Source: Desulfurococcaceae archaeon (GTDB lineage: Archaea > Thermoproteota > Thermoprotei_A > Sulfolobales > Desulfurococcaceae). Taken from it: a stretch of 47,144 bases of DNA. The DNA is taken from positions 1-47,144 of the forward strand of contig JAWBBW010000010.1 of the NCBI GenBank assembly GCA_038824035.1, given 5' to 3'. This document shows positions 1-47,144 of this stretch, piece by piece (within the stretch, counting starts at the first letter, position 1; each line of letters begins with the position of its first letter). The position numbers and the translations under genes were made by a program. A model generated the notes under the pieces. The model did not search any database and was not told the DNA's origin. It saw only the letters and a program-made list of their open reading frames with translations.

Positions 1-591
1 TTCGATGCATTGGTTAAAGGCGTTTTCGATGACACTACAAGGGATGATCTTAAGGGAAGGCTTGATTGGGTAGGGATCAATTATTACTCCCGCGTGGTCA
101 TCACTAAGAGATATGTGAGCGGCGATAGGTATATACCATTCGTAGTGCCTGGTTATGGGCATAATTGCTCGCCGAACGGTAGATCACTGGATAATAGGCC
201 CACATCCGATCTCGGGTGGGAGATCTATCCAGAAGGACTGTATAATGTCCTTGTCGAGATTTGGAGAAGATACGGCTTACCAATTATAATCACCGAGAAC
301 GGTATTGCAGATGAAAGGGATCAGTGGAGGTCGTGGTTCCTCGTCTCACATATATACCAAGCTTATAGGGCCTTATCTGATGGAGTGGCATTGAAAGGCT
401 ACCTTCACTGGAACTTGATAGATAATTATGAGTGGTCGTCAGGTTTCAAGATGCGATTCGGCCTAGTATATGTCGATTATCAGACAAAGAAAAGGTACCT
501 GAGACCTAGCGCATTCGTGTTCAGAGAAATAGCTTCAAGGAAAGAAATACCAAATGAACTAGAACACCTGGTTAACCCACCCACATTATAA
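1..591 (+). CDS. Glycoside hydrolase family 1 beta-glycosidase, 5'-truncated by window edge
   Basis: Frame is open from base 1. GH1 motifs GINYY, ITENG (nucleophile Glu) and GYLHWNLIDNYEW..GF..RFGL. Confidence 0.95.
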   Translation, partial: FDALVKGVFDDTTRDDLKGRLDWVGINYYSRVVITKRYVSGDRYIPFVVPGYGHNCSPNGRSLDNRPTSDLGWEIYPEGLYNVLVEIWRRYGLPIIITENGIADERDQWRSWFLVSHIYQAYRALSDGVALKGYLHWNLIDNYEWSSGFKMRFGLVYVDYQTKKRYLRPSAFVFREIASRKEIPNELEHLVNPPTL

Positions 592-609
592 GTCGAGAGA
601 CCGTATGAA

Positions 610-1989
610 TCAATCGGTTTTCTTCGCAATTGGGTGGATGTAATCAATCGGTGCTTTTTCAAATACCTCGAGGTATTTTCTCAACACCTTTGGAACGGTG
701 ATTGTGCCGTCCTCGTTCTGATGATTCTCTAGTATTGCCGTTATAGTCCTAGTACTGGCTATCGCTGTGCTGTTTAATGTGTGGACATATTCCTTGATCA
801 TGCCCTTACGCCTGATCAGCCTGATCTTTAGCCTATAGCTCTGCCAATCAGTGGTATTGCTACAGCTCACCATCTCTCTATAGAGACCCTGAGCGGGCAT
901 CCAGACCTCGAGATCATATTTCTTGGCGGCAGGGGCGCCTAGATCGCCGCTTGCTATGTTCACGACCCTGTATGGAAGTTCTAGCCCCTTAAACAATTCT
1001 TCCGCATTTGTGATCAACTCCTCCATGACATCCCAACTCTCCTCGGGTTTAGCGAACACGTATTGTTCCACTTTGTGGAACTGGTGGACCCTGAAAATTC
1101 CCTTTAAATCCCTTGAACCAGCGCCAGCTTCTTTCCTGAAACAAGGGGATATGCCAACATATTTTAATGGAAGGACTTCTTCCGGTATATCCTCGAAAGC
1201 ATGGAGAGCGGCAAGGGAGTGCTCAGCTGTCGCTATTAGGTATAGGTCTTCGTCCTCGATCTTATAAATGGCATCTTTGAATGTAGGTAAATCTATGACA
1301 CCCATCATTATGTTATGCCTTAGCATATAAGGAGGTAGCACTAGTCTATACCCTTTTTTAGTCAAGGAATCAATGGCGTACATTAAGAGAGCCATATCTA
1401 GAAACACTATATCATCGAATAAGTAGTAAAACCTGCTACCAGCTACTTTGCCGGCTTTAATCGTATCACCTAGTTTCAACACATTTTCAAGCATATCAGC
1501 ATGGCCAATTGGTTTCCAGTCGATCACCTCGTAATCCACGTTAAATCCATATCTCTCGGTCTGTTGTTTGAATAGATCCAGGTACTCGTGCCATACCTTT
1601 GGTTTGCCGTAAAACCTTATTGGCTGGTTATAAGAATCATCAGGCCCTATTGGGACGGATTCATGAACTATATTTGGTAATTTTAATAAAGCCTCTTCAC
1701 GATTAATCTCTAGTTCACGTAGTTTCTTCTCCAGCTCGTTCAGCTCTTCAAGCAGTTTCCTAGCTTCTTCGAGCTTCTTCTCCTTTTCCTGGCCGCTCAG
1801 TTTCGGTATTTCCCTGCTTATGATATTGTGTTTATGCCTTATTTCCTGTACAAGTGTTAATAGCTTTCTCCACTCGTAGTCAAGTCTATATGCTTCATCA
1901 ACTATATTTGGATCCATGAATCTCTTAGCCACATGTTCTTTCAATTTATCGGGATTTTCTCTCAGTAATGCAAGTATGCTCCAGCTCAA
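610..1989 (-). CDS. serS: Seryl-tRNA synthetase
   Basis: N-terminal coiled-coil arm, [51 protein letters not shown] upstream of the TTG start. Confidence 0.97.
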
Positions 1990-2108
1990 CTAAGACACCA
2001 CAATATATTTTGTAATTTTGATTTAATTACGTCATAATAATCTAGTGAAAGAAGTATTTAATAACCAAGAAGAGATCAAGTCAATAGTGGGGCTTATTAA
2101 AACATGAT

Positions 2109-2477
2109 TTATTCCCTATCCGTTCTTGTGCTCTGTATATATGTCTCAACTATGTCATAGCCAAATCTCTCTTTGAATAAAGCCCTGCCTTTCTCAGTCA
2201 TTTTTGTTGGATTCCATGGAGGATCATAGACTATATCTATGTCCGTGTCTACTCCCAGCTTGTCCTTAAGCTGGTCTATCACCATTAACGGTATATAAGT
2301 TGCCAGCGGGCAAAATGTCGTGGTAAACCCCATTGATATCTTGACGTGTTTTTCATCTATGATCTGTATATCGTAGATCAAACCCAGGTTATATATATCG
2401 ATCCCTATTTCCGGGTCAATTATGTTCTCCAAGATCTCTATGACCTTTTTCTTGAGTTCCTCGGTCATTGTGAACAC
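2109..2477 (-). CDS. DUF59/SufT-type Fe-S cluster assembly factor
   Basis: DPEIGIDIYNLGLIY, TTTFCPLA and DPPW motifs. Confidence 0.88.
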   Translation of the reverse strand: MFTMTEELKKKVIEILENIIDPEIGIDIYNLGLIYDIQIIDEKHVKISMGFTTTFCPLATYIPLMVIDQLKDKLGVDTDIDIVYDPPWNPTKMTEKGRALFKERFGYDIVETYIQSTRTDRE

Positions 2478-2511
2478 CTATAACAATGTTAATTATGGAA
2501 TCCTATTAAAT

Positions 2512-2802
2512 CTATCGCCTCATGTAATCCCTCACAAGCGATGCCCACAAGTCTTCAGGAGGCTTTCTAGATATCTCCTTGGCTATTTTATGTAATATTC
2601 TTATCTCGACGTCAATTGCATAATCCAATGGTATTCCACGGCGATTATTGCGTTCCCACTCGTCAAATAGCCTATTAAGTATTGTCTGAACCTCTGGTTG
2701 TGAGTAAAAAGCCACTTTGTAGGCGATTTCACGGCTTTCATCAATGATCTCGATGATCTCCTTTTTCATTTTCGATATCTTATCATTATCTGGATCCAAC
2801 AT
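2512..2802 (-). CDS. Hypothetical protein (96 aa)
   Basis: ORF fills the gap between co-oriented genes, has an upstream AGG-rich RBS and a charged helical composition. No family recognised. Confidence 0.7.
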   Translation of the reverse strand: MLDPDNDKISKMKKEIIEIIDESREIAYKVAFYSQPEVQTILNRLFDEWERNNRRGIPLDYAIDVEIRILHKIAKEISRKPPEDLWASLVRDYMRR

Positions 2803-2817
2803 GTGTCCTACCTTGAA

Positions 2818-3810
2818 TTACAATATTTCCTCGAACCTTAAATAACCCAGCCCAGTTCGCCTCATCTCCTCTAAAACCCATCCCCACATCTCTTTGAGCA
2901 CTAGTATAGCCGCATAGGGCGGTATAACGCCGTTCTCAGTAACTATCGCGTCTATATACCTGGGCGGTGTTATATCAAAGGATGGGTTTAAGACCTCGAT
3001 ACCGGGATGCTTGTTGAGCCACTCCTCTGGTACTATTTCCCTTGGATCCCTGAACTCTATTACGACTGGATCGCCCATCAATGTCATCGGCGAGAACTTG
3101 TAGGATTCGGCGATCACCTGTACTGGCACCCCATGTTCCTTGGCTACAGCCGCTACTTGGCTTGTGCCGATCTTATTCACAACTTCACCTATAGCAGTGA
3201 CTGTGTCGGCGCCTATCACCACGTGATCTACTTCGTGCATCACATATCTTATAGCTGAATCGGGTATTTGTATGACAGGCACATTGTTTTCCAGCAATTG
3301 TGTACTCGTGATCCTGCCTTGGTAGAAAGGCCTTGTCTCAGTACTATACGCTTTCACCACTTTGCCCAATTTATATGCCTCTATGATCGTCTTTACAGCC
3401 GCTGTGCTATGGCAATGGGTTAATACAACGGAGTTCTCCCTTATCCTCTTGGCGCCTATTTTACTGGCTTTGTCAACTGCTTCGAGGCTTTGCTTAATAA
3501 ATCTCTCAGCCCTCTCCGCCACTATTTCATGGGCATCCTTGTAGGAACCGGCGTTGAGTAAACCGCTGATCACATATATCACGGCATTTGGCAAACTCAC
3601 AGCTGTGGGCCTCGTTGAGATCAAGATATCGGCCACTCTCCCCATGTATTTCTTGAAAACGGCTAGTTCATGGGGGCCTTTGTAATTGATCGATGCCTGT
3701 TTCAATGCCTCCGCGGCAGATCTCGCTATTTTACCTGCGCCTCTGATCTTCATCACCTTTATATCATTGGCTATTTGCAACACTATTTGGGGTATCTCGG
3801 GGATTGTCAT
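2818..3810 (-). CDS. Ribose-1,5-bisphosphate isomerase (eIF-2B alpha/beta/delta family)
   Basis: IRGAGKIA, RPTAVSL, THCHS (catalytic Cys), ETRP, GAD (catalytic Asp), NKIGT, FDITP. Confidence 0.88.
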   Translation of the reverse strand: MTIPEIPQIVLQIANDIKVMKIRGAGKIARSAAEALKQASINYKGPHELAVFKKYMGRVADILISTRPTAVSLPNAVIYVISGLLNAGSYKDAHEIVAERAERFIKQSLEAVDKASKIGAKRIRENSVVLTHCHSTAAVKTIIEAYKLGKVVKAYSTETRPFYQGRITSTQLLENNVPVIQIPDSAIRYVMHEVDHVVIGADTVTAIGEVVNKIGTSQVAAVAKEHGVPVQVIAESYKFSPMTLMGDPVVIEFRDPREIVPEEWLNKHPGIEVLNPSFDITPPRYIDAIVTENGVIPPYAAILVLKEMWGWVLEEMRRTGLGYLRFEEIL

Positions 3811-4757
3811 GTCGAATACCTCTTCTTGACCTCTGTTACCAAGTCTCTAAGCAAAGGGGTTTTTGCGAAACGAACGTATTGATCTTTCATGTAAATCTGC
3901 ACCATGTAGGGTGATATCAAGCCATGCTCAGTGGCTAGGTAATCAATGTAGTGGGGAGGGGTTATATCGTAAACTGGAACAAGGGCGCTGTAACTGGGCG
4001 GTAATGTGCTCCTGATATCGCTTGTCATCAAGACCTCCCAGCCCTTCTCAGGTATTTTGGGCCTCTCCCTCTCCATTAACTCGTAATAGAATTTGTGAGT
4101 GGGGGTTATGGATATCACTTCTTTGTTAAACTCCTTGGCTATGAATGCCAGTACACTGGTTCCAACCTTGCCCACAATAGAGCCATCTGGTAACACAGCC
4201 TCGGCACCTATAACCACCTTGTCTACGTTTTTCATGAAAAACCTCATGGCTGAATCAACTATGAGGAACACCTTTAAACCAAGGCTCTCAACGTACTCGG
4301 CCAGTGAAAGCCCTTCGAGACCGGGCCTAGATTCGGCCACGTACACATTTATTTTCAAACCCCTTGATTTCAATAAACCCAGTAATCTCCTAATACTCAT
4401 GCAATTAGTATTAACCATTAAGGTATCCCCGTTCTCAAAACGCTTAGACGCTGTTTCAATGGACTTGGTAAGGGCTCCTAGGTATTCTTCTCTCAGATTC
4501 AACACCAGCGATTTCACCTCGTCGAGCCCTTTTTCGAGAACATGGCTCACTACGATCTTGAGCAAATTCAGTGCGGCAACTGAAAACGGCCTTTCACGCA
4601 TTAATTCCTCGTATATCTCGATTATGGTTTTCGAGAGAACAACCGAGTCATTTATCGAGGTATTCACGATCTTGTCCATAATGTTTAACACTAGCTCGGA
4701 GGCGGAGAGCCTCTTGGCAAATCCATGTTTGATCAATTCCTGGGACATGGACACCAC
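3807..4757 (-). CDS. Second eIF-2B-family protein, divergent paralogue
   Basis: ESRPGLEG, IVDSA, GAEAV, GKVGT, YDITP..YIDYLATEHG. Lacks IRGA and THCHS. 4-nt overlap with the downstream isomerase. Confidence 0.85.
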   Translation of the reverse strand: MVSMSQELIKHGFAKRLSASELVLNIMDKIVNTSINDSVVLSKTIIEIYEELMRERPFSVAALNLLKIVVSHVLEKGLDEVKSLVLNLREEYLGALTKSIETASKRFENGDTLMVNTNCMSIRRLLGLLKSRGLKINVYVAESRPGLEGLSLAEYVESLGLKVFLIVDSAMRFFMKNVDKVVIGAEAVLPDGSIVGKVGTSVLAFIAKEFNKEVISITPTHKFYYELMERERPKIPEKGWEVLMTSDIRSTLPPSYSALVPVYDITPPHYIDYLATEHGLISPYMVQIYMKDQYVRFAKTPLLRDLVTEVKKRYST

Positions 4758-4765
4758 ATCTTAAT

Positions 4766-5644
4766 TTACATTTTTGCTTCAATTATAAACTCAACTAGTT
4801 TCTCAGCGAAGACTTCGAAATTCAAGGGATCGGTTTTCAAGGGGATATCGAAAACAGTCATTGGCTTACCGGCTAGGTCCAGCACACTGCTCGTTTTAAC
4901 TCTCCATGTTTTCAAATCAGGTGTTAATGCCTCCACGCTCATCCTATACCTGCTACCAGGGTAGATCAGTAGTTTCGAGGGCGAGGCAACGAGGACTATG
5001 TCAGACTCGAGGGCCAGCCTAGTCGGCGCGGCCACGTCGTTATAACCCTCTATCACGATCACATCATATTCCTCTATAATGCTCTTCAATGATCTATCTA
5101 TTGAGTTATATATCGATTCATTATCCAATAGCTCCTCGAGGAAATTAACCGGCTCATCATATATATGTGCACGGGCTTTCACAATATTGTTCAATACGCT
5201 TTCCAATACTTTTCTCAAATACCTTGACAGGTATTTTACATTGTCCGGGAATAAGAAATACGTGTCGATATCGGAGACAGGGTCACTTAACCTAGCTAAG
5301 ATAGCCTGCTCACTCAGGGACATAGTCGTGTTCACATATGCCTTGAATCCTCGGCGATACTCAAGTGGGTCCAATGGAAATGTCAACACATCTAATGGGT
5401 TCACCAGCCTTATTTTACTCAATAAACCCAGTTCACGAGCAACGATATAGGCATCATGCCCTATTAAGAGCCCTAGTTCAGCGGTGTATTGTAATGTATC
5501 CGGCTGATACCACCCACTGTGTCCGGCAACAGGCTTTAAATAGAAAACTCTGTATCCGCGGTTTCTCAAGCGCTTTGATAATTCTAACGTGATCGTGGTT
5601 TTCCCGGATTCATGGGGCAATAGCCCTGTTACAAGTATTTGCAA
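4766..5644 (-). CDS. Uncharacterised P-loop ATPase (BioD/CobQ-like fold, COG4028-like)
   Basis: N-terminal TGLLPHESGKTT Walker A, KPVAGHS, and VIVIEG Walker B. Confidence 0.75.
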   Translation of the reverse strand: MQILVTGLLPHESGKTTITLELSKRLRNRGYRVFYLKPVAGHSGWYQPDTLQYTAELGLLIGHDAYIVARELGLLSKIRLVNPLDVLTFPLDPLEYRRGFKAYVNTTMSLSEQAILARLSDPVSDIDTYFLFPDNVKYLSRYLRKVLESVLNNIVKARAHIYDEPVNFLEELLDNESIYNSIDRSLKSIIEEYDVIVIEGYNDVAAPTRLALESDIVLVASPSKLLIYPGSRYRMSVEALTPDLKTWRVKTSSVLDLAGKPMTVFDIPLKTDPLNFEVFAEKLVEFIIEAKM

Positions 5645-5708
5645 TTAGAACACCCTTGTTTATTTTTAAACTTGCCTAGGATATGTGAATATACACGAGG
5701 TGATTAAA

Positions 5709-7205
5709 TTGAAAATGACTACTTGTTTACTAGTGTTCTTCACGTTGTTCTCGCTATTTTCAACCCTATTATTTAACACACATGTTTATTCTCAACAAGA
5801 GTTCATGATACCTCTACATGTAGTTGTACTGTACCTACCTAACAGCGACATCAACAAGTTGTCTCAGAAACTGGCCGAGAGAAACATAAGTCTCTTCTAC
5901 ATGCCAGTGGAGCTTGATGGACCCAGGAATTACGATTATTACTTATACTGGATGATCACAGGTATGCGGCCTGAAAGCGATTATAAAATGGGTAAAGACG
6001 CCTATATTCACGTCGACCAGGAATTACTGATTGAAATGTGGAATAGAACTGTGTTCATAGATGTACCCTTAGTTGATCCATGGGTTCACAACGCTAGCAT
6101 GAACCCCCTTTACAACTTGACAAACAACTTCATATCTCCAAGGATATTTAATGTCCCGATAAATGGTAGTGTGTACTGGGATGAGTTAGAGACAAATGTC
6201 TTTGTTACACGAAATCTAAGCGAAATAGTGATCATGCTTGAGAGATTTAACAGGACATATACAATTAGTTCGGTGGGTGGTAGTGTTGGGCCCAGTATAA
6301 TAGAGATATACAATTCCACGGCACTGAGAGAGGGCGGGTACTACATAATGTTATACCTGGTCAACATGACAGATGATTCTGTTGTATTGTTTACGCCGGG
6401 CGTTGTAAGTGATATTGGCTGGGCCTCGCCCAGGTTTGGCAAGGTCCCTGGTTACAACGTGCATTGGTCTCTGTTATCAAAGCAGATCATCTCACAGCTC
6501 ACAGAGGATGCTATAAGATGGTGGTTTAACCAAACATTGATCACGATGGACAATTACCTGGCAACGGCCATCACCACGATAGGTGTACCTGTGTACTTCG
6601 TTTACGCACCATATATCGAGATAGCCATGGAGATGCTCCCACGTGATTTGTTCGAGAAAGTGGAGAATGATGCTTATTACTGGATAGCCGAGTTCGTGGA
6701 TAGGACGATCACTAAGAGACTGGATAATTGCACGTTCATCGTGTTTAATCCATTTAGTGATCTAGGGGTGGGATATCTAGCATATGTGAACGCTATGCCA
6801 CTTACAAGGCTTAATCCATCAATAACGACGAGCCAAGCAGTTTCACTAATACTCTCACTTAGTAAGTTATACCCTCTGAGTTTCCAATTGATCCTGGATG
6901 AGATGTTCAACGCCAAGGCTGAAGCCACAACGCTCTCTCTCAAAATCAAGGACCTGGAGAGACTCGTGAATAACTTGAACTCGACCATAGCTAGTTTAAA
7001 CGTCTCTCTAGCTTTCTGTGAAAGCGAGAGGAATATATTAGATGCCAGGGTCAAGGCCATTGACATGGATTTGAAAAGAGCAGAGGATTTGAAAAGGGCT
7101 GCCTACACTTATGTGACAATGGGCATAGCAGTCACATTCGTGATCGGGATATCTATTGGCACTCTCTTACTGAGAAGTGTTGGCAAGGCAAGGCAAAAGC
7201 GGTGA
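5709..7205 (+). CDS. Secreted, C-terminally membrane-anchored glycoprotein with coiled-coil stalk
   Basis: N-terminal hydrophobic signal, about 13 N-x-S/T sequons, heptad region near the C-terminus, then a TM helix and basic tail. Start moved to TTG 5709 after GAGGTGA. Confidence 0.8.
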   Translation: MKMTTCLLVFFTLFSLFSTLLFNTHVYSQQEFMIPLHVVVLYLPNSDINKLSQKLAERNISLFYMPVELDGPRNYDYYLYWMITGMRPESDYKMGKDAYIHVDQELLIEMWNRTVFIDVPLVDPWVHNASMNPLYNLTNNFISPRIFNVPINGSVYWDELETNVFVTRNLSEIVIMLERFNRTYTISSVGGSVGPSIIEIYNSTALREGGYYIMLYLVNMTDDSVVLFTPGVVSDIGWASPRFGKVPGYNVHWSLLSKQIISQLTEDAIRWWFNQTLITMDNYLATAITTIGVPVYFVYAPYIEIAMEMLPRDLFEKVENDAYYWIAEFVDRTITKRLDNCTFIVFNPFSDLGVGYLAYVNAMPLTRLNPSITTSQAVSLILSLSKLYPLSFQLILDEMFNAKAEATTLSLKIKDLERLVNNLNSTIASLNVSLAFCESERNILDARVKAIDMDLKRAEDLKRAAYTYVTMGIAVTFVIGISIGTLLLRSVGKARQKR

Positions 7206-7643
7206 TCACTGGTTGAGAAACCCGTAGACCTTTAAAGAGAGAAGTAATATAGCTATAAACGATATAGCCGCATTCCCAATCAAGCTATCGCTTTTAAACA
7301 ACTTGAGTGAAAACCTCCTGGTTGAAAAAGGATATGCTATGTAAACGCCTCTTATGGTCAAGGCATCTAATAGTACATGGCTTATCCAGCCAATCAATAG
7401 TAACGTGGATTTATCTATGAGCATTGTAAGCTTCAAATACCCGAGGAATATATATAATAAGAGCCATACGACAACGGGCACGAAGATATTATGTAATAGC
7501 TTCCTGTGTTTAAACCTGAGATCTAGGTCGGGTATCATGGATCCAATGCTGGCTATAAACCCGTGAACACCGGCCTCGAGAGGACTAGATGCGGTGTAAA
7601 CTCCTATTGTGAACCCCGTGATCACATGGGTATATCGTTTCAT
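7206..7643 (-). CDS. Membrane metal-dependent hydrolase (YdjM-like)
   Basis: TH, PDLD, HRKLLH and SHVLLDALT motifs with hydrophobic segments. Confidence 0.82.
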   Translation of the reverse strand: MKRYTHVITGFTIGVYTASSPLEAGVHGFIASIGSMIPDLDLRFKHRKLLHNIFVPVVVWLLLYIFLGYLKLTMLIDKSTLLLIGWISHVLLDALTIRGVYIAYPFSTRRFSLKLFKSDSLIGNAAISFIAILLLSLKVYGFLNQ

Positions 7644-7667
7644 GGGATCGACACCAGGCCCTTTATC

Positions 7668-7720
7668 TCAGCCGAGGACCATGTCTTCATCAACCTCTGA
7701 TATCCCGGGGTATTCATCAC
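7668..7720 (-). ncRNA. C/D box methylation guide sRNA
   Basis: Minus strand reads GTGATGA (C)-ATACCCCGGGATAT-CAGA (D')-GGTTG-ATGAAGA (C')-CATGGTCCTCGG-CTGA (D). 53-nt core lying entirely between genes. Confidence 0.85.
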
Positions 7721-7748
7721 TGAGCTAAGAATATTTGTTAAATAGGTT

Positions 7749-8471
7749 TTAAACCTGGAGATCCCTGTTAAATGTAATAATCTTATCTGGGTATCCAACT
7801 ATGACGATGTCGACTAGTTGTTTTGATGGGAAAATGCCCGTCTCCACCACGCCATGTATTAATTTGAGCGTCTTGTGTATATTTTCGGGGTCTTTGAGCG
7901 GTTTTAGTGGTTTCAAATCGACGATGTAATTGCCATTATCGCTTAGGACTGGCCCATCTTTCCCACTTGAAACCCTCAATACCGGTTCAAATAAGTCCAA
8001 GTTCTTGATAGATTTCAACACGTGGTTTAAAGTAACTGGCACGATTTCAATGGGTATTGGTTTCAAGTAGAGGTAATCTACTCCGGTGTACTTGGTGTGG
8101 TCAATTATGTATATCCTTGTTCCAGACATATATGCAAGTGTTTTCTCTCGTAAGAAGGCACCGCCCCGGCCTTTTACCATGTCTAAATTAGAGTTGACCT
8201 CGTCAGCGCTATCTATATAGATGTCGATTCGATCGATCGAAATGGGATCAACAGTGTTCAAGCCGTGATTGACCAAATATAGGGCTGTGTCAGGCGAAGA
8301 CGCGACCACTACCTTGTCTTTTAAAAACCACGTGCAAATATCTATGAATATCTTGACAGTTGAGCCGGTCCCCATGCCCACGACGCGGGCATTCGCATAT
8401 CTCCTTGCTAGGAGTTCACAGGCATTTTCACATGCCTTTCGCTTGCTCATTTCAATATCGGGCATGGCCAT
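7749..8471 (-). CDS. rpiA: Ribose-5-phosphate isomerase A
   Basis: GMGTGSTV, DSADEV, KGRGGAFLREK, SDNGNYIVD, GVVETGIF. Start set at ATG 8471, 7 nt after GGTGA. Confidence 0.93.
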   Translation of the reverse strand: MAMPDIEMSKRKACENACELLARRYANARVVGMGTGSTVKIFIDICTWFLKDKVVVASSPDTALYLVNHGLNTVDPISIDRIDIYIDSADEVNSNLDMVKGRGGAFLREKTLAYMSGTRIYIIDHTKYTGVDYLYLKPIPIEIVPVTLNHVLKSIKNLDLFEPVLRVSSGKDGPVLSDNGNYIVDLKPLKPLKDPENIHKTLKLIHGVVETGIFPSKQLVDIVIVGYPDKIITFNRDLQV

Positions 8472-8558
8472 GTGCATATCACCATGCCAGGCATTTGTCA
8501 CTTATTACTAATAGTTTTATTTCTTCTCTTACAACCATAGTTAATGGTGAATTACTAA

Positions 8559-8975
8559 ACGAAGACATATATCTCGGTGGATCTAGAGAGATTACCCAGC
8601 GTGGCATTGTTAGCCATGATCAATCCGTAAAATAGCCCGTTCCAAGTAACATTGAGAACAACGACAAAGCTGGTTAACGTAATGGTTGAGGAACTGCATG
8701 GTGACGATTTCGACAAGGTATTTGTGGCTGATGGCCATGGATTAATGACCAATATTGGTTAAACTAGGCATTGATCAGAGGGCTCACTTGATACAGATAT
8801 ATCCTAGCCTTATAAAGTCGAAGCCATCTTCAAGGAGCCTATTGTAATGAGTATCCTGGAGAAATGGAGAATTCTCGAGAGAAGTGGGTATTATGTTGTC
8901 GAATTCAACGTTGACAACACATATGACTTGTTCACCATGATTGAGATCATGTCATTTATCGGGGCTGGTGTCTAA
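8559..8975 (+). pseudogene. Decayed M55-family D-aminopeptidase (DppA-like)
   Basis: One frame reads (ACG)KTYISVDLERLPSV...FDKVFVADGHGLMTNI...PYKVEAIF...ERSGYYVVEF, matching M55 motifs YIS.D.EG and V.V.DSHG.M.N. Four in-frame stops (8628, 8760, 8772, 8805). RBS GGTGA at 8546-8550 precedes an ACG (likely mutated ATG). Confidence 0.75.
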
Positions 8976-9035
8976 TGCTCGAGATCTGCTGTGAAATGGC
9001 CAGATCCCTTTGTTTTTCCCAATCACCAGTGGCTA

Positions 9036-9084
9036 TCAGACCAGGCCAGCATCTTCATTGGTCTGTTGAGGTGCATTTCATCAT
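9036..9084 (-). ncRNA. C/D box methylation guide sRNA
   Basis: Minus strand reads ATGATGA (C)-AATGCACCTCAA (12 nt)-CAGA (D')-CCA-ATGAAGA (C')-TGCTGGCCTGGT (12 nt)-CTGA (D). Canonical spacing, intergenic. Confidence 0.9.
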
Positions 9085-9108
9085 CGTGTTACAGAGATCC
9101 CGACACGC

Positions 9109-9116
9109 CTTAATAT
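9109..9116 (-). promoter_or_regulatory. Putative TATA box for the second C/D sRNA
   Basis: ATATTAAG on the minus strand about 25 nt upstream of the C box. Confidence 0.45.
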
Positions 9117-9142
9117 CCTCTAAACAAGTGACTTGGGCTTGT

Positions 9143-9149
9143 AAAAAAA
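9143..9149 (-). terminator. Oligo-T archaeal terminator of the aminotransferase gene
   Basis: T7 run on the minus strand starting 2 nt after the stop codon at 9152. Confidence 0.5.
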
Positions 9150-9151
9150 CG

Positions 9152-10363
9152 TTACGTGTATTTGTCTATGAAATCCCTTGTGAGCTCCAAGCCCTTGATT
9201 ATATCTGCCTCATTCATGGTGACAAACGTGATCCTCAAATGGCCTTTACCACTATTACCAAAGACGGAGCCCGGTAACATGACTACTCCTTTCTCCTCTG
9301 CGAGTTTAAGCGCAAAGGAGAGGTCATCTATTTTCATTTTCTCCAGGTATGGCTTTATATCCGGGAACAAGTACATGCTGGCAATTGGTTTCAATACCCG
9401 TGCCTCATTTAGATATTTCAAAGTAGCTGTGTATGCTACATCCCTTCTCCTCCTATACACTGGGATCACCTCTTTCAGGTATTTCTCCTTGAAACCCATT
9501 GACAAGTAGTAATATGCAAACCACTGCATTGGGACAGGCGCAACTAGGCCGAATAACCCCTTAACCTTGACCATTTCCTTGACCACATCAACAGGCCCGT
9601 ATAAGTAGCCTAGTCTCCCACCTGGTATTGCCAGGTCTTTGCTGAAAGAGCCACAGACCACTATGTAATCCATCGAGGGGGCCAATTTCTCTATCCAGAC
9701 GTGTTCACCCTCGTACACCATGTGCTTATACGCAACATCGTATATGACCCATACCCTTTTCTCATATGCCACGTCGATAATGGTCTTAGCGATCTCAGGG
9801 TCTATGATTCTGGATGTTGGATTATCTGGGCTTGCGAATAAAACAGCTTTCGCCTTGACGAGTTTCTCCTTGATGCATTCAGGATCCGGGTTAAATTCAT
9901 TTTCAATGCTTTGTTCACAAGTCTCGATCCTCAGGTCAACGAACATGGATTGATCCCAATAGACACTGTAAGATGGATCGAATAACAGAACAGTATCGCC
10001 TGGATCTAACAACGTGTACAGCGATATTAGGAGTGCTTCGGCGCCCCCACTTGTGATCAATATTTGATCTGGATGAATATCCACGTTACCGTATCGCTTC
10101 AGATCAAGCGACACAGCCTCTCTCAGTTCTGGCAAACCCTGTGTTGGTATATATTTGAAATGTTTGAAGGGGTCTCGGCGCACTGCCTCGATGAAATACT
10201 CTAATGCATCCTTATCGGGCGGCAAACCCGGTTGACCAGCCGTGTAATCGTAGACCTTGACGCCTTTCCTTCGTAGTTCATCAGCCTTGGCTATTAGGAT
10301 ACGATGCGGGTTTAATGGTATCTTCCTCACTCTCGATGCCAATCTTTCCAACGGGTTCACCAA
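9152..10363 (-). CDS. PLP-dependent class I/II aminotransferase (aspartate aminotransferase-like)
   Basis: AGQP, G..ELREA, SPDNPTS, YDVAY, SFSKDLAIPGGRLG (PLP Lys), PGSVFG...HLRI. Confidence 0.92.
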   Translation of the reverse strand: MVNPLERLASRVRKIPLNPHRILIAKADELRRKGVKVYDYTAGQPGLPPDKDALEYFIEAVRRDPFKHFKYIPTQGLPELREAVSLDLKRYGNVDIHPDQILITSGGAEALLISLYTLLDPGDTVLLFDPSYSVYWDQSMFVDLRIETCEQSIENEFNPDPECIKEKLVKAKAVLFASPDNPTSRIIDPEIAKTIIDVAYEKRVWVIYDVAYKHMVYEGEHVWIEKLAPSMDYIVVCGSFSKDLAIPGGRLGYLYGPVDVVKEMVKVKGLFGLVAPVPMQWFAYYYLSMGFKEKYLKEVIPVYRRRRDVAYTATLKYLNEARVLKPIASMYLFPDIKPYLEKMKIDDLSFALKLAEEKGVVMLPGSVFGNSGKGHLRITFVTMNEADIIKGLELTRDFIDKYT

Positions 10364-10441
10364 TCCCTGTAATGCTGGGCCTTGTTATTAAGCCATGACC
10401 TCGAGAATGGGTTGAATATTCCAAGACAGATGGTCTAGGCT

Positions 10442-11800
10442 TTACGAGATCTTCTTAATAAAGCCCTGTACTGGTTTTTCATTGAAAGAGCTTTTCTCTT
10501 TACCGAATCTTTCTATTGGTTTCATAAGATGTTTGAATGCGTGATGAGGTGGTTGATACCAACCAGGCGATATATCTCGTTGTTTAAAAGTAATTGTCTT
10601 GGTCAATGAATTGTCCCTGAAACCGCATCTCCTACACTTATATCCTTTTCCTCTCCCTGCACTCTCCATTCTTTTCCCACATCTAGGGCAAACGGGGTTT
10701 TCATATACAACCAGAGGGGTGACCCTGATTACGTGGAGTTTCTCGAGATTAAGAGTCATACCATGTTGTAGACCCGGTGGTCTAATGCATCCATATGCTT
10801 CCACTTCATCGCCTGGTTCGAGTTTCTCGGCAATATCCCTGAACTCCTTGGTGGGTTCGTACACAGCTACTGTTATACAGCAATCCATGTCGCATAGATC
10901 GAAGAAAACATGTCCCCCTATTTTCCTAGATGGCTTTGTTTTAACAAAGCCCTTGACTGATACACACATATATGGTCTCACATCGCATATGGAATCAACC
11001 CTGTGTATGTGGCTATCAGTGTGTTGATTTGTCCTGAAAATGGCTATGTATTCCATGGGCTCGTATATCCTGAGCAATTTCAATGCATTGATCAACACTA
11101 ATGGATCTTCGCCTCTCAGCCCGAATAACACGGGATCCGGCCCTTTAGGGGTTATTAAAGGCCTTCTAACCGTGTAATCGTAATTCAAGATCATGAGATG
11201 TCCGAATATTTTGTCTACCTCGATTATACTCTTCTCATCAACGGCCCGCGGCTTGCCGAGGTATTCCCTTGTCCTATACGCGAGTAATTCATACGTGTGA
11301 TCAGTGTTTCTCATTGTATAACCAATGGCTGCTAAAGCGCCTATTAACCCCCTCTTGCCGCTAATGAAATGCGCCCTTATTGACGGCGTTTTCTCGAGAA
11401 CACGCATGGCCAGGTCAAGTGTCACTATATCATATAGGGCTTTCCCAGCTAATTTCTTCAAGGCATCTGTAACACCGCCTTGGTGTATAACTAGAGCTGG
11501 CTGGTGTTTCGGGTTCCTATATTCCTCACAGTATTGATCGATCTCAGCAACGAGGATCCCTGCTATCTTTTCAACCTCATCTTCTGATCTAGCCAATACT
11601 CTCAGTGCGACTGCTCCATTACCTCTTGTTTTCCATGGAATGGCCGGGTTTAATCTGATCAAGTTCGGGTAATCGAGGAACTCGATACCCCTCTGTAGGA
11701 GTTTCCAAGACATAATTGTGGCTAAGTGAGTGGTGCATCCTCCTTGCGGGGAATCCACGTCATCGATGCCTATGTTCAGTTCAATTAATTCTTGGTCCAA
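10442..11800 (-). CDS. tiaS: tRNA(Ile2) 2-agmatinylcytidine synthetase
   Basis: IGIDDVDS..GGCTTH, LIRLNPAIPWKTRGNGA, GLIGALAA, DPVLFGLRG, TNQHTD, OB fold and CPRC...CRRC zinc ribbon. Start trimmed to TTG 11800. Confidence 0.95.
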   Translation of the reverse strand: MDQELIELNIGIDDVDSPQGGCTTHLATIMSWKLLQRGIEFLDYPNLIRLNPAIPWKTRGNGAVALRVLARSEDEVEKIAGILVAEIDQYCEEYRNPKHQPALVIHQGGVTDALKKLAGKALYDIVTLDLAMRVLEKTPSIRAHFISGKRGLIGALAAIGYTMRNTDHTYELLAYRTREYLGKPRAVDEKSIIEVDKIFGHLMILNYDYTVRRPLITPKGPDPVLFGLRGEDPLVLINALKLLRIYEPMEYIAIFRTNQHTDSHIHRVDSICDVRPYMCVSVKGFVKTKPSRKIGGHVFFDLCDMDCCITVAVYEPTKEFRDIAEKLEPGDEVEAYGCIRPPGLQHGMTLNLEKLHVIRVTPLVVYENPVCPRCGKRMESAGRGKGYKCRRCGFRDNSLTKTITFKQRDISPGWYQPPHHAFKHLMKPIERFGKEKSSFNEKPVQGFIKKIS

Positions 11801-11816
11801 GATATATGACCCCGTT

Positions 11817-12797
11817 TCACAGGAAGCAATATGCCCCAGCAACTATTAATGGCAATGCAATGGTCGCGTCAGAATACACGGTTACGTGTTTCCCATCTGG
11901 CTTTAACTTACCCCAGCTAATGGCCTCACGTGGCTGTGCACCGCTTAGACTGCCGTCGTATTCTACAGCCGTGGTCACATATATGGCGTAGTCTAATCCC
12001 TCTTTCAATTGAGCCCACCAAATAGTGTGGTGTTTACTGATACCTCCTCCTATTATGAGCGCCCCCAGTTTCTTGGCTGAGAACACCATATCTATGATCT
12101 TTTTCTCATCGCTAACCAGGTCTATTTCAAGGCCTATGGTTGAATGGGTGAATACTACTTGTGAGCCAAAACTACCGTCAAGGATTCCTGGAACAAAGAC
12201 CGGTACACCGCGTTCATACGAGGCCCTTAAAATACTGTTTTTATCCATTATTCTTCTCCCAGCTTCGTAGAGTAATTCATTGACACTCCACCTTCTCTTA
12301 ATTCTCACTAATTCCTCAAACAAGCTCCTAGCGAAACGCTCTATTGCAGGCCCGTAATTCTCAAGTGGTATAAGGATATTTCCAAGCCTATGTATCTCCA
12401 GGACCCTTAACATCGAGTCATCATAGCTCCAATCACCTTTATAATACACGTGATTGGTCCCCCTCGCTATGTCGTGGTCTATGGCTCCACATGTTGTTAT
12501 GACCATGTGGAAAAAGCCATCTCTGATCAACTGAGCTAATACCCCGCGTAAGCCAGTCGATACTATGTTGCCCGTGAACGCCAATATCCTGGTGGTATCG
12601 GGGTCTTTGACCATCTCAGCGAGTATCATGGATGCCCTGTAGACATGGCCAGCCATGAAACCATGTGATCTGCCCAGTTTATCGATTAATTGACATAGAT
12701 CCATGTTCTTCGATATGGTATAATCTTCCACGGGCTCTCTCAGTATCTTTCTCCTGATCTCGCCTATGTCATGTATTTCGCTCTCGTGGACTTTCAA
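11817..12797 (-). CDS. dys: Deoxyhypusine synthase
   Basis: FTGNIVSTGLR, HRLGNILIP, DGSFG, GGGISKHH, DGSLSGAQPREAISWGK, DATIALP. Confidence 0.96.
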   Translation of the reverse strand: MKVHESEIHDIGEIRRKILREPVEDYTISKNMDLCQLIDKLGRSHGFMAGHVYRASMILAEMVKDPDTTRILAFTGNIVSTGLRGVLAQLIRDGFFHMVITTCGAIDHDIARGTNHVYYKGDWSYDDSMLRVLEIHRLGNILIPLENYGPAIERFARSLFEELVRIKRRWSVNELLYEAGRRIMDKNSILRASYERGVPVFVPGILDGSFGSQVVFTHSTIGLEIDLVSDEKKIIDMVFSAKKLGALIIGGGISKHHTIWWAQLKEGLDYAIYVTTAVEYDGSLSGAQPREAISWGKLKPDGKHVTVYSDATIALPLIVAGAYCFL

Positions 12798-12871
12798 ACT
12801 AGATCACCGGTCGCCCTTAATTGTTATCTAATATCTTGGGTTATTTTTTACTTGGCTGAGACACAGGTGTC

Positions 12872-13546
12872 GTGATGTGTGGCGTGGAGAACAAGGTGTT
12901 GATGTTATTACTTAAGAATAGGAGAATGCTGGTAGATGAGATACTATCCCAGGTGGGGTGTTCAGAGGATGTGTTGAAATACGTGCTTGAGAGACACGAG
13001 TTATTTCTAAGGAGACATGGCTTAGAGATCATTGTTGAAAGGCCCCTGGAATTAGCATTGTTATTAATTGAAAGGGGTGTCGAGGTGTTTAGAGTCAGCG
13101 AGTTATTGGATTGGAGGGATTTCGAGAAATTATCATTGAGCATATTAAGGGAACATGGATACGATGTCATCGGCAATGTGAAGTTGACAAGCCCTATAAG
13201 GGTGGAAATAGACGTTGTGGGCGTAAACCCGATTAATGGGTTAGCGTTGATCATAGATTGTAAGCACTGGTCAGCCATGACTAGGTCTAGGTTATTGAAA
13301 GCCGTCAAAGACCATGTAAAGCGGTTATCGAAGTTAACCAAGTATTATGGGTATTTCAGGGAGAAATACATCGTGTTTGAAAAGGCTAAGTATGTGTTGC
13401 CCCTGGTGATCACGCTTTTGACTCCTAGTATAAGGGCTTACGAAAATGTCATCGTGATAGGTATTCGAGAATTGAACGAATTCTTGTTGAATACCCATTT
13501 AATACTAGACCACTACGGGGTTAAGCCGATTAAACTCGGAGCCTAA
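12872..13546 (+). CDS. PD-(D/E)xK restriction-endonuclease-fold protein (Mrr-like) with N-terminal wHTH-like region
   Basis: WRDFEKL...GY, EIDVVG and IIDCKHW motifs. Confidence 0.78.
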   Translation: MMCGVENKVLMLLLKNRRMLVDEILSQVGCSEDVLKYVLERHELFLRRHGLEIIVERPLELALLLIERGVEVFRVSELLDWRDFEKLSLSILREHGYDVIGNVKLTSPIRVEIDVVGVNPINGLALIIDCKHWSAMTRSRLLKAVKDHVKRLSKLTKYYGYFREKYIVFEKAKYVLPLVITLLTPSIRAYENVIVIGIRELNEFLLNTHLILDHYGVKPIKLGA

Positions 13547-13606
13547 CTCGGCGCGGATGATTGATATTATTTAAATAGAAATCAATTCATCTTTTAAACA
13601 AGGGTT

Positions 13607-14353
13607 GTGGAAATGATGCGCATTGTTTTACCAGAGGCTAAGATGTTTAAAGAAATAATAGAGGCCACTGGCAACATAGCCGATGAAGTTGCGTTTAAAA
13701 TAAGCCCAGAGGGTTTCACGCTGAAAGCGCTCGACATAGATCAATCCTCGTTCCTCGAAGTGTTCTTCCCTCCTGACCTTTTCCTAGAGTTCAATGTGGA
13801 GAAGGAGTTCATAATAGGTGTTTCAATTGCCAATTTGAAACGAGTGTTGAAATTTATAAAGAAAGGGGACAACCTAGTCATGGGGCTTGAAGGGGATTAT
13901 GTGAGGTTTGAAATAGAATCAATTGTCAAGAGGCGGTTTGGGTTTAGAAATCTCGATGTCCAAGTACCGGAGATCCCGGAGACAGCGTTTCAGTACAATG
14001 TCTCGGCGCAATTGATGTCAGCAGCTGTGAAAAAGGCCATTGAAGATGTCAAGTCCATTGGAGGAGTAGTGGAATTTGATACCCCTTCAAAGGAACTATT
14101 TGTGATAAGGGCTGTTGGAACAGGTAAAATGGAGGCCAAGTTCGCGATGGGCTCCACAGCTGTGATATCCCTCGAGATATCTGAATTATCAAGGGCATCT
14201 TACGATGCCGGTAAGTTATCCAATATACTGGATATAGCGAAGGTGTCCGATATTGTCAAGATACAGTTCTCTAGTAAAATGCCGTTGAGAATGGAGTTCC
14301 TGGTTGGTAATGGGAAAGTGGCATACCTATTAGCGCCATTCGAGGCTGGTTAG
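13607..14353 (+). CDS. pcn: DNA polymerase sliding clamp (PCNA paralogue)
   Basis: About 248 aa. FKEII...IADEV.F.....G..LKALD, F.EF.V, KMPLRMEF...GKVAYLLAP. Confidence 0.92.
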   Translation: MEMMRIVLPEAKMFKEIIEATGNIADEVAFKISPEGFTLKALDIDQSSFLEVFFPPDLFLEFNVEKEFIIGVSIANLKRVLKFIKKGDNLVMGLEGDYVRFEIESIVKRRFGFRNLDVQVPEIPETAFQYNVSAQLMSAAVKKAIEDVKSIGGVVEFDTPSKELFVIRAVGTGKMEAKFAMGSTAVISLEISELSRASYDAGKLSNILDIAKVSDIVKIQFSSKMPLRMEFLVGNGKVAYLLAPFEAG

Positions 14354-14372
14354 CATAAGTAGCGGGTCATTA

Positions 14373-14993
14373 GTGGTAAAACACGTTTTTTCATCCATAT
14401 CCAGGGCCGTGCACGAGTTACGTAGATCGGGATGTAAAATATCGTTATTGAACGACATAGCCGTGATTGTATATGGCGTGGTAAAACCCCTTGAAGAAGT
14501 AAGGATCATGGTTAGCGCAGATTGCGTGGAAAACGCGTTGGATAATATAATGAAGTCGTTCAACGTGTTTCAACACAGGTTTATCGCCGAGAAGCGGTTA
14601 AGGGAACACGGCGTTGTCGCGGTATCGACTATTTTCTACCCTTTATTGGTAATAGAGTTGGCAAGGAGCTATATTGATGAAGAGGTATTGGCGAACACGG
14701 AGATATTTGAGATATCTGGTTACGAGATCCCTATACCGCGTATCGAGCACTTAATAGCCAAGATGTTGTCACTGGGGATGTTTCCCTATAACGTATATGC
14801 TTACACGCTGTTGTTCTCGTGGATAGATAACCTGGATCACAGCGTATTGGCCAAGCTCATTAAATCCACTGGCGTTAATATCGATAACTTCGTTAGAAAC
14901 CTCGAGGACATGATGAATCACCTTGATTCATTTCAACCAATAAGGAAACCACAAGGTATTGATAGATTTAAAGCCCTGTTAAAATCTACATAG
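14373..14993 (+). CDS. Hypothetical protein with degenerate nucleotidyltransferase-like fold
   Basis: LLNDIAVIVYG..KPLEEVRIMV and IPIPRIEHLIAKM align by eye with the GG.A...YG..R.T.DID and P..E.LI..K pattern of Pol-beta-type NTases. Confidence 0.55.
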   Translation: MVKHVFSSISRAVHELRRSGCKISLLNDIAVIVYGVVKPLEEVRIMVSADCVENALDNIMKSFNVFQHRFIAEKRLREHGVVAVSTIFYPLLVIELARSYIDEEVLANTEIFEISGYEIPIPRIEHLIAKMLSLGMFPYNVYAYTLLFSWIDNLDHSVLAKLIKSTGVNIDNFVRNLEDMMNHLDSFQPIRKPQGIDRFKALLKST

Positions 14994-15029
14994 TTCCTGG
15001 CTGAGACATGTACTTAGAGGTGTCCTGGT

Positions 15030-16184
15030 ATGCCAGTAGAGATATTTAGCAAACTACAGCCCAGTTCGCCTGGCCAAGAAGAGATCGTAAAGACATTTGC
15101 AGATAAAAAATACGAGATAATAGGGCTTTTCGGCCCCACCGGGTCTGGTAAGAGCCTTTTCAGCATAATATATGGTCTCGACAGCGTATTGAATAATAGA
15201 TATAAGAGATTCATAATTACAAGGCCCTTAATAGATGTCGTATCGGGTAGAGAGTATACGGTGGCCGAACTGGGTGAGACCTATTTTAAACTAGTGTACT
15301 CTTACATACAAGACATAACCAACCCTTATGTGGAATGGGATCTAATACAGGATATGATAAATAAGGGAAACGTCGTGATCACCGATTCACATTACCTAAA
15401 GGGCAGGACATTCGACGATTCAATAATATTACTGGATGATGCACAGAGCCTTCCCATTGAAAGCGCTGTCGAGATCATAACTAGGCTTGGCAAGAACAGC
15501 AGGCTCATAATAGCCGGTGACCCTGTTTTCCAGAGAAGCATGGGGAGTAGGGATTCAGCGTCATTGCTGAGAGAGTTATTGCTTGGCGAGGAATCAGCGA
15601 AAGTGATAGACCTCGGATTAAAGGACATCGTGAGGCCGGGCGCTAAGAGAGGTGTAAAGCTATTGCTTGAGTCGAAAATGAGAAATAGGGCTCTCAACGA
15701 CTTGGAGAAACAAGTGATAGCCTCCGCGAGGATCCATGCACCGGATGCCGATATAATTACGGCCATAGATCTCACGGATTTGAAGAAGAGATATAACATA
15801 ACAAGTGAACAATCGCCAGATGGTTTAATAATAGTTAAAGAAGATTATCTGGGCAGGATAATAGGCAAAGGAGGAGAGAGAATCACAGCCATTGAAAAGG
15901 ACACGGAATTAAAGCTGAGAGCGGTTGAGCTCTCGCTTGATTTCAAGCCATTTATAAGGGCAATCCACCCAACTAGCTGGATATATAAACACATAGTCGA
16001 CGTCGATTTCGCAGGCCCTAATCTCGCCGTCAAAGTAGATAGCGATGCATATGGGGCATTTGTGGGTCAAAAGGGCATTTACATCAGGTTCTTAGATCAC
16101 GTGTTCAGGAAACTTTTGGATATCGGTGTAAGGTGTTATGAAGTAGAAACGGAGAGTAAGAAGGAATCAAGAAAGAAGAAATAG
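15030..16184 (+). CDS. PhoH-family ATPase with C-terminal KH domains
   Basis: GPTGSGKS, ITRP, YLKGRTFDD, LDDAQ, TRLG, GDP.FQ, DIVR, followed by KH motifs IIGKGG and FVGQKG. Confidence 0.9.
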   Translation: MPVEIFSKLQPSSPGQEEIVKTFADKKYEIIGLFGPTGSGKSLFSIIYGLDSVLNNRYKRFIITRPLIDVVSGREYTVAELGETYFKLVYSYIQDITNPYVEWDLIQDMINKGNVVITDSHYLKGRTFDDSIILLDDAQSLPIESAVEIITRLGKNSRLIIAGDPVFQRSMGSRDSASLLRELLLGEESAKVIDLGLKDIVRPGAKRGVKLLLESKMRNRALNDLEKQVIASARIHAPDADIITAIDLTDLKKRYNITSEQSPDGLIIVKEDYLGRIIGKGGERITAIEKDTELKLRAVELSLDFKPFIRAIHPTSWIYKHIVDVDFAGPNLAVKVDSDAYGAFVGQKGIYIRFLDHVFRKLLDIGVRCYEVETESKKESRKKK

Positions 16185-16198
16185 GGAAGGCCATATAC

Positions 16199-17626
16199 TT
16201 ATTTTCTCCTATATACCATGAAAATTGCTAAAACGATCGCTAGGATTGCGATCAATACGATCACGTATACGTCGACTGGGCTTGTTTTCCTGTGATCTAC
16301 CGTGGTCGCTAACGACGGGCTCGTTGTTTGGATAAATGTCTCGGTTAATGCGTTGTTTGTAACATAGGTGGTAGCCTCTCCCTCGGCTATATGGCTTCTA
16401 GTCTCGTTAACTTGAGTTGTCCCTGTTAAAGACGGCTCGAGGGCTGTGTCACCAATGTCTGTGGTAATATTTGTGACAGGTTCCTCGGTTGTCTCTGTAA
16501 TGGCGATTTCAGGCGACAATATATTTTGTGTGGCCACTATTTCGTTGAAAAATCCAAGCCACTCATCAATGGCCATGATATCGCCCACGGGTTTATTCGT
16601 TTCCTTGAAAACTCCAAGAACCTGTATTGCGTTTATTTTCCTATGTAGATCTAAGAAGAGATCAACTGATTCCTCATCTATGTGAGTGGATCTGGAATAT
16701 CCCTCTAAGATGAATGGCTGTGTAATGAATGACCCGGCCAGGAAATCTAATGGAAACCAGCCGAACCCTGGTATATAGGCCATTGTAAAGGCATGGGGAC
16801 CACTGTTCACATATATATACGTCACATTTTCAATGGGGAACACGAACTTCATGCCTTCTATGTAGACATAACCATAGACTATCACTGATGGGATTCCATA
16901 GTAATTTAATAACTCGGCTAGAATCCTAGACATATCATCACAATCGCCTTCTCTTGATTCGACGACATCTTCTATTCCACGAGGCACAGCCGATGCATTA
17001 TACCTTATATACACCATGTACACGAAGTAACCAGCTGTCACTGCTATACCCAGTTTACTCGCATTTGACAAGCTCATCTTGTACTTGTTGGTGAACCACT
17101 CCTCGAAACTCGGCACAACTTTCTCCACTACTATTTCCCGAGGAATTGTCAAGAAATCCCTAGCTATCTCCTCCGGGATATTAATACTGGATGAATTAAA
17201 GGGATCTATGGATGGATCTCTGAGTGCCATGTTTATATATCCAAGAGCTATGCCGAGCGGCTTAGTGCATATCTCGACTATGTTTACGAAAAACCCGTTG
17301 AAACCTTCACCTGGTTTCACTGTGAACGTGTAATATCCAGCACTCTCGTTGAAAATAACCATGTGTGAAACCGCGGGTAGAGATCTCTGGGTGAAGCCAT
17401 ACATTAGCGATATATTCACAGGTGTTTCCAATAGAAGCGTATCGGCTATCGCGCTCTCATAGATCTTTATCGCGTTGTAGAAATATAACTTAGTGCATAC
17501 ATCAGCTATGTTACTGGCCATGTTCTCGTTTGGAGTCACGTAGACGGTGAACATGGCAATGGAGATCAGGATTATCGTGGAAACCCTTTTGACAACTGCC
17601 TTATCCAAAGCATACACCTTGCTCAA
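16199..17626 (-). CDS. Secreted membrane-anchored transglutaminase-like (Cys-His-Asp) protein
   Basis: Signal/TM N-terminus, GDCDD, GPHAF, GWFPLD, Thr-rich linker, C-terminal TM plus RRK. Confidence 0.85.
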   Translation of the reverse strand: MSKVYALDKAVVKRVSTIILISIAMFTVYVTPNENMASNIADVCTKLYFYNAIKIYESAIADTLLLETPVNISLMYGFTQRSLPAVSHMVIFNESAGYYTFTVKPGEGFNGFFVNIVEICTKPLGIALGYINMALRDPSIDPFNSSSINIPEEIARDFLTIPREIVVEKVVPSFEEWFTNKYKMSLSNASKLGIAVTAGYFVYMVYIRYNASAVPRGIEDVVESREGDCDDMSRILAELLNYYGIPSVIVYGYVYIEGMKFVFPIENVTYIYVNSGPHAFTMAYIPGFGWFPLDFLAGSFITQPFILEGYSRSTHIDEESVDLFLDLHRKINAIQVLGVFKETNKPVGDIMAIDEWLGFFNEIVATQNILSPEIAITETTEEPVTNITTDIGDTALEPSLTGTTQVNETRSHIAEGEATTYVTNNALTETFIQTTSPSLATTVDHRKTSPVDVYVIVLIAILAIVLAIFMVYRRK

Positions 17627-17675
17627 AATCTGCTTACTGGTAAACGGCCTTTATAAAATAACCGCGAGTAGTGGG

Positions 17676-18536
17676 TTATTTCAACTCAATGTCGATCACC
17701 ATTTGATGCGTTCGCGGCCCCACGTTTCTCACTTTCCTAACCAGGTTTACCCGGTATTCATATACCCCGATCTCGCGTAGCCTTTTATCTATTAACTCAA
17801 TGGATTTATCGATATAGTGTTCTCCTCTATTTGTCTTGACATGCAAATACACGTGGATCCAGCCTTTCCTGTTTAAAAGCGCCTTCACAGCATATGGCAG
17901 GTATTCAAGGGCTAGTTCGGGGTATGGCATCAAAACCCTGTTGGAAGAGTTCGATAGCCTTGTCTCAACGACTTCCTTGGCATCGCCAAGTATTGGCTCT
18001 ACTATGTCCTCAACCTTGTTCAGAGCTATGTTCTTCACCATGTATTGATATGCAAATGGATTTATGTCAATGCTGTACACTTTTCTCGGCCTAGCATACT
18101 TGGCTATTATTATGCTGAAAAGACCCGCTCCCGCGAACATGTTTGTAATTACTTCTCCTTGTTGAACCAATCTAGCGATTCTCTTATGCTCATAGTTCAG
18201 GCTAGGCGATATATATACCTTGTTTATATCGACTTCGAACAGGCATTTATGCTCCACGTAAACAGTTTCACTACGGTTCTCGCCGGCAAGCCATACGTGT
18301 TTTCTAAGCCTATATGGCCCCTCCACTCCTGGTAAAGCTGCCCACACCGATTTCACGAACCTGAATTTCCTCATGATCTCCTCTGCGAGCGGCCTCAATA
18401 TTATTGGGTCCATGTCGAAAGGCGTCCTAATTACAGCTATATCGCCTATGAACTCTACGCGTTTCCATATCTTATTGGCCACATCCTTGCCGAGGATCTC
18501 CGTTGCCAGTTTTTTCAATAGATCTCCTCTTGTCAA
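17676..18536 (-). CDS. Trm5/TYW2-family SAM-dependent tRNA methyltransferase
   Basis: IGDIAVI, LAGE..SET...E, EHKRIA, NMFAGAGLFS, DINP, GDA, RVLMPYP. Short form without the N-terminal D1 domain. Confidence 0.88.
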   Translation of the reverse strand: MTRGDLLKKLATEILGKDVANKIWKRVEFIGDIAVIRTPFDMDPIILRPLAEEIMRKFRFVKSVWAALPGVEGPYRLRKHVWLAGENRSETVYVEHKCLFEVDINKVYISPSLNYEHKRIARLVQQGEVITNMFAGAGLFSIIIAKYARPRKVYSIDINPFAYQYMVKNIALNKVEDIVEPILGDAKEVVETRLSNSSNRVLMPYPELALEYLPYAVKALLNRKGWIHVYLHVKTNRGEHYIDKSIELIDKRLREIGVYEYRVNLVRKVRNVGPRTHQMVIDIELK

Positions 18537-19213
18537 GTCACTGCACCGCTTTTGAATCTACACATGTCTTTTAAGATGCATTCCTCGCAAAGTGGTCGCC
18601 TAGGTCTACAGGTCTTTCTCCCATGTGATATTAACAACAAGTGTAGCTCCAGGTATTTTTCAGGACTGGTGTTTTTCATCCAGAAATCCTGGATATCCCT
18701 GTATCTATTAGAGGCGATGTATCCAAGTCTCCGGGTTATCCTAGAAATATGTGTATCGATGGGGAATACCGGCTTGTTGAAATACATGAGTAAAATTACA
18801 TCAGCTGTCTTATCACCTATGCCTGGCAATTTCATCAAGGTCTCTTTAGCCTTCTCCACGCCTTCTCTCTCGATCATCGCTTTGATTTCTCCTTCGAAGT
18901 CGTTTTCGAGAAATTTCCTAGCCATTTTCAATATCCTCGTCGCTCTTTCATTGTGCATTCCAGCTGGTTTTATCAACTCGGCAAGCTCCTGGGGGTGTAG
19001 TTTAATAACCTTGTCAGGGGTGATCTCTCCAAGTACTTTTCTCAGGTTTTCATAGGCTCTCCAGGCGTTTTTATCGCTTGTGTTTTGGCTCAACACCACT
19101 GCTATTACGAATTCGAAGAGAGGGATGCCGAAAAGTCTCGGGGCAAGGAACTCCTCTTTGTTTACTCTATAAACCCTGGATAACCTATGGTGTATTTCAT
19201 CCCCTATGTTCAA
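18533..19213 (-). CDS. nth: Endonuclease III (HhH-GPD DNA glycosylase with 4Fe-4S cluster)
   Basis: VLSQNTSD, LPGIGDKTAD, FPIDTH, C-X6-C-X2-C-X5-C. Start trimmed to TTG 19213 to avoid overlap with asnS. Confidence 0.92.
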   Translation of the reverse strand: MNIGDEIHHRLSRVYRVNKEEFLAPRLFGIPLFEFVIAVVLSQNTSDKNAWRAYENLRKVLGEITPDKVIKLHPQELAELIKPAGMHNERATRILKMARKFLENDFEGEIKAMIEREGVEKAKETLMKLPGIGDKTADVILLMYFNKPVFPIDTHISRITRRLGYIASNRYRDIQDFWMKNTSPEKYLELHLLLISHGRKTCRPRRPLCEECILKDMCRFKSGAVT

Positions 19214-19224
19214 GGCGCTTAACC

Positions 19225-20523
19225 CTATGGATATATCCTCTCCCTGAATCTCGGGAATGGCATCGTTTCTCGTATATGGTCTATGCCAGCAATCCACATC
19301 ACCGCTCTTTCTATTCCAAGCCCGAACCCACTATGGGGGACTGACCCGTATTTCCTCAGGTCGAGATACCATTTATAGTCATCTGGATTTAATCCTTGTT
19401 CCAGGATTCTCTTGTAAAGCGTGTCGTAGTCGTCTTCGCGTTGCCCTCCGCCAATGATCTCTCCATATCCTTCTGGCGCCAATAAGTCAAATCCCAGCAC
19501 TACGTTTGGATTAGACCTGTCGATCTTCATGTAAAAGCTCTTTACATTCCTCGGGAAATGCGTAATGAAAAACGGTGTTTCGAACTCCTCGGTTAAAACC
19601 CTTTCTTCATCCGCTCCTAGGTCATCCCCCCATTGTACATTGATCCCCTTTTTCTGCAATATCTCGATGGCCTCGTCATACCTGATCCTGGGGTATGGGG
19701 TATTAAGGGCTTTCCTCAGTTTATCGAGGTCACGGCCAAGATCCACGAGTTCGCTGTTTCTCTCTTCCAAGGTCTTTTCAACAATGTACGAGACTAGCTC
19801 TTCTGCGACTTTCATCATGTCGTACATGTCATACCAGGCAGCCTCAGGCTCTAAGTGCCAGTACTCTGCCAGGTGTCTCCTTGTCCTAGATCTCTCGGCC
19901 CTGAAACTCGGGGTCAGGCTCCATACTTTTTCCAGCACATAGATCAGTGCCTCTAGGTACAACTGGGCGCTTTGGCTGAGATAAGCCCTTGTGCCGAAAT
20001 AATCGACGGGGAACAGGGTTGCACCGCCCTCACATGCTGAGGCTGTCAGTATTGGGGGCGTGACCTCCCACCAGCCGTTTTTCACGAAGTACTCTCTGCC
20101 AGCCTTTAGAACAGTGTGTTTTATCTTAAATAACTTGGCATACTTGGGGCTCCTTATCCATAGATGTCTATTATCCAATAAGTAGTCAATACCCTCACCG
20201 CCTTTTATCGGGAAATCCCTGCTATAACCCCTGATCACGAAATAATCGGCATCGATCTCGTATCCTCCTGGAGCCCTTTTCTCTGGTCTCAGAATACCAC
20301 AAGCTTCCACACTAGCCTCTAAGCCGATGTCTTTCAGTGTATCCACTAATTGTTCCCCTAACTTAGACGCGTCTACAACCACTTGTATGACGCCACTGTT
20401 ATCCCTGATCCTCACAAACGCCTTTTTACCCACAACACTCCTCCTATAGATCCACCCCCTTATACAGACCTTTGAATCGATTAGCTCTTCTCTCATGATC
20501 TCGCTAATCTGCTTGAACTCCAT
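19225..20523 (-). CDS. asnS: Asparaginyl-tRNA synthetase
   Basis: OB fold with RGW, CEGGATLF, YLSQSAQLYLE, FRAERSRTRRHLAEYW, GEIIGGGQRE, RKYGSVPHSGFGLGIER. Confidence 0.95.
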   Translation of the reverse strand: MEFKQISEIMREELIDSKVCIRGWIYRRSVVGKKAFVRIRDNSGVIQVVVDASKLGEQLVDTLKDIGLEASVEACGILRPEKRAPGGYEIDADYFVIRGYSRDFPIKGGEGIDYLLDNRHLWIRSPKYAKLFKIKHTVLKAGREYFVKNGWWEVTPPILTASACEGGATLFPVDYFGTRAYLSQSAQLYLEALIYVLEKVWSLTPSFRAERSRTRRHLAEYWHLEPEAAWYDMYDMMKVAEELVSYIVEKTLEERNSELVDLGRDLDKLRKALNTPYPRIRYDEAIEILQKKGINVQWGDDLGADEERVLTEEFETPFFITHFPRNVKSFYMKIDRSNPNVVLGFDLLAPEGYGEIIGGGQREDDYDTLYKRILEQGLNPDDYKWYLDLRKYGSVPHSGFGLGIERAVMWIAGIDHIRETMPFPRFRERIYP

Positions 20524-20556
20524 TTAAAACACCCTTCAGCACCGTGCCCAGTATGA

Positions 20557-21120
20557 TTATGGAAGAGGCCTTGCCATGACATATGCATCTTCGCCGTCCA
20601 GGTAATATCCTTTCTCTATTTTCACTTTCCTATACCCTAATTTCTCGTAAAGTGAGATAGCAGGGGTGTTCGAGACCCTGACCTCTAGGTATGTCTCATT
20701 GCAATTGTAATCAACATACATGCTCTTCATGGCGAACGCCATTAATGCGTAACCAAGACCCTTACCTCTGTGTTTCTCTAGTACAGCTATGCTAACCACA
20801 TGGCCGCTTCTCGCTAAGAAATACTTGAAGAAACCCGGCTTTATCTCAACTCTGACCATTATGTAGCCCACGACCTCATTATCAATTGACTCGGCGACAT
20901 AGAACGCTTTGCCCCAGTTTTCGAGTAATTCTTCGAAAAACCTCCTCGGGTAATGCTCTGGAAGAGAAGCCATGTTTATATCTATCACCTTATCTATGTC
21001 CTCTTCACGTGCATTCCTAATTCTATATCCATGTGCTTTTGTCTCAAGCCTTTTTAAGGCCTCGTTATATATCTCGTCAACACTTATAGCTCTCTTAGTG
21101 GTGCTCAATAAAACCACCAA
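20557..21120 (-). CDS. N-terminal acetyltransferase (Ard1/RimI, GNAT family)
   Basis: LPEHYP, GHVVSIAV..HRGKGLG, LEVRVSN..AI.LY..LGY, YYLDGEDA. True start may be TTG 21108. Confidence 0.92.
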   Translation of the reverse strand: MVVLLSTTKRAISVDEIYNEALKRLETKAHGYRIRNAREEDIDKVIDINMASLPEHYPRRFFEELLENWGKAFYVAESIDNEVVGYIMVRVEIKPGFFKYFLARSGHVVSIAVLEKHRGKGLGYALMAFAMKSMYVDYNCNETYLEVRVSNTPAISLYEKLGYRKVKIEKGYYLDGEDAYVMARPLP

Positions 21121-21193
21121 TTCGGCAAAGCCCGTTAGTATAATAATTGCTTCGAGAAATATATTTCATTGTGCCGCGATAGGTGCTGTATCG

Positions 21194-22447
21194 ATGAGCT
21201 CGGTACGCATGCCAGAGGACATATCAATGCTCACGCATCAATCACTGAGTGGTAAGAAACTAATACTCGGCGTAACGGGCTCATCCTCAATATACAGGTC
21301 GATAGACTTGGCTAGGAGGCTCATCAGGCTCGGAGCCTCGATCAAGGTGTTGATGACCAGGTTCGCGGCTAAATTGATAAGCCCCGATCTCTTCCACTGG
21401 GCCACTGGTAGTAAGCCATACGTGGAAATGAGTGGCGAAACAGAGCATATAGATCTGGCTAAGTGGGCTGACGCGTTAATCATAGCCCCATCCACCTTGA
21501 ACACTATGAGCAAGATAGCTCATGGCATAGGTGATGAGTTACTCCCCTTGACGGCGATCGCGATGCTCGGGGATGGTAAAAAAGTTGTAATTGTGCCGGC
21601 CATGAATATAAGACTATTCAGATCCCCCCAGTATTCCAGAGCCGTGAAACTTCTCAATGAGCAAGGAGCTGTGGTAATACCCCCGTTCATAGAGGAGGAT
21701 AAAGCCAAGTATCCACCTCTCAACGACTTAGTGCATTGCATAGATGCGGTGGTTAACCGGGGCATAGACCTGGAGAACACTAGGATGCTGGTCACAGCCG
21801 GCCCTACAAGGGAATACATAGACCCTGTCAGGGTCATAACCAACCCTAGTTCGGGGCTCATGGGAATCCTAGTAGCTAGGGAAATGGCTTGTAGAGGAGC
21901 AATAGTAGATCTAGTGCATGGCTCGGTAAACGTTGAGTTGCCATACATGGTGAGGAAACACAGCGTTGACACAACAGAGGATATGGCAGAGAGAGTTAGA
22001 GAGCTTTCATCAAACACGATATATGATGCGGCAGTGTTCGCCGCTGCCCCGGCTGATTATAGGCCAGTTAATTATTTAAAGACCAAGATATCAACACGTG
22101 ATAAGCCATCAATGATAATCGAGCTACAGAGGACACCAAAGGTGATAAAAAACCTGGTTAATAGGCCCAAGGTGCTTGTGGCATTCGCGGCTGAGACCGC
22201 ATCTGGCACAGAGCTCGTGGAAAGGGCCATGAAGAAGTATAGCGATTACGCAGTAGACATGATTATCGCCAATAATGTACTGGGCGAACACGTTGGTTTT
22301 TCAAAGGCGTTGCTAGATGCGATCGTGATCGCGGATGACAAGGTCATCTCGAAAGGTGTGTTTACAAAGCACGAGGTGGCCAGGATCATAGTGGATTACA
22401 TAGCTAACAGGGTTAAAGGTGAAGTTAAAAGAAAAGATCTTAGTTGA
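21194..22447 (+). CDS. coaBC: Bifunctional phosphopantothenoylcysteine decarboxylase/synthetase
   Basis: LGVTGS, EHIDLA, APST.NT..KIA.GI.D, PAMN, VTAGPTREYIDPVRVITNPSSG.MG, AAAPADY, FAAET. Start at ATG 21194 after GGTG. Confidence 0.95.
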   Translation: MSSVRMPEDISMLTHQSLSGKKLILGVTGSSSIYRSIDLARRLIRLGASIKVLMTRFAAKLISPDLFHWATGSKPYVEMSGETEHIDLAKWADALIIAPSTLNTMSKIAHGIGDELLPLTAIAMLGDGKKVVIVPAMNIRLFRSPQYSRAVKLLNEQGAVVIPPFIEEDKAKYPPLNDLVHCIDAVVNRGIDLENTRMLVTAGPTREYIDPVRVITNPSSGLMGILVAREMACRGAIVDLVHGSVNVELPYMVRKHSVDTTEDMAERVRELSSNTIYDAAVFAAAPADYRPVNYLKTKISTRDKPSMIIELQRTPKVIKNLVNRPKVLVAFAAETASGTELVERAMKKYSDYAVDMIIANNVLGEHVGFSKALLDAIVIADDKVISKGVFTKHEVARIIVDYIANRVKGEVKRKDLS

Positions 22448-22466
22448 GAGAACAACGAGTGCCTTA

Positions 22467-23399
22467 TTAATGGGTTGCAATTAATTTCTTGAACACTTCT
22501 AGTGGTGAGCCGAATACCTCGAAGAAGCCGTTCTCATAATTCCTTATAGCGGAGTTCATGAACGCCTCGAGTGATGTTTTCACATCCCTTGTGATCGGCA
22601 TATCAACTGGCATTGGTTCATAGTAATCAATGCCCTTTAACAGGCTTGTGGCAAAATACCACAATGTCTTAACGATCTTTCTCCCTTTAACCGGCTCTAA
22701 GCTAACTCCATGGCTGGAGAAACTCGTGTGTAACACATATATCTTAGAGACCTTGATGGGATCTACGAGTTCTCCATCAATTATGTCGAGGTCTATTATC
22801 TCGTAACCATGCTTTGTCTTCTCAACGCCCTCTATTTTAACATCAAATAATTGCTTAATCCTTGGATCAAAGACGAGAACCCTTGTTCCACCAACTATTT
22901 CCAGCCCTTTATCACTTGGTTTGACAATCGTGTTTTCAGTGGAGAGAACAGGGTATCCATGTCCATACGCGATCGCCGATATAGTGCTCTTACCTGTATG
23001 TGGATAACCCAGCAGTAACACGGCTTCGCCGTCTATCGATATACTCACAGAATCCGTGAGCACGATATACCCTGCCTTGGCGAAAGACCTTGCAAATACC
23101 TGGACCATGAAAAACACCGGCGACTCGTTGACATATGCCATAGGGGGATCCCCCTCTATTACATAGAAGTCAATGCCACCAGGGCCCTGGAACTCAGCCG
23201 AGATCATCCTGAAACCACTACCTCTGATCCACAGGATCTCTGCTTGCTTGGATTGGCAATTATCCGCTATTTTGAAACTGGGTACATATCTCCTCGTGAA
23301 CGTGGATCTCAGAGCGCTGGTTAATTCATTCGTCATTTCACTGGAGATCTCGATACACATGTCAACGCTCTTTATATATAGCTTATCCATGTGGATCAC
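22467..23399 (-). CDS. Uncharacterised HPr-kinase/PEPCK-type P-loop protein
   Basis: [24 protein letters not shown]...[12 protein letters not shown] resembles the HPrK-like core. 4-nt overlap with the PPS gene. Confidence 0.65.
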
Positions 23400-24178
23400 C
23401 GGTGATCGGGAAATACTATGTTGGAATTTGATAACTCGATTAACCTGTTCGCGATAAATCTCAGGGCTTCTTGAAGAACAGAGTTGTTATCATATAATGA
23501 GGTTATCTCCACTAATTCATTCACTGGCCTTTTCTTCAACACGCGAACTGTTTCAACCAACTTCGGCATAGCCCTCGTAACGTTGTCTACAATGGTTATA
23601 TTCGCTGATCTCGCCGTCCTTGATAATGGGTTTAGATCTATTGCTATTACCGTTTTACCCATTTTCCTCAAGGCCTCTGTTCTATCGCCATCTTCCAATG
23701 GAACTAACACCACATCGGCAATCAATATGCCACGGGGGCTGACACGCCTTCTCTCACTGAATAACTCCGGTATAGTTGCAGAGGCGTCTTCGCCAACACC
23801 TAGGGGGTCTTCTATACCATGCTCCCTCAGAAAACTCGCAATCGCCTTTTCTCTCTCCTTCGTTCTATAGAACAAGTTCACCTCAACTTTTGCATTCACC
23901 TCTCTAGCCAGCTCAGCTATATCGCGTGGTACGAGGGCAGCCACGTTCCCATTAACGGAGATCACTGGGTGCTTTGCCAATAACAATGTTGCGGCCGCCG
24001 CCCTTATGGCCTTTAACGCAAATTCCTGTGTTTTCTCACCTATTAAGTAGTCAAAGCACTCGCCGCGTCCATGAGCTATTAACCCCTCTGGCACCACCAT
24101 GCCTTTTCTAAACCCTTCTACCAGTCTCTCCCTGATCAGCAGGCTCTCTCTCCTTGGGTGATTTAGGGGTATAAACAA
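23396..24178 (-). CDS. 4-phosphopantoate--beta-alanine ligase (archaeal PPS)
   Basis: [56 protein letters not shown]. Confidence 0.96.
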
Positions 24179-25004
24179 CCACTACACCGTGATGTGAGAT
24201 ACGCGTTTTAAACAATTTAATATTGTTTATCTTCATTGACTCAATGATCTCATCAGCGTATTCCTCCTCAATCCACATGATCAATGCTGATTTTTTCAAG
24301 TAGTAGCCTATAACGCCTTTAATGGAACCTGGATCTTTTTTTAAACAATTATAGCAAAAGATCTTGCTTGTAAATCTCCTCGAATACTCGAAGAACAACA
24401 CAGGGTCCTCTTTCTCCATGATCTCTTTTAGAAATAGACGCCCCTCTTCATATACATTTCCCGGGATCCTCTCCAGCATATTAGCGGTTGACTCGATGTA
24501 GCCAAGTTCACCTACTATTAGAGTAGAGACCTCGGGGGCTAAGAGCCTGTACGCGATGCCAATCCCCGGGGCCCCCGGTTTCACCCTTATAGCCAAGCCC
24601 CCGGTGTATTCCGCTATAACGTCCCCTAAACCCGTTCTCCACTTGACTTCGATTTCATGGGCCTTTTGCAATGCATTGAAAAGAGGCCTCTTGGACACCA
24701 TGTGTGTTAGCAATGAGTGCGACATGATTAATGCAGCTGATAACCCAAATCCACTACCCAGTTTGAAAGGGGAGATCGCCCTAGTGGTGAGGGACATACC
24801 TGTCTCTATGCATATCTCCTTGGCTTGATCCTCTAGGACAGGCGTATCGTTTAAAAGTATCTTGCAATCGCCATCTTTCAACGTGGTTTCAAGGTATATG
24901 GCTAGGTTTACGCCAATACCTATACTGCCTGTTTCAAGGGGGTTAGAGGAGTAATAGGGGATCCATATCCCGGATACATGATGGGGGACGTAGATCTTGA
25001 TCAA
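24108..25004 (-). CDS. Pantoate kinase (GHMP family, archaeal PoK)
   Basis: [28 protein letters not shown]...TGLGDV, IR.KPGAPG. Adjacent to PPS. Confidence 0.9.
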
Positions 25005-25014
25005 AAGGACACCT

Positions 25015-26289
25015 TTAACTGAGATATTCCCTGATGATCATTGGTAATAGTAGCCAGCCATGTTCGATCACGCCTAGTGAGCCCTTTGTAAATTCCTTTT
25101 CAACAAATCTCGTTATCCCATCTGGCTTTAAGCCAGGCATATAGAAGGCGAGGGGCACCGGATCATCGGTATGCGATTTCTTGCTGGGCGGTGTCGCGTG
25201 ATCAGATGTCACCAATAAGGCGTACTTGTCCTTTACATGGTCTATCAATGGCTGTACAAAGTACTTGTCTATATCCTCAATCCTTTGTTTTTTCAACTCT
25301 ATGTTGCCATCATGGCCTGGTTCATCAGGCCCCTTTAAATGGACGTATACTATATCATTGCTCTGCAATGCCTTGAGAGAAACATCTAGTCTCTTTTCAA
25401 AATCAACCCTGGGATCGCCGCTTGGAGGTTCCATCACAATGGTCTCAGCTCCGAAAACCCTGCCTATACCTATTTCGACAGGCATTTCAGCGATAACAGC
25501 GAATTTACATGAGTATTTCAAGTTAAGCGGCATTGCCTTGGGCAATTCACCACCAGCATCTCTTAGCAACAATGCATTGGCGGGTAGTAATCCACTCCTT
25601 CTCCTAGCCTCATTGACGGGGTGTTTGTCCAAGATTTCAATAGCTCTCTTAAAGAAAACATTGGCTAATTCACTTGTTATCTTGGCATTAACGCTATTAT
25701 CCAGTGGCTGTATCTCTTTGACATACGGTTCAAAGGACTCAACGGCCACGCTTACCAATCCCTTTCTTCTATAAGCAGGATCGTTGTTCTCGACCATTGG
25801 TGATAACCTGTGGCTTCTACTGCCAATGACAACAACGGCTCTATGCCCTACTGTAGCAACAACTCTAGCATATCCATTGTATATGCCGAGCTCCATGCCA
25901 TCAATAGCGCTGGCCAGTTTCCTGGCTTCCTCGGTGGTGAGACTTCTCTTAACCCTCCTATCAATGATCCTCATTGTAGCTGGATCTATCGTCGTGAAAT
26001 TGGCCCTAAACGCGACCTCGTAACCTTCTCTGAAATCTATCCCAGCCCCTATCGCTTCCAATGGCCCTCTGCCAGTATATACGTGATGTGGATCATATCC
26101 GAGTATTGATATGACAGCTTCGTCGCTCTCAGGCGCCACTCCTTTCCCTATGGTGTATAGTAATCCGCATTTGCTGTGTTCAGCCACCCAGTCTAGGCCC
26201 GGTTTATTTGCCAATTCAAGTGTTGTAACACTATCTTCTAGGCTATCCGATAAACCATCCAAGACTAGGTATAGTAATTTATATTTCAT
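25015..26289 (-). CDS. apgM: 2,3-bisphosphoglycerate-independent phosphoglycerate mutase (archaeal type)
   Basis: VLDGLSD, TTLELA.KP.LD, APESD, YTGRGPLEA, AFRANF, HLKGPDEPGHDG, TSDHATP, HT.DPVP. Confidence 0.93.
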   Translation of the reverse strand: MKYKLLYLVLDGLSDSLEDSVTTLELANKPGLDWVAEHSKCGLLYTIGKGVAPESDEAVISILGYDPHHVYTGRGPLEAIGAGIDFREGYEVAFRANFTTIDPATMRIIDRRVKRSLTTEEARKLASAIDGMELGIYNGYARVVATVGHRAVVVIGSRSHRLSPMVENNDPAYRRKGLVSVAVESFEPYVKEIQPLDNSVNAKITSELANVFFKRAIEILDKHPVNEARRRSGLLPANALLLRDAGGELPKAMPLNLKYSCKFAVIAEMPVEIGIGRVFGAETIVMEPPSGDPRVDFEKRLDVSLKALQSNDIVYVHLKGPDEPGHDGNIELKKQRIEDIDKYFVQPLIDHVKDKYALLVTSDHATPPSKKSHTDDPVPLAFYMPGLKPDGITRFVEKEFTKGSLGVIEHGWLLLPMIIREYLS

Positions 26290-26365
26290 CTCAAATCACC
26301 ACGGGATATATAGAGTAATTGATACAACAATATTATTTTTAACCCAGATAGTTTAATTAATCAAG

Positions 26366-27121
26366 GTGGTTTATGTGGCTAATCCTGCTGTCGTGGTAAA
26401 GGACCTGGTCAAGATATATGGCAAAGACACTATTGGTGTTGATGGAATATCTTTCACCGTGGAGGAGGGGGAGGTATATGCATTAGTGGGACCCAATGGC
26501 AGTGGTAAAACAACCACACTGAGAATAATATCCACGTTGATCAAGCCTACTCGAGGCAATGTATACGTCTATGGCATAGATGTGGTGAAAGAGCCGTTGC
26601 GGGCTCGATCAATGATGAACTACTTGCCAGAGGAGGCAGGTGCATATAGAGATCTCACGGGGCTGGATTTCATAAGGTTTATGCTAGCCCTCAGATTCAA
26701 GGGCAGGCAATTAGAGGAAGCTGTGGAAGAAGCTATCAAAATATCGGACCTGGGTAATTACTTGAAAAAACCCATTAGGACATATAGCAAGGGGATGAAG
26801 AGGATACTCGCTGTGAGCGTGGTGCTGGCCTCTAAGCCGAGGTTATTGATACTGGATGAACCAACCACGGGATTGGATGTTGAGAGGAGCATATATGTAA
26901 GGGATTTGATCAGAAAATACAACGCCAATTACAGGATAACGATATTGCTCAGTAGTCACAATATGCTTGAAGTGGAATATTTGAGCCATAGAGTTGGGAT
27001 GTTGTATCGGGGGAAACTAGTAGCCGAAGGCACGCCAAGCCAATTAAAGAGCTTCATGAACGCTGTTAACCTCGAAGAGGTGTTTATCAAGTTGAAAACA
27101 GCAAGGGGTGATATAAAATGA
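26366..27121 (+). CDS. ABC-2 exporter ATP-binding subunit (NatA-like) 1
   Basis: GPNGSGKTT, YSKGMKR, ILDEPTTGLD, SSHNM. Confidence 0.93.
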   Translation: MVYVANPAVVVKDLVKIYGKDTIGVDGISFTVEEGEVYALVGPNGSGKTTTLRIISTLIKPTRGNVYVYGIDVVKEPLRARSMMNYLPEEAGAYRDLTGLDFIRFMLALRFKGRQLEEAVEEAIKISDLGNYLKKPIRTYSKGMKRILAVSVVLASKPRLLILDEPTTGLDVERSIYVRDLIRKYNANYRITILLSSHNMLEVEYLSHRVGMLYRGKLVAEGTPSQLKSFMNAVNLEEVFIKLKTARGDIK

Positions 27122-28389
27122 CCCTATCACACTTACTCAAACGTGAGATCAAGGCATTTCTCAAAAACCCGTCTTTCATACTCGCAGTGGTGCTTGTACT
27201 GGGGATATACGGGACACTGGGCAATATAACGGGTAAAGCAACGGAGTCGGCTGTCAGGGAAATGTTAGAGGCCAGAATAGGCCTTGTAATGGAAGAGGAC
27301 ACCCAACTCGTCAGGCAGGTTGTTAGATTACTAAATATCACTCTCAATGGCAAGGTGTATTTATATGACTCGCTCGACAGGGCTATATCAGAGACTGGGA
27401 TCGGAGTGGTTTTGCCAAGGGGTTTCACCGAGAACGCTACTTCCACGGATAAACCTGTTTTGATAAAAGGCAGTGTCAGGGTAATGGCTTTTTCAATAAC
27501 GAGTGGACAAGCCAGGATCGGAGTTTTATCAGCTGTTTCAAATACGTTGGAGAGGATATTACCTATAGCTATAGGCGCCATTTACAACGTGAGTATCCAG
27601 CCACAGAAACCCGTGGTCCTGAATAGTACTATACTATTATATGAGAGAGAGATCGATTACAGTGTTTTCTCCTCGATCATGTTTATGATCTCGCTTACTC
27701 CAATGCTTGTGAGCATAGTCTTCGGCATTAATGCAACATATGCATCGCAATTAGTCGCCATAGAGAAAGTGGAGAAGGCGTTTGAGATGTTATTGGCTCA
27801 GCCCATTAAGAGGAGAGACATCGTGTTAGCTAAAATACTTGGCGCGTCAATTGCCTCGATAATATTCGGAACAATTTACTTAATCGGCATGTTCATTATT
27901 TACACTGGTGGACAGGGATCAGCGGTGCAAGAGGTATCCGGGATAACTACAACGCCGTTCACGTTAATGCTCAATATATTTGGACCCTGGATACTGATTA
28001 TAACGGGTTTGACACTCATGCTTGGATTAGTGTTCTCGGGTGCTATTGGAGTGATAATAGGGTCGGCTGTGAGTGATGAGAGAATCGCCGGCGGCCTCGC
28101 CACGCCAATAATGTTAATATTCATAGGTGTCGGGTTTTCAATAATGTTCATGGGACTTCAGCCAAGTATTTCAACGGCTATTTTAGCTGGCATGACAATT
28201 GCCCCATTGCCTTACATTTACGCCATCTCCACGCTATCTGGGGATGTGTTTTTAATGGTTTACTCAATAGGTATAGCTATCGGCATGTGTGCTTTGTTAA
28301 TATATCTGGCAACGAACATGTTCAATAGGGACATAGTTGTACTGGGTATAAGGATCTCCTGGGCCAGGAAGCAAAAAGAGCGTGTGTGA
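27118..28389 (+). CDS. ABC-2 exporter permease (NatB-like) 1
   Basis: N-terminal TM, extracellular loop, EKVEKAFEMLLAQP...IVLAK motif, further TM helices. ATGA overlap with the ATPase. Confidence 0.88.
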   Translation: MTLSHLLKREIKAFLKNPSFILAVVLVLGIYGTLGNITGKATESAVREMLEARIGLVMEEDTQLVRQVVRLLNITLNGKVYLYDSLDRAISETGIGVVLPRGFTENATSTDKPVLIKGSVRVMAFSITSGQARIGVLSAVSNTLERILPIAIGAIYNVSIQPQKPVVLNSTILLYEREIDYSVFSSIMFMISLTPMLVSIVFGINATYASQLVAIEKVEKAFEMLLAQPIKRRDIVLAKILGASIASIIFGTIYLIGMFIIYTGGQGSAVQEVSGITTTPFTLMLNIFGPWILIITGLTLMLGLVFSGAIGVIIGSAVSDERIAGGLATPIMLIFIGVGFSIMFMGLQPSISTAILAGMTIAPLPYIYAISTLSGDVFLMVYSIGIAIGMCALLIYLATNMFNRDIVVLGIRISWARKQKERV

Positions 28390-29199
28390 CTAGCTCTCTT
28401 TTTTACTGAAAAAGTAATGTCTCTCTTCTGGGAAAGAACCTGTCTTAACCTCTTCTACGTATTTCCTCACAGCCTCCTTAATCACTGACTTCAGATCAGC
28501 ATATGCCTTGGCAAAGGGCGGTAAATTCGCAGTTAAACCCAGCACGTCATGTAGAACTAGCACTTGTCCATCGCAATAGGGGCCACTACCTATACATATA
28601 GTAGGGATGGATACTTCTCTTGTAACTTCGGCTGCCACGTCAGCAGCCGTGTACTCTATGACAAGGGAGAACACGCCGGCCTTCTCTAATTCCCTTGCAT
28701 CATTGATTATTTTCTCGCGCTCCGCTTCTCTCAGCCCTCTTTTCTTATAACCACCTATCAATAGGGCTCTCTGAGGGTTTAACCCAATGTGGCCCATCAC
28801 AGGTATCCCGGCCCTCACCATTGCCCTGACAACATCTGACATCTCTGCCCCTCCCTCTATTTTGACCGCGTCTGCCCCTGCTTTCAACATTAAGCCAGCA
28901 TTTCTAACAGCATCTTCCGTGCTTATCTCATAGCTCAGGAACGGCATATCTCCAACCACCAACGCCCTTGGTTCAGCCCTCGCTACACTGGATACATGGA
29001 GTAACATCATGTCCATTGTCACTGGTAGTGTTGATTTAAAGCCATGTACAACCATGCCTACGCTATCGCCCACCAATATTATCTCAACACCTGCTTCGTC
29101 AACTAACTTTGCCGTGATATAGTCGTAGGCTGTTATCATGGCTATTTTATCCTTGCCCTTCATCTTGAGAATGTCTTTCACCGTGATCTTCTCTCCCAT
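28390..29199 (-). CDS. panB: 3-methyl-2-oxobutanoate hydroxymethyltransferase
   Basis: MITAYD, LVGDS.GM, DMPF, AVKIEGG, MGHIGL.PQ, IGSG..CDGQVLV.HD.LG. Confidence 0.97.
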   Translation of the reverse strand: MGEKITVKDILKMKGKDKIAMITAYDYITAKLVDEAGVEIILVGDSVGMVVHGFKSTLPVTMDMMLLHVSSVARAEPRALVVGDMPFLSYEISTEDAVRNAGLMLKAGADAVKIEGGAEMSDVVRAMVRAGIPVMGHIGLNPQRALLIGGYKKRGLREAEREKIINDARELEKAGVFSLVIEYTAADVAAEVTREVSIPTICIGSGPYCDGQVLVLHDVLGLTANLPPFAKAYADLKSVIKEAVRKYVEEVKTGSFPEERHYFFSKKES

Positions 29200-29269
29200 G
29201 AGATCGCGCCTCGCCTACCTGGTCATTCTTAGTGATGATACATCGGCTTTAATAACATATTTCAAAACC

Positions 29270-30202
29270 CTATCTCGCCTTCTCAGCCAATTTAACCAGC
29301 ATCGTTATAATGGCGTTGACGGAATTCTCCCTGCCTAGCTCCCTTGCAACAAAGCCATTTATATAATCGATCTCAGTTATCCTGCCAGCCATGAGGTCCT
29401 GTGCCATGCTCGAGTAGTTGTTTCCAGTACTCTTCACTGATCTAATCACATGATCTAATAGCCTATTGGGATCCAGCTCGTATCCATGTCTCCTAGCGAC
29501 TTCTACGACCTCGCCTATGATCAGCCTTGCGATCTCCAGGCCCTCTTTTTCCAGGATTATCTTGTTCTTAGACCTGGTCAACGCCGTTACCGGGTTGACC
29601 ACAGCATTCAATGCCAATTTTAACCACCGATAGAAATCTATGTCACTTGTCACTCGGAGCTCTAATCCACCTCTTCTCAGAATGTGATGTAATGAGAGGA
29701 GCTCTATGCAAGTCCTGTTCCTACACCCGGCGATCACAATGTCCCCGCCATGATATATCACCCTGTTTCTACTCGCCCTCTCTGCGCCGAAATAGACCAC
29801 TCCACCAGCCACTTTTAAATACGGTAAAGCGTTCTCCGCTAACTCTAAGCTACCGAACCCGTTTTGAAACATTATGACCACTGTATCCTGTATTGCGAGC
29901 CTTTTCATCAACTCAATGGTCTCTGGCACGCTGTACGCCTTGACGGTGTTAAGTATGTATAGGCACTTGTCCACAACTAGTTCTACTTGCCTAGGTATAA
30001 CCGGCACGAGTATTTCAACCCCCCTTACATTGTCGATCACTGTGATACCTTTATTCTCGTAGATGCTCTTGATACTATCAATTGACGAGTAGTAAACAGG
30101 GATCTCAGCGATACCACCCCTATATAGGAAATACGCCAAAGTGGAGCCAACCGCTCCGCCGCCTATTATACAAACATAATTGTAGTGGACCAAACTTTTC
30201 AC
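29270..30202 (-). CDS. panE: 2-dehydropantoate 2-reductase
   Basis: GGGAVG, VKAY, QNGFG, WLKL..N...NP.TAL, N.SSM.QD...GR.TEIDYING. Confidence 0.93.
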   Translation of the reverse strand: MKSLVHYNYVCIIGGGAVGSTLAYFLYRGGIAEIPVYYSSIDSIKSIYENKGITVIDNVRGVEILVPVIPRQVELVVDKCLYILNTVKAYSVPETIELMKRLAIQDTVVIMFQNGFGSLELAENALPYLKVAGGVVYFGAERASRNRVIYHGGDIVIAGCRNRTCIELLSLHHILRRGGLELRVTSDIDFYRWLKLALNAVVNPVTALTRSKNKIILEKEGLEIARLIIGEVVEVARRHGYELDPNRLLDHVIRSVKSTGNNYSSMAQDLMAGRITEIDYINGFVARELGRENSVNAIITMLVKLAEKAR

Positions 30203-31068
30203 CTCTTTATGTGGAGCTTTATCAAAGTGATTAACTCATCAATACTACTAGCAAATATGTAGTTTATGGCTTCTAGCCCCCTTCCACCTTGATCTAAAAT
30301 AACAAGAGGCCTCTTCACGGCAACGGCCTCCATGGATCTCCAAAAAGACTCCTCGTCTTCATGGGGCCCGGTGATCGCGAATGGCATGCCCAGTTCCCTT
30401 AACCCGCTGATCACGCTGGGCTCATGTCTTGTATTGAATCCAAGTTTCAACGATGAGTTATAACGAGCCATTACCAGGAAAACACGGGCCAGGTGCCTGC
30501 TTCCACCATAAGCTGGCTCCCCGGTAACCACGACCCTGTCCTTGCTTCTCACAATCCTACCTGTTAACCCTATAACGCCAGCAATATCAGCCGATTTGAT
30601 TGGCATGTAAACCAGGTTTGAACCGACCTCTGGGATAAGCCTCTCAATGCCAGGTATCTGCAGTACTCTGTACAAAATACTTTTATAGTACTCAATATCC
30701 GGGTCTCTCAATGAACCATTTAAGCAGAAATCTCCGAGGCCGCTGTATACTTTACACGCAGATCTCAGCGCCAGCGAGTTAACTATGCTGTATGATACTA
30801 TGAAGAATCTCTCTATATTGCCAGATAATACCAGGTTACACATCACATCGACATAGTGTTCCACGATCTCTTTTCCAATGCCCATTTCCTCGAGGTCTTT
30901 AATATATTCTTCTTGGCTTTTTTTCAACAACCTGTGGACAACTGGCTGTGTTACCCCGAGTAAATGGGCTATTCTATGCTGGCTTAAACCCTTTGAACTC
31001 AGTTTATGCGCCAATAAGCCCCTAATAGCTGGTAATATCCTCGTGTAGATCAATTCGTGTATCAACAT
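30199..31068 (-). CDS. HTH transcriptional regulator with ThiN-like ligand domain (ThiR-like)
   Basis: N-terminal LPAIR..LA..L...GLSQ..IA.LLGVTQ HTH. C-terminal IPEVGSN, GRIV, GGSRHLAR, D.GG.G.E. Confidence 0.8.
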   Translation of the reverse strand: MLIHELIYTRILPAIRGLLAHKLSSKGLSQHRIAHLLGVTQPVVHRLLKKSQEEYIKDLEEMGIGKEIVEHYVDVMCNLVLSGNIERFFIVSYSIVNSLALRSACKVYSGLGDFCLNGSLRDPDIEYYKSILYRVLQIPGIERLIPEVGSNLVYMPIKSADIAGVIGLTGRIVRSKDRVVVTGEPAYGGSRHLARVFLVMARYNSSLKLGFNTRHEPSVISGLRELGMPFAITGPHEDEESFWRSMEAVAVKRPLVILDQGGRGLEAINYIFASSIDELITLIKLHIKR

Positions 31069-31717
31069 TTCTCGTTAATACCTCGTCTCTCCTAACAATC
31101 GTACTATTTGTTTTGGGTTTTTCTAACTTAGCTGATACCATTTCAGCAAGATTCAATATCTCCCTGAGCATGGCGATCTCCGGGGCGAAATAATCCTCGT
31201 AATACTCCATTTCGCTCAGTACTGAAATGATCTTATCAAGTTCCTTGAAAACAAATTCCTTGAAAACATTTTTATCAGCATTAGATAACTCAGTCTTAAA
31301 CGCGAGTCTTCTCAACAAATCCCTTGTTCTCAGCGGTTCAAGGCTCCTATACTTGACGAGCAAAGCCTTTGTCCTTGGATCACCTTTATCCACTCCACTG
31401 AGCATTTCCCCCAGTATTTCCCTAACTAGCTCTATGTCCCTGAATCTCCACCATGTCTGATTCGAAGATGTGTATGATTTCTCTATTATATTGTACTCCT
31501 TCTCCATGATCCTAAGTATGTTAACCGGGTTATAGTTGATACCCATGTTGTAGAGCCTTGAGACGAGGTGTTTGAAACTGAAATCGCCTATTCTATGATC
31601 CACGCTCGGGTCTCTTGAAATATCATAAGCTGTTTTCAAAACCATTAAGGCCTTTTCCCCATATCTCTCTAAGAAAGCACGTATGTTTTCACGTAAACTA
31701 GTGTTTGACAAAAACAC
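31022..31717 (-). CDS. Hypothetical protein (possible winged-helix N-terminal half)
   Basis: Long ORF with GGGG RBS. Motif GDFSFK...YNP...L...EKEY.IIEKSY.SSNQTWW. No function recognised. Confidence 0.7.
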   Translation of the reverse strand: MFLSNTSLRENIRAFLERYGEKALMVLKTAYDISRDPSVDHRIGDFSFKHLVSRLYNMGINYNPVNILRIMEKEYNIIEKSYTSSNQTWWRFRDIELVREILGEMLSGVDKGDPRTKALLVKYRSLEPLRTRDLLRRLAFKTELSNADKNVFKEFVFKELDKIISVLSEMEYYEDYFAPEIAMLREILNLAEMVSAKLEKPKTNSTIVRRDEVLTRNVDTRIDLHEDITSY

Positions 31718-31786
31718 CCCTATTATAGTAGTAAGGGTATTACGTATATAACCGTTTTCTAGGAATATTCTCTACGGTGTGATTGA

Positions 31787-32524
31787 GTGGTTAACGGCAT
31801 GAACGTGGTTGAATTAATAGATGTGCACAAGGTCTACGAGAACAGGGTGCACGCTGTTAAAGGAGTTACATTAACTGTGAAAGAAGGCGAGATATACGGC
31901 CTCATAGGCCCTAATGGCGCTGGTAAAACAACGTTGTTGAGAATGATTGTGGGATTGGTGAAGCCAAGTAAGGGCGTGGTCAGAGTAATGGGACAGGACC
32001 CCTACAGGGATTTCGACGCTACAAGGGCATTTATAAGCTATTTGCCAGAAGACGCCAATACTTATCCATTACTGACTGGCCTGGAACACTTGTATTTCTA
32101 CGCAAAGATCTATGGGGCTGTCAATGCCGATGAAATGGTCAAGTATGGTGCGGAAATATCTGGTCTTGGCAAGAGGTTAAACGACCTCACACTCAGATAT
32201 AGCCATGGAATGAGGAGAAGGCTTTTATTAGCAGTCGCGTTAATGAGGAAACCGAAAATAGCGGTGTTAGATGAGCCGACGAGCGGGCTGGACGTCCACG
32301 CTAGCGTTAGTGTTAGGAATATGATTAAGAAATACGTGGCTGAGACACGGGCAACAGTCATCGTGAGCAGTCACAACATGCTCGAGATAGAGTACTTATG
32401 TGATAGAGTTGGGCTGATACACAACGGGGTGTTGATAGCTGAGGATGAACCGAGAAAGCTCATGAGAGATCATAACGCCTCTAACTTGGAGGAGGTGTTC
32501 ACAAAGCTCGTGGGTGAGCGTTAA
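31787..32524 (+). CDS. ABC-2 exporter ATP-binding subunit (NatA-like) 2
   Basis: GPNGAGKTT, YSHGMRR, VLDEPTSGLD, SSHNM. Confidence 0.93.
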   Translation: MVNGMNVVELIDVHKVYENRVHAVKGVTLTVKEGEIYGLIGPNGAGKTTLLRMIVGLVKPSKGVVRVMGQDPYRDFDATRAFISYLPEDANTYPLLTGLEHLYFYAKIYGAVNADEMVKYGAEISGLGKRLNDLTLRYSHGMRRRLLLAVALMRKPKIAVLDEPTSGLDVHASVSVRNMIKKYVAETRATVIVSSHNMLEIEYLCDRVGLIHNGVLIAEDEPRKLMRDHNASNLEEVFTKLVGER

Positions 32525-33780
32525 TGGTGAGGCTAGACAAGGTCAAAGCGTTGATCTGGAAAGAGCTAAGAGAGCTGTCGAGAGATAGGAAGACAATACT
32601 CACGACAATAATATTTCCATTGATATCGCTACCATCAATAGGCTTGCTCACAGTCCTGCTGATAGCTCAACAACCCATTGTGATCGCAATCGTAGTGGAG
32701 GACCTGGCCAGGGACAATTCACTGGCAATGCAGTTACAGGATATACTAAGCAACACGTTGTCGCAAAAAGGATATGTAACAATAGCTATGAGCGACAGGT
32801 ATAGCGCTATCTACAACTCCACCATTGACATCGTTGTCGTGATACCTAAGGGTTTCTCGGAAAACGCCACTAGTTATGACAAGGTGGCTTACGTGGAAAT
32901 CGTGAGAAGAGCCGGTGTTAATGTCCAGAGAGCGGATCAAGCGGAGTCCGAGATACGTGGAGTCATATCGTGGTTCTCAGATACCTTATCTAGGATAAAG
33001 ATCGAGAGATTGGCGAACATGGCTGGCCTATTCGAATACAACGTGGATGCCATAAGAAATCCGGTAACAATAGGGGCGCCCATCATCGTCACACCCGGCG
33101 GGCAACCAGCAGGGCCGGAGGATGTGTTGAAGGCATTTGTTGCCAGGTTATTGGTGTTGTCGTTCGCGTTCGTAGTGACACCGGCATCGTCGTTTGTAAT
33201 TGACGGTGTGATTGGAGAAAGGGAGAGAAAGACCATGGAGATGCTCCTCTCATCGCCAGCTGGTTTGACCGAGATATTCTCGGCTAAACTAATAGCGGCA
33301 ACGCTCGTCGGCCTGATAGCGGCGATCGCTGATATGCTTGGCCTAGTTGTCTACTTTGGCTTAATGTTGTTCGCCATAGGAGGAGTGTTCATGGCGGTGT
33401 TTCACCCTGTCTTAATACTGTTACACGCTGTGACAGCGTTTTTCACAATACTAGCAACCATATCAATGGCCATGCCGTTTATATCTAGGACAAGGGGGAT
33501 TAGAAGTGCGAGCAACATAGCAGGCATAATAACTGGTGTAGGAATAATATTCTTCATAGCCGGGTGGATCGTCGACATACCGAGGTTGAATCCGAATATA
33601 AGGATACCATTAATGATCGTGCCATACACACACAGCATACTGGTTATTCAAAACTACATATATTCCAATTATAGGGATATATTATTCAATATGCTTGTAT
33701 TAATAGCCATATCGGCAATGTTCATGTATATATCGATGAAGCTCATAGATAAGGAGAAACTCCTGTTGGCAAGGGACTAG
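32524..33780 (+). CDS. ABC-2 exporter permease (NatB-like) 2
   Basis: KELRELSRDRKT, GERERKTMEMLLSSP...IFSAK, multiple TM helices. TAATG coupling to the ATPase. Confidence 0.9.
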   Translation: MVRLDKVKALIWKELRELSRDRKTILTTIIFPLISLPSIGLLTVLLIAQQPIVIAIVVEDLARDNSLAMQLQDILSNTLSQKGYVTIAMSDRYSAIYNSTIDIVVVIPKGFSENATSYDKVAYVEIVRRAGVNVQRADQAESEIRGVISWFSDTLSRIKIERLANMAGLFEYNVDAIRNPVTIGAPIIVTPGGQPAGPEDVLKAFVARLLVLSFAFVVTPASSFVIDGVIGERERKTMEMLLSSPAGLTEIFSAKLIAATLVGLIAAIADMLGLVVYFGLMLFAIGGVFMAVFHPVLILLHAVTAFFTILATISMAMPFISRTRGIRSASNIAGIITGVGIIFFIAGWIVDIPRLNPNIRIPLMIVPYTHSILVIQNYIYSNYRDILFNMLVLIAISAMFMYISMKLIDKEKLLLARD

Positions 33781-33840
33781 GTTGTACCAGAATATTTATT
33801 TATCGCCCCATTATTGTACTAAGGTAGGCAAGGTGTCATC

Positions 33841-34344
33841 ATGAAATGGGTTTCATACTATCGCTTGGTGATATATGCCAGCGATAACAACGTCATAGAT
33901 ATACCCATGGTCGTTGAGAAAACAGGGCTCAGCTCAGAGACTATTAAGAAATATTTGAAAAAACTGGTACAAGAAGGCCTCGTGGAGAGAAGAGGCGATA
34001 GCTACGTTTTAACAGAGATCGGGGTGAGGTTTAGGGATAGTTTAAAGGCCTTGATGAATAGGAGAGATGCACCGCCATATGTAATTACCGATCCCATGAC
34101 GGGTTCTCCCATACATCTTTCTTTCAAGAACTACGAGCAATTACTAGCAATAATTAAAACAGGCTTAGTTGATGAAACGATAGTGGAGAAACACTTAGAG
34201 AAATATATGGCAAGGTGGATCAGAGATGCTCTGGGGGATAGTTATGCCGAGTTCTTGATAACACAGGGTAAGATAAAGACAGCAAAGGATCTCGAGAGAT
34301 ATTTAGAAACCATGATCTTCCTAGTAAGAGAACTGAGCACTTAG
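33841..34344 (+). CDS. Winged-helix DNA-binding protein
   Basis: TGLSSETIKKYLKKLVQEGLVERRGDSYVLTEIG wHTH pattern. GGTG RBS. Confidence 0.75.
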   Translation: MKWVSYYRLVIYASDNNVIDIPMVVEKTGLSSETIKKYLKKLVQEGLVERRGDSYVLTEIGVRFRDSLKALMNRRDAPPYVITDPMTGSPIHLSFKNYEQLLAIIKTGLVDETIVEKHLEKYMARWIRDALGDSYAEFLITQGKIKTAKDLERYLETMIFLVRELST

Positions 34345-34825
34345 GGCCATTCCATGAATACTGAGATCTAGAATCATAACCATCACGCCTGGATCTCGAG
34401 ATTTATCATTTTTAGCGGGCTCGGCGATAACTCATCTTACAATATCGATTGATCACCTGTTATTTCAAATCCCGTTAACGACAATATTACCTATGTTGTT
34501 CATTGTCAATGGCAATAACCATGTCTTGATCTCGTCATAGTGGGGAATTGATATCGCATTGTCCAGATCAATGGTAGATCTGTATTTAATTCCAGGTACT
34601 CCTTAAAATGCATTTACCCAGTTATGATCATGAGGGATATCGTCCTCGGGAAACAAGATATCAATGCACGTGGTCGCGATGAACCGTGTTTAATGGGGTA
34701 ATAGTATTTTTGCCAGGGATTTAATACAGCCATATCTGTGCACTAATGTGTGTGCTAAGTGAAAATGATGGGATAGCTATGTGAGGATGCGAGGCTATGT
34801 ATATTAAAAATTAAGTATTCTAAAT

Positions 34826-35713
34826 CTAAGAATTAGTGGAGGACTTGGCTTTTTTCGCCAACTCCATGTAATACCTAGCTATTTGTGGATAGTCCTTGTC
34901 CCCGTAACCCCCTGTACTCGCAAACATATACATCGATGCAAAAGCATCTGACAACATGGATGGCAATCTCTTCTCCTTGAGCGCTGATGCTAGATACGAA
35001 TAATCTTTGCCAGCCATCCATACTTTGAATCTTGGCGGTTTCTCTTCTGTGATTCGTGCCCAATACCTGTCTATCACTTGGCCAAACCATATGCTATTGG
35101 CCACTTTGCGGAACAAATCGATGTCGACCCCCCAGGATTCGAGTAACATAAGGGATTCAGCTATTATGGCCGGTATTGATAACCCTATATTGTTCAACGC
35201 TAGTTTTAACACAGCCGCAGTAGGAGGTTTCCCCGTATAAAATATCCTTGAACTATAGAGCTCTAAAACGTTATTGATAGCCTCTAATATGTTTTCACTA
35301 CATGCAACCATTGATATTAATTTACAATCCCTGGCTTCATCAGCACTCCCATAGACAGGTGCCTCGACATATTCAACCCCGATTTGGCCTAATTCCTCCA
35401 TTGCCTCTATGCTGGCCATAGGTGTAACTGTGCTGGCGTTTACAAAGACCTTGTTTTTCAATGAAGCCGAGCCCCTGGTTATATTACGGACAACGTCTCG
35501 TAGTGCGTAATCATCAGGTAGAAACGCTATTGCGAGGTCGACTTTCTCGAGTAATTGATGGGGGGATTCGTACACTGTACCACCGATCTCATCTGCCAAT
35601 TTCTCTGCACGGGACTTGGTCCTGTTATAGAGTCCTGGTTTAATACCTTTACTTGAGAGACATCTGGCTAGATTAGAGCCCATTATACCCGTGCCAATTA
35701 TCCCGATTAACAC
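34826..35713 (-). CDS. NAD(P)-dependent beta-hydroxyacid dehydrogenase (3-hydroxyisobutyrate DH / tartronate semialdehyde reductase family)
   Basis: GIIGTGIMG, YNRT, NASTV.P, EAPVYGS, LKLALN (catalytic Lys), F......KD. Confidence 0.9.
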   Translation of the reverse strand: MLIGIIGTGIMGSNLARCLSSKGIKPGLYNRTKSRAEKLADEIGGTVYESPHQLLEKVDLAIAFLPDDYALRDVVRNITRGSASLKNKVFVNASTVTPMASIEAMEELGQIGVEYVEAPVYGSADEARDCKLISMVACSENILEAINNVLELYSSRIFYTGKPPTAAVLKLALNNIGLSIPAIIAESLMLLESWGVDIDLFRKVANSIWFGQVIDRYWARITEEKPPRFKVWMAGKDYSYLASALKEKRLPSMLSDAFASMYMFASTGGYGDKDYPQIARYYMELAKKAKSSTNS

Positions 35714-35802
35714 CTAGGACACCGTTTTAGATAATGCCCTTGGTATATATTTTATTTATCTCCCATTCAATAAACTATGTTGACATAAGGTGGTATTGCC
35801 GC

Positions 35803-36594
35803 ATGCATATTGGGAAACACTTGAGAATGTACCGCATACTAAGCCCTGTCACAAACAGGACTGTGATAGTCCCATTGGATCATGGCGGTTACGGGATGAT
35901 CGAGGGTTTAGAGGATATAAGTAACGTTGTTAAGGGCGTTGTGAAAGGAGGGGCTAATGCATTGATCCTACAGCCAGGCATCGTGAAACAGGTGTACAAG
36001 GAGATCGCCGGTAAAACTGGGCTGATAATAAGGGTAAGCGCTATCTCCGTTTTCAACAAGAATAGAGGGTTGATCGAGGCTGGCACGTACAGTGTCGAGA
36101 ACTCGTTGATGCTCGGGGCTGATGCAGTTATAACATCGCTGTATATCGGGGGTGAATATGAAATCGAAAGCATAGAGAACACTAGTAGTGTGTGTGGCGT
36201 GGCTGATAGATATGGTGTGCCGTGTTTGGTGGAGGCCTTTCCATCCTTGGACAGGTTTAAGAGTGTTCAAGACCCAGAGGGAATAATACAGGTGATTAGA
36301 ATGGCAGTGGAGCTTGGTGCCGACATGGTCAAGGCCTATCTACCGGCTGATTACGATTTCATGAAAGAAGCTGTTAAGAAAGCCAGGGTACCAGTGGTGT
36401 TAGCTGGCGGTGAGGCCTCCTCGCCGATAGATGTATTGAGGCTCGCCAAGCTCGCGATCGATGCTGGTTTAGCCGGTGTCTGCTTCGGGAGAAAGGTTTT
36501 CAAATACAAGGACCCGTCTTTAATGGTCAAGGCATTATCCCTTATAATCCATGAAGGCCTGGGCGTGGAAGAGGCATCTAAGATCCTTGTTTAA
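35803..36594 (+). CDS. Class I (DhnA/LsrF-type) aldolase
   Basis: PLDHG, LGADAV, ELGADMVK (Schiff-base Lys), PVVLAGG, G..FGR.VF. Start at ATG 35803 after AGGTGG. Confidence 0.9.
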   Translation: MHIGKHLRMYRILSPVTNRTVIVPLDHGGYGMIEGLEDISNVVKGVVKGGANALILQPGIVKQVYKEIAGKTGLIIRVSAISVFNKNRGLIEAGTYSVENSLMLGADAVITSLYIGGEYEIESIENTSSVCGVADRYGVPCLVEAFPSLDRFKSVQDPEGIIQVIRMAVELGADMVKAYLPADYDFMKEAVKKARVPVVLAGGEASSPIDVLRLAKLAIDAGLAGVCFGRKVFKYKDPSLMVKALSLIIHEGLGVEEASKILV

Positions 36595-37297
36595 CAACAT
36601 CTATGTACACTGGGTGTAATTGCATTTTAAAATCCCTTTTACCCTCCATGGCTATCATTACCCATAAGTATTTCAACCCCTTCACAGGCGTTGAGACATT
36701 TGGATGATAACCCCTTGTCACCAACACAGCGTCGTAATCCCTCACTATATATGCCTCTTCATGGTCATCGTTAATTATTAATTGAACACCAAGTCCAGGC
36801 TCCACATCATAGTACACGAATAACTCGTATTTGTCGTCGTGTCTATGAGGTGGAAACGAACCCCAGCAACCAGGGCAACAATGTGTATAACCCGCGAGAA
36901 ACCTAGAAGATGCGTCTTCCTCGCCTATGAGCAAGTATCTTCTTCTACGAGATCTCTCATCACCTATATCGAAGAACATTGCATCTCCAAATCTCTTGAG
37001 ATATGGTTTATATTTAGTATTAGACATGGCCTCTAAGACATAGACAATTGAACCCTCTTGAAGCGAGAGATCTAGGCGGCTTATTCCCATGGGTATGTAT
37101 ATCATGTCCTTTTCAAGGGCCATTAATTCATTGAATTTCACAGCCCCTTTAAGGGGCACAATTATTTTCTCGCTCTCAGTGTTTGTGTATATCGATACTG
37201 AGGTTATTTTGATCGATTGGATAAAATGAAGAGCTATGTCTCGAATACGAAATATTTCAATCGGTTTATCCGTAATTCCTGGCTTCCTGAACAACAT
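36578..37297 (-). CDS. 5-deoxy-glucuronate isomerase-like cupin (IolB/KduI family)
   Basis: WGSFPPHRHD, ELFVYY, G.GVQ, D.VLV.RGYHP. Start at ATG 37297 after GGAGGTG. Confidence 0.87.
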   Translation of the reverse strand: MLFRKPGITDKPIEIFRIRDIALHFIQSIKITSVSIYTNTESEKIIVPLKGAVKFNELMALEKDMIYIPMGISRLDLSLQEGSIVYVLEAMSNTKYKPYLKRFGDAMFFDIGDERSRRRRYLLIGEEDASSRFLAGYTHCCPGCWGSFPPHRHDDKYELFVYYDVEPGLGVQLIINDDHEEAYIVRDYDAVLVTRGYHPNVSTPVKGLKYLWVMIAMEGKRDFKMQLHPVYIDVVKQGS

Positions 37298-37448
37298 GTT
37301 TAAAGCACCTCCTTGACTCTGCCAGGTTCGTGTAGGCCATGAGTGGGTATTAAACAATTTAATATCAATTAGCTCTAAGACAATTCATTAAAAACACAGC
37401 CCTAATGGTTTACAGGAACATGGTGTAAAACAGTGATATGAAACACCA

Positions 37449-38537
37449 CTAACCCTCATTGAGAACACACCACTCCTCTACAAGTCTCCTATAGATCTCA
37501 ATACCTTTTTTCAATTCATCCATGGATATCCTCTCTTCAGCACTATGTGCGAGCTCTGATCTGCCGGGTCCATAAGCAATCATGTCCTCCGTTATAACTG
37601 GGAACAATATATTCATATCGCTTGTGCCGTGTTTGTATAAGACCCTCGGTTTTTGCCCAGCTCTGAGCAAGGCCCTGATTAAGGCCCTTGCAACCTCGTT
37701 GTTAATGCTCGACTTAACAGGTTTTGTAAACTCTATTAAATCCCATTCACATCCATCCATGGATGATATAGCATTTCGAATATCATGTATAACCGATTCC
37801 GGGTCATTATCTATGCCTATTCTCACCTGGATCAATGCTGACCCTTCTCTAGGTATAACAGGCATATCCTCGCCACACTCTAATTTCAATAGAACAGCTG
37901 TATTGTGATTAACACCAACATTGTCATAGCCCCTGTTCTTGAGAACATTCCATATCCCTATTAATTTCTCACAAGCCGATCCACTCGAGCCCATCGAGGA
38001 ATGTCCCCCTTGCCCAGTACAGTAAACCCTCACTTTCAAACTCCCTCTGTAACCGATGACTACTCCATTGGTGTTAGTTGGCTCAGCTATCACAACCCCC
38101 TTTGCCCTGAATCCTTTTCTAACCAAGTGTTTTGCACCTATGCTTTCGCCCTCCTCATCAACCAATGCAATTGCATATATTTTGTATTTCCCAGTATTCA
38201 CGAAGTCCTTGGCGAGGGCGAATCCTATGAAACCAGCGACCAGTGGGCCCTTGGCGTCCACTGCTCCTCTGCCCTGGATCTCGTCCCCACTTACGCTTAT
38301 AGGTATCTTCCACGGAATAGTGTCTATGTGGCCTATCAAAGCCAGCGTTCTATCCCCTTTTCCATAACTGGCTATTAAGTTACCGACTTCGTCCACTTCG
38401 ACATGTTCATAGCCCAGTTTCTCGGCATATTTCCCCAGGATCTCTACTGCCTGACGCTCTCCTCGAGGAGGGCTATATGTTTTCAATAGATCTAGCAACA
38501 TCTCTACGGCTAAGTTCTTGATCAACGCATTTCTCAA
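37449..38537 (-). CDS. lysK: [LysW]-lysine hydrolase (M20 family)
   Basis: GHIDT, GRGAVDAKGPL, DEEG, EP, GYRG, GTSDMN, YGPG.S.LAH..EE. Last gene of lysWXJK. Confidence 0.92.
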   Translation of the reverse strand: MRNALIKNLAVEMLLDLLKTYSPPRGERQAVEILGKYAEKLGYEHVEVDEVGNLIASYGKGDRTLALIGHIDTIPWKIPISVSGDEIQGRGAVDAKGPLVAGFIGFALAKDFVNTGKYKIYAIALVDEEGESIGAKHLVRKGFRAKGVVIAEPTNTNGVVIGYRGSLKVRVYCTGQGGHSSMGSSGSACEKLIGIWNVLKNRGYDNVGVNHNTAVLLKLECGEDMPVIPREGSALIQVRIGIDNDPESVIHDIRNAISSMDGCEWDLIEFTKPVKSSINNEVARALIRALLRAGQKPRVLYKHGTSDMNILFPVITEDMIAYGPGRSELAHSAEERISMDELKKGIEIYRRLVEEWCVLNEG

Positions 38538-39663
38538 GGAGATTCACCGCGTAATATATGTCATCGGTTGTGATCATATATGGAGGTAGGAATCTCACAA
38601 CACTCACACCAGCTTTAAGCGCTAGTAAACCGTTTCTCTGCAAACACTTGATCACACCTGTTGGCGGCACCCTGAGGTCTACTCCAATCATCAATCCCTT
38701 TCCACGTATATCCTTTACCAGCCTGTTCCCACCTATCCTCTTAGAGAGCACATACATGAATAGTTCCCCGGATTCCCTTGCTTTCGAAGGGACATTGTCT
38801 TGTAACAAAACATCAACAGATGCCTTCACAGCTACGCATGCCAATGGATTACCACCATATGTTGTCCCATGTGAACCCTCCTCGAGTTTGTTAGCTATGT
38901 CTGACCGAGTGAAAACAGCGCTGACTGGGAAACCCCCTCCTATTGCTTTACCAGCTACTAATATATCGGGTTTGACCCCGTATTGCTCAAATAACCACAC
39001 AGTACCAGTTCTCCCGAACCCTGTCTGTACTTCGTCGATCACGACATATGCACCGGTCTCCGAGGCTCTCTCAACGACGTGTTTCACAAACTCGTTAAGA
39101 GCTACGTTGACACCGCCTTCTCCTTGTATTAATTCAAGTACCACGCACGACGTATTATTGTCAATTACCTTGTCAACATCGTGGGGGTCGTTAAACCTGG
39201 CTTGACATGTACCTGGTAATAGGGGTTCAAAACCCTCTCGGTATTTCCTATTTGAAGAAGTTATTGATAAAGCGCCCAATGTCCTGCCGTGGAAAGACCC
39301 AGTGAAATAGACTATTTTTTCACGTTTACTCGCCTTTCTACACATCTTGATACTGAATTCTATTGCCTCACTGCCGCTGTTGAGTAAGTATACGTACTCG
39401 TAATCACTTGGCACGATCTTTGACAATGCCTCGAGCATTTCATCCCTTATGCTCGTCCTAAAAGACGTCGACAACGTCATTATTCTCTCCATTTGCTCGA
39501 TCAAGGATTTCACTATATGGGGGTTTCTATGCCCTAGGAAGGCGACACCATGCCCTGTGTGCATATCGAGATATTTATTCCCGTGTTTATCCCAGACATA
39601 TTGTGCCTCTCCTCTAATTATTTCGAGTTCTCTATCCTCGTACATCATTAGGTATTTCAACAT
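38473..39663 (-). CDS. lysJ: [LysW]-aminoadipate semialdehyde transaminase (class III)
   Basis: YLD...G.GV..LGH, NSGSEA, FHGRT.G, ELIQGEGG, DEVQTGFGRTG, GKAIGGG.P, HGTTYGGNPL, RFLPP. Confidence 0.93.
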   Translation of the reverse strand: MLKYLMMYEDRELEIIRGEAQYVWDKHGNKYLDMHTGHGVAFLGHRNPHIVKSLIEQMERIMTLSTSFRTSIRDEMLEALSKIVPSDYEYVYLLNSGSEAIEFSIKMCRKASKREKIVYFTGSFHGRTLGALSITSSNRKYREGFEPLLPGTCQARFNDPHDVDKVIDNNTSCVVLELIQGEGGVNVALNEFVKHVVERASETGAYVVIDEVQTGFGRTGTVWLFEQYGVKPDILVAGKAIGGGFPVSAVFTRSDIANKLEEGSHGTTYGGNPLACVAVKASVDVLLQDNVPSKARESGELFMYVLSKRIGGNRLVKDIRGKGLMIGVDLRVPPTGVIKCLQRNGLLALKAGVSVVRFLPPYMITTDDIYYAVNLLEKCVDQELSRRDVARSIENI

Positions 39664-39665
39664 GT

Positions 39666-40517
39666 TTATTTCCTCGCCACTTGCTTTACGTACTCAATCA
39701 CCTTTACATGGACCTTATAGCCAGTAACTCTGACAGTGTTCTTGAATTCTGGGACAGCATTGACCTCGTTAACTATATACCCTCTCTCAGGGTCCTCGAA
39801 TACATCTATTCCCATGAACTCCCCTCCGATGGCTTTCGCCGTCTTAATGGCTATCTCCTCTAATTCACTGTCCACTTTAGCTGGGAGAGCCACTCCTCCT
39901 CTAGCTGTATTAGTTATCCAATGTTCACTTGCCCTATATATGGCGACCGGTACTTCCTCTCCTATTACGAACACTCTTATATCTCTGCCAGGTTTCTTGA
40001 CGAATTCCTGGATCATGAAGATCCTCATGATCGGGTTTGGGATAAAGCTTCTGTGTTCTAATAGCGATCTCAATTCCTCGTGATCTCTTGCCAACGATAC
40101 CAATCGACCCCAACTACCATCTATGGGCTTTATTACGACTGGATAACCGCCAAGCGCTTCAACGGCCTTTGTAGATGGCTCGTGGTCAAACGCTATGATC
40201 GTTCTTGGGACTTTAATACCCCTTGAAACCAGTATTTGAGCTGTCCATAGCTTGTTCATCGCTATGGCTGTTGAGAGCGAATTATTGATCACCCTTATAT
40301 TCGCTGATTCAAGAGCTATTGTGGAGTTTAATGCAATGGCATGGCTTATTGCGCGCTGTAAGGCGATATCTACGTGGTCTTTGTCACTACTCCCTATGGG
40401 CATGTACACTGAGTGGAGATGTATAAGCTTTAACTCTACACCCAGTTCCCTAGCAGCCTCCATTAACGCCTTCTCTTCCCATCTAATAACTTCGTATACT
40501 ATGCCCAATTTCACCAA
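39666..40517 (-). CDS. lysX: Alpha-aminoadipate--LysW ligase (ATP-grasp)
   Basis: RWEEK, KP..GSWGR, QEFV.KPGRDIR, LysX-type signatures IYR...HWITNTARGG and EFKNT. Confidence 0.94.
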   Translation of the reverse strand: MVKLGIVYEVIRWEEKALMEAARELGVELKLIHLHSVYMPIGSSDKDHVDIALQRAISHAIALNSTIALESANIRVINNSLSTAIAMNKLWTAQILVSRGIKVPRTIIAFDHEPSTKAVEALGGYPVVIKPIDGSWGRLVSLARDHEELRSLLEHRSFIPNPIMRIFMIQEFVKKPGRDIRVFVIGEEVPVAIYRASEHWITNTARGGVALPAKVDSELEEIAIKTAKAIGGEFMGIDVFEDPERGYIVNEVNAVPEFKNTVRVTGYKVHVKVIEYVKQVARK

Positions 40518-40538
40518 GAGAAAACCCCTTTCCAGGCG

Positions 40539-40709
40539 TTACTCGCCCCAATCTTCTCCTACGCCTTCAAATGGCCTTAGCTTGATCTCCCCGTTTTCAA
40601 TCACGACCTCAAGTGTTATCCCGCAATCATGTTCCACTAATTCTCCTTCCAATACATCACTTGGCAGGTTTACAACCCCGCCACATATAGGGCACTTGGC
40701 CTCAGGCAT
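40539..40709 (-). CDS. lysW: Amino-group carrier protein LysW (56 aa, absent from the ORF track)
   Basis: MPEAKCPICGGVVNLPSDVLEGELVEHDCGITLEVVIENGEIKLRPFEGVGEDWGE. Zn knuckles, EDWGE C-terminus, GGTGA RBS. Confidence 0.97.
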   Translation of the reverse strand: MPEAKCPICGGVVNLPSDVLEGELVEHDCGITLEVVIENGEIKLRPFEGVGEDWGE

Positions 40710-40779
40710 ATAGATCACCCGGTTTCATGCATGAAGGTGATGATTATTGGCAGGGATTATATATGAATCGGTAATTACA

Positions 40780-40860
40780 AGTACAGATTTCGCATCACAT
40801 GTACAAGGGGGGTTAGGAATTCGTAATGTGATTAAACACGTTGGGTACGTGATTCGTAAT
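40780..40860. promoter_or_regulatory. Three phased LysM (Lrp-family)-like operators in the divergent lysW/lysY promoter
   Basis: AGTACAGATTTCGCATC (40780), GGTTAGGAATTCGTAAT (40811), GGTACGTGATTCGTAAT (40844), spaced 31 and 33 bp. Flanked by TATA-like elements near 40757-40764 (minus) and 40866-40873 (plus). Confidence 0.65.
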
Positions 40861-40914
40861 TGTGATTAATAAACTCCTACCGTGTATATTGCTATACCGT
40901 TCAAGGGGGTTGGC

Positions 40915-41973
40915 TTGTCTAAAGTCAATGTGTGTATTATAGGTGGATCCGGCTATACAGGGGGAGAATTACTGAGAATACTAGCTGGACACCCCTATAC
41001 CGATATAGTAATCGTGACCTCTAGGGAGCATGCTGGCAAACCCCTGCACCACGTACACCCAAATCTACGCGGGTTTTACAAGGACTTGAAATTCAGCCAG
41101 ATCAATATGGATCAGATCCTCAGCAAATGCGATGCTGTGTTCCTATCGCTACCACATACAGTGTCTCTGCAATATGTGCCAAAACTATATGAGGCGGGAT
41201 TGAAAGTCGTGGACCTAAGTGCTGATTTCAGGTTAAAAGACCCTGTTCTCTACAAGATATGGTATGGATTCGAACATCCATATCCAGATCTCTTGGGGAA
41301 AGCTGTCTACGGCATGCCGGAGATACATAGAGAGGAGTTGAGAAACGCGAGGCTAATAGCTGTCCCGGGGTGCAACGCCACTGCATCTATTTTATCCTTG
41401 TTACCGCTCATTAAGGGCGATCTTGTGGAACATGACAAGATCGTCATAGATGTGAAGGCTGGGAGTAGTGAAGCCGGTTCTAAGCCCTCGCCTGGAGATC
41501 ATCATCCCGAGAGAGAGGGTTGTATTAGGCCATATGATCCACATGGACATAGGCATGTCGCGGAGATAGAACAGGAGTTAAAGACCATTTCTGGAAAGGA
41601 GATCAAGGTATCCATGATACCTCATGCTGTGAGCTCTGTGAGAGGGGTATTAGCATCCACGCATGCATGGCTAGTTAAGGATATTGACGAGATGGGTATT
41701 TTGAGAGCATATGTTAATACTTATAGAGGAGAACCATTCATCAGGATCGTCTATAAAACAATACCCGGTTACCCCGATCCCAAGTATGTGATTGGGAGTA
41801 ATTACGCCGATATCGGGTTCGCGATCGAGAGCAGGGTTCGCAGGATCTCGTCTTTCTGTGCAATAGATAACCTGGTTAAGGGCGCGGCTGGACAAGCGGT
41901 TCAGGCGTTCAATATATCGATGGGGTTCGAGGAAACAACTGGCTTGGTAATAATCCCCCCTAGACCTGTCTAG
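40915..41973 (+). CDS. lysY: [LysW]-aminoadipate-phosphate reductase (ArgC family)
   Basis: GGSGYTGGEL, LPH, DLSADFRL, YGMPE, PGCNAT, GSSEAG, HHPER, HRH.AE, DNLVKGAAGQAVQ. Start trimmed to TTG 40915. Confidence 0.94.
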   Translation: MSKVNVCIIGGSGYTGGELLRILAGHPYTDIVIVTSREHAGKPLHHVHPNLRGFYKDLKFSQINMDQILSKCDAVFLSLPHTVSLQYVPKLYEAGLKVVDLSADFRLKDPVLYKIWYGFEHPYPDLLGKAVYGMPEIHREELRNARLIAVPGCNATASILSLLPLIKGDLVEHDKIVIDVKAGSSEAGSKPSPGDHHPEREGCIRPYDPHGHRHVAEIEQELKTISGKEIKVSMIPHAVSSVRGVLASTHAWLVKDIDEMGILRAYVNTYRGEPFIRIVYKTIPGYPDPKYVIGSNYADIGFAIESRVRRISSFCAIDNLVKGAAGQAVQAFNISMGFEETTGLVIIPPRPV

Positions 41974-42783
41974 GTGATGGTGTTGTCAATAGTTGTCAAA
42001 GCCGGTGGTAGGGCTATCGCAATGAACCTGGACAACATAGTGAGTGATATAGTCAACATCTCCAGTACCTGGAAAACGGTTTTCGTACATGGAGGTGGAG
42101 ACATGGTCACGGAGATGTGTATGAGACTTGGCATAGAGCCCAGGTTTGTGACATCGCCTGAGGGGATTAGAAGCAGGTACACGAATAGAGATGAACTAGA
42201 TGTATATCTAATGGTCATGGCCGGTAAATTGAACAAGATGATAGTTTCGAAAATCATAGCCCTGGGTAAAAAGGCCATTGGTTTGAGCGGGGCTGATGGC
42301 CCGTTGTTGATCGCAGAAAGGAAGAAGAAAATTGTCGTGGTCGATGAAAGAGGTAGGAAAAGGGTGATCGATGGTGGTTATACTGGGAGAGTTGTAGAGG
42401 TCAAGTTGGATTTATTGGAGAGATTGCTAGGCGAATACATAGTGGTGGTTTCGCCAATAGCTATTGACCGGGAAGGCTTATTGCTGAACATAGATGGCGA
42501 TCAAGCGGCATACGCCATAGCTTCTTCCATCAAGGCCGATACCTTGGTGTTGTTATCTGATGTGGAGGGCGTGTTGCTCGGTGATAAGTTGATCAAGGAG
42601 CTCCGAGCACAGGACATAGACCTCATCATAGACAAGATAGGGCCTGGTATGAATAGGAAATTATTACTGGCTAAGAAAGCCGTTGAAGAAGGGGTCAACC
42701 AGGTCGTGATATCCTCTGGCCTCGTCGCAAATCCAGTGTCTAATGCATTAAAGGGCATGGGCACATTGATAACAAGGGGTTAA
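41974..42783 (+). CDS. lysZ: [LysW]-aminoadipate kinase (ArgB family)
   Basis: VVKAGG, VHGGG, SRYT, GLSGADG, GGYTG, N.DGD, SDV.G, GM..K. Confidence 0.93.
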   Translation: MMVLSIVVKAGGRAIAMNLDNIVSDIVNISSTWKTVFVHGGGDMVTEMCMRLGIEPRFVTSPEGIRSRYTNRDELDVYLMVMAGKLNKMIVSKIIALGKKAIGLSGADGPLLIAERKKKIVVVDERGRKRVIDGGYTGRVVEVKLDLLERLLGEYIVVVSPIAIDREGLLLNIDGDQAAYAIASSIKADTLVLLSDVEGVLLGDKLIKELRAQDIDLIIDKIGPGMNRKLLLAKKAVEEGVNQVVISSGLVANPVSNALKGMGTLITRG

Positions 42784-42784
42784 T

Positions 42785-43204
42785 ATGCGCATAGACGAGA
42801 TAGATCTGAGGCTTTTACAGCTATTGAAAGAGAACGCTAGAATGCCTTACTCAAGGTTAGCCAGGGAACTAGGTATCAGCGAGGGTGCTGTGAGGAAGAG
42901 AATTGCGAAACTAATTAAAATCGGTGTGATCAAGAAAATGACGATAGAATACGAACTAGACAACGAGATCAAGGCTATAATATTGGTTAAGACCCAGCCC
43001 CCAATACCAGTGCCCGAGGTGTCGAAAAACATAAGGAAAATACCCGGGGTAGACATAGTTTATGAGGTGACAGGCGAATACGACATAGTGGTGATCACAA
43101 GATCGCCGAACATAGATAATGTGAATAGGTTAATAGATGAAATAAGGTCTATCTCGGGAGTTGCCAGTACGTATACAATGATGGTGTTGAGAACCTGGGT
43201 CTAG
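42785..43204 (+). CDS. lysM: Lrp/AsnC-family regulator of lysine genes
   Basis: IDEID..LL.LL.ENAR..Y..LA..LG.SEGAVRKRI, YEVTGEYD RAM domain. lysYZM gene order as in Sulfolobales. Confidence 0.9.
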   Translation: MRIDEIDLRLLQLLKENARMPYSRLARELGISEGAVRKRIAKLIKIGVIKKMTIEYELDNEIKAIILVKTQPPIPVPEVSKNIRKIPGVDIVYEVTGEYDIVVITRSPNIDNVNRLIDEIRSISGVASTYTMMVLRTWV

Positions 43205-43310
43205 ACGAATTTCATATGATCTAGGTTTGTTCTTCATATATATAATCACTTGTTTCACCAATTCTATATACATTTTTCAAAAACAATCACGCTAAATCAA
43301 TCTCATTATC

Positions 43311-43373
43311 TTTACGTTCTCCGAACCATTATTGAATTCAATAGTACGTGTTCTTTGATTACATGTATATAAA
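43311..43373 (+). promoter_or_regulatory. Promoter of the synthase operon with LysM-like sites and a 14-bp palindrome
   Basis: TTTACGTTCTCCGAACC (43311) and an AGTACG half-site (43343) 32 bp apart, TATTGAATTCAATA (43330-43343), TATATAAA (43366-43373). Confidence 0.5.
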
Positions 43374-43428
43374 CCTGGAACATGACTGGAACAAATTTAA
43401 ATGTATATAACGAAATGAGGGCTCACTC

Positions 43429-44727
43429 ATGTATCAGGAATGCCCAGATTTCAATAACAACTTGGAGGGGGAGGAATATTATCGAGGTATATATCCATTC
43501 AAAGAAGTGCCCAGGTTTTGTTGCTTCGATAAAAAGGATTTGATGAATGATTTAAACAAGATATACTTAACAGATACAACTCTCAGAGATGGTCAACAAG
43601 GATGGAGAGTTTTCACAATTAATGAATGCGAAAGAATATACGAACTACTGGCTGAGTTCGGCAAGGCCGTCAAGAGCACAGAGGTATTTCTGTACACCGA
43701 GAAAGACCAGTTAATTGCCAAGAGACTTGTAGAATATGGTTATGAATATCCAAAAGTCATAGGGTGGATCAGAGCTACTAGGTCGGATCTCAAGCTCGTA
43801 ATGGATGCCCGTCTCGATGAAACAGTTGTGCTCGCATCAATATCGGATTACCACATAAAGCATAAGTTCAATTTAACTAGAGGGGAAGCGATAAGGAAAT
43901 ACCTAGATGTGATCGAAGAGGCGTTGAGGAATGGCATAGTACCCAGGGTTTCACTAGAGGATATAACGAGAGCTGATGTAGAGAATGTCGTGTTGCCTTT
44001 TATTAAGAGGTTATTAAAGCTTGGCGAGAGATATGGGTTACCAGTTAAAATAAAACTACCTGATACTCTTGGACTTGGATTACCGTTTTACGAGGTCTCA
44101 TTACCTAGAAGTATCCCTAGGATCATCATAGCTATAAGGTCCCTTGGAGTGCCATCTGAGAACATAGAGTTTCACGGCCACAACGACTTCGGCCTAGTCG
44201 TGGCTAACCAGTTGGCGGCGTGGATTTATGGGGCCGGAGGCGCGAACTGTACTTTGATGGGGATAGGTGAGAGAGCTGGTAATTGCCCTCTCGAAGTGAT
44301 GGCGATTCATTACGCTGGCATAAAGGGTTCAAGCGAGATCAATTTAAGAGCAGTGGCCAAGGTACCAGAGTTGTTGGAAAACATGGGTTACAGGATCCCA
44401 GATCACTACCCCTTTATCGGTAAAAACGCATTCACGACAAGGGCTGGTATACATGTTGATGGGCTTGTTAAAAACCCCGAAGTATACTTACCATTTGACC
44501 CTATACATGTGCTTGGAATACCTTTCTCAATCGCCATAACGCCTTATTCCGGTAGATCTGCCATAGTGTTGTGGATTAGGAATCACCTTGGTCGTAAGGA
44601 CGTGAACAAGGATGATCCGAGAGTAATCGCTATTTACAAGGAGATATTGGAGTATTTCGAGAAAACTGGAAGAACAACTCCATTGGATAACCACGAGGTG
44701 TTGTCATTTATTAAAAAGTACTTTTAA
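43429..44727 (+). CDS. DRE-TIM acyl-CoA:2-oxoacid condensing enzyme, Re-citrate-synthase-like, probable homocitrate synthase
   Basis: DTTLRDGQQG, EVFLY..KD, WIRA, SDYHI..K, EDITRAD, DTLG.G, LPRS, HGHNDFG, GIGERAGN, AF...AGIH.DG. Confidence 0.85.
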   Translation: MYQECPDFNNNLEGEEYYRGIYPFKEVPRFCCFDKKDLMNDLNKIYLTDTTLRDGQQGWRVFTINECERIYELLAEFGKAVKSTEVFLYTEKDQLIAKRLVEYGYEYPKVIGWIRATRSDLKLVMDARLDETVVLASISDYHIKHKFNLTRGEAIRKYLDVIEEALRNGIVPRVSLEDITRADVENVVLPFIKRLLKLGERYGLPVKIKLPDTLGLGLPFYEVSLPRSIPRIIIAIRSLGVPSENIEFHGHNDFGLVVANQLAAWIYGAGGANCTLMGIGERAGNCPLEVMAIHYAGIKGSSEINLRAVAKVPELLENMGYRIPDHYPFIGKNAFTTRAGIHVDGLVKNPEVYLPFDPIHVLGIPFSIAITPYSGRSAIVLWIRNHLGRKDVNKDDPRVIAIYKEILEYFEKTGRTTPLDNHEVLSFIKKYF

Positions 44728-44757
44728 CCCCGTGAAAAAGGCGAGGTGATCCATTAA

Positions 44758-46020
44758 ATGGGCTTTGTGGACACGTTGTTCTCGAATGTCCTTGGCAGAG
44801 AAGTGTCGCCAGGGGAAATAGTGATCGTCGATATCGATGCCATATATGCACATGATGGGACAGCGCCATTGGTAATAGATGTCTTGGAGAAGGAACTTAA
44901 ACCCCCCGTTTTACTAGCTAGTACTAGGACTTTCTTTTTCATGGATCATCTTGCCCCGGCACCCCATGTGTCAGCGGCTTCTGTGCATAGGAAAATGAGG
45001 GCTTTCAGCGAGAAACATGGGATCAATTTATACGATATCGGTAACGGTATTTGTCACCAAGTAATGGTTGACGAGGGAATTGCCAGGCCTGGGATGATAA
45101 TCATGGGGGCTGATAGCCACACACCAACTCTCGGGGCACTGGGGCTTTATGCGATCGGGGTTGGGAGCACGGATGTGGCAGTGGCCATGGCTTATGGAAA
45201 ACAGTGGATCAGGGTTCCACCCACGGTGAAAGTGGTATTAACTGGGAGACCAGGGATAGGTATCACATCCAAGGACATAGCACTCAGTGTCATAGGTAAA
45301 GTGGGCACGGATGGCATGATAGGTAGAGTCGTGGAATTCCACGGTGATACGCTGAGGTATCTATCAATCGATGCAAGGTTAACCTTGACAAATATGTGTA
45401 CAGAGATGACAGCCGAATCAGCTGTCATACCCATTGACGAGGTAACTGAGAGATGGCTTACTCAAAAGGGTTTAACACCGTATAGATACCTCAAATACGA
45501 TAGCTCCAAAGCGTTCTTTATCGATGAAATCGTATTTGAGGTATCAAAACTAGAGCCAGTAGTCGCGGCTCCACCAGATGTCGACAATGTCAAGTCGATC
45601 AACGAAGTGGAGGGCATCGAGGTTGACCAGGTGTATATAGGGTCTTGTACTAATGGTAGGTTAGAGGACTTGGAAATAGCGTCTAGGATATTGAAAGGCC
45701 GCAAAGTCCACGTGAACACTAGGTGTATAGTATCGCCGGCTTCGAGGAAAGTGTATATGGATGCCCTTGAAAAAGGGTACATAGATGTGTTGATCAGGAC
45801 TGGATGTGTGATAGCCCCTCCGACATGCGGGCCCTGTGTAGGAGCCCACATGGGTATTTTGGCAGAGGGCGATGTAGCGGTGTCAACTACTAACAGGAAT
45901 TTCCCAGGCAGAATGGGGCATAAGGATAGCAAGGTCTACTTGGCCTCGCCCGCGGTGGCGGCCGCTACCGCTGTGGAAGGTAAAATAACTGATCCCAGGA
46001 AATACCTAGGAGGTGTCTAA
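44758..46020 (+). CDS. Homoaconitase / 3-isopropylmalate dehydratase large subunit
   Basis: HDGT, DH, GICHQ, GADSHT.T.GA, IGSCTNGR, CGPC.G, STTNRNF.GRMG, YLASP. Confidence 0.93.
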   Translation: MGFVDTLFSNVLGREVSPGEIVIVDIDAIYAHDGTAPLVIDVLEKELKPPVLLASTRTFFFMDHLAPAPHVSAASVHRKMRAFSEKHGINLYDIGNGICHQVMVDEGIARPGMIIMGADSHTPTLGALGLYAIGVGSTDVAVAMAYGKQWIRVPPTVKVVLTGRPGIGITSKDIALSVIGKVGTDGMIGRVVEFHGDTLRYLSIDARLTLTNMCTEMTAESAVIPIDEVTERWLTQKGLTPYRYLKYDSSKAFFIDEIVFEVSKLEPVVAAPPDVDNVKSINEVEGIEVDQVYIGSCTNGRLEDLEIASRILKGRKVHVNTRCIVSPASRKVYMDALEKGYIDVLIRTGCVIAPPTCGPCVGAHMGILAEGDVAVSTTNRNFPGRMGHKDSKVYLASPAVAAATAVEGKITDPRKYLGGV

Positions 46021-46527
46021 ATGAAGATCAGAGGTAGATGTTGGAAACTAGGGGATAATATCAGTACAGACCACATAATATCGGGCAAATATAAGTTCAG
46101 CGCTATTGATAGCCTGGACTCGATGATCAGATATGTATTCGAGGAAGTGATACCCGGGTTCAATGAGAAGGTTGAAAAGGGCGATATAATAATAGCTGGT
46201 AGGAATTTCGGCAAGGGGTCGAGCAGGGAACATGCGCCGAGACTACTAAAGGCAGTTGGGATCAGCGCTGTAGTTGCCAAGAGCTTCTCCCACATATTCT
46301 TTAGAAATGCGATAAACATAGGCCTCCCCGTTGTGATTGCAAGAGAGATACCTGATATAACGCAGAACTGGGATATTATAGAAATAGACCTAGAGAAAGG
46401 CGTTATCAGGAACATGACAAGGGGTTTCGAGGAGAAAATAACCCCGTATCCGAGAGAAATAGCATCCATATTAGAAGCAGGTGGGATTGTGGAGTTCATT
46501 AAGAAACAAGGTGGTTTAAAATGGTGA
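46021..46527 (+). CDS. Homoaconitase / 3-isopropylmalate dehydratase small subunit
   Basis: GDNISTDHII, GRNFG.GSSREHA, SF..IFFRNAINIG. Confidence 0.93.
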   Translation: MKIRGRCWKLGDNISTDHIISGKYKFSAIDSLDSMIRYVFEEVIPGFNEKVEKGDIIIAGRNFGKGSSREHAPRLLKAVGISAVVAKSFSHIFFRNAINIGLPVVIAREIPDITQNWDIIEIDLEKGVIRNMTRGFEEKITPYPREIASILEAGGIVEFIKKQGGLKW

Positions 46528-47144
46528 GGAGGTATAGGATAGGCGTGATCAAAGGAGATGGTATTGGGCCAGAGGTCGTGGATGCTTCACTGAGGGTATT
46601 GGGTGAACTGGGCTTAGACCTGGAGTTCATCGAGATAAGCGCTGGTTATGGTTATTACAAGAGGACTGGTAAACCAATTGAGGACGGGTTCGTGGACAAG
46701 GTAATGGAAATGGATGCTGTGTTGAAAGGGCCTCTTCACACACCTCCACACGACCCTAGCTTTAGGAGCGTGAACGTGTTGATTAGGAGAACGCTCGATC
46801 TCTACGCTAACATAAGGCCTTTTAAGAGCTATAAGGGGATCTCCCAGCGCGAATTCAATTTCGTGATCATCAGGGAGAACACTGAGGGCGAGTACATAGG
46901 TATTGAAGGGGTTTTCAGTGACATGGCGATCTCGCTCAGAGTTGTAACGGAGAGAGGTTCCAGGAGAATCTGTGATTTCGCGTTCAGGTATGCGAAACTC
47001 CATGGATTTAATAAAGTAACAGTTGTCCATAAGGCCAATATCCTGAAGATCACAGACGGGCTATTCAGAGACGTGTTTTTCCGAGTGGCCTCTAGCTACC
47101 CGGATATAATCGCGGACGAATTAATAGTGGATACAGCGGCATAT
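46521..47144 (+). CDS. Beta-decarboxylating dehydrogenase (isocitrate/homoisocitrate/isopropylmalate DH family), 3'-truncated by window edge
   Basis: Own translation from ATG 46521: GDGIGPEV, KGPLHTP, RSVNV.IR..LDLYANIRP, RENTEGEY, HKANILK.TDGLF, VD. Absent from the ORF track. Confidence 0.93.
   Translation, partial: MVRRYRIGVIKGDGIGPEVVDASLRVLGELGLDLEFIEISAGYGYYKRTGKPIEDGFVDKVMEMDAVLKGPLHTPPHDPSFRSVNVLIRRTLDLYANIRPFKSYKGISQREFNFVIIRENTEGEYIGIEGVFSDMAISLRVVTERGSRRICDFAFRYAKLHGFNKVTVVHKANILKITDGLFRDVFFRVASSYPDIIADELIVDTAAY

What the first reader, a model, noticed from the sequence alone, without database searches (positions are those of the whole stretch)
43429..44727. Re-citrate-synthase-clade enzyme apparently retooled as the homocitrate synthase of a LysW pathway
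Seen: motifs YPF.EVP, DTT.RDGQQ, E.FLY..KD, WIRA, SDYHI..K, EDITRAD, LPRS and AW.YG. I recognise these from clostridial/Syntrophus Re-citrate synthases rather than Thermus, Sulfolobus or fungal homocitrate synthases. At the substrate-pocket strand it reads R-V-S-L-E-D (43945-43962). As I recall, Re-citrate synthases have R-C-H-x-E-D there and homocitrate synthases have R-F-S-x-E-D, whose Arg and Ser bind the C5 carboxylate of 2-oxoglutarate. Inference: a His-to-Ser change enlarged the pocket, giving an independently evolved homocitrate synthase or a citrate/homocitrate bifunctional enzyme.
Basis: partly seen in the sequence, partly recalled or inferred. Interest (0 to 1): 0.75.

Follow-up and report, generated by a model that had tools for sequence, protein, structure and literature searches.

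The report
Homocitrate synthase related to Re-citrate synthase
This archaeal gene encodes the genome's only acetyl-CoA/2-oxoacid condensing enzyme, a close cousin of the oxygen-sensitive Re-citrate synthases, which sits in a lysine-biosynthesis cluster and most likely makes homocitrate and perhaps also citrate.

Summary
ORF 43429-44727 (432 aa) carries all eight motifs, and R-V-S-L-E-D lies at 43945-43962 (R173, S175).

Placement:
- 45% identical to the Clostridium kluyveri protein CKR_0877, which reads R-C-H-L-E-D.
- 28% identical to a canonical homocitrate synthase (HCS).
- In both trees it lies outside the His-type (Re-citrate synthase) clade and far from the canonical HCS/IPMS/CimA enzymes.

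Context:
- It is the only HMGL-like gene in a 99.67%-complete genome.
- That genome has no Si-citrate synthase, no DAP pathway and no IlvC.
- The gene lies in lysK-J-X-W / lysY-Z-M-[it]-hacA-hacB-hicdh.

The protein belongs to a large archaeal clade in which the Re-citrate-synthase His is Ser, Thr or Ala. I assigned that type to 79 of 351 genomes of its class; 72 of them have LysX. In several lineages the gene lies inside lys clusters or beside lysM.

Best reading: HCS of the LysW/aminoadipate pathway (about 0.7).

Canonical HCS and IPMS also have Ser or Thr at this position, so His looks derived.

Open question: four genomes keep the operon without LysX or LysZ, and six combine it with a canonical HCS but no Si-citrate synthase. 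A dual citrate/homocitrate role is therefore possible (about 0.3). No enzyme assay exists.

The parts
43429..44727 (+). Target ORF, 432 aa: LeuA/HCS-family (DRE-TIM) acetyl-CoA:2-oxoacid condensing enzyme of the archaeal Ser/Thr/Ala-type clade. Proposed homocitrate synthase.
   Evidence: Pfam HMGL-like (132 bits) plus HCS_D2. No NCBIfam equivalog reaches its cut-off. It is the only HMGL-like gene in the genome.
43945..43962 (+). R173-V-S175-L-E-D strand. It aligns with R-C-H-L-E-D of the C. kluyveri protein and with R-F-T-A-E-D of canonical HCS.
43573..43599 (+). DTTLRDGQQ motif (R53 and D54; Q56 stands where canonical enzymes have Glu).
43765..43776 (+). WIRA motif. W113 aligns with the His of canonical HCS (ivaHsRA in 6ktq).
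   Evidence: alignment. W in 137 of 137 ungapped rows.
44173..44181 (+). H249-G-H251, the H-x-H metal-ligand motif of the family. That these are metal ligands is recalled from solved family structures.
   Evidence: Invariant in alignment A1. H249 in 141 of 141 rows and H251 in 138 of 141 rows.
42785..43204 (+). lysM, Lrp-type regulator, directly upstream with a 224-bp gap to the target.
   Evidence: NF040947, 204.5 bits against cut-off 180.
41974..42783 (+). lysZ, [LysW]-aminoadipate/[LysW]-glutamate kinase.
   Evidence: NF010662, 366.8 bits against cut-off 194.
40882..41973 (+). lysY/argC-type reductase.
   Evidence: TIGR01850, 426.6 bits against cut-off 233.6.
40539..40718 (-). lysW carrier protein (CPxCG zinc ribbon, C-terminal EDWGE).
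   Evidence: NF041070, 81.3 bits against cut-off 75.
39666..40517 (-). lysX, RimK-type ligase.
   Evidence: TIGR02144, 336.5 bits against cut-off 275.6. It is the only copy over the cut-off in the genome.
38473..39663 (-). lysJ aminotransferase.
   Evidence: NF045491, 519.5 bits, which is below the cut-off of 700. TIGR00707, 384 bits, which is below the cut-off of 410. The assignment is therefore at family level.
37449..38537 (-). lysK deacylase.
   Evidence: TIGR01902, 256.1 bits against cut-off 163.1. NF001747, 286.4 bits against cut-off 288.
44758..46020 (+). hacA, large subunit of a homoaconitase/IPM-isomerase-family dehydratase. It is the only aconitase-family gene in the genome.
   Evidence: TIGR01343, 510.4 bits against cut-off 385.7..
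46021..46527 (+). hacB, small subunit.
   Evidence: TIGR02087, 170.5 bits against cut-off 108.95. The loop reads GKYKF and is unlike the IPMI-type ARYLVY.
46521..47144 (+). Homoisocitrate/isocitrate-type beta-decarboxylating dehydrogenase, cut by the contig end. It is the only Iso_dh gene in the genome.
   Evidence: partial match; LEU3_arch 209.8 bits..

Best explanation
The ORF encodes the organism's only acetyl-CoA:2-oxoacid condensing enzyme of the LeuA/HCS (DRE-TIM) family.

It belongs to a widespread, uncharacterised archaeal clade. That clade is the nearest relative of the C. kluyveri-type Re-citrate synthases, but the His of their R-x-H-x-E-D strand is replaced by Ser, Thr or Ala.

In this genome it most likely condenses acetyl-CoA with 2-oxoglutarate to give homocitrate. 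The co-transcribed hacA/hacB dehydratase and the beta-decarboxylating dehydrogenase would convert homocitrate to 2-oxoadipate. After transamination, the aminoadipate would enter the LysW-X-Z-Y-J-K route to lysine. The Lrp-type regulator LysM lies immediately upstream.

Shown here: family, clade, active-site residues, gene order, genome inventory and distribution across genomes.

Inferred: the substrate (2-oxoglutarate), co-transcription, regulation by LysM, and that R173 and S175 contact the distal carboxylate as in canonical HCS. The residue roles are recalled from the T. thermophilus and S. pombe HCS structures.

Whether the enzyme also accepts oxaloacetate is left open.
For: (1) Context. 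The order is lysK-J-X-W (minus strand) / lysY-Z-M-target-hacA-hacB-hicdh (plus strand).

(2) Inventory of a 99.67%-complete genome:
- one HMGL-like gene;
- one aconitase-family gene and one Iso_dh gene, both next to the target;
- no DapB and no LysA over its cut-off (69 bits against 297.9), so lysine can only come through aminoadipate;
- no IlvC (18.6 bits against 226), so an IPMS or CimA role has no pathway to feed.

(3) Linkage in relatives:
- Of 31 Ser/Thr/Ala-type loci among the 80 kept, 21 have hacA next to the gene, 4 have hicdh directly next, and 7 have lys genes in the locus (L007, L016, L018, L020, L021, L055, L078).
- In Vulcanisaeta the gene lies inside lysZ-W-X-K-[it]-J-X.
- Of 60 further loci, 8 carry lysW/X/Y/Z/J/K genes within about 9 kb, and 3 more carry lysM beside the gene. 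Some genomes appear in both sets.

(4) Distribution in 351 genomes of the class:
- 79 carry the Ser/Thr/Ala type, and 72 of these have LysX.
- 21 of the 79 have LysX and an Si-citrate synthase but no canonical HCS, so there the enzyme is the only HCS candidate and is not needed for citrate.
- Vulcanisaeta AZ3 has an IPMS-like gene, CimA and Si-citrate synthase, and only this type as an HCS candidate.

(5) Ignicoccus pacificus keeps a His-type protein plus a canonical HCS (TIGR02146, 487.7 bits against 413.55). This fits His = citrate synthase and non-His = something else.

(6) R173-x-S175-x-E-D is the same dyad as in canonical HCS.
Against: - No assay exists for any member of this clade. I found none in five full-text searches.
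- Four genomes from three genera keep an intact target-hacA-hacB-hicdh operon but have neither LysX nor LysZ. They are G145, G151, G154 and G016. G151 and G154 are single-contig genomes, and G154 is Thermogladius sp. KZ2Tp1. In those genomes the operon cannot serve lysine.
- Six genomes combine a Thr-type operon with a canonical HCS and have no Si-citrate synthase.
- The genome has OTC and ArgG, so the LysW genes could serve arginine alone.
- Arg173 is replaced by K in 24 of 89 clade members and by M, E, T or I in 5 of 89, some of them inside lys clusters.
- The canonical HCS His aligns with Trp113 here, so 2-oxoglutarate cannot be bound exactly as in solved HCS.
- 15 of 102 LysX-positive genomes of at least 90% completeness have neither HCS type, so LysX does not always imply a recognisable HCS.
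Confidence: 0.7

Rival explanations
1. Dual-substrate enzyme in an iterative module. The same condensing enzyme, hacAB and dehydrogenase first turn oxaloacetate into 2-oxoglutarate through (Re-)citrate. They then turn 2-oxoglutarate into 2-oxoadipate. One four-gene set would supply glutamate, arginine (through LysW) and lysine. This refines the best explanation and is not exclusive of it.
For: - The genome has no Si-citrate synthase and only one aconitase-family gene and one Iso_dh gene.
- Four genomes keep the operon without LysX or LysZ.
- Six genomes have it beside a canonical HCS but lack Si-citrate synthase.
- None of the 79 carriers has both a canonical HCS and an Si-citrate synthase.
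- Genomes of genus g73 and of the Ignicoccus genus have three or four condensing enzymes but only two aconitase-family and two Iso_dh genes. One isomerase/dehydrogenase set must therefore be shared there.
- Recalled precedents, not checked here: T. thermophilus HCS accepts oxaloacetate, and P. horikoshii has an isocitrate/homoisocitrate dehydrogenase. The latter is cited as Miyazaki 2005 in PMC1963480 (passages seen). NCBIfam holds a model for it, NF040855.
Against: - Such heterotrophs may need no de novo glutamate. 57 of 62 other genomes of the family have neither this enzyme nor Si-citrate synthase.
- His and Arg are invariant in 52 of 52 His-type proteins. This suggests they matter for oxaloacetate, and they are lost or relaxed here.
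- Three genomes carry two Ser/Thr-type copies and one carries a His-type plus an Ala-type. This points to specialisation rather than promiscuity.
- The co-occurrence pattern rests on few independent lineages.
Confidence: 0.3
2. Citrate synthase only. The module makes 2-oxoglutarate and glutamate, the LysW genes make ornithine for arginine, and no lysine is made.
For: - The protein is closest to Re-citrate synthases.
- OTC and ArgG are present.
- There is a single LysX.
- The LysW and LysZ models are named for both aminoadipate and glutamate.
- The operon exists without the LysW pathway in four genomes.
Against: - The His that defines all 52 His-type proteins is absent.
- 21 carriers already have an Si-citrate synthase, lack any other HCS, and mostly have two LysX-type ligases.
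- The Vulcanisaeta gene is embedded in the lys cluster although Si-citrate synthase is present.
- The lysW-X-J-K order matches the lysine-type cluster.
Confidence: 0.13
3. One reading: a Re-citrate synthase was retooled into an HCS by a His-to-Ser change.
For: - The shared N-terminal extension and motifs, and 45% identity.
- AU tests do not reject the Ser/Thr/Ala types being one clade sister to the His clade (p 0.881; p 0.254). The polarity is therefore not settled by topology alone.
Against: - Canonical HCS and IPMS outgroups have Ser or Thr at this position.
- The His state needs one change, on the stem of the His clade.
- In the careful tree the His clade is nested as sister of the Vulcanisaeta-type Ser clade (99/96). 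The Ser/Thr/Ala types are one side of a branch in 0 of 200 bootstrap trees.
- The target lies outside the His clade in both trees.
Confidence: 0.12
4. It is what public sources call it: a 2-isopropylmalate or citramalate synthase.
For: Source names such as '2-isopropylmalate synthase'. The best NCBIfam hit is an IPMS subfamily model.
Against: - That hit scores 179.6 bits against a cut-off of 517.
- There is no IlvC.
- The gene is separated from IPMS and CimA by a 100/100 branch.
- The neighbours are lys genes.
- The hacB loop is unlike the IPMI-type loop.
Confidence: 0.03

Closest known systems
Re-citrate synthase of Clostridium kluyveri type (P0276 = CKR_0877 of C. kluyveri NBRC 12016). That this is the enzyme characterised by Li et al. 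2007 as CKL_0973 is recalled; that paper was not held.
   Same: - 45% identity over 431 residues.
- Shared N-terminal extension [FY]P[FY]xxVP.
- Shared motifs DTTxRDGQQ, ExFLYTxKD, WIRA, SDYHI, EDITRAD and AWxYG.
- The same operon logic: condensing enzyme, then an aconitase-like gene, then an Iso_dh-like gene in Clostridium.
- Same superclade, 100/100.
   Different: - Ser175 instead of the invariant His.
- L52 instead of F, and I111 instead of T.
- It lies outside the His clade.
- Its neighbours are lysine genes.
- The dehydratase has two LeuCD-type subunits.
Canonical homocitrate synthase (T. thermophilus, S. acidocaldarius 6ktq, fungal Lys20/21; NCBIfam TIGR02146).
   Same: The proposed reaction and pathway position, the R-x-[ST]-x-E-D strand, the H-x-H motif, and the HMGL-like plus HCS_D2 domains.
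   Different: - 28% identity.
- TIGR02146 scores 155.6 bits against 413.55.
- RDGQQ instead of R[DE]GEQ.
- Trp113 where HCS has His.
- It has the N-terminal extension.
- It lacks the C-terminal extension that makes the crenarchaeal HCS 460-560 aa long.
Second Re-citrate-synthase lineage (Heliomicrobium HM1_2993, Thermoanaerobacter, C. difficile, Dehalococcoides).
   Same: It shows that citrate synthase activity arose more than once in this family. Passages of PMC12016533 were seen.
   Different: According to that paper it is only about 28% identical to the C. kluyveri and Syntrophus enzymes. It was not placed in my trees because no sequence was at hand.
Methanogen AksA/AksD-E/AksF iterative 2-oxoacid elongation, and the P. 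horikoshii isocitrate/homoisocitrate dehydrogenase.
   Same: They are precedents for one condensing/isomerase/dehydrogenase set acting on homologous substrates of different chain length. This is recalled. The Miyazaki 2005 citation was seen in PMC1963480.
   Different: Those systems start from 2-oxoglutarate, or concern only the dehydrogenase. An oxaloacetate to 2-oxoglutarate to 2-oxoadipate iteration has not been described in what I could search.

Membership tests
LeuA/HCS (DRE-TIM, Pfam HMGL-like) condensing enzymes | HMGL-like TIM-barrel domain plus the post-barrel HCS_D2 subdomain. | tested here: met
   PF00682, 132.1 bits against 29. PF22617, 30.2 bits against 27.
LeuA/HCS (DRE-TIM, Pfam HMGL-like) condensing enzymes | R-[DE] motif and H-x-H motif. 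Their role as metal and substrate ligands is recalled. | tested here: met
   R53, D54, H249 and H251 are present and conserved.
C. kluyveri-type Re-citrate synthase (His-type clade) | Clade-wide motifs: N-terminal [FY]P[FY]xxVP, RDGQQ, ExFLYxxKD, WIRA, SDYHI. | tested here: met
C. kluyveri-type Re-citrate synthase (His-type clade) | R-x-H-x-E-D, with His invariant. | tested here: not met
   The target has S175. His is present in 52 of 52 His-type rows.
C. kluyveri-type Re-citrate synthase (His-type clade) | Falls inside the clade that holds the C. kluyveri protein. | tested here: not met
   The His clade has 97/98 support and excludes the target. In the 95-row tree the support is 100.
C. kluyveri-type Re-citrate synthase (His-type clade) | Citrate formation with Re-face stereochemistry, and oxygen sensitivity. 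| not testable with these tools
   This needs an enzyme assay.
Canonical homocitrate synthase (TIGR02146 / nifV TIGR02660) | Score over the curated cut-off of the equivalog models. | tested here: not met
   155.6 bits against 413.55, and 165.9 bits against 462.9.
Canonical homocitrate synthase (TIGR02146 / nifV TIGR02660) | R-x-[ST]-x-E-D strand. Its role in binding the distal carboxylate is recalled. | tested here: met
   R173-V-S175-L-E-D aligns with R-F-T-A-E-D.
Canonical homocitrate synthase (TIGR02146 / nifV TIGR02660) | His on the neighbouring strand (H-x-R-A). | tested here: not met
   Trp113 aligns with that His of 6ktq.
Canonical homocitrate synthase (TIGR02146 / nifV TIGR02660) | Homocitrate formation from 2-oxoglutarate. 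| not testable with these tools
   This needs an enzyme assay.
LysW-mediated aminoadipate lysine pathway (system) | [quoted passage not shown] | tested here: met
   LysJ is below its equivalog cut-off, so that assignment is at family level.
LysW-mediated aminoadipate lysine pathway (system) | Upstream module: HCS, homoaconitase and homoisocitrate dehydrogenase. | tested here: inconclusive
   Genes of the right families are adjacent, but their substrate specificity is not shown. The dehydrogenase gene is cut by the contig end.

The most novel reading that the evidence does not exclude
A single four-gene module (this condensing enzyme, hacA, hacB and the dehydrogenase) works iteratively. It elongates oxaloacetate to 2-oxoglutarate and then 2-oxoglutarate to 2-oxoadipate. 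Glutamate, arginine (through LysW) and lysine would then all derive from one promiscuous enzyme set in these small-genome hyperthermophiles.

The specialised Re-citrate synthases of anaerobic bacteria would have arisen from this archaeal stock by a Ser-to-His narrowing of the pocket.
Probability: 0.3. Interest if true: 0.8.

Novelty: new variant of a known kind. Interest (0 to 1): 0.6.

Why it matters
Many Thermoproteota have a full LysW pathway but no recognisable homocitrate synthase. In the class searched, 37 of 102 well-assembled LysX-positive genomes have only this enzyme type. Public sources call it '2-isopropylmalate synthase' or 'hypothetical protein'.

Assigning it would close that gap and correct a widespread annotation.

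It would also give the Re-citrate synthases of clostridia, Syntrophia and Thermodesulfobacteria a concrete sister group and a candidate specificity switch (Ser/Thr/Ala versus His at one strand, with co-varying L/F52 and I/T111).

If the dual-substrate reading is right, it would be a living example of patchwork-type pathway sharing between the start of the citric-acid cycle and lysine synthesis.

Tried and rejected
- Perfect complementarity between canonical HCS and the Ser/Thr/Ala type among LysX-positive genomes: rejected. 15 of 102 genomes have neither and 4 have both.
- 'The Arg of R-x-S is essential': rejected. K occurs in 24 and other residues in 5 of 89 rows.
- Paraphyly of the Ser/Thr/Ala types as a firm result: not claimed.
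  - The 95-row quick tree showed it, but a constrained tree was 35.3 lnL units better.
  - The 54-row careful tree shows it, but the AU test does not reject monophyly (p 0.254).
- Recent transfer judged by base composition: GC is 0.42-0.46 across the window with no step at the cluster.
- Reading substrate class from the hacB loop: it reads GKYKF, which is neither of the two loop motifs I recall for methanogen homoaconitase and IPM isomerase. I drew no conclusion beyond 'not IPMI-like'.
- Finding the published roles of the HCS pocket residues in the library: the one HCS paper opened (PMC8276798, passages) does not give them, so they stay recalled.
- Papers of Li et al. 2007 and Jahn et al. 2007: not held. 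What I say of them is recalled, or taken from passages of PMC12016533.
- Supplements were not consulted. Table S1 and Fig. S1 of PMC12016533 may hold Re-citrate-synthase accessions that would help.
- I ran no structure prediction, fold search, complex prediction, sequencing-run search or protein-atlas search. They would not have given residue-level geometry or substrate.
- The 79 Ser/Thr/Ala-type genomes were not all read. 57 non-His loci were read. The other genomes were assigned by genus and bit score. G241 was dropped as a weak canonical-type hit (204 bits). The six genomes of genus g48 were set aside as His-type; three of them were read.
Full report
OBSERVATION.
The ORF at 43429-44727 (+) is open and gives a 432-aa protein, P0001. 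R-V-S-L-E-D starts at residue 173, which is nt 43945-43962, so the residues at issue are R173 and S175.

WHAT SURROUNDS IT.
- On the minus strand lie lysK (37449-38537), lysJ (38473-39663), lysX (39666-40517) and a 59-aa lysW (40539-40718; NF041070, 81.3 bits against 75).
- On the plus strand lie lysY (40882-41973), lysZ (41974-42783) and lysM (42785-43204). A 224-bp gap follows, then the target.
- After the target come a LeuC/HacA-type large subunit (44758-46020), a small subunit (46021-46527) and an Iso_dh-family dehydrogenase (46521-47144) that is cut by the end of the contig.

GENOME INVENTORY.
The assembly has 1.33 Mb in 29 contigs and is 99.67% complete.
- It holds exactly one HMGL-like gene, which is the target.
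- It has no Si-citrate synthase.
- It has one aconitase-family gene and one Iso_dh gene, both next to the target.
- It has no DapB and no LysA over its cut-off.
- It has no IlvC.
- It has ArgG and an ornithine carbamoyltransferase.
- It has one LysX over the cut-off, plus a weak RimK-like gene elsewhere.

Three things follow. Lysine can only be made through aminoadipate. A branched-chain role for the enzyme has no pathway to feed. The LysW genes may also serve arginine.

WHICH FAMILY.
- Pfam finds HMGL-like plus HCS_D2.
- No NCBIfam equivalog comes near its cut-off. The best is an IPMS subfamily model at 179.6 bits against 517. The HCS models score 155.6 against 413.55 and 165.9 against 462.9.
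- The best solved relative is S. acidocaldarius HCS 6ktq (E 2.8e-35). None of the 13 PDB matches is a Re-citrate synthase.
- Public homologues of 50-76% identity come from Ignisphaera, Thermofilaceae, Desulfurococcaceae, Thermogladius, Stetteria and Pyrodictium. Sources call them '2-isopropylmalate synthase', 'homocitrate synthase/isopropylmalate synthase family protein' or 'hypothetical' (the best 120 of 7841 scored hits are listed).
- A whole-library HMMER search found 124 representatives at E up to 1e-30.
- A search with the C. ragsdalei homologue brought up a C. kluyveri protein (CKR_0877, P0276, 82% identical to the query) and two proteins that sources name 'citrate (Re)-synthase'.
- P0001 is 45% identical to P0276 over 431 residues, and the aligned strand of P0276 reads R-C-H-L-E-D.
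- P0001 is 28% identical to the canonical HCS of Ignicoccus pacificus, whose strand reads R-F-T-A-E-D.
- That CKR_0877 is the enzyme characterised by Li et al. 2007 is my recollection. That paper is not held.

THE DIAGNOSTIC COLUMN ACROSS RELATIVES.
I read 141 sequences: the window, 80 loci from named genomes (the best 80 of 595 confirmed) and 60 loci from the class-wide search. Some genomes occur in both sets.
- 52 sequences have His at the position of S175. All 52 also have R173, F52 and T or S at 111. They comprise every bacterial sequence (45) and seven archaeal ones: the Ignicoccus genus, a Methanomethyliaceae MAG, two Thermoproteota MAGs and a Nitrososphaerales MAG.
- 89 sequences have Ser (38), Thr (24) or Ala (27) there. 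At 173 they have R (60), K (24) or M/E/T/I (5). They mostly have L52 and I or V at 111.
- Trp113 is present in all 137 ungapped rows of both types. In 6ktq the aligned residue is His.
- Canonical HCS and IPMS representatives carry Ser or Thr at the position of S175. NifV-like representatives carry Gly.

TREES.
The 95-row quick tree:
- It splits canonical IPMS, CimA, HCS and NifV-like proteins from the 'superclade' with 100% support.
- It makes all His-type proteins one clade (100).
- It places the target with Ignisphaera-family, Thermogladius and same-genus sequences.

The 54-row careful tree, which includes the C. kluyveri protein:
- Outgroup against superclade has 100/100 support.
- The His clade has 97/98 support and is recovered in 96% of bootstrap trees.
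- The His clade is sister to the Vulcanisaeta-type Ser clade (99/96).
- The Ser/Thr/Ala types are never one side of a branch in 200 bootstrap trees.

AU tests do not reject Ser/Thr/Ala monophyly:
- On the 95 rows the constrained tree was even 35.3 lnL units better than the quick tree (p 0.881).
- On the 54 rows it was 4.56 units worse (p 0.254).

What is robust: the target is not a canonical HCS, and it is not inside the His (Re-citrate synthase) clade. What is not resolved: whether its clade is the sister of the Re-citrate synthases or the grade from which they arose. Either way the His state needs a single change, and the outgroups have Ser or Thr. His is therefore more likely the derived state.

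GENE CONTEXT IN RELATIVES.
- Among the 31 non-His loci, 21 have hacA directly downstream, 4 have the dehydrogenase directly downstream, and 7 carry lys genes in the locus.
- These include full lysWXJK/lysYZM clusters in a korarchaeote (L020) and in Desulfurococcales MAGs (L016, L018, L021). Two Vulcanisaeta genomes have the gene inside lysZ-W-X-K-[it]-J-X.
- Among the 60 further loci, 8 carry lysW/X/Y/Z/J/K genes and 3 more have lysM beside the gene.
- In Clostridium the His-type gene is followed by aconitase-like and Iso_dh-like genes, so the operon logic is shared.

DISTRIBUTION IN THE CLASS (351 GENOMES).
- A profile of the clade hits 86 genomes. LysX hits 159, canonical HCS 64 and Si-citrate synthase 147.
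- I set aside the six genomes of the Ignicoccus genus (His-type) and one weak hit. That leaves 79 genomes assigned to the Ser/Thr/Ala type. 57 non-His loci were read and the rest were assigned by genus.
- 72 of the 79 have LysX. They split as follows:
  - 45 have LysX only.
  - 21 have LysX and Si-citrate synthase but no canonical HCS.
  - 6 have LysX and a canonical HCS but no Si-citrate synthase.
  - None has both a canonical HCS and Si-citrate synthase.
- Seven lack LysX. G196 has LysZ at a contig end, and G007 and G246 are fragmentary. G145, G151, G154 and G016 lack both LysX and LysZ although their four-gene operon is intact. They are 96-99% complete, and G151 and G154 are single contigs.
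- Named examples fit the pattern:
  - I. pacificus has IPMS, CimA, a canonical HCS and a His-type protein.
  - Vulcanisaeta AZ3 has an IPMS-like gene, CimA, Si-citrate synthase and only the Ser-type as an HCS candidate.
  - Thermogladius and Methanodesulfokora have only the Ser-type.
- Of 102 LysX-positive genomes at least 90% complete, 37 have only this type, 42 only the canonical HCS, 4 both, 4 a His-type plus the canonical HCS, and 15 neither.
- These genomes are related to one another, so the counts are not independent.

HOW IT MOST LIKELY WORKS.
- Shown: a DRE-TIM condensing enzyme with intact R53-D54 and H249-x-H251, an HCS-like R-x-S strand and a Re-citrate-synthase-like remainder. It is placed between a lysine-type regulator and a dehydratase/dehydrogenase pair, in a genome with no alternative.
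- Inferred: it condenses acetyl-CoA with 2-oxoglutarate. hacAB and the dehydrogenase take homocitrate to 2-oxoadipate, and LysW-X-Z-Y-J-K finish lysine.
- The 21 genomes with Si-citrate synthase but no other HCS, and the embedding in Vulcanisaeta, are the strongest support. I put this reading at about 0.7.

WHAT SPEAKS FOR MORE THAN HCS.
- Four genomes keep the operon without a LysW pathway, and there 2-oxoadipate has no visible use.
- Six genomes have a canonical HCS as well and no Si-citrate synthase.
- Genus g73 and the Ignicoccus genus have only two aconitase-family and two Iso_dh genes for three or four condensing enzymes. Their canonical HCS stands alone. One dehydratase/dehydrogenase set must therefore handle two substrate series.
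- Together with the window's lack of any other citrate synthase, this keeps a dual citrate/homocitrate role alive, at about 0.3.
- Against it: most relatives in the window's own family have neither enzyme, so these heterotrophs may not need de novo glutamate. Several genomes also carry two specialised-looking copies.

COMPARISON AND NOVELTY.
- It works like an HCS but fails the sequence tests for the canonical HCS family. It looks like a Re-citrate synthase but fails that clade's defining His and its tree position.
- I found no description of this clade in the following searches:
  - 're-citrate synthase' with 'homocitrate synthase';
  - 'Ignicoccus', 'citrate synthase' and 'homocitrate';
  - 'homocitrate synthase', 'LysW', 'archaea' and 'citrate synthase' (0 papers);
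  - 're-citrate synthase' with 'archaea';
  - 'homocitrate synthase' with 'Desulfurococcales' (0 papers).
- The library lacks most subscription journals, so this is not proof of absence.
- PMC12016533 (passages) reports two Re-citrate-synthase lineages and cites Ignicoccus as an archaeon with Re-citrate synthase. This fits the His-type protein found there.
- I rate the finding a new variant of a known kind.

LIMITS.
- There is no biochemistry.
- The root of the superclade is unresolved.
- The roles of the pocket residues are recalled, not checked.
- Genome counts are phylogenetically clustered.
- Supplements were not available.

Noticed in passing
window 46521-47144: The dehydrogenase gene runs off the contig end. 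No second Iso_dh fragment was found elsewhere in the assembly, so its C-terminal third is unassembled.
   Followed up: partly
window 43429-44727 versus L096 (G167) and L002: Only 1 of 16 other genomes of the window's genus has the gene and LysX. In the careful tree the window's protein is sister to an Ignisphaera-family protein (96/97), not to the same-genus copy. This suggests transfer or differential loss. Base composition shows no step.
   Followed up: partly
L117/L118 (G194), L145/L146 (G012), L147/L148 (G011), L111/L112 (G184): Three genomes carry two Ser/Thr-type copies, one in the operon or cluster and one alone. G184 carries a His-type copy beside hacAB plus an Ala-type copy. These may be specialised citrate and homocitrate paralogues.
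   Followed up: no
L098 (G151), L009 (G154), L097 (G145), L150 (G016): The condensing enzyme-hacA-hacB-dehydrogenase operon is intact in genomes that lack LysX and LysZ.
   Followed up: partly
G017, G018, G059-G061, G076-G078, G080, G081, G109, G254, G261, G269, G292: Fifteen well-assembled LysX-positive genomes have neither the canonical HCS nor this type. Either the LysW pathway serves only arginine there, or a third HCS type exists.
   Followed up: no
L036, L040, L041, L045, L047, L049-L051, L056, L059-L064, L067, L068, L071, L073, L075-L077, L079 and others: His-type proteins of Thermodesulfobacteriota, Syntrophia and relatives are about 600-700 aa long, against about 455 aa in Clostridium. 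They carry a C-terminal extension that I did not examine.
   Followed up: no
G277, G279, G186, G188: These genomes hold only two aconitase-family and two Iso_dh genes but three or four LeuA-family condensing enzymes. This implies that the isomerase and dehydrogenase are shared between pathways.
   Followed up: partly
window 38473-38537: As called, lysJ and lysK overlap by 65 nt. The lysK start (TTG at 38537) may lie further downstream.
   Followed up: no
window 36578-37357 (-): An ORF with a weak match to 5-deoxy-glucuronate isomerase IolB (55.6 bits against a cut-off of 205) lies next to the lys cluster. Its function is unclear.
   Followed up: no
window 46021-46527 (hacB residues about 19-27): The small-subunit substrate loop reads IISGKYKF in this clade. 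The IPM-isomerase-like gene of Vulcanisaeta L078 reads IIPARYLVY. The Lys may replace the Arg of the methanogen homoaconitase loop; that loop motif is recalled.
   Followed up: no

Follow-up and report, generated by a model that had tools for sequence, protein, structure and literature searches.

Four genes at the end of a 47,144-nucleotide stretch of archaeal DNA (the window) very probably form the front end of a LysW-type alpha-aminoadipate pathway of lysine synthesis. Gene content, family, clade, signatures and genome-wide absences were computed, and all catalytic assignments are drawn from them. In the proposed route the clade-B synthase would form homocitrate from acetyl-CoA and 2-oxoglutarate, a LeuC/LeuD-type Fe-S hydro-lyase would convert homocitrate into homoisocitrate, and oxidative decarboxylation by the module dehydrogenase would give 2-oxoadipate, which a transaminase would turn into 2-aminoadipate; LysX would load the latter on LysW, with processing by LysZ, LysY, LysJ and LysK. 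The conversion of 2-oxoglutarate to 2-oxoadipate (round 2) is strongly indicated. The same three enzymes might also run a round 1, from oxaloacetate to 2-oxoglutarate via Re-citrate and isocitrate; this compatible reading extends the lysine role without excluding it, and we give it somewhat less than an even chance. If it is true, glutamate, arginine and lysine would all draw their carbon skeletons from one enzyme set.

Gene content of the module and its surroundings

By the ORF list and family searches, the module (43429-47144) adjoins a lysWXJK/lysYZM cluster (Table 1). The check for a Si-citrate synthase, an aconitase and a separate Icd proposed in the earlier note was run on the whole genome (1.33 Mb in 29 contigs, 99.67% complete). 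PF00285 (Si-citrate synthase) gave 0 matches; PF00682 and PF00180 gave 1 match each, namely the module synthase and the module dehydrogenase, with no second HMGL synthase and no further Iso_dh gene; PF00330 found the module large subunit and no second aconitase-family gene. By these four models the module holds the sole citrate-synthase-like, aconitase-like and isocitrate-dehydrogenase-like genes of the genome, with no other citrate route.

Table 1. Features of the module and of the neighbouring LysW-type cluster, in window positions
Feature	Positions	Strand	Evidence or remark
LysK hydrolase	37449-38537	-	TIGR01902 256.1 > cut-off 163.1; NF001747 286.4 vs cut-off 288
LysJ aminotransferase	38473-39663	-	NF045491 519.5 < cut-off 700; argD subfamily model 384.2 < 410.05
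LysX, ATP-grasp ligase	39666-40517	-	TIGR02144 336.5 > cut-off 275.6
LysW carrier protein, 56 aa, C-terminus EDWGE	40542-40709	-	tblastn and translation
LysY, ArgC-type reductase	40882-41973	+	TIGR01850 426.6 > cut-off 233.6
LysZ, [LysW]-aminoadipate/[LysW]-glutamate kinase	41974-42783	+	NF010662 366.8 > cut-off 194
LysM, Lrp/AsnC-type regulator	42785-43204	+	NF040947 204.5 > cut-off 180
AT-rich spacer, 224 bp, lysM to synthase	43205-43428	.	likely promoter region of the module
Synthase, 432 aa	43429-44727	+	Re-citrate-synthase family, sister clade B; PF00682 and PF22617 matches
LeuC/HacA-type hydro-lyase large subunit, 420 aa	44758-46020	+	TIGR02086, TIGR01343
LeuD/HacB-type small subunit, 168 aa	46021-46527	+	TIGR02087; loop GKYKFS
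Beta-decarboxylating dehydrogenase, first 208 residues	46521-47144	+	PF00180; open at window/contig end

The lysine role is favoured by the presence and adjacency of LysW, LysX, LysJ, LysK, LysY, LysZ and LysM, and by the genome offering no alternative candidate for homocitrate synthase, homoaconitase or homoisocitrate dehydrogenase. It is favoured as well by LysX being the only LysX-type gene of the genome; a C7 paralogue with 31% identity is RimK-like, and the C4 hit, judged by eye from its sequence, resembles PurT. Aligned to Thermus LysX, T. kodakarensis LysX and ArgX, the window protein shows F183-I193-T204-N260-T261, and the motif types given in PMC12998189 are F-I-T-NS for LysX, I-Y-V-GF for ArgX and Y-I-T-NA for the bifunctional T. 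kodakarensis enzyme. With its F-I-T-NT signature and its TIGR02144 match, the window LysX reads as aminoadipate (AAA)-type, as the earlier note had taken the ligase to be, and it is this type that points strongly to round 2.

Several observations in the same genes would fit a narrower account, in which the module runs round 1 only and makes 2-oxoglutarate for glutamate, the LysW system serves ornithine/arginine only, and no lysine is made. LysZ has as its best model a bifunctional aminoadipate/glutamate kinase, the synthase belongs to the Re-citrate synthase family, the dehydrogenase has an IDH-like S-x-N, and modules of such type occur without any LysW pathway; ArgG is found in just 3 of 46 family genomes (G000, G113, G090), two of which carry the island. 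LysY is also present in sampled genomes lacking a strong HMGL synthase, e.g. in genus g29, and therefore LysY alone is no proof of lysine synthesis. Since ArgG and an OTC-like gene are encoded here, the LysW system may carry glutamate too, which counts against the lysine role, as does the failure to identify a 2-oxoadipate transaminase. We nevertheless regard the account without lysine as improbable: four of the five signature residues of LysX are those of the AAA-specific type, the fifth being T instead of S, and none agrees with the ArgX-type I-Y-V-GF; the LysM regulator scores above its cut-off; and the clade-B pocket departs from Re-citrate synthases exactly where homocitrate synthases differ. 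A further argument comes from G153 (complete, 2.0 Mb), which has a Si-citrate synthase / 432-aa Icd / 912-aa AcnA cluster at 1897027-1901329 and a clade-B SYN-LSU-SSU-DH module at 838960-843046, with LysY and only one PF00682 match; with this separate citrate branch the module there is not needed for citrate, which counts for the lysine role.

Family, clade and pocket of the synthase

Rather than being a classical homocitrate synthase (HCS), the synthase belongs to a sister clade of the Clostridium kluyveri-type Re-citrate synthases (Re-CS). In the tree it lies in clade B, sister to clade A (Re-CS), both being far from classical isopropylmalate synthases (IPMS) and HCS. The term Re-citrate-synthase-like in the earlier note was therefore right at the family level, as is seen from RDGQQ, the W and 41-43% identity to Bacillota, Phycisphaerae and Zixibacteria homologues, but the clade is B. 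Read by eye, the characterised Re-CS sequences (Table S1, PMC12016533) have this W and RDGQQ as well as an N-terminal extension like that of the window synthase. Every NCBIfam match falls far under its cut-off (best score 179.6 vs 517); that this includes the HCS models (TIGR02146, 155.6 vs 413.55; TIGR02660, 165.9 vs 462.9) counts against the lysine role. The closest solved relative, Sulfolobus HCS 6KTQ, gives only 125.5 bits.

The signature of the window synthase is L52, W113, R173, S175 and K209, of which W113, R173 and S175 align with H, R and T of 6KTQ. This alignment counts for the lysine role together with the residue at 175, which is S/A/T in 49 of 49 clade-B rows (R/K at 173 in 48 of 49), while Trp in place of the 6KTQ His counts against it. 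In clade A the residue at 175 is H in 48/48 rows, and the R-x-H of the C. kluyveri and Syntrophus Re-CS is replaced in clade B by R/K-x-S/A/T, like in homocitrate synthases. We infer that the window protein is a homocitrate synthase, possibly with citrate synthase activity in addition.

Hydro-lyase and dehydrogenase

The large subunit exceeds the cut-offs of TIGR02086 (539.2; cut-off 410.15) and TIGR01343 (510.4; cut-off 385.7) and stays under those of the equivalog models HacA_Meth (427.6 vs 550) and LEU2; the small subunit exceeds that of TIGR02087 (170.5; cut-off 108.95) and stays under that of HacB2_Meth (176.6; cut-off 230). Its GKYKFS loop (nt 46084-46101) is indeed as atypical as had been proposed, being unlike those of 3VBA (M. 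jannaschii IPMI, ARYLV--YTK), 1V7L (P. horikoshii, GRYNLTKD) and 2PKP (M. jannaschii HACN, GPYLRTTD); GKYKF is kept in the 11 rows closest to the window, and three f15/f16 module rows have GRYKF.

In the dehydrogenase, the motifs KGPLHTP (nt 46725-46745) and FRSVNV (46761-46778) lie where they had been read before. The PF00180 match spans model positions 2-223 of 348, and the 3' part of the gene was found on none of the 29 contigs. The S-x-N aligns with YRSVNVTLRQ of NAD-IDH 6LKY, where Thermus HICDH (1X0L/3ASJ) has FFGAIRYLRR; 6LKY is the closest solved relative (156.8 bits), followed by Thermus HICDH, and 5HN3 scores 114.8 bits. The IDH-like S-x-N, a V instead of R at what is presumably Arg85 of Thermus HICDH, and the incompleteness of the gene in the assembly all count against the lysine role, but the S-x-N motif by itself would still allow homoisocitrate as substrate.

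The incomplete gene might also suggest a decaying remnant, or the module might serve another 2-oxoacid elongation (leucine/isoleucine via isopropylmalate/citramalate), in agreement with the public name 2-isopropylmalate synthase of the closest homologues and with IPMS models being the best NCBIfam matches of the synthase. Both seem very unlikely to us: all IPMS and CimA models are far under their cut-offs, W113 and R173 stand against L and E in four L-E-S rows that we take to be IPMS/CimA-like, the dehydrogenase loop is of IDH type, the complete ORFs are all intact with the truncation falling at the contig end, and the operon is kept in 23 of 80 fetched loci, 3 more being cut by contig ends.

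Distribution among relatives and the case for a possible first round

Clade-B synthases occur inside lys operons, which counts for the lysine role: the order is SYN-LSU-SSU-DH-lysYZM-lysWXJK in L018 and L101 and lysM-lysW-lysX-SYN in the Nitrososphaera records L039 and L075, and the synthase adjoins lysYZM in L067 and L099. In the genus sample the synthase is found in 2 of 12 genomes (G000, G113), LysY and Iso_dh in the same 2, and the other 10 have neither module nor LysY; this co-occurrence supports the lysine role, and the exact tracking of the LysW cluster by the module within the genus argues against round 1.

Round 1 is supported by the absence of any other citrate synthase, aconitase or IDH from the nearly complete genome, and by the behaviour of the module elsewhere. 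Three family members, G086 and G065 (complete genomes) and G183, have an orthologous clade-B module as their sole CS/Acn/IDH-like set and lack both LysY and a LysX orthologue; therefore the module serves some purpose other than lysine synthesis in them, a point against the lysine role of the window module. Across the 11 positions examined, the synthases of these three are not consistently different from those linked to lys genes (the G086 row is identical to the L019 row), and their modules also keep the dehydrogenase S-x-N and the small-subunit GKYKF loop. G054 encodes an additional clade-B synthase (60% identity to that of the window), flanked by glnA and nadE in the same orientation. Two clade-B synthases are also encoded in G020 (99% complete), which has no Iso_dh gene besides a LeuB-like one and that of the module, and in G014 two synthases stand against a single Iso_dh. 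The layout of synthase and LysY with no Si-citrate synthase and one Iso_dh recurs in seven other sampled genomes, G113, G134, G165, G186, G190, G014 and G007. Among related enzymes, Thermus HCS can use oxaloacetate, isocitrate is the preferred substrate of Thermus HICDH, and the bifunctional enzymes of Pyrococcus and Thermococcus act on both isocitrate and homoisocitrate. Finally, ArgG and the OTC-like gene imply a glutamate demand, and an archaeal PEP carboxylase encoded in the genome can supply oxaloacetate.

However, this carboxylase occurs in 9 of 46 family genomes without tracking the module, and is absent from G113, G086, G065 and G183. A 431-aa glutamate dehydrogenase is encoded, so that 2-oxoglutarate can come from imported glutamate, and 37 of 42 family genomes (class-level sample) have neither the module nor Si-citrate synthase; therefore de novo 2-oxoglutarate via citrate is dispensable in the lineage. 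The closest relatives of the module, in g33, possess a further copy of the synthase and an Icd-type gene of 425 aa, which suggests that the lys-linked module is specialised there. The pocket also speaks against round 1, with S175 and an HCS-like R-x-S in place of the Re-CS H175. Of the two elongation rounds proposed earlier, round 2 is well supported by the LysW cluster, the LysX type and the sole candidates, and round 1 is possible, at a little below an even chance.

Comparison with known systems

The earlier suggestion of an undescribed system goes too far: the parts are from known families, the synthase from Re-CS sister clade B, and shared or bifunctional enzymes of such kind are known. 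The Re-CS of C. kluyveri (CKL_0973) and Syntrophus aciditrophicus (SYN_02536) are, like the window synthase, N-terminally extended HMGL-like TIM-barrel proteins (about 430-460 aa) and share with it the metal-binding HxH, RDGQQ and the invariant Trp found at position 113 of the window protein. They differ in F52, H175 and R209 (by eye, and in 48/48 clade-A rows), where the window has L52, S175 and K209, and in setting, since 45 of 48 clade-A rows have no adjacent LSU, SSU or DH gene whereas the operon of the window synthase includes LeuCD- and IDH-like genes and adjoins those for lysine.

With the classical HCS (Thermus 2ZTJ/3A9I, S. pombe 3IVS, Sulfolobus 6KTQ) the window synthase would share the reaction and the pathway position, and with the Sulfolobus enzyme also the linkage to LysW genes and an Arg plus a small hydroxyl residue at the places of the 6KTQ R and T. 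Yet it gives only 71-126 bits with the solved HCS chains, is far under the TIGR02146/TIGR02660 cut-offs, has Trp at 113 instead of His, and ends after the post-HMGL domain without the C-terminal regulatory domain.

In Thermococcales, Thermus and Sulfolobus, a single dehydrogenase or LeuCD-type isomerase catalyses equivalent steps in two or three pathways, an economy of small archaeal genomes. The bifunctional set (NCBIfam isocitrate-homoisocitrate dehydrogenase model NF040855; TK0280, 5HN3; P. horikoshii 1V7L) belongs to the same protein families as the window enzymes, but the sharing proposed here would join the citrate branch with lysine and, unlike in those cases, include the synthase.

The mechanistic precedent for two rounds is methanogen AksA/AksD/AksE/AksF (coenzyme B), in which one synthase/hydro-lyase/dehydrogenase set is reused on growing 2-oxo-dicarboxylates. 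That system runs from 2-oxoglutarate to 2-oxosuberate, unlike the oxaloacetate start proposed for the window, where the Aks-type equivalogs are under cut-off (HacA_Meth and HacB2_Meth as above; AksF2 197.8 vs 540 with a truncated protein) and the small-subunit loop is KYKF vs YLRT of 2PKP.

Gene organization at the right end of the window

The window is the complete contig C10 of the genome, here G000; other G-, L- and C-numbers denote sampled genomes, fetched loci and contigs of G000, and f- and g-numbers denote sampled families and genera. At its right end there are two divergent lysine operons, followed by a spacer and then by a module of four genes, namely a synthase (SYN), the large and small subunits of a LeuC/LeuD-type hydro-lyase (LSU and SSU) and an Iso_dh-family dehydrogenase (DH). 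The earlier note had proposed that this one enzyme set runs two rounds of 2-oxoacid elongation, from oxaloacetate to 2-oxoglutarate (round 1) and from 2-oxoglutarate to 2-oxoadipate (round 2), and a check of translations and positions recovered the sequence motifs that it quoted where it had placed them. The C-terminal part of the dehydrogenase (~140 residues) was found on none of the 29 contigs in a search with three full-length orthologues; since it is absent from the other 28 contigs, the missing remainder sits in an assembly gap.

Coordinates of the lysine operons and the module, with the corresponding operon in two other genomes
Feature	Position	Strand	Remark
lysW-lysX-lysJ-lysK operon	40709-37449	minus	
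lysY-lysZ-lysM operon	40882-43204	plus	
Spacer between lysYZM operon and module			224 bp
HMGL-like synthase (SYN)	43429-44727		PF00682 match; first of four closely packed genes
LeuC-type large subunit (LSU)	44758-46020		
LeuD-type small subunit (SSU)	46021-46527		
Iso_dh-family dehydrogenase (DH)	46521-47144		PF00180 match; cut after residue 208 by contig end
SYN-LSU-SSU-DH-lysY-lysZ-lysM-lysW-lysX-lysJ-lysK operon (11 genes)	L018:7979-17829; L101:7582-17400		

Directly adjoining lysK, at 35734-37357, lie a DhnA-type aldolase (ADH-synthase family, 222.5 bits vs a cut-off of 241) and an IolB/KduI-type cupin (weak matches). Elsewhere in the window, an IF-2B-family (PF01008) paralogue pair of 330 and 316 aa stands side by side on the minus strand at 2818-4757, and a loose coenzyme A/pantothenate gene group (Dfp-like, phosphopantothenate synthetase, ketopantoate hydroxymethyltransferase and ketopantoate reductase genes) occupies 20972-30202, with a phosphoglycerate mutase and an ABC transporter interspersed.

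The lysine cluster and the specificity of its ligase

LysW, with its acidic C-terminus, is encoded together with LysX, LysZ, LysY, LysJ and LysK, which makes the cluster complete for the LysW-mediated alpha-aminoadipate pathway. LysX, LysZ, LysY and LysM exceed their cut-offs and LysK its subfamily cut-off; LysJ is under both of its cut-offs, but is the best match for the Sulfolobales LysJ model. For the LysX family, PMC12998189 gives a five-residue signature that reads F-I-T-NS for 2-aminoadipate, I-Y-V-GF for the glutamate type (ArgX) and Y-I-T-NA for the bifunctional ligase of T. kodakarensis. Aligned to Thermus LysX, the window protein reads F183-I193-T204-N260-T261, four of whose five residues are identical to the 2-aminoadipate signature, the fifth being changed from S to T; the ligase is therefore the aminoadipate-type enzyme that the earlier note had called it. 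Among nine aligned rows, F-I-T-NT occurs in the window, L091, L099, L101 and L018, Y-I-T-NT in the Nitrososphaera-type L039 and L075, M-I-T-NI in the LysX of G153 (L115), and L-I-V-GF in a ligase encoded in the vicinity of another synthase copy (L100). The last of these, a RimK-family ligase at L100:1120-2010 in G014, lies with an Lrp-type regulator about 5 kb from a lone synthase copy; it was considered as an ArgX for its ArgX-like x-I-V-GF pattern, but was rejected, as its best family is MptN-like (below cut-off) and it is below the LysX cut-off.

No second LysX/ArgX gene was found in G000, where the match on C7 is RimK-like at 31% identity and the match on C4 is PurT-looking by eye. Given the LysX signature and the lack of such a second gene, the window cluster should load 2-aminoadipate, and the four module genes are the sole candidates in G000 for making its precursor. 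Judged from this gene content, the module very probably makes 2-oxoadipate from 2-oxoglutarate for LysW-mediated lysine synthesis. That it is confined to round 1 with no lysine role appears highly improbable, and any other role is less probable still.

Citrate-branch genes in the rest of the genome

The assembly of G000 (1.33 Mb, 29 contigs) is 99.67% complete with 0.36% contamination. A profile search for Si-citrate synthase (Si-CS, PF00285) gave 0 matches in it, with a positive control matching in 13 of 14 known genomes, while PF00682, PF00180 and PF00330 are matched singly, by the window SYN, DH and LSU, respectively. By these counts G000 lacks any separate citrate synthase, aconitase or Icd as well as a LeuA/LeuCD/LeuB set; the absence of Si-CS, aconitase and a separate Icd, which the earlier note had named as favouring its proposal, thus holds for all three outside the module. 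The lack of any other route via citrate argues for the same module performing round 1 as well, a reading to which we would give somewhat less than an even chance. Also on its side are the PEP carboxylase and the arginine genes of G000, the latter encoding argininosuccinate synthase (ArgG, C1:137998-138477) and an OTC-like protein. An ATC-like gene is present too. The glutamate dehydrogenase gene (431 aa), however, speaks against round 1. The archaeal-type PEP carboxylase was nevertheless dropped as a marker of round 1, since its distribution in the family does not track the module and is uninformative. GTP-type PEPCK (PEPCK_GTP) was not found in G000.

The synthase belongs to a sister clade of the Re-citrate synthases

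Every NCBIfam match of the window synthase is far under cut-off, the top one reaching 179.6 bits vs 517. The homocitrate synthase (HCS) models are under their curated cut-offs (TIGR02146, 155.6 vs 413.55; TIGR02660, 165.9 vs 462.9), and the closest solved structure, the Sulfolobus homocitrate synthase 6KTQ, is matched with just 125.5 bits. Near homologues, at 50-76% identity, are found in records of Ignisphaera, Thermofilaceae, Desulfurococcaceae, Thermogladius, Stetteria and Pyrodictium, where they bear the public name '2-isopropylmalate synthase' or generic ones. With one genome taken per species, 527 relatives were found among 599 candidate stretches; the best 80 of the 527 were retained, and these include Ignicoccus, Methanomethylicota and Nitrososphaeria, as well as Bacillota, Phycisphaerae and Zixibacteria at 41-43% identity.

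The tree comprises 104 rows (the window synthase, 97 family members from fetched loci and 6 classical genes of isopropylmalate synthase (IPMS) or HCS type as outgroup, none dropped) and comes from a quick IQ-TREE search with SH-aLRT support only, for which the tool warned of long branches. The family falls into two sister halves, with one long row, L109, unplaced. Clade A (48 rows, support 99) unites Ignicoccus, Methanomethylicota and many Nitrososphaeria with all bacteria of the tree, and 45 of its 48 rows have no neighbouring LSU, SSU or DH gene. Clade B (49 rows, support 94) holds the window synthase together with Ignisphaera-titled records, Thermogladius, Pyrodictiaceae, one Korarchaeum record and two Nitrososphaera-type records.

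The characterised Re-citrate synthases (Re-CS) of C. kluyveri and S. aciditrophicus, whose sequences are printed in Table S1 of PMC12016533, both have F52, W113, R173, H175 and R209 (window SYN numbering) in a comparison by eye. F52, R173, H175 and R209 are invariant in 48/48 clade-A rows and W113 in both clades (48/48 and 49/49). Because the residues of the characterised enzymes recur invariant there, clade A is taken as the Re-citrate synthase family proper; Ignicoccus is named among the users of Re-citrate synthase in the introduction of PMC12016533. By its position in the tree the window synthase, in clade B, is a sister of this family. The earlier description of it as Re-citrate-synthase-like therefore holds for the HMGL-like barrel, the RDGQQ motif, the Trp where HCS has His and IPMS has Leu, and the N-terminal extension, but not for F52, H175 and R209, in whose place the window has L52, S175 and K209. 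The clade-B rows have A (22), S (21) or T (6) at position 175 and R (25), K (23) or E (1) at position 173.

Aligned to 6KTQ, W113, R173 and S175 of the window face H, R and T; in the HCS of Thermus and S. pombe these residues bind 2-oxoglutarate by its distal carboxylate. The window synthase matches 6KTQ at the R and T places and has Trp at the His. A small residue in place of the Re-CS histidine would accommodate the additional methylene of 2-oxoglutarate. H175 vs S/A/T175 is a simple candidate specificity switch between citrate and homocitrate synthesis. This pocket, HCS-like and not Re-CS-like, weighs against round 1.

In the clade-A loci L030 and L037 the synthase genes are followed by LeuCD-type and Iso_dh genes, with a different small-subunit loop (PGRF/PGRY-FHLR). 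Because of these two loci, the operon layout of synthase, hydro-lyase and dehydrogenase may be older than the split of clades A and B.

The hydro-lyase and the dehydrogenase

As a two-subunit enzyme, the hydro-lyase belongs to the IPMI_arch, hacA_fam and LEUD_arch families: LSU is over the archaeal LeuC-type subfamily cut-offs (539.2 vs 410.15; 510.4 vs 385.7), SSU is over the LeuD-type one (170.5 vs 108.95), and the methanogen homoaconitase equivalog models are under cut-off (HacA_Meth, 427.6 vs 550; HacB_Meth, 176.6 vs 230). The SSU loop, GKYKFS, is indeed atypical as earlier described, being unlike the YLRT-type loop of methanogen homoaconitase (GPYLRTT in 2PKP); the 11 rows closest to the window read GKYKF here, and the three f15/f16 rows read GRYKF.

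The substrate loop of the dehydrogenase is S-x-N as in the NAD-IDH 6LKY, unlike the homoisocitrate dehydrogenase (HICDH) of Thermus, and this IDH-like loop favours round 1. Equivalog models are all under cut-off, with just 208 residues of the protein available, and the full-length orthologue of G153 scores about equally on IDH, HICDH and IPMDH chains. Two Pyrodictiaceae-like rows (G153, L076) have S-x-T in place of S-x-N; a drift to S-x-T wherever a separate Icd exists would fit these two, but G054 keeps S-V-N beside an Icd-type gene, and the idea was rejected.

Distribution among relatives

The class sample of 201 genomes (G000 and 200 others, the sampled MAGs being incomplete) was searched for SYN (E <= 1e-70), LysY (E <= 1e-40), PF00285, PF00682 and PF00180. 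The synthase family was found in 49 of the 201, alongside LysY in 43 of these 49 and without it in six (G065, G086, G183, G003, G011 and the merely 59% complete G023). Si-CS accompanies it in 7/49 (G006, G141, G145, G153, G155, G179, G189), and no sampled genome of families f1, f5, f6, f7, f8, f14, f15 and f16 has Si-CS. Within the window's family (42 genomes including G000), SYN and Iso_dh occur in the same five, G000, G113, G065, G086 and G183, and LysY in G000 and G113 alone; these two are also the only ones of 12 sampled genus members with the island of lys genes and module. Round 1 is made less likely by this strict co-occurrence of module and LysY in the genus, and also by the ability of most relatives to do without a module of this kind. 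The four-gene order is kept in 23 of 80 fetched loci, with 3 more cut by contig ends, and SYN-DH pairs are present in 6 loci. ArgG is present in 3/46 family genomes, G000, G113 and G090, the last with neither LysY nor SYN seen; this distribution hints that the island may feed arginine as well, although LysX lacks the glutamate-type signature.

The window SYN and LysY are 65-71% identical to those of g33, vs 62% and 69% to those of G113 of the same genus, a pattern behind which horizontal transfer may stand; yet a housekeeping ORF flanking the island in G113 is likewise just 62% identical to G000. The island flanks differ between the window (35734-37449) and L099 (G113), where the module is inverted and the flanks correspond to contigs C16 and C9 of G000, not C10.

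Several genomes mark the extremes. In the complete genome G153, a Si-CS/Icd/AcnA cluster coexists with a clade-B four-gene module, LysY and one HMGL-like gene only; with a full citrate branch at hand, its module must have a role besides citrate, lysine being the simplest one. The opposite is seen in G183 and the complete genomes G086 and G065 (the SYN row of G086 is identical to L019, titled Thermogladius sp.), where the module is the sole such set, LysY is absent and LysX matches are limited to RimK-like ones (30-32%). Lacking LysY and LysX, these genomes cannot use the module for LysW-lysine, and it is most simply their citrate branch, which supports round 1. Duplicated sets support it as well. 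In G054 the module lies ~15 kb from the lys cluster, a second clade-B copy stands between glnA (TIGR00653, 558.9 bits) and nadE on the same strand in the stretch L090:7731-11285, and there is a 425-aa Icd-type gene; its place between glnA and nadE links the second copy to nitrogen and glutamate metabolism. The related genomes G014 and G020 each have the one-direction 11-gene operon (loci L018 and L101) and a lone second SYN copy; G014 has one Iso_dh gene, and G020 has only the module's and a LeuB-like one. On the other hand, the extra dedicated genes of the nearest relatives (g33) count against round 1 in G000. Between the modules of the three groups no consistent difference was found at 11 SYN positions, in S-x-N retention of DH or in the SSU loop.

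Taken tentatively, and with the odds leaning a little against it, clade B would consist of undescribed chain-length-tolerant Re-type (homo)citrate synthases which, with the co-operonic hydro-lyase and dehydrogenase, run both rounds in single-set genomes including G000. If so, lineages with two synthases and shared downstream enzymes, such as g33 (with copies beside glnA and beside the lys genes) and f15 (with a lone copy besides that in the 11-gene lys operon), would show subfunctionalisation under way. For comparison, nature offers duplicates that have specialised to differing degrees.

Comparison with known systems

If clade B is the HCS of many Thermoproteota and some Nitrososphaeria, the public '2-isopropylmalate synthase' names are wrong, and metabolic reconstructions of these archaea err on lysine prototrophy and on the glutamate branch. 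In the limited library available, no description was found of clade B or of a citrate/homocitrate double role in these archaea, nor any report on HCS activity with oxaloacetate, which may be in print elsewhere. The sister clade of Re-citrate synthases in archaeal lysine operons with an HCS-like pocket, and the naturally occurring range from single through shared to duplicated sets, appear to be undescribed. The 'undescribed system' of the earlier note nevertheless goes too far, as the module parts come from known superfamilies. Thermus, Thermococcales and Sulfolobus are known to use shared or bifunctional enzymes for the citrate, lysine and leucine pathways, an isocitrate-homoisocitrate dehydrogenase exists as an NCBIfam model (NF040855), and iterative 2-oxoacid elongation is known in methanogens. 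A truly bifunctional set would be a present-day instance of the 'patchwork' picture, with homologous steps in the citrate branch and in lysine synthesis carried out by a single set of enzymes.
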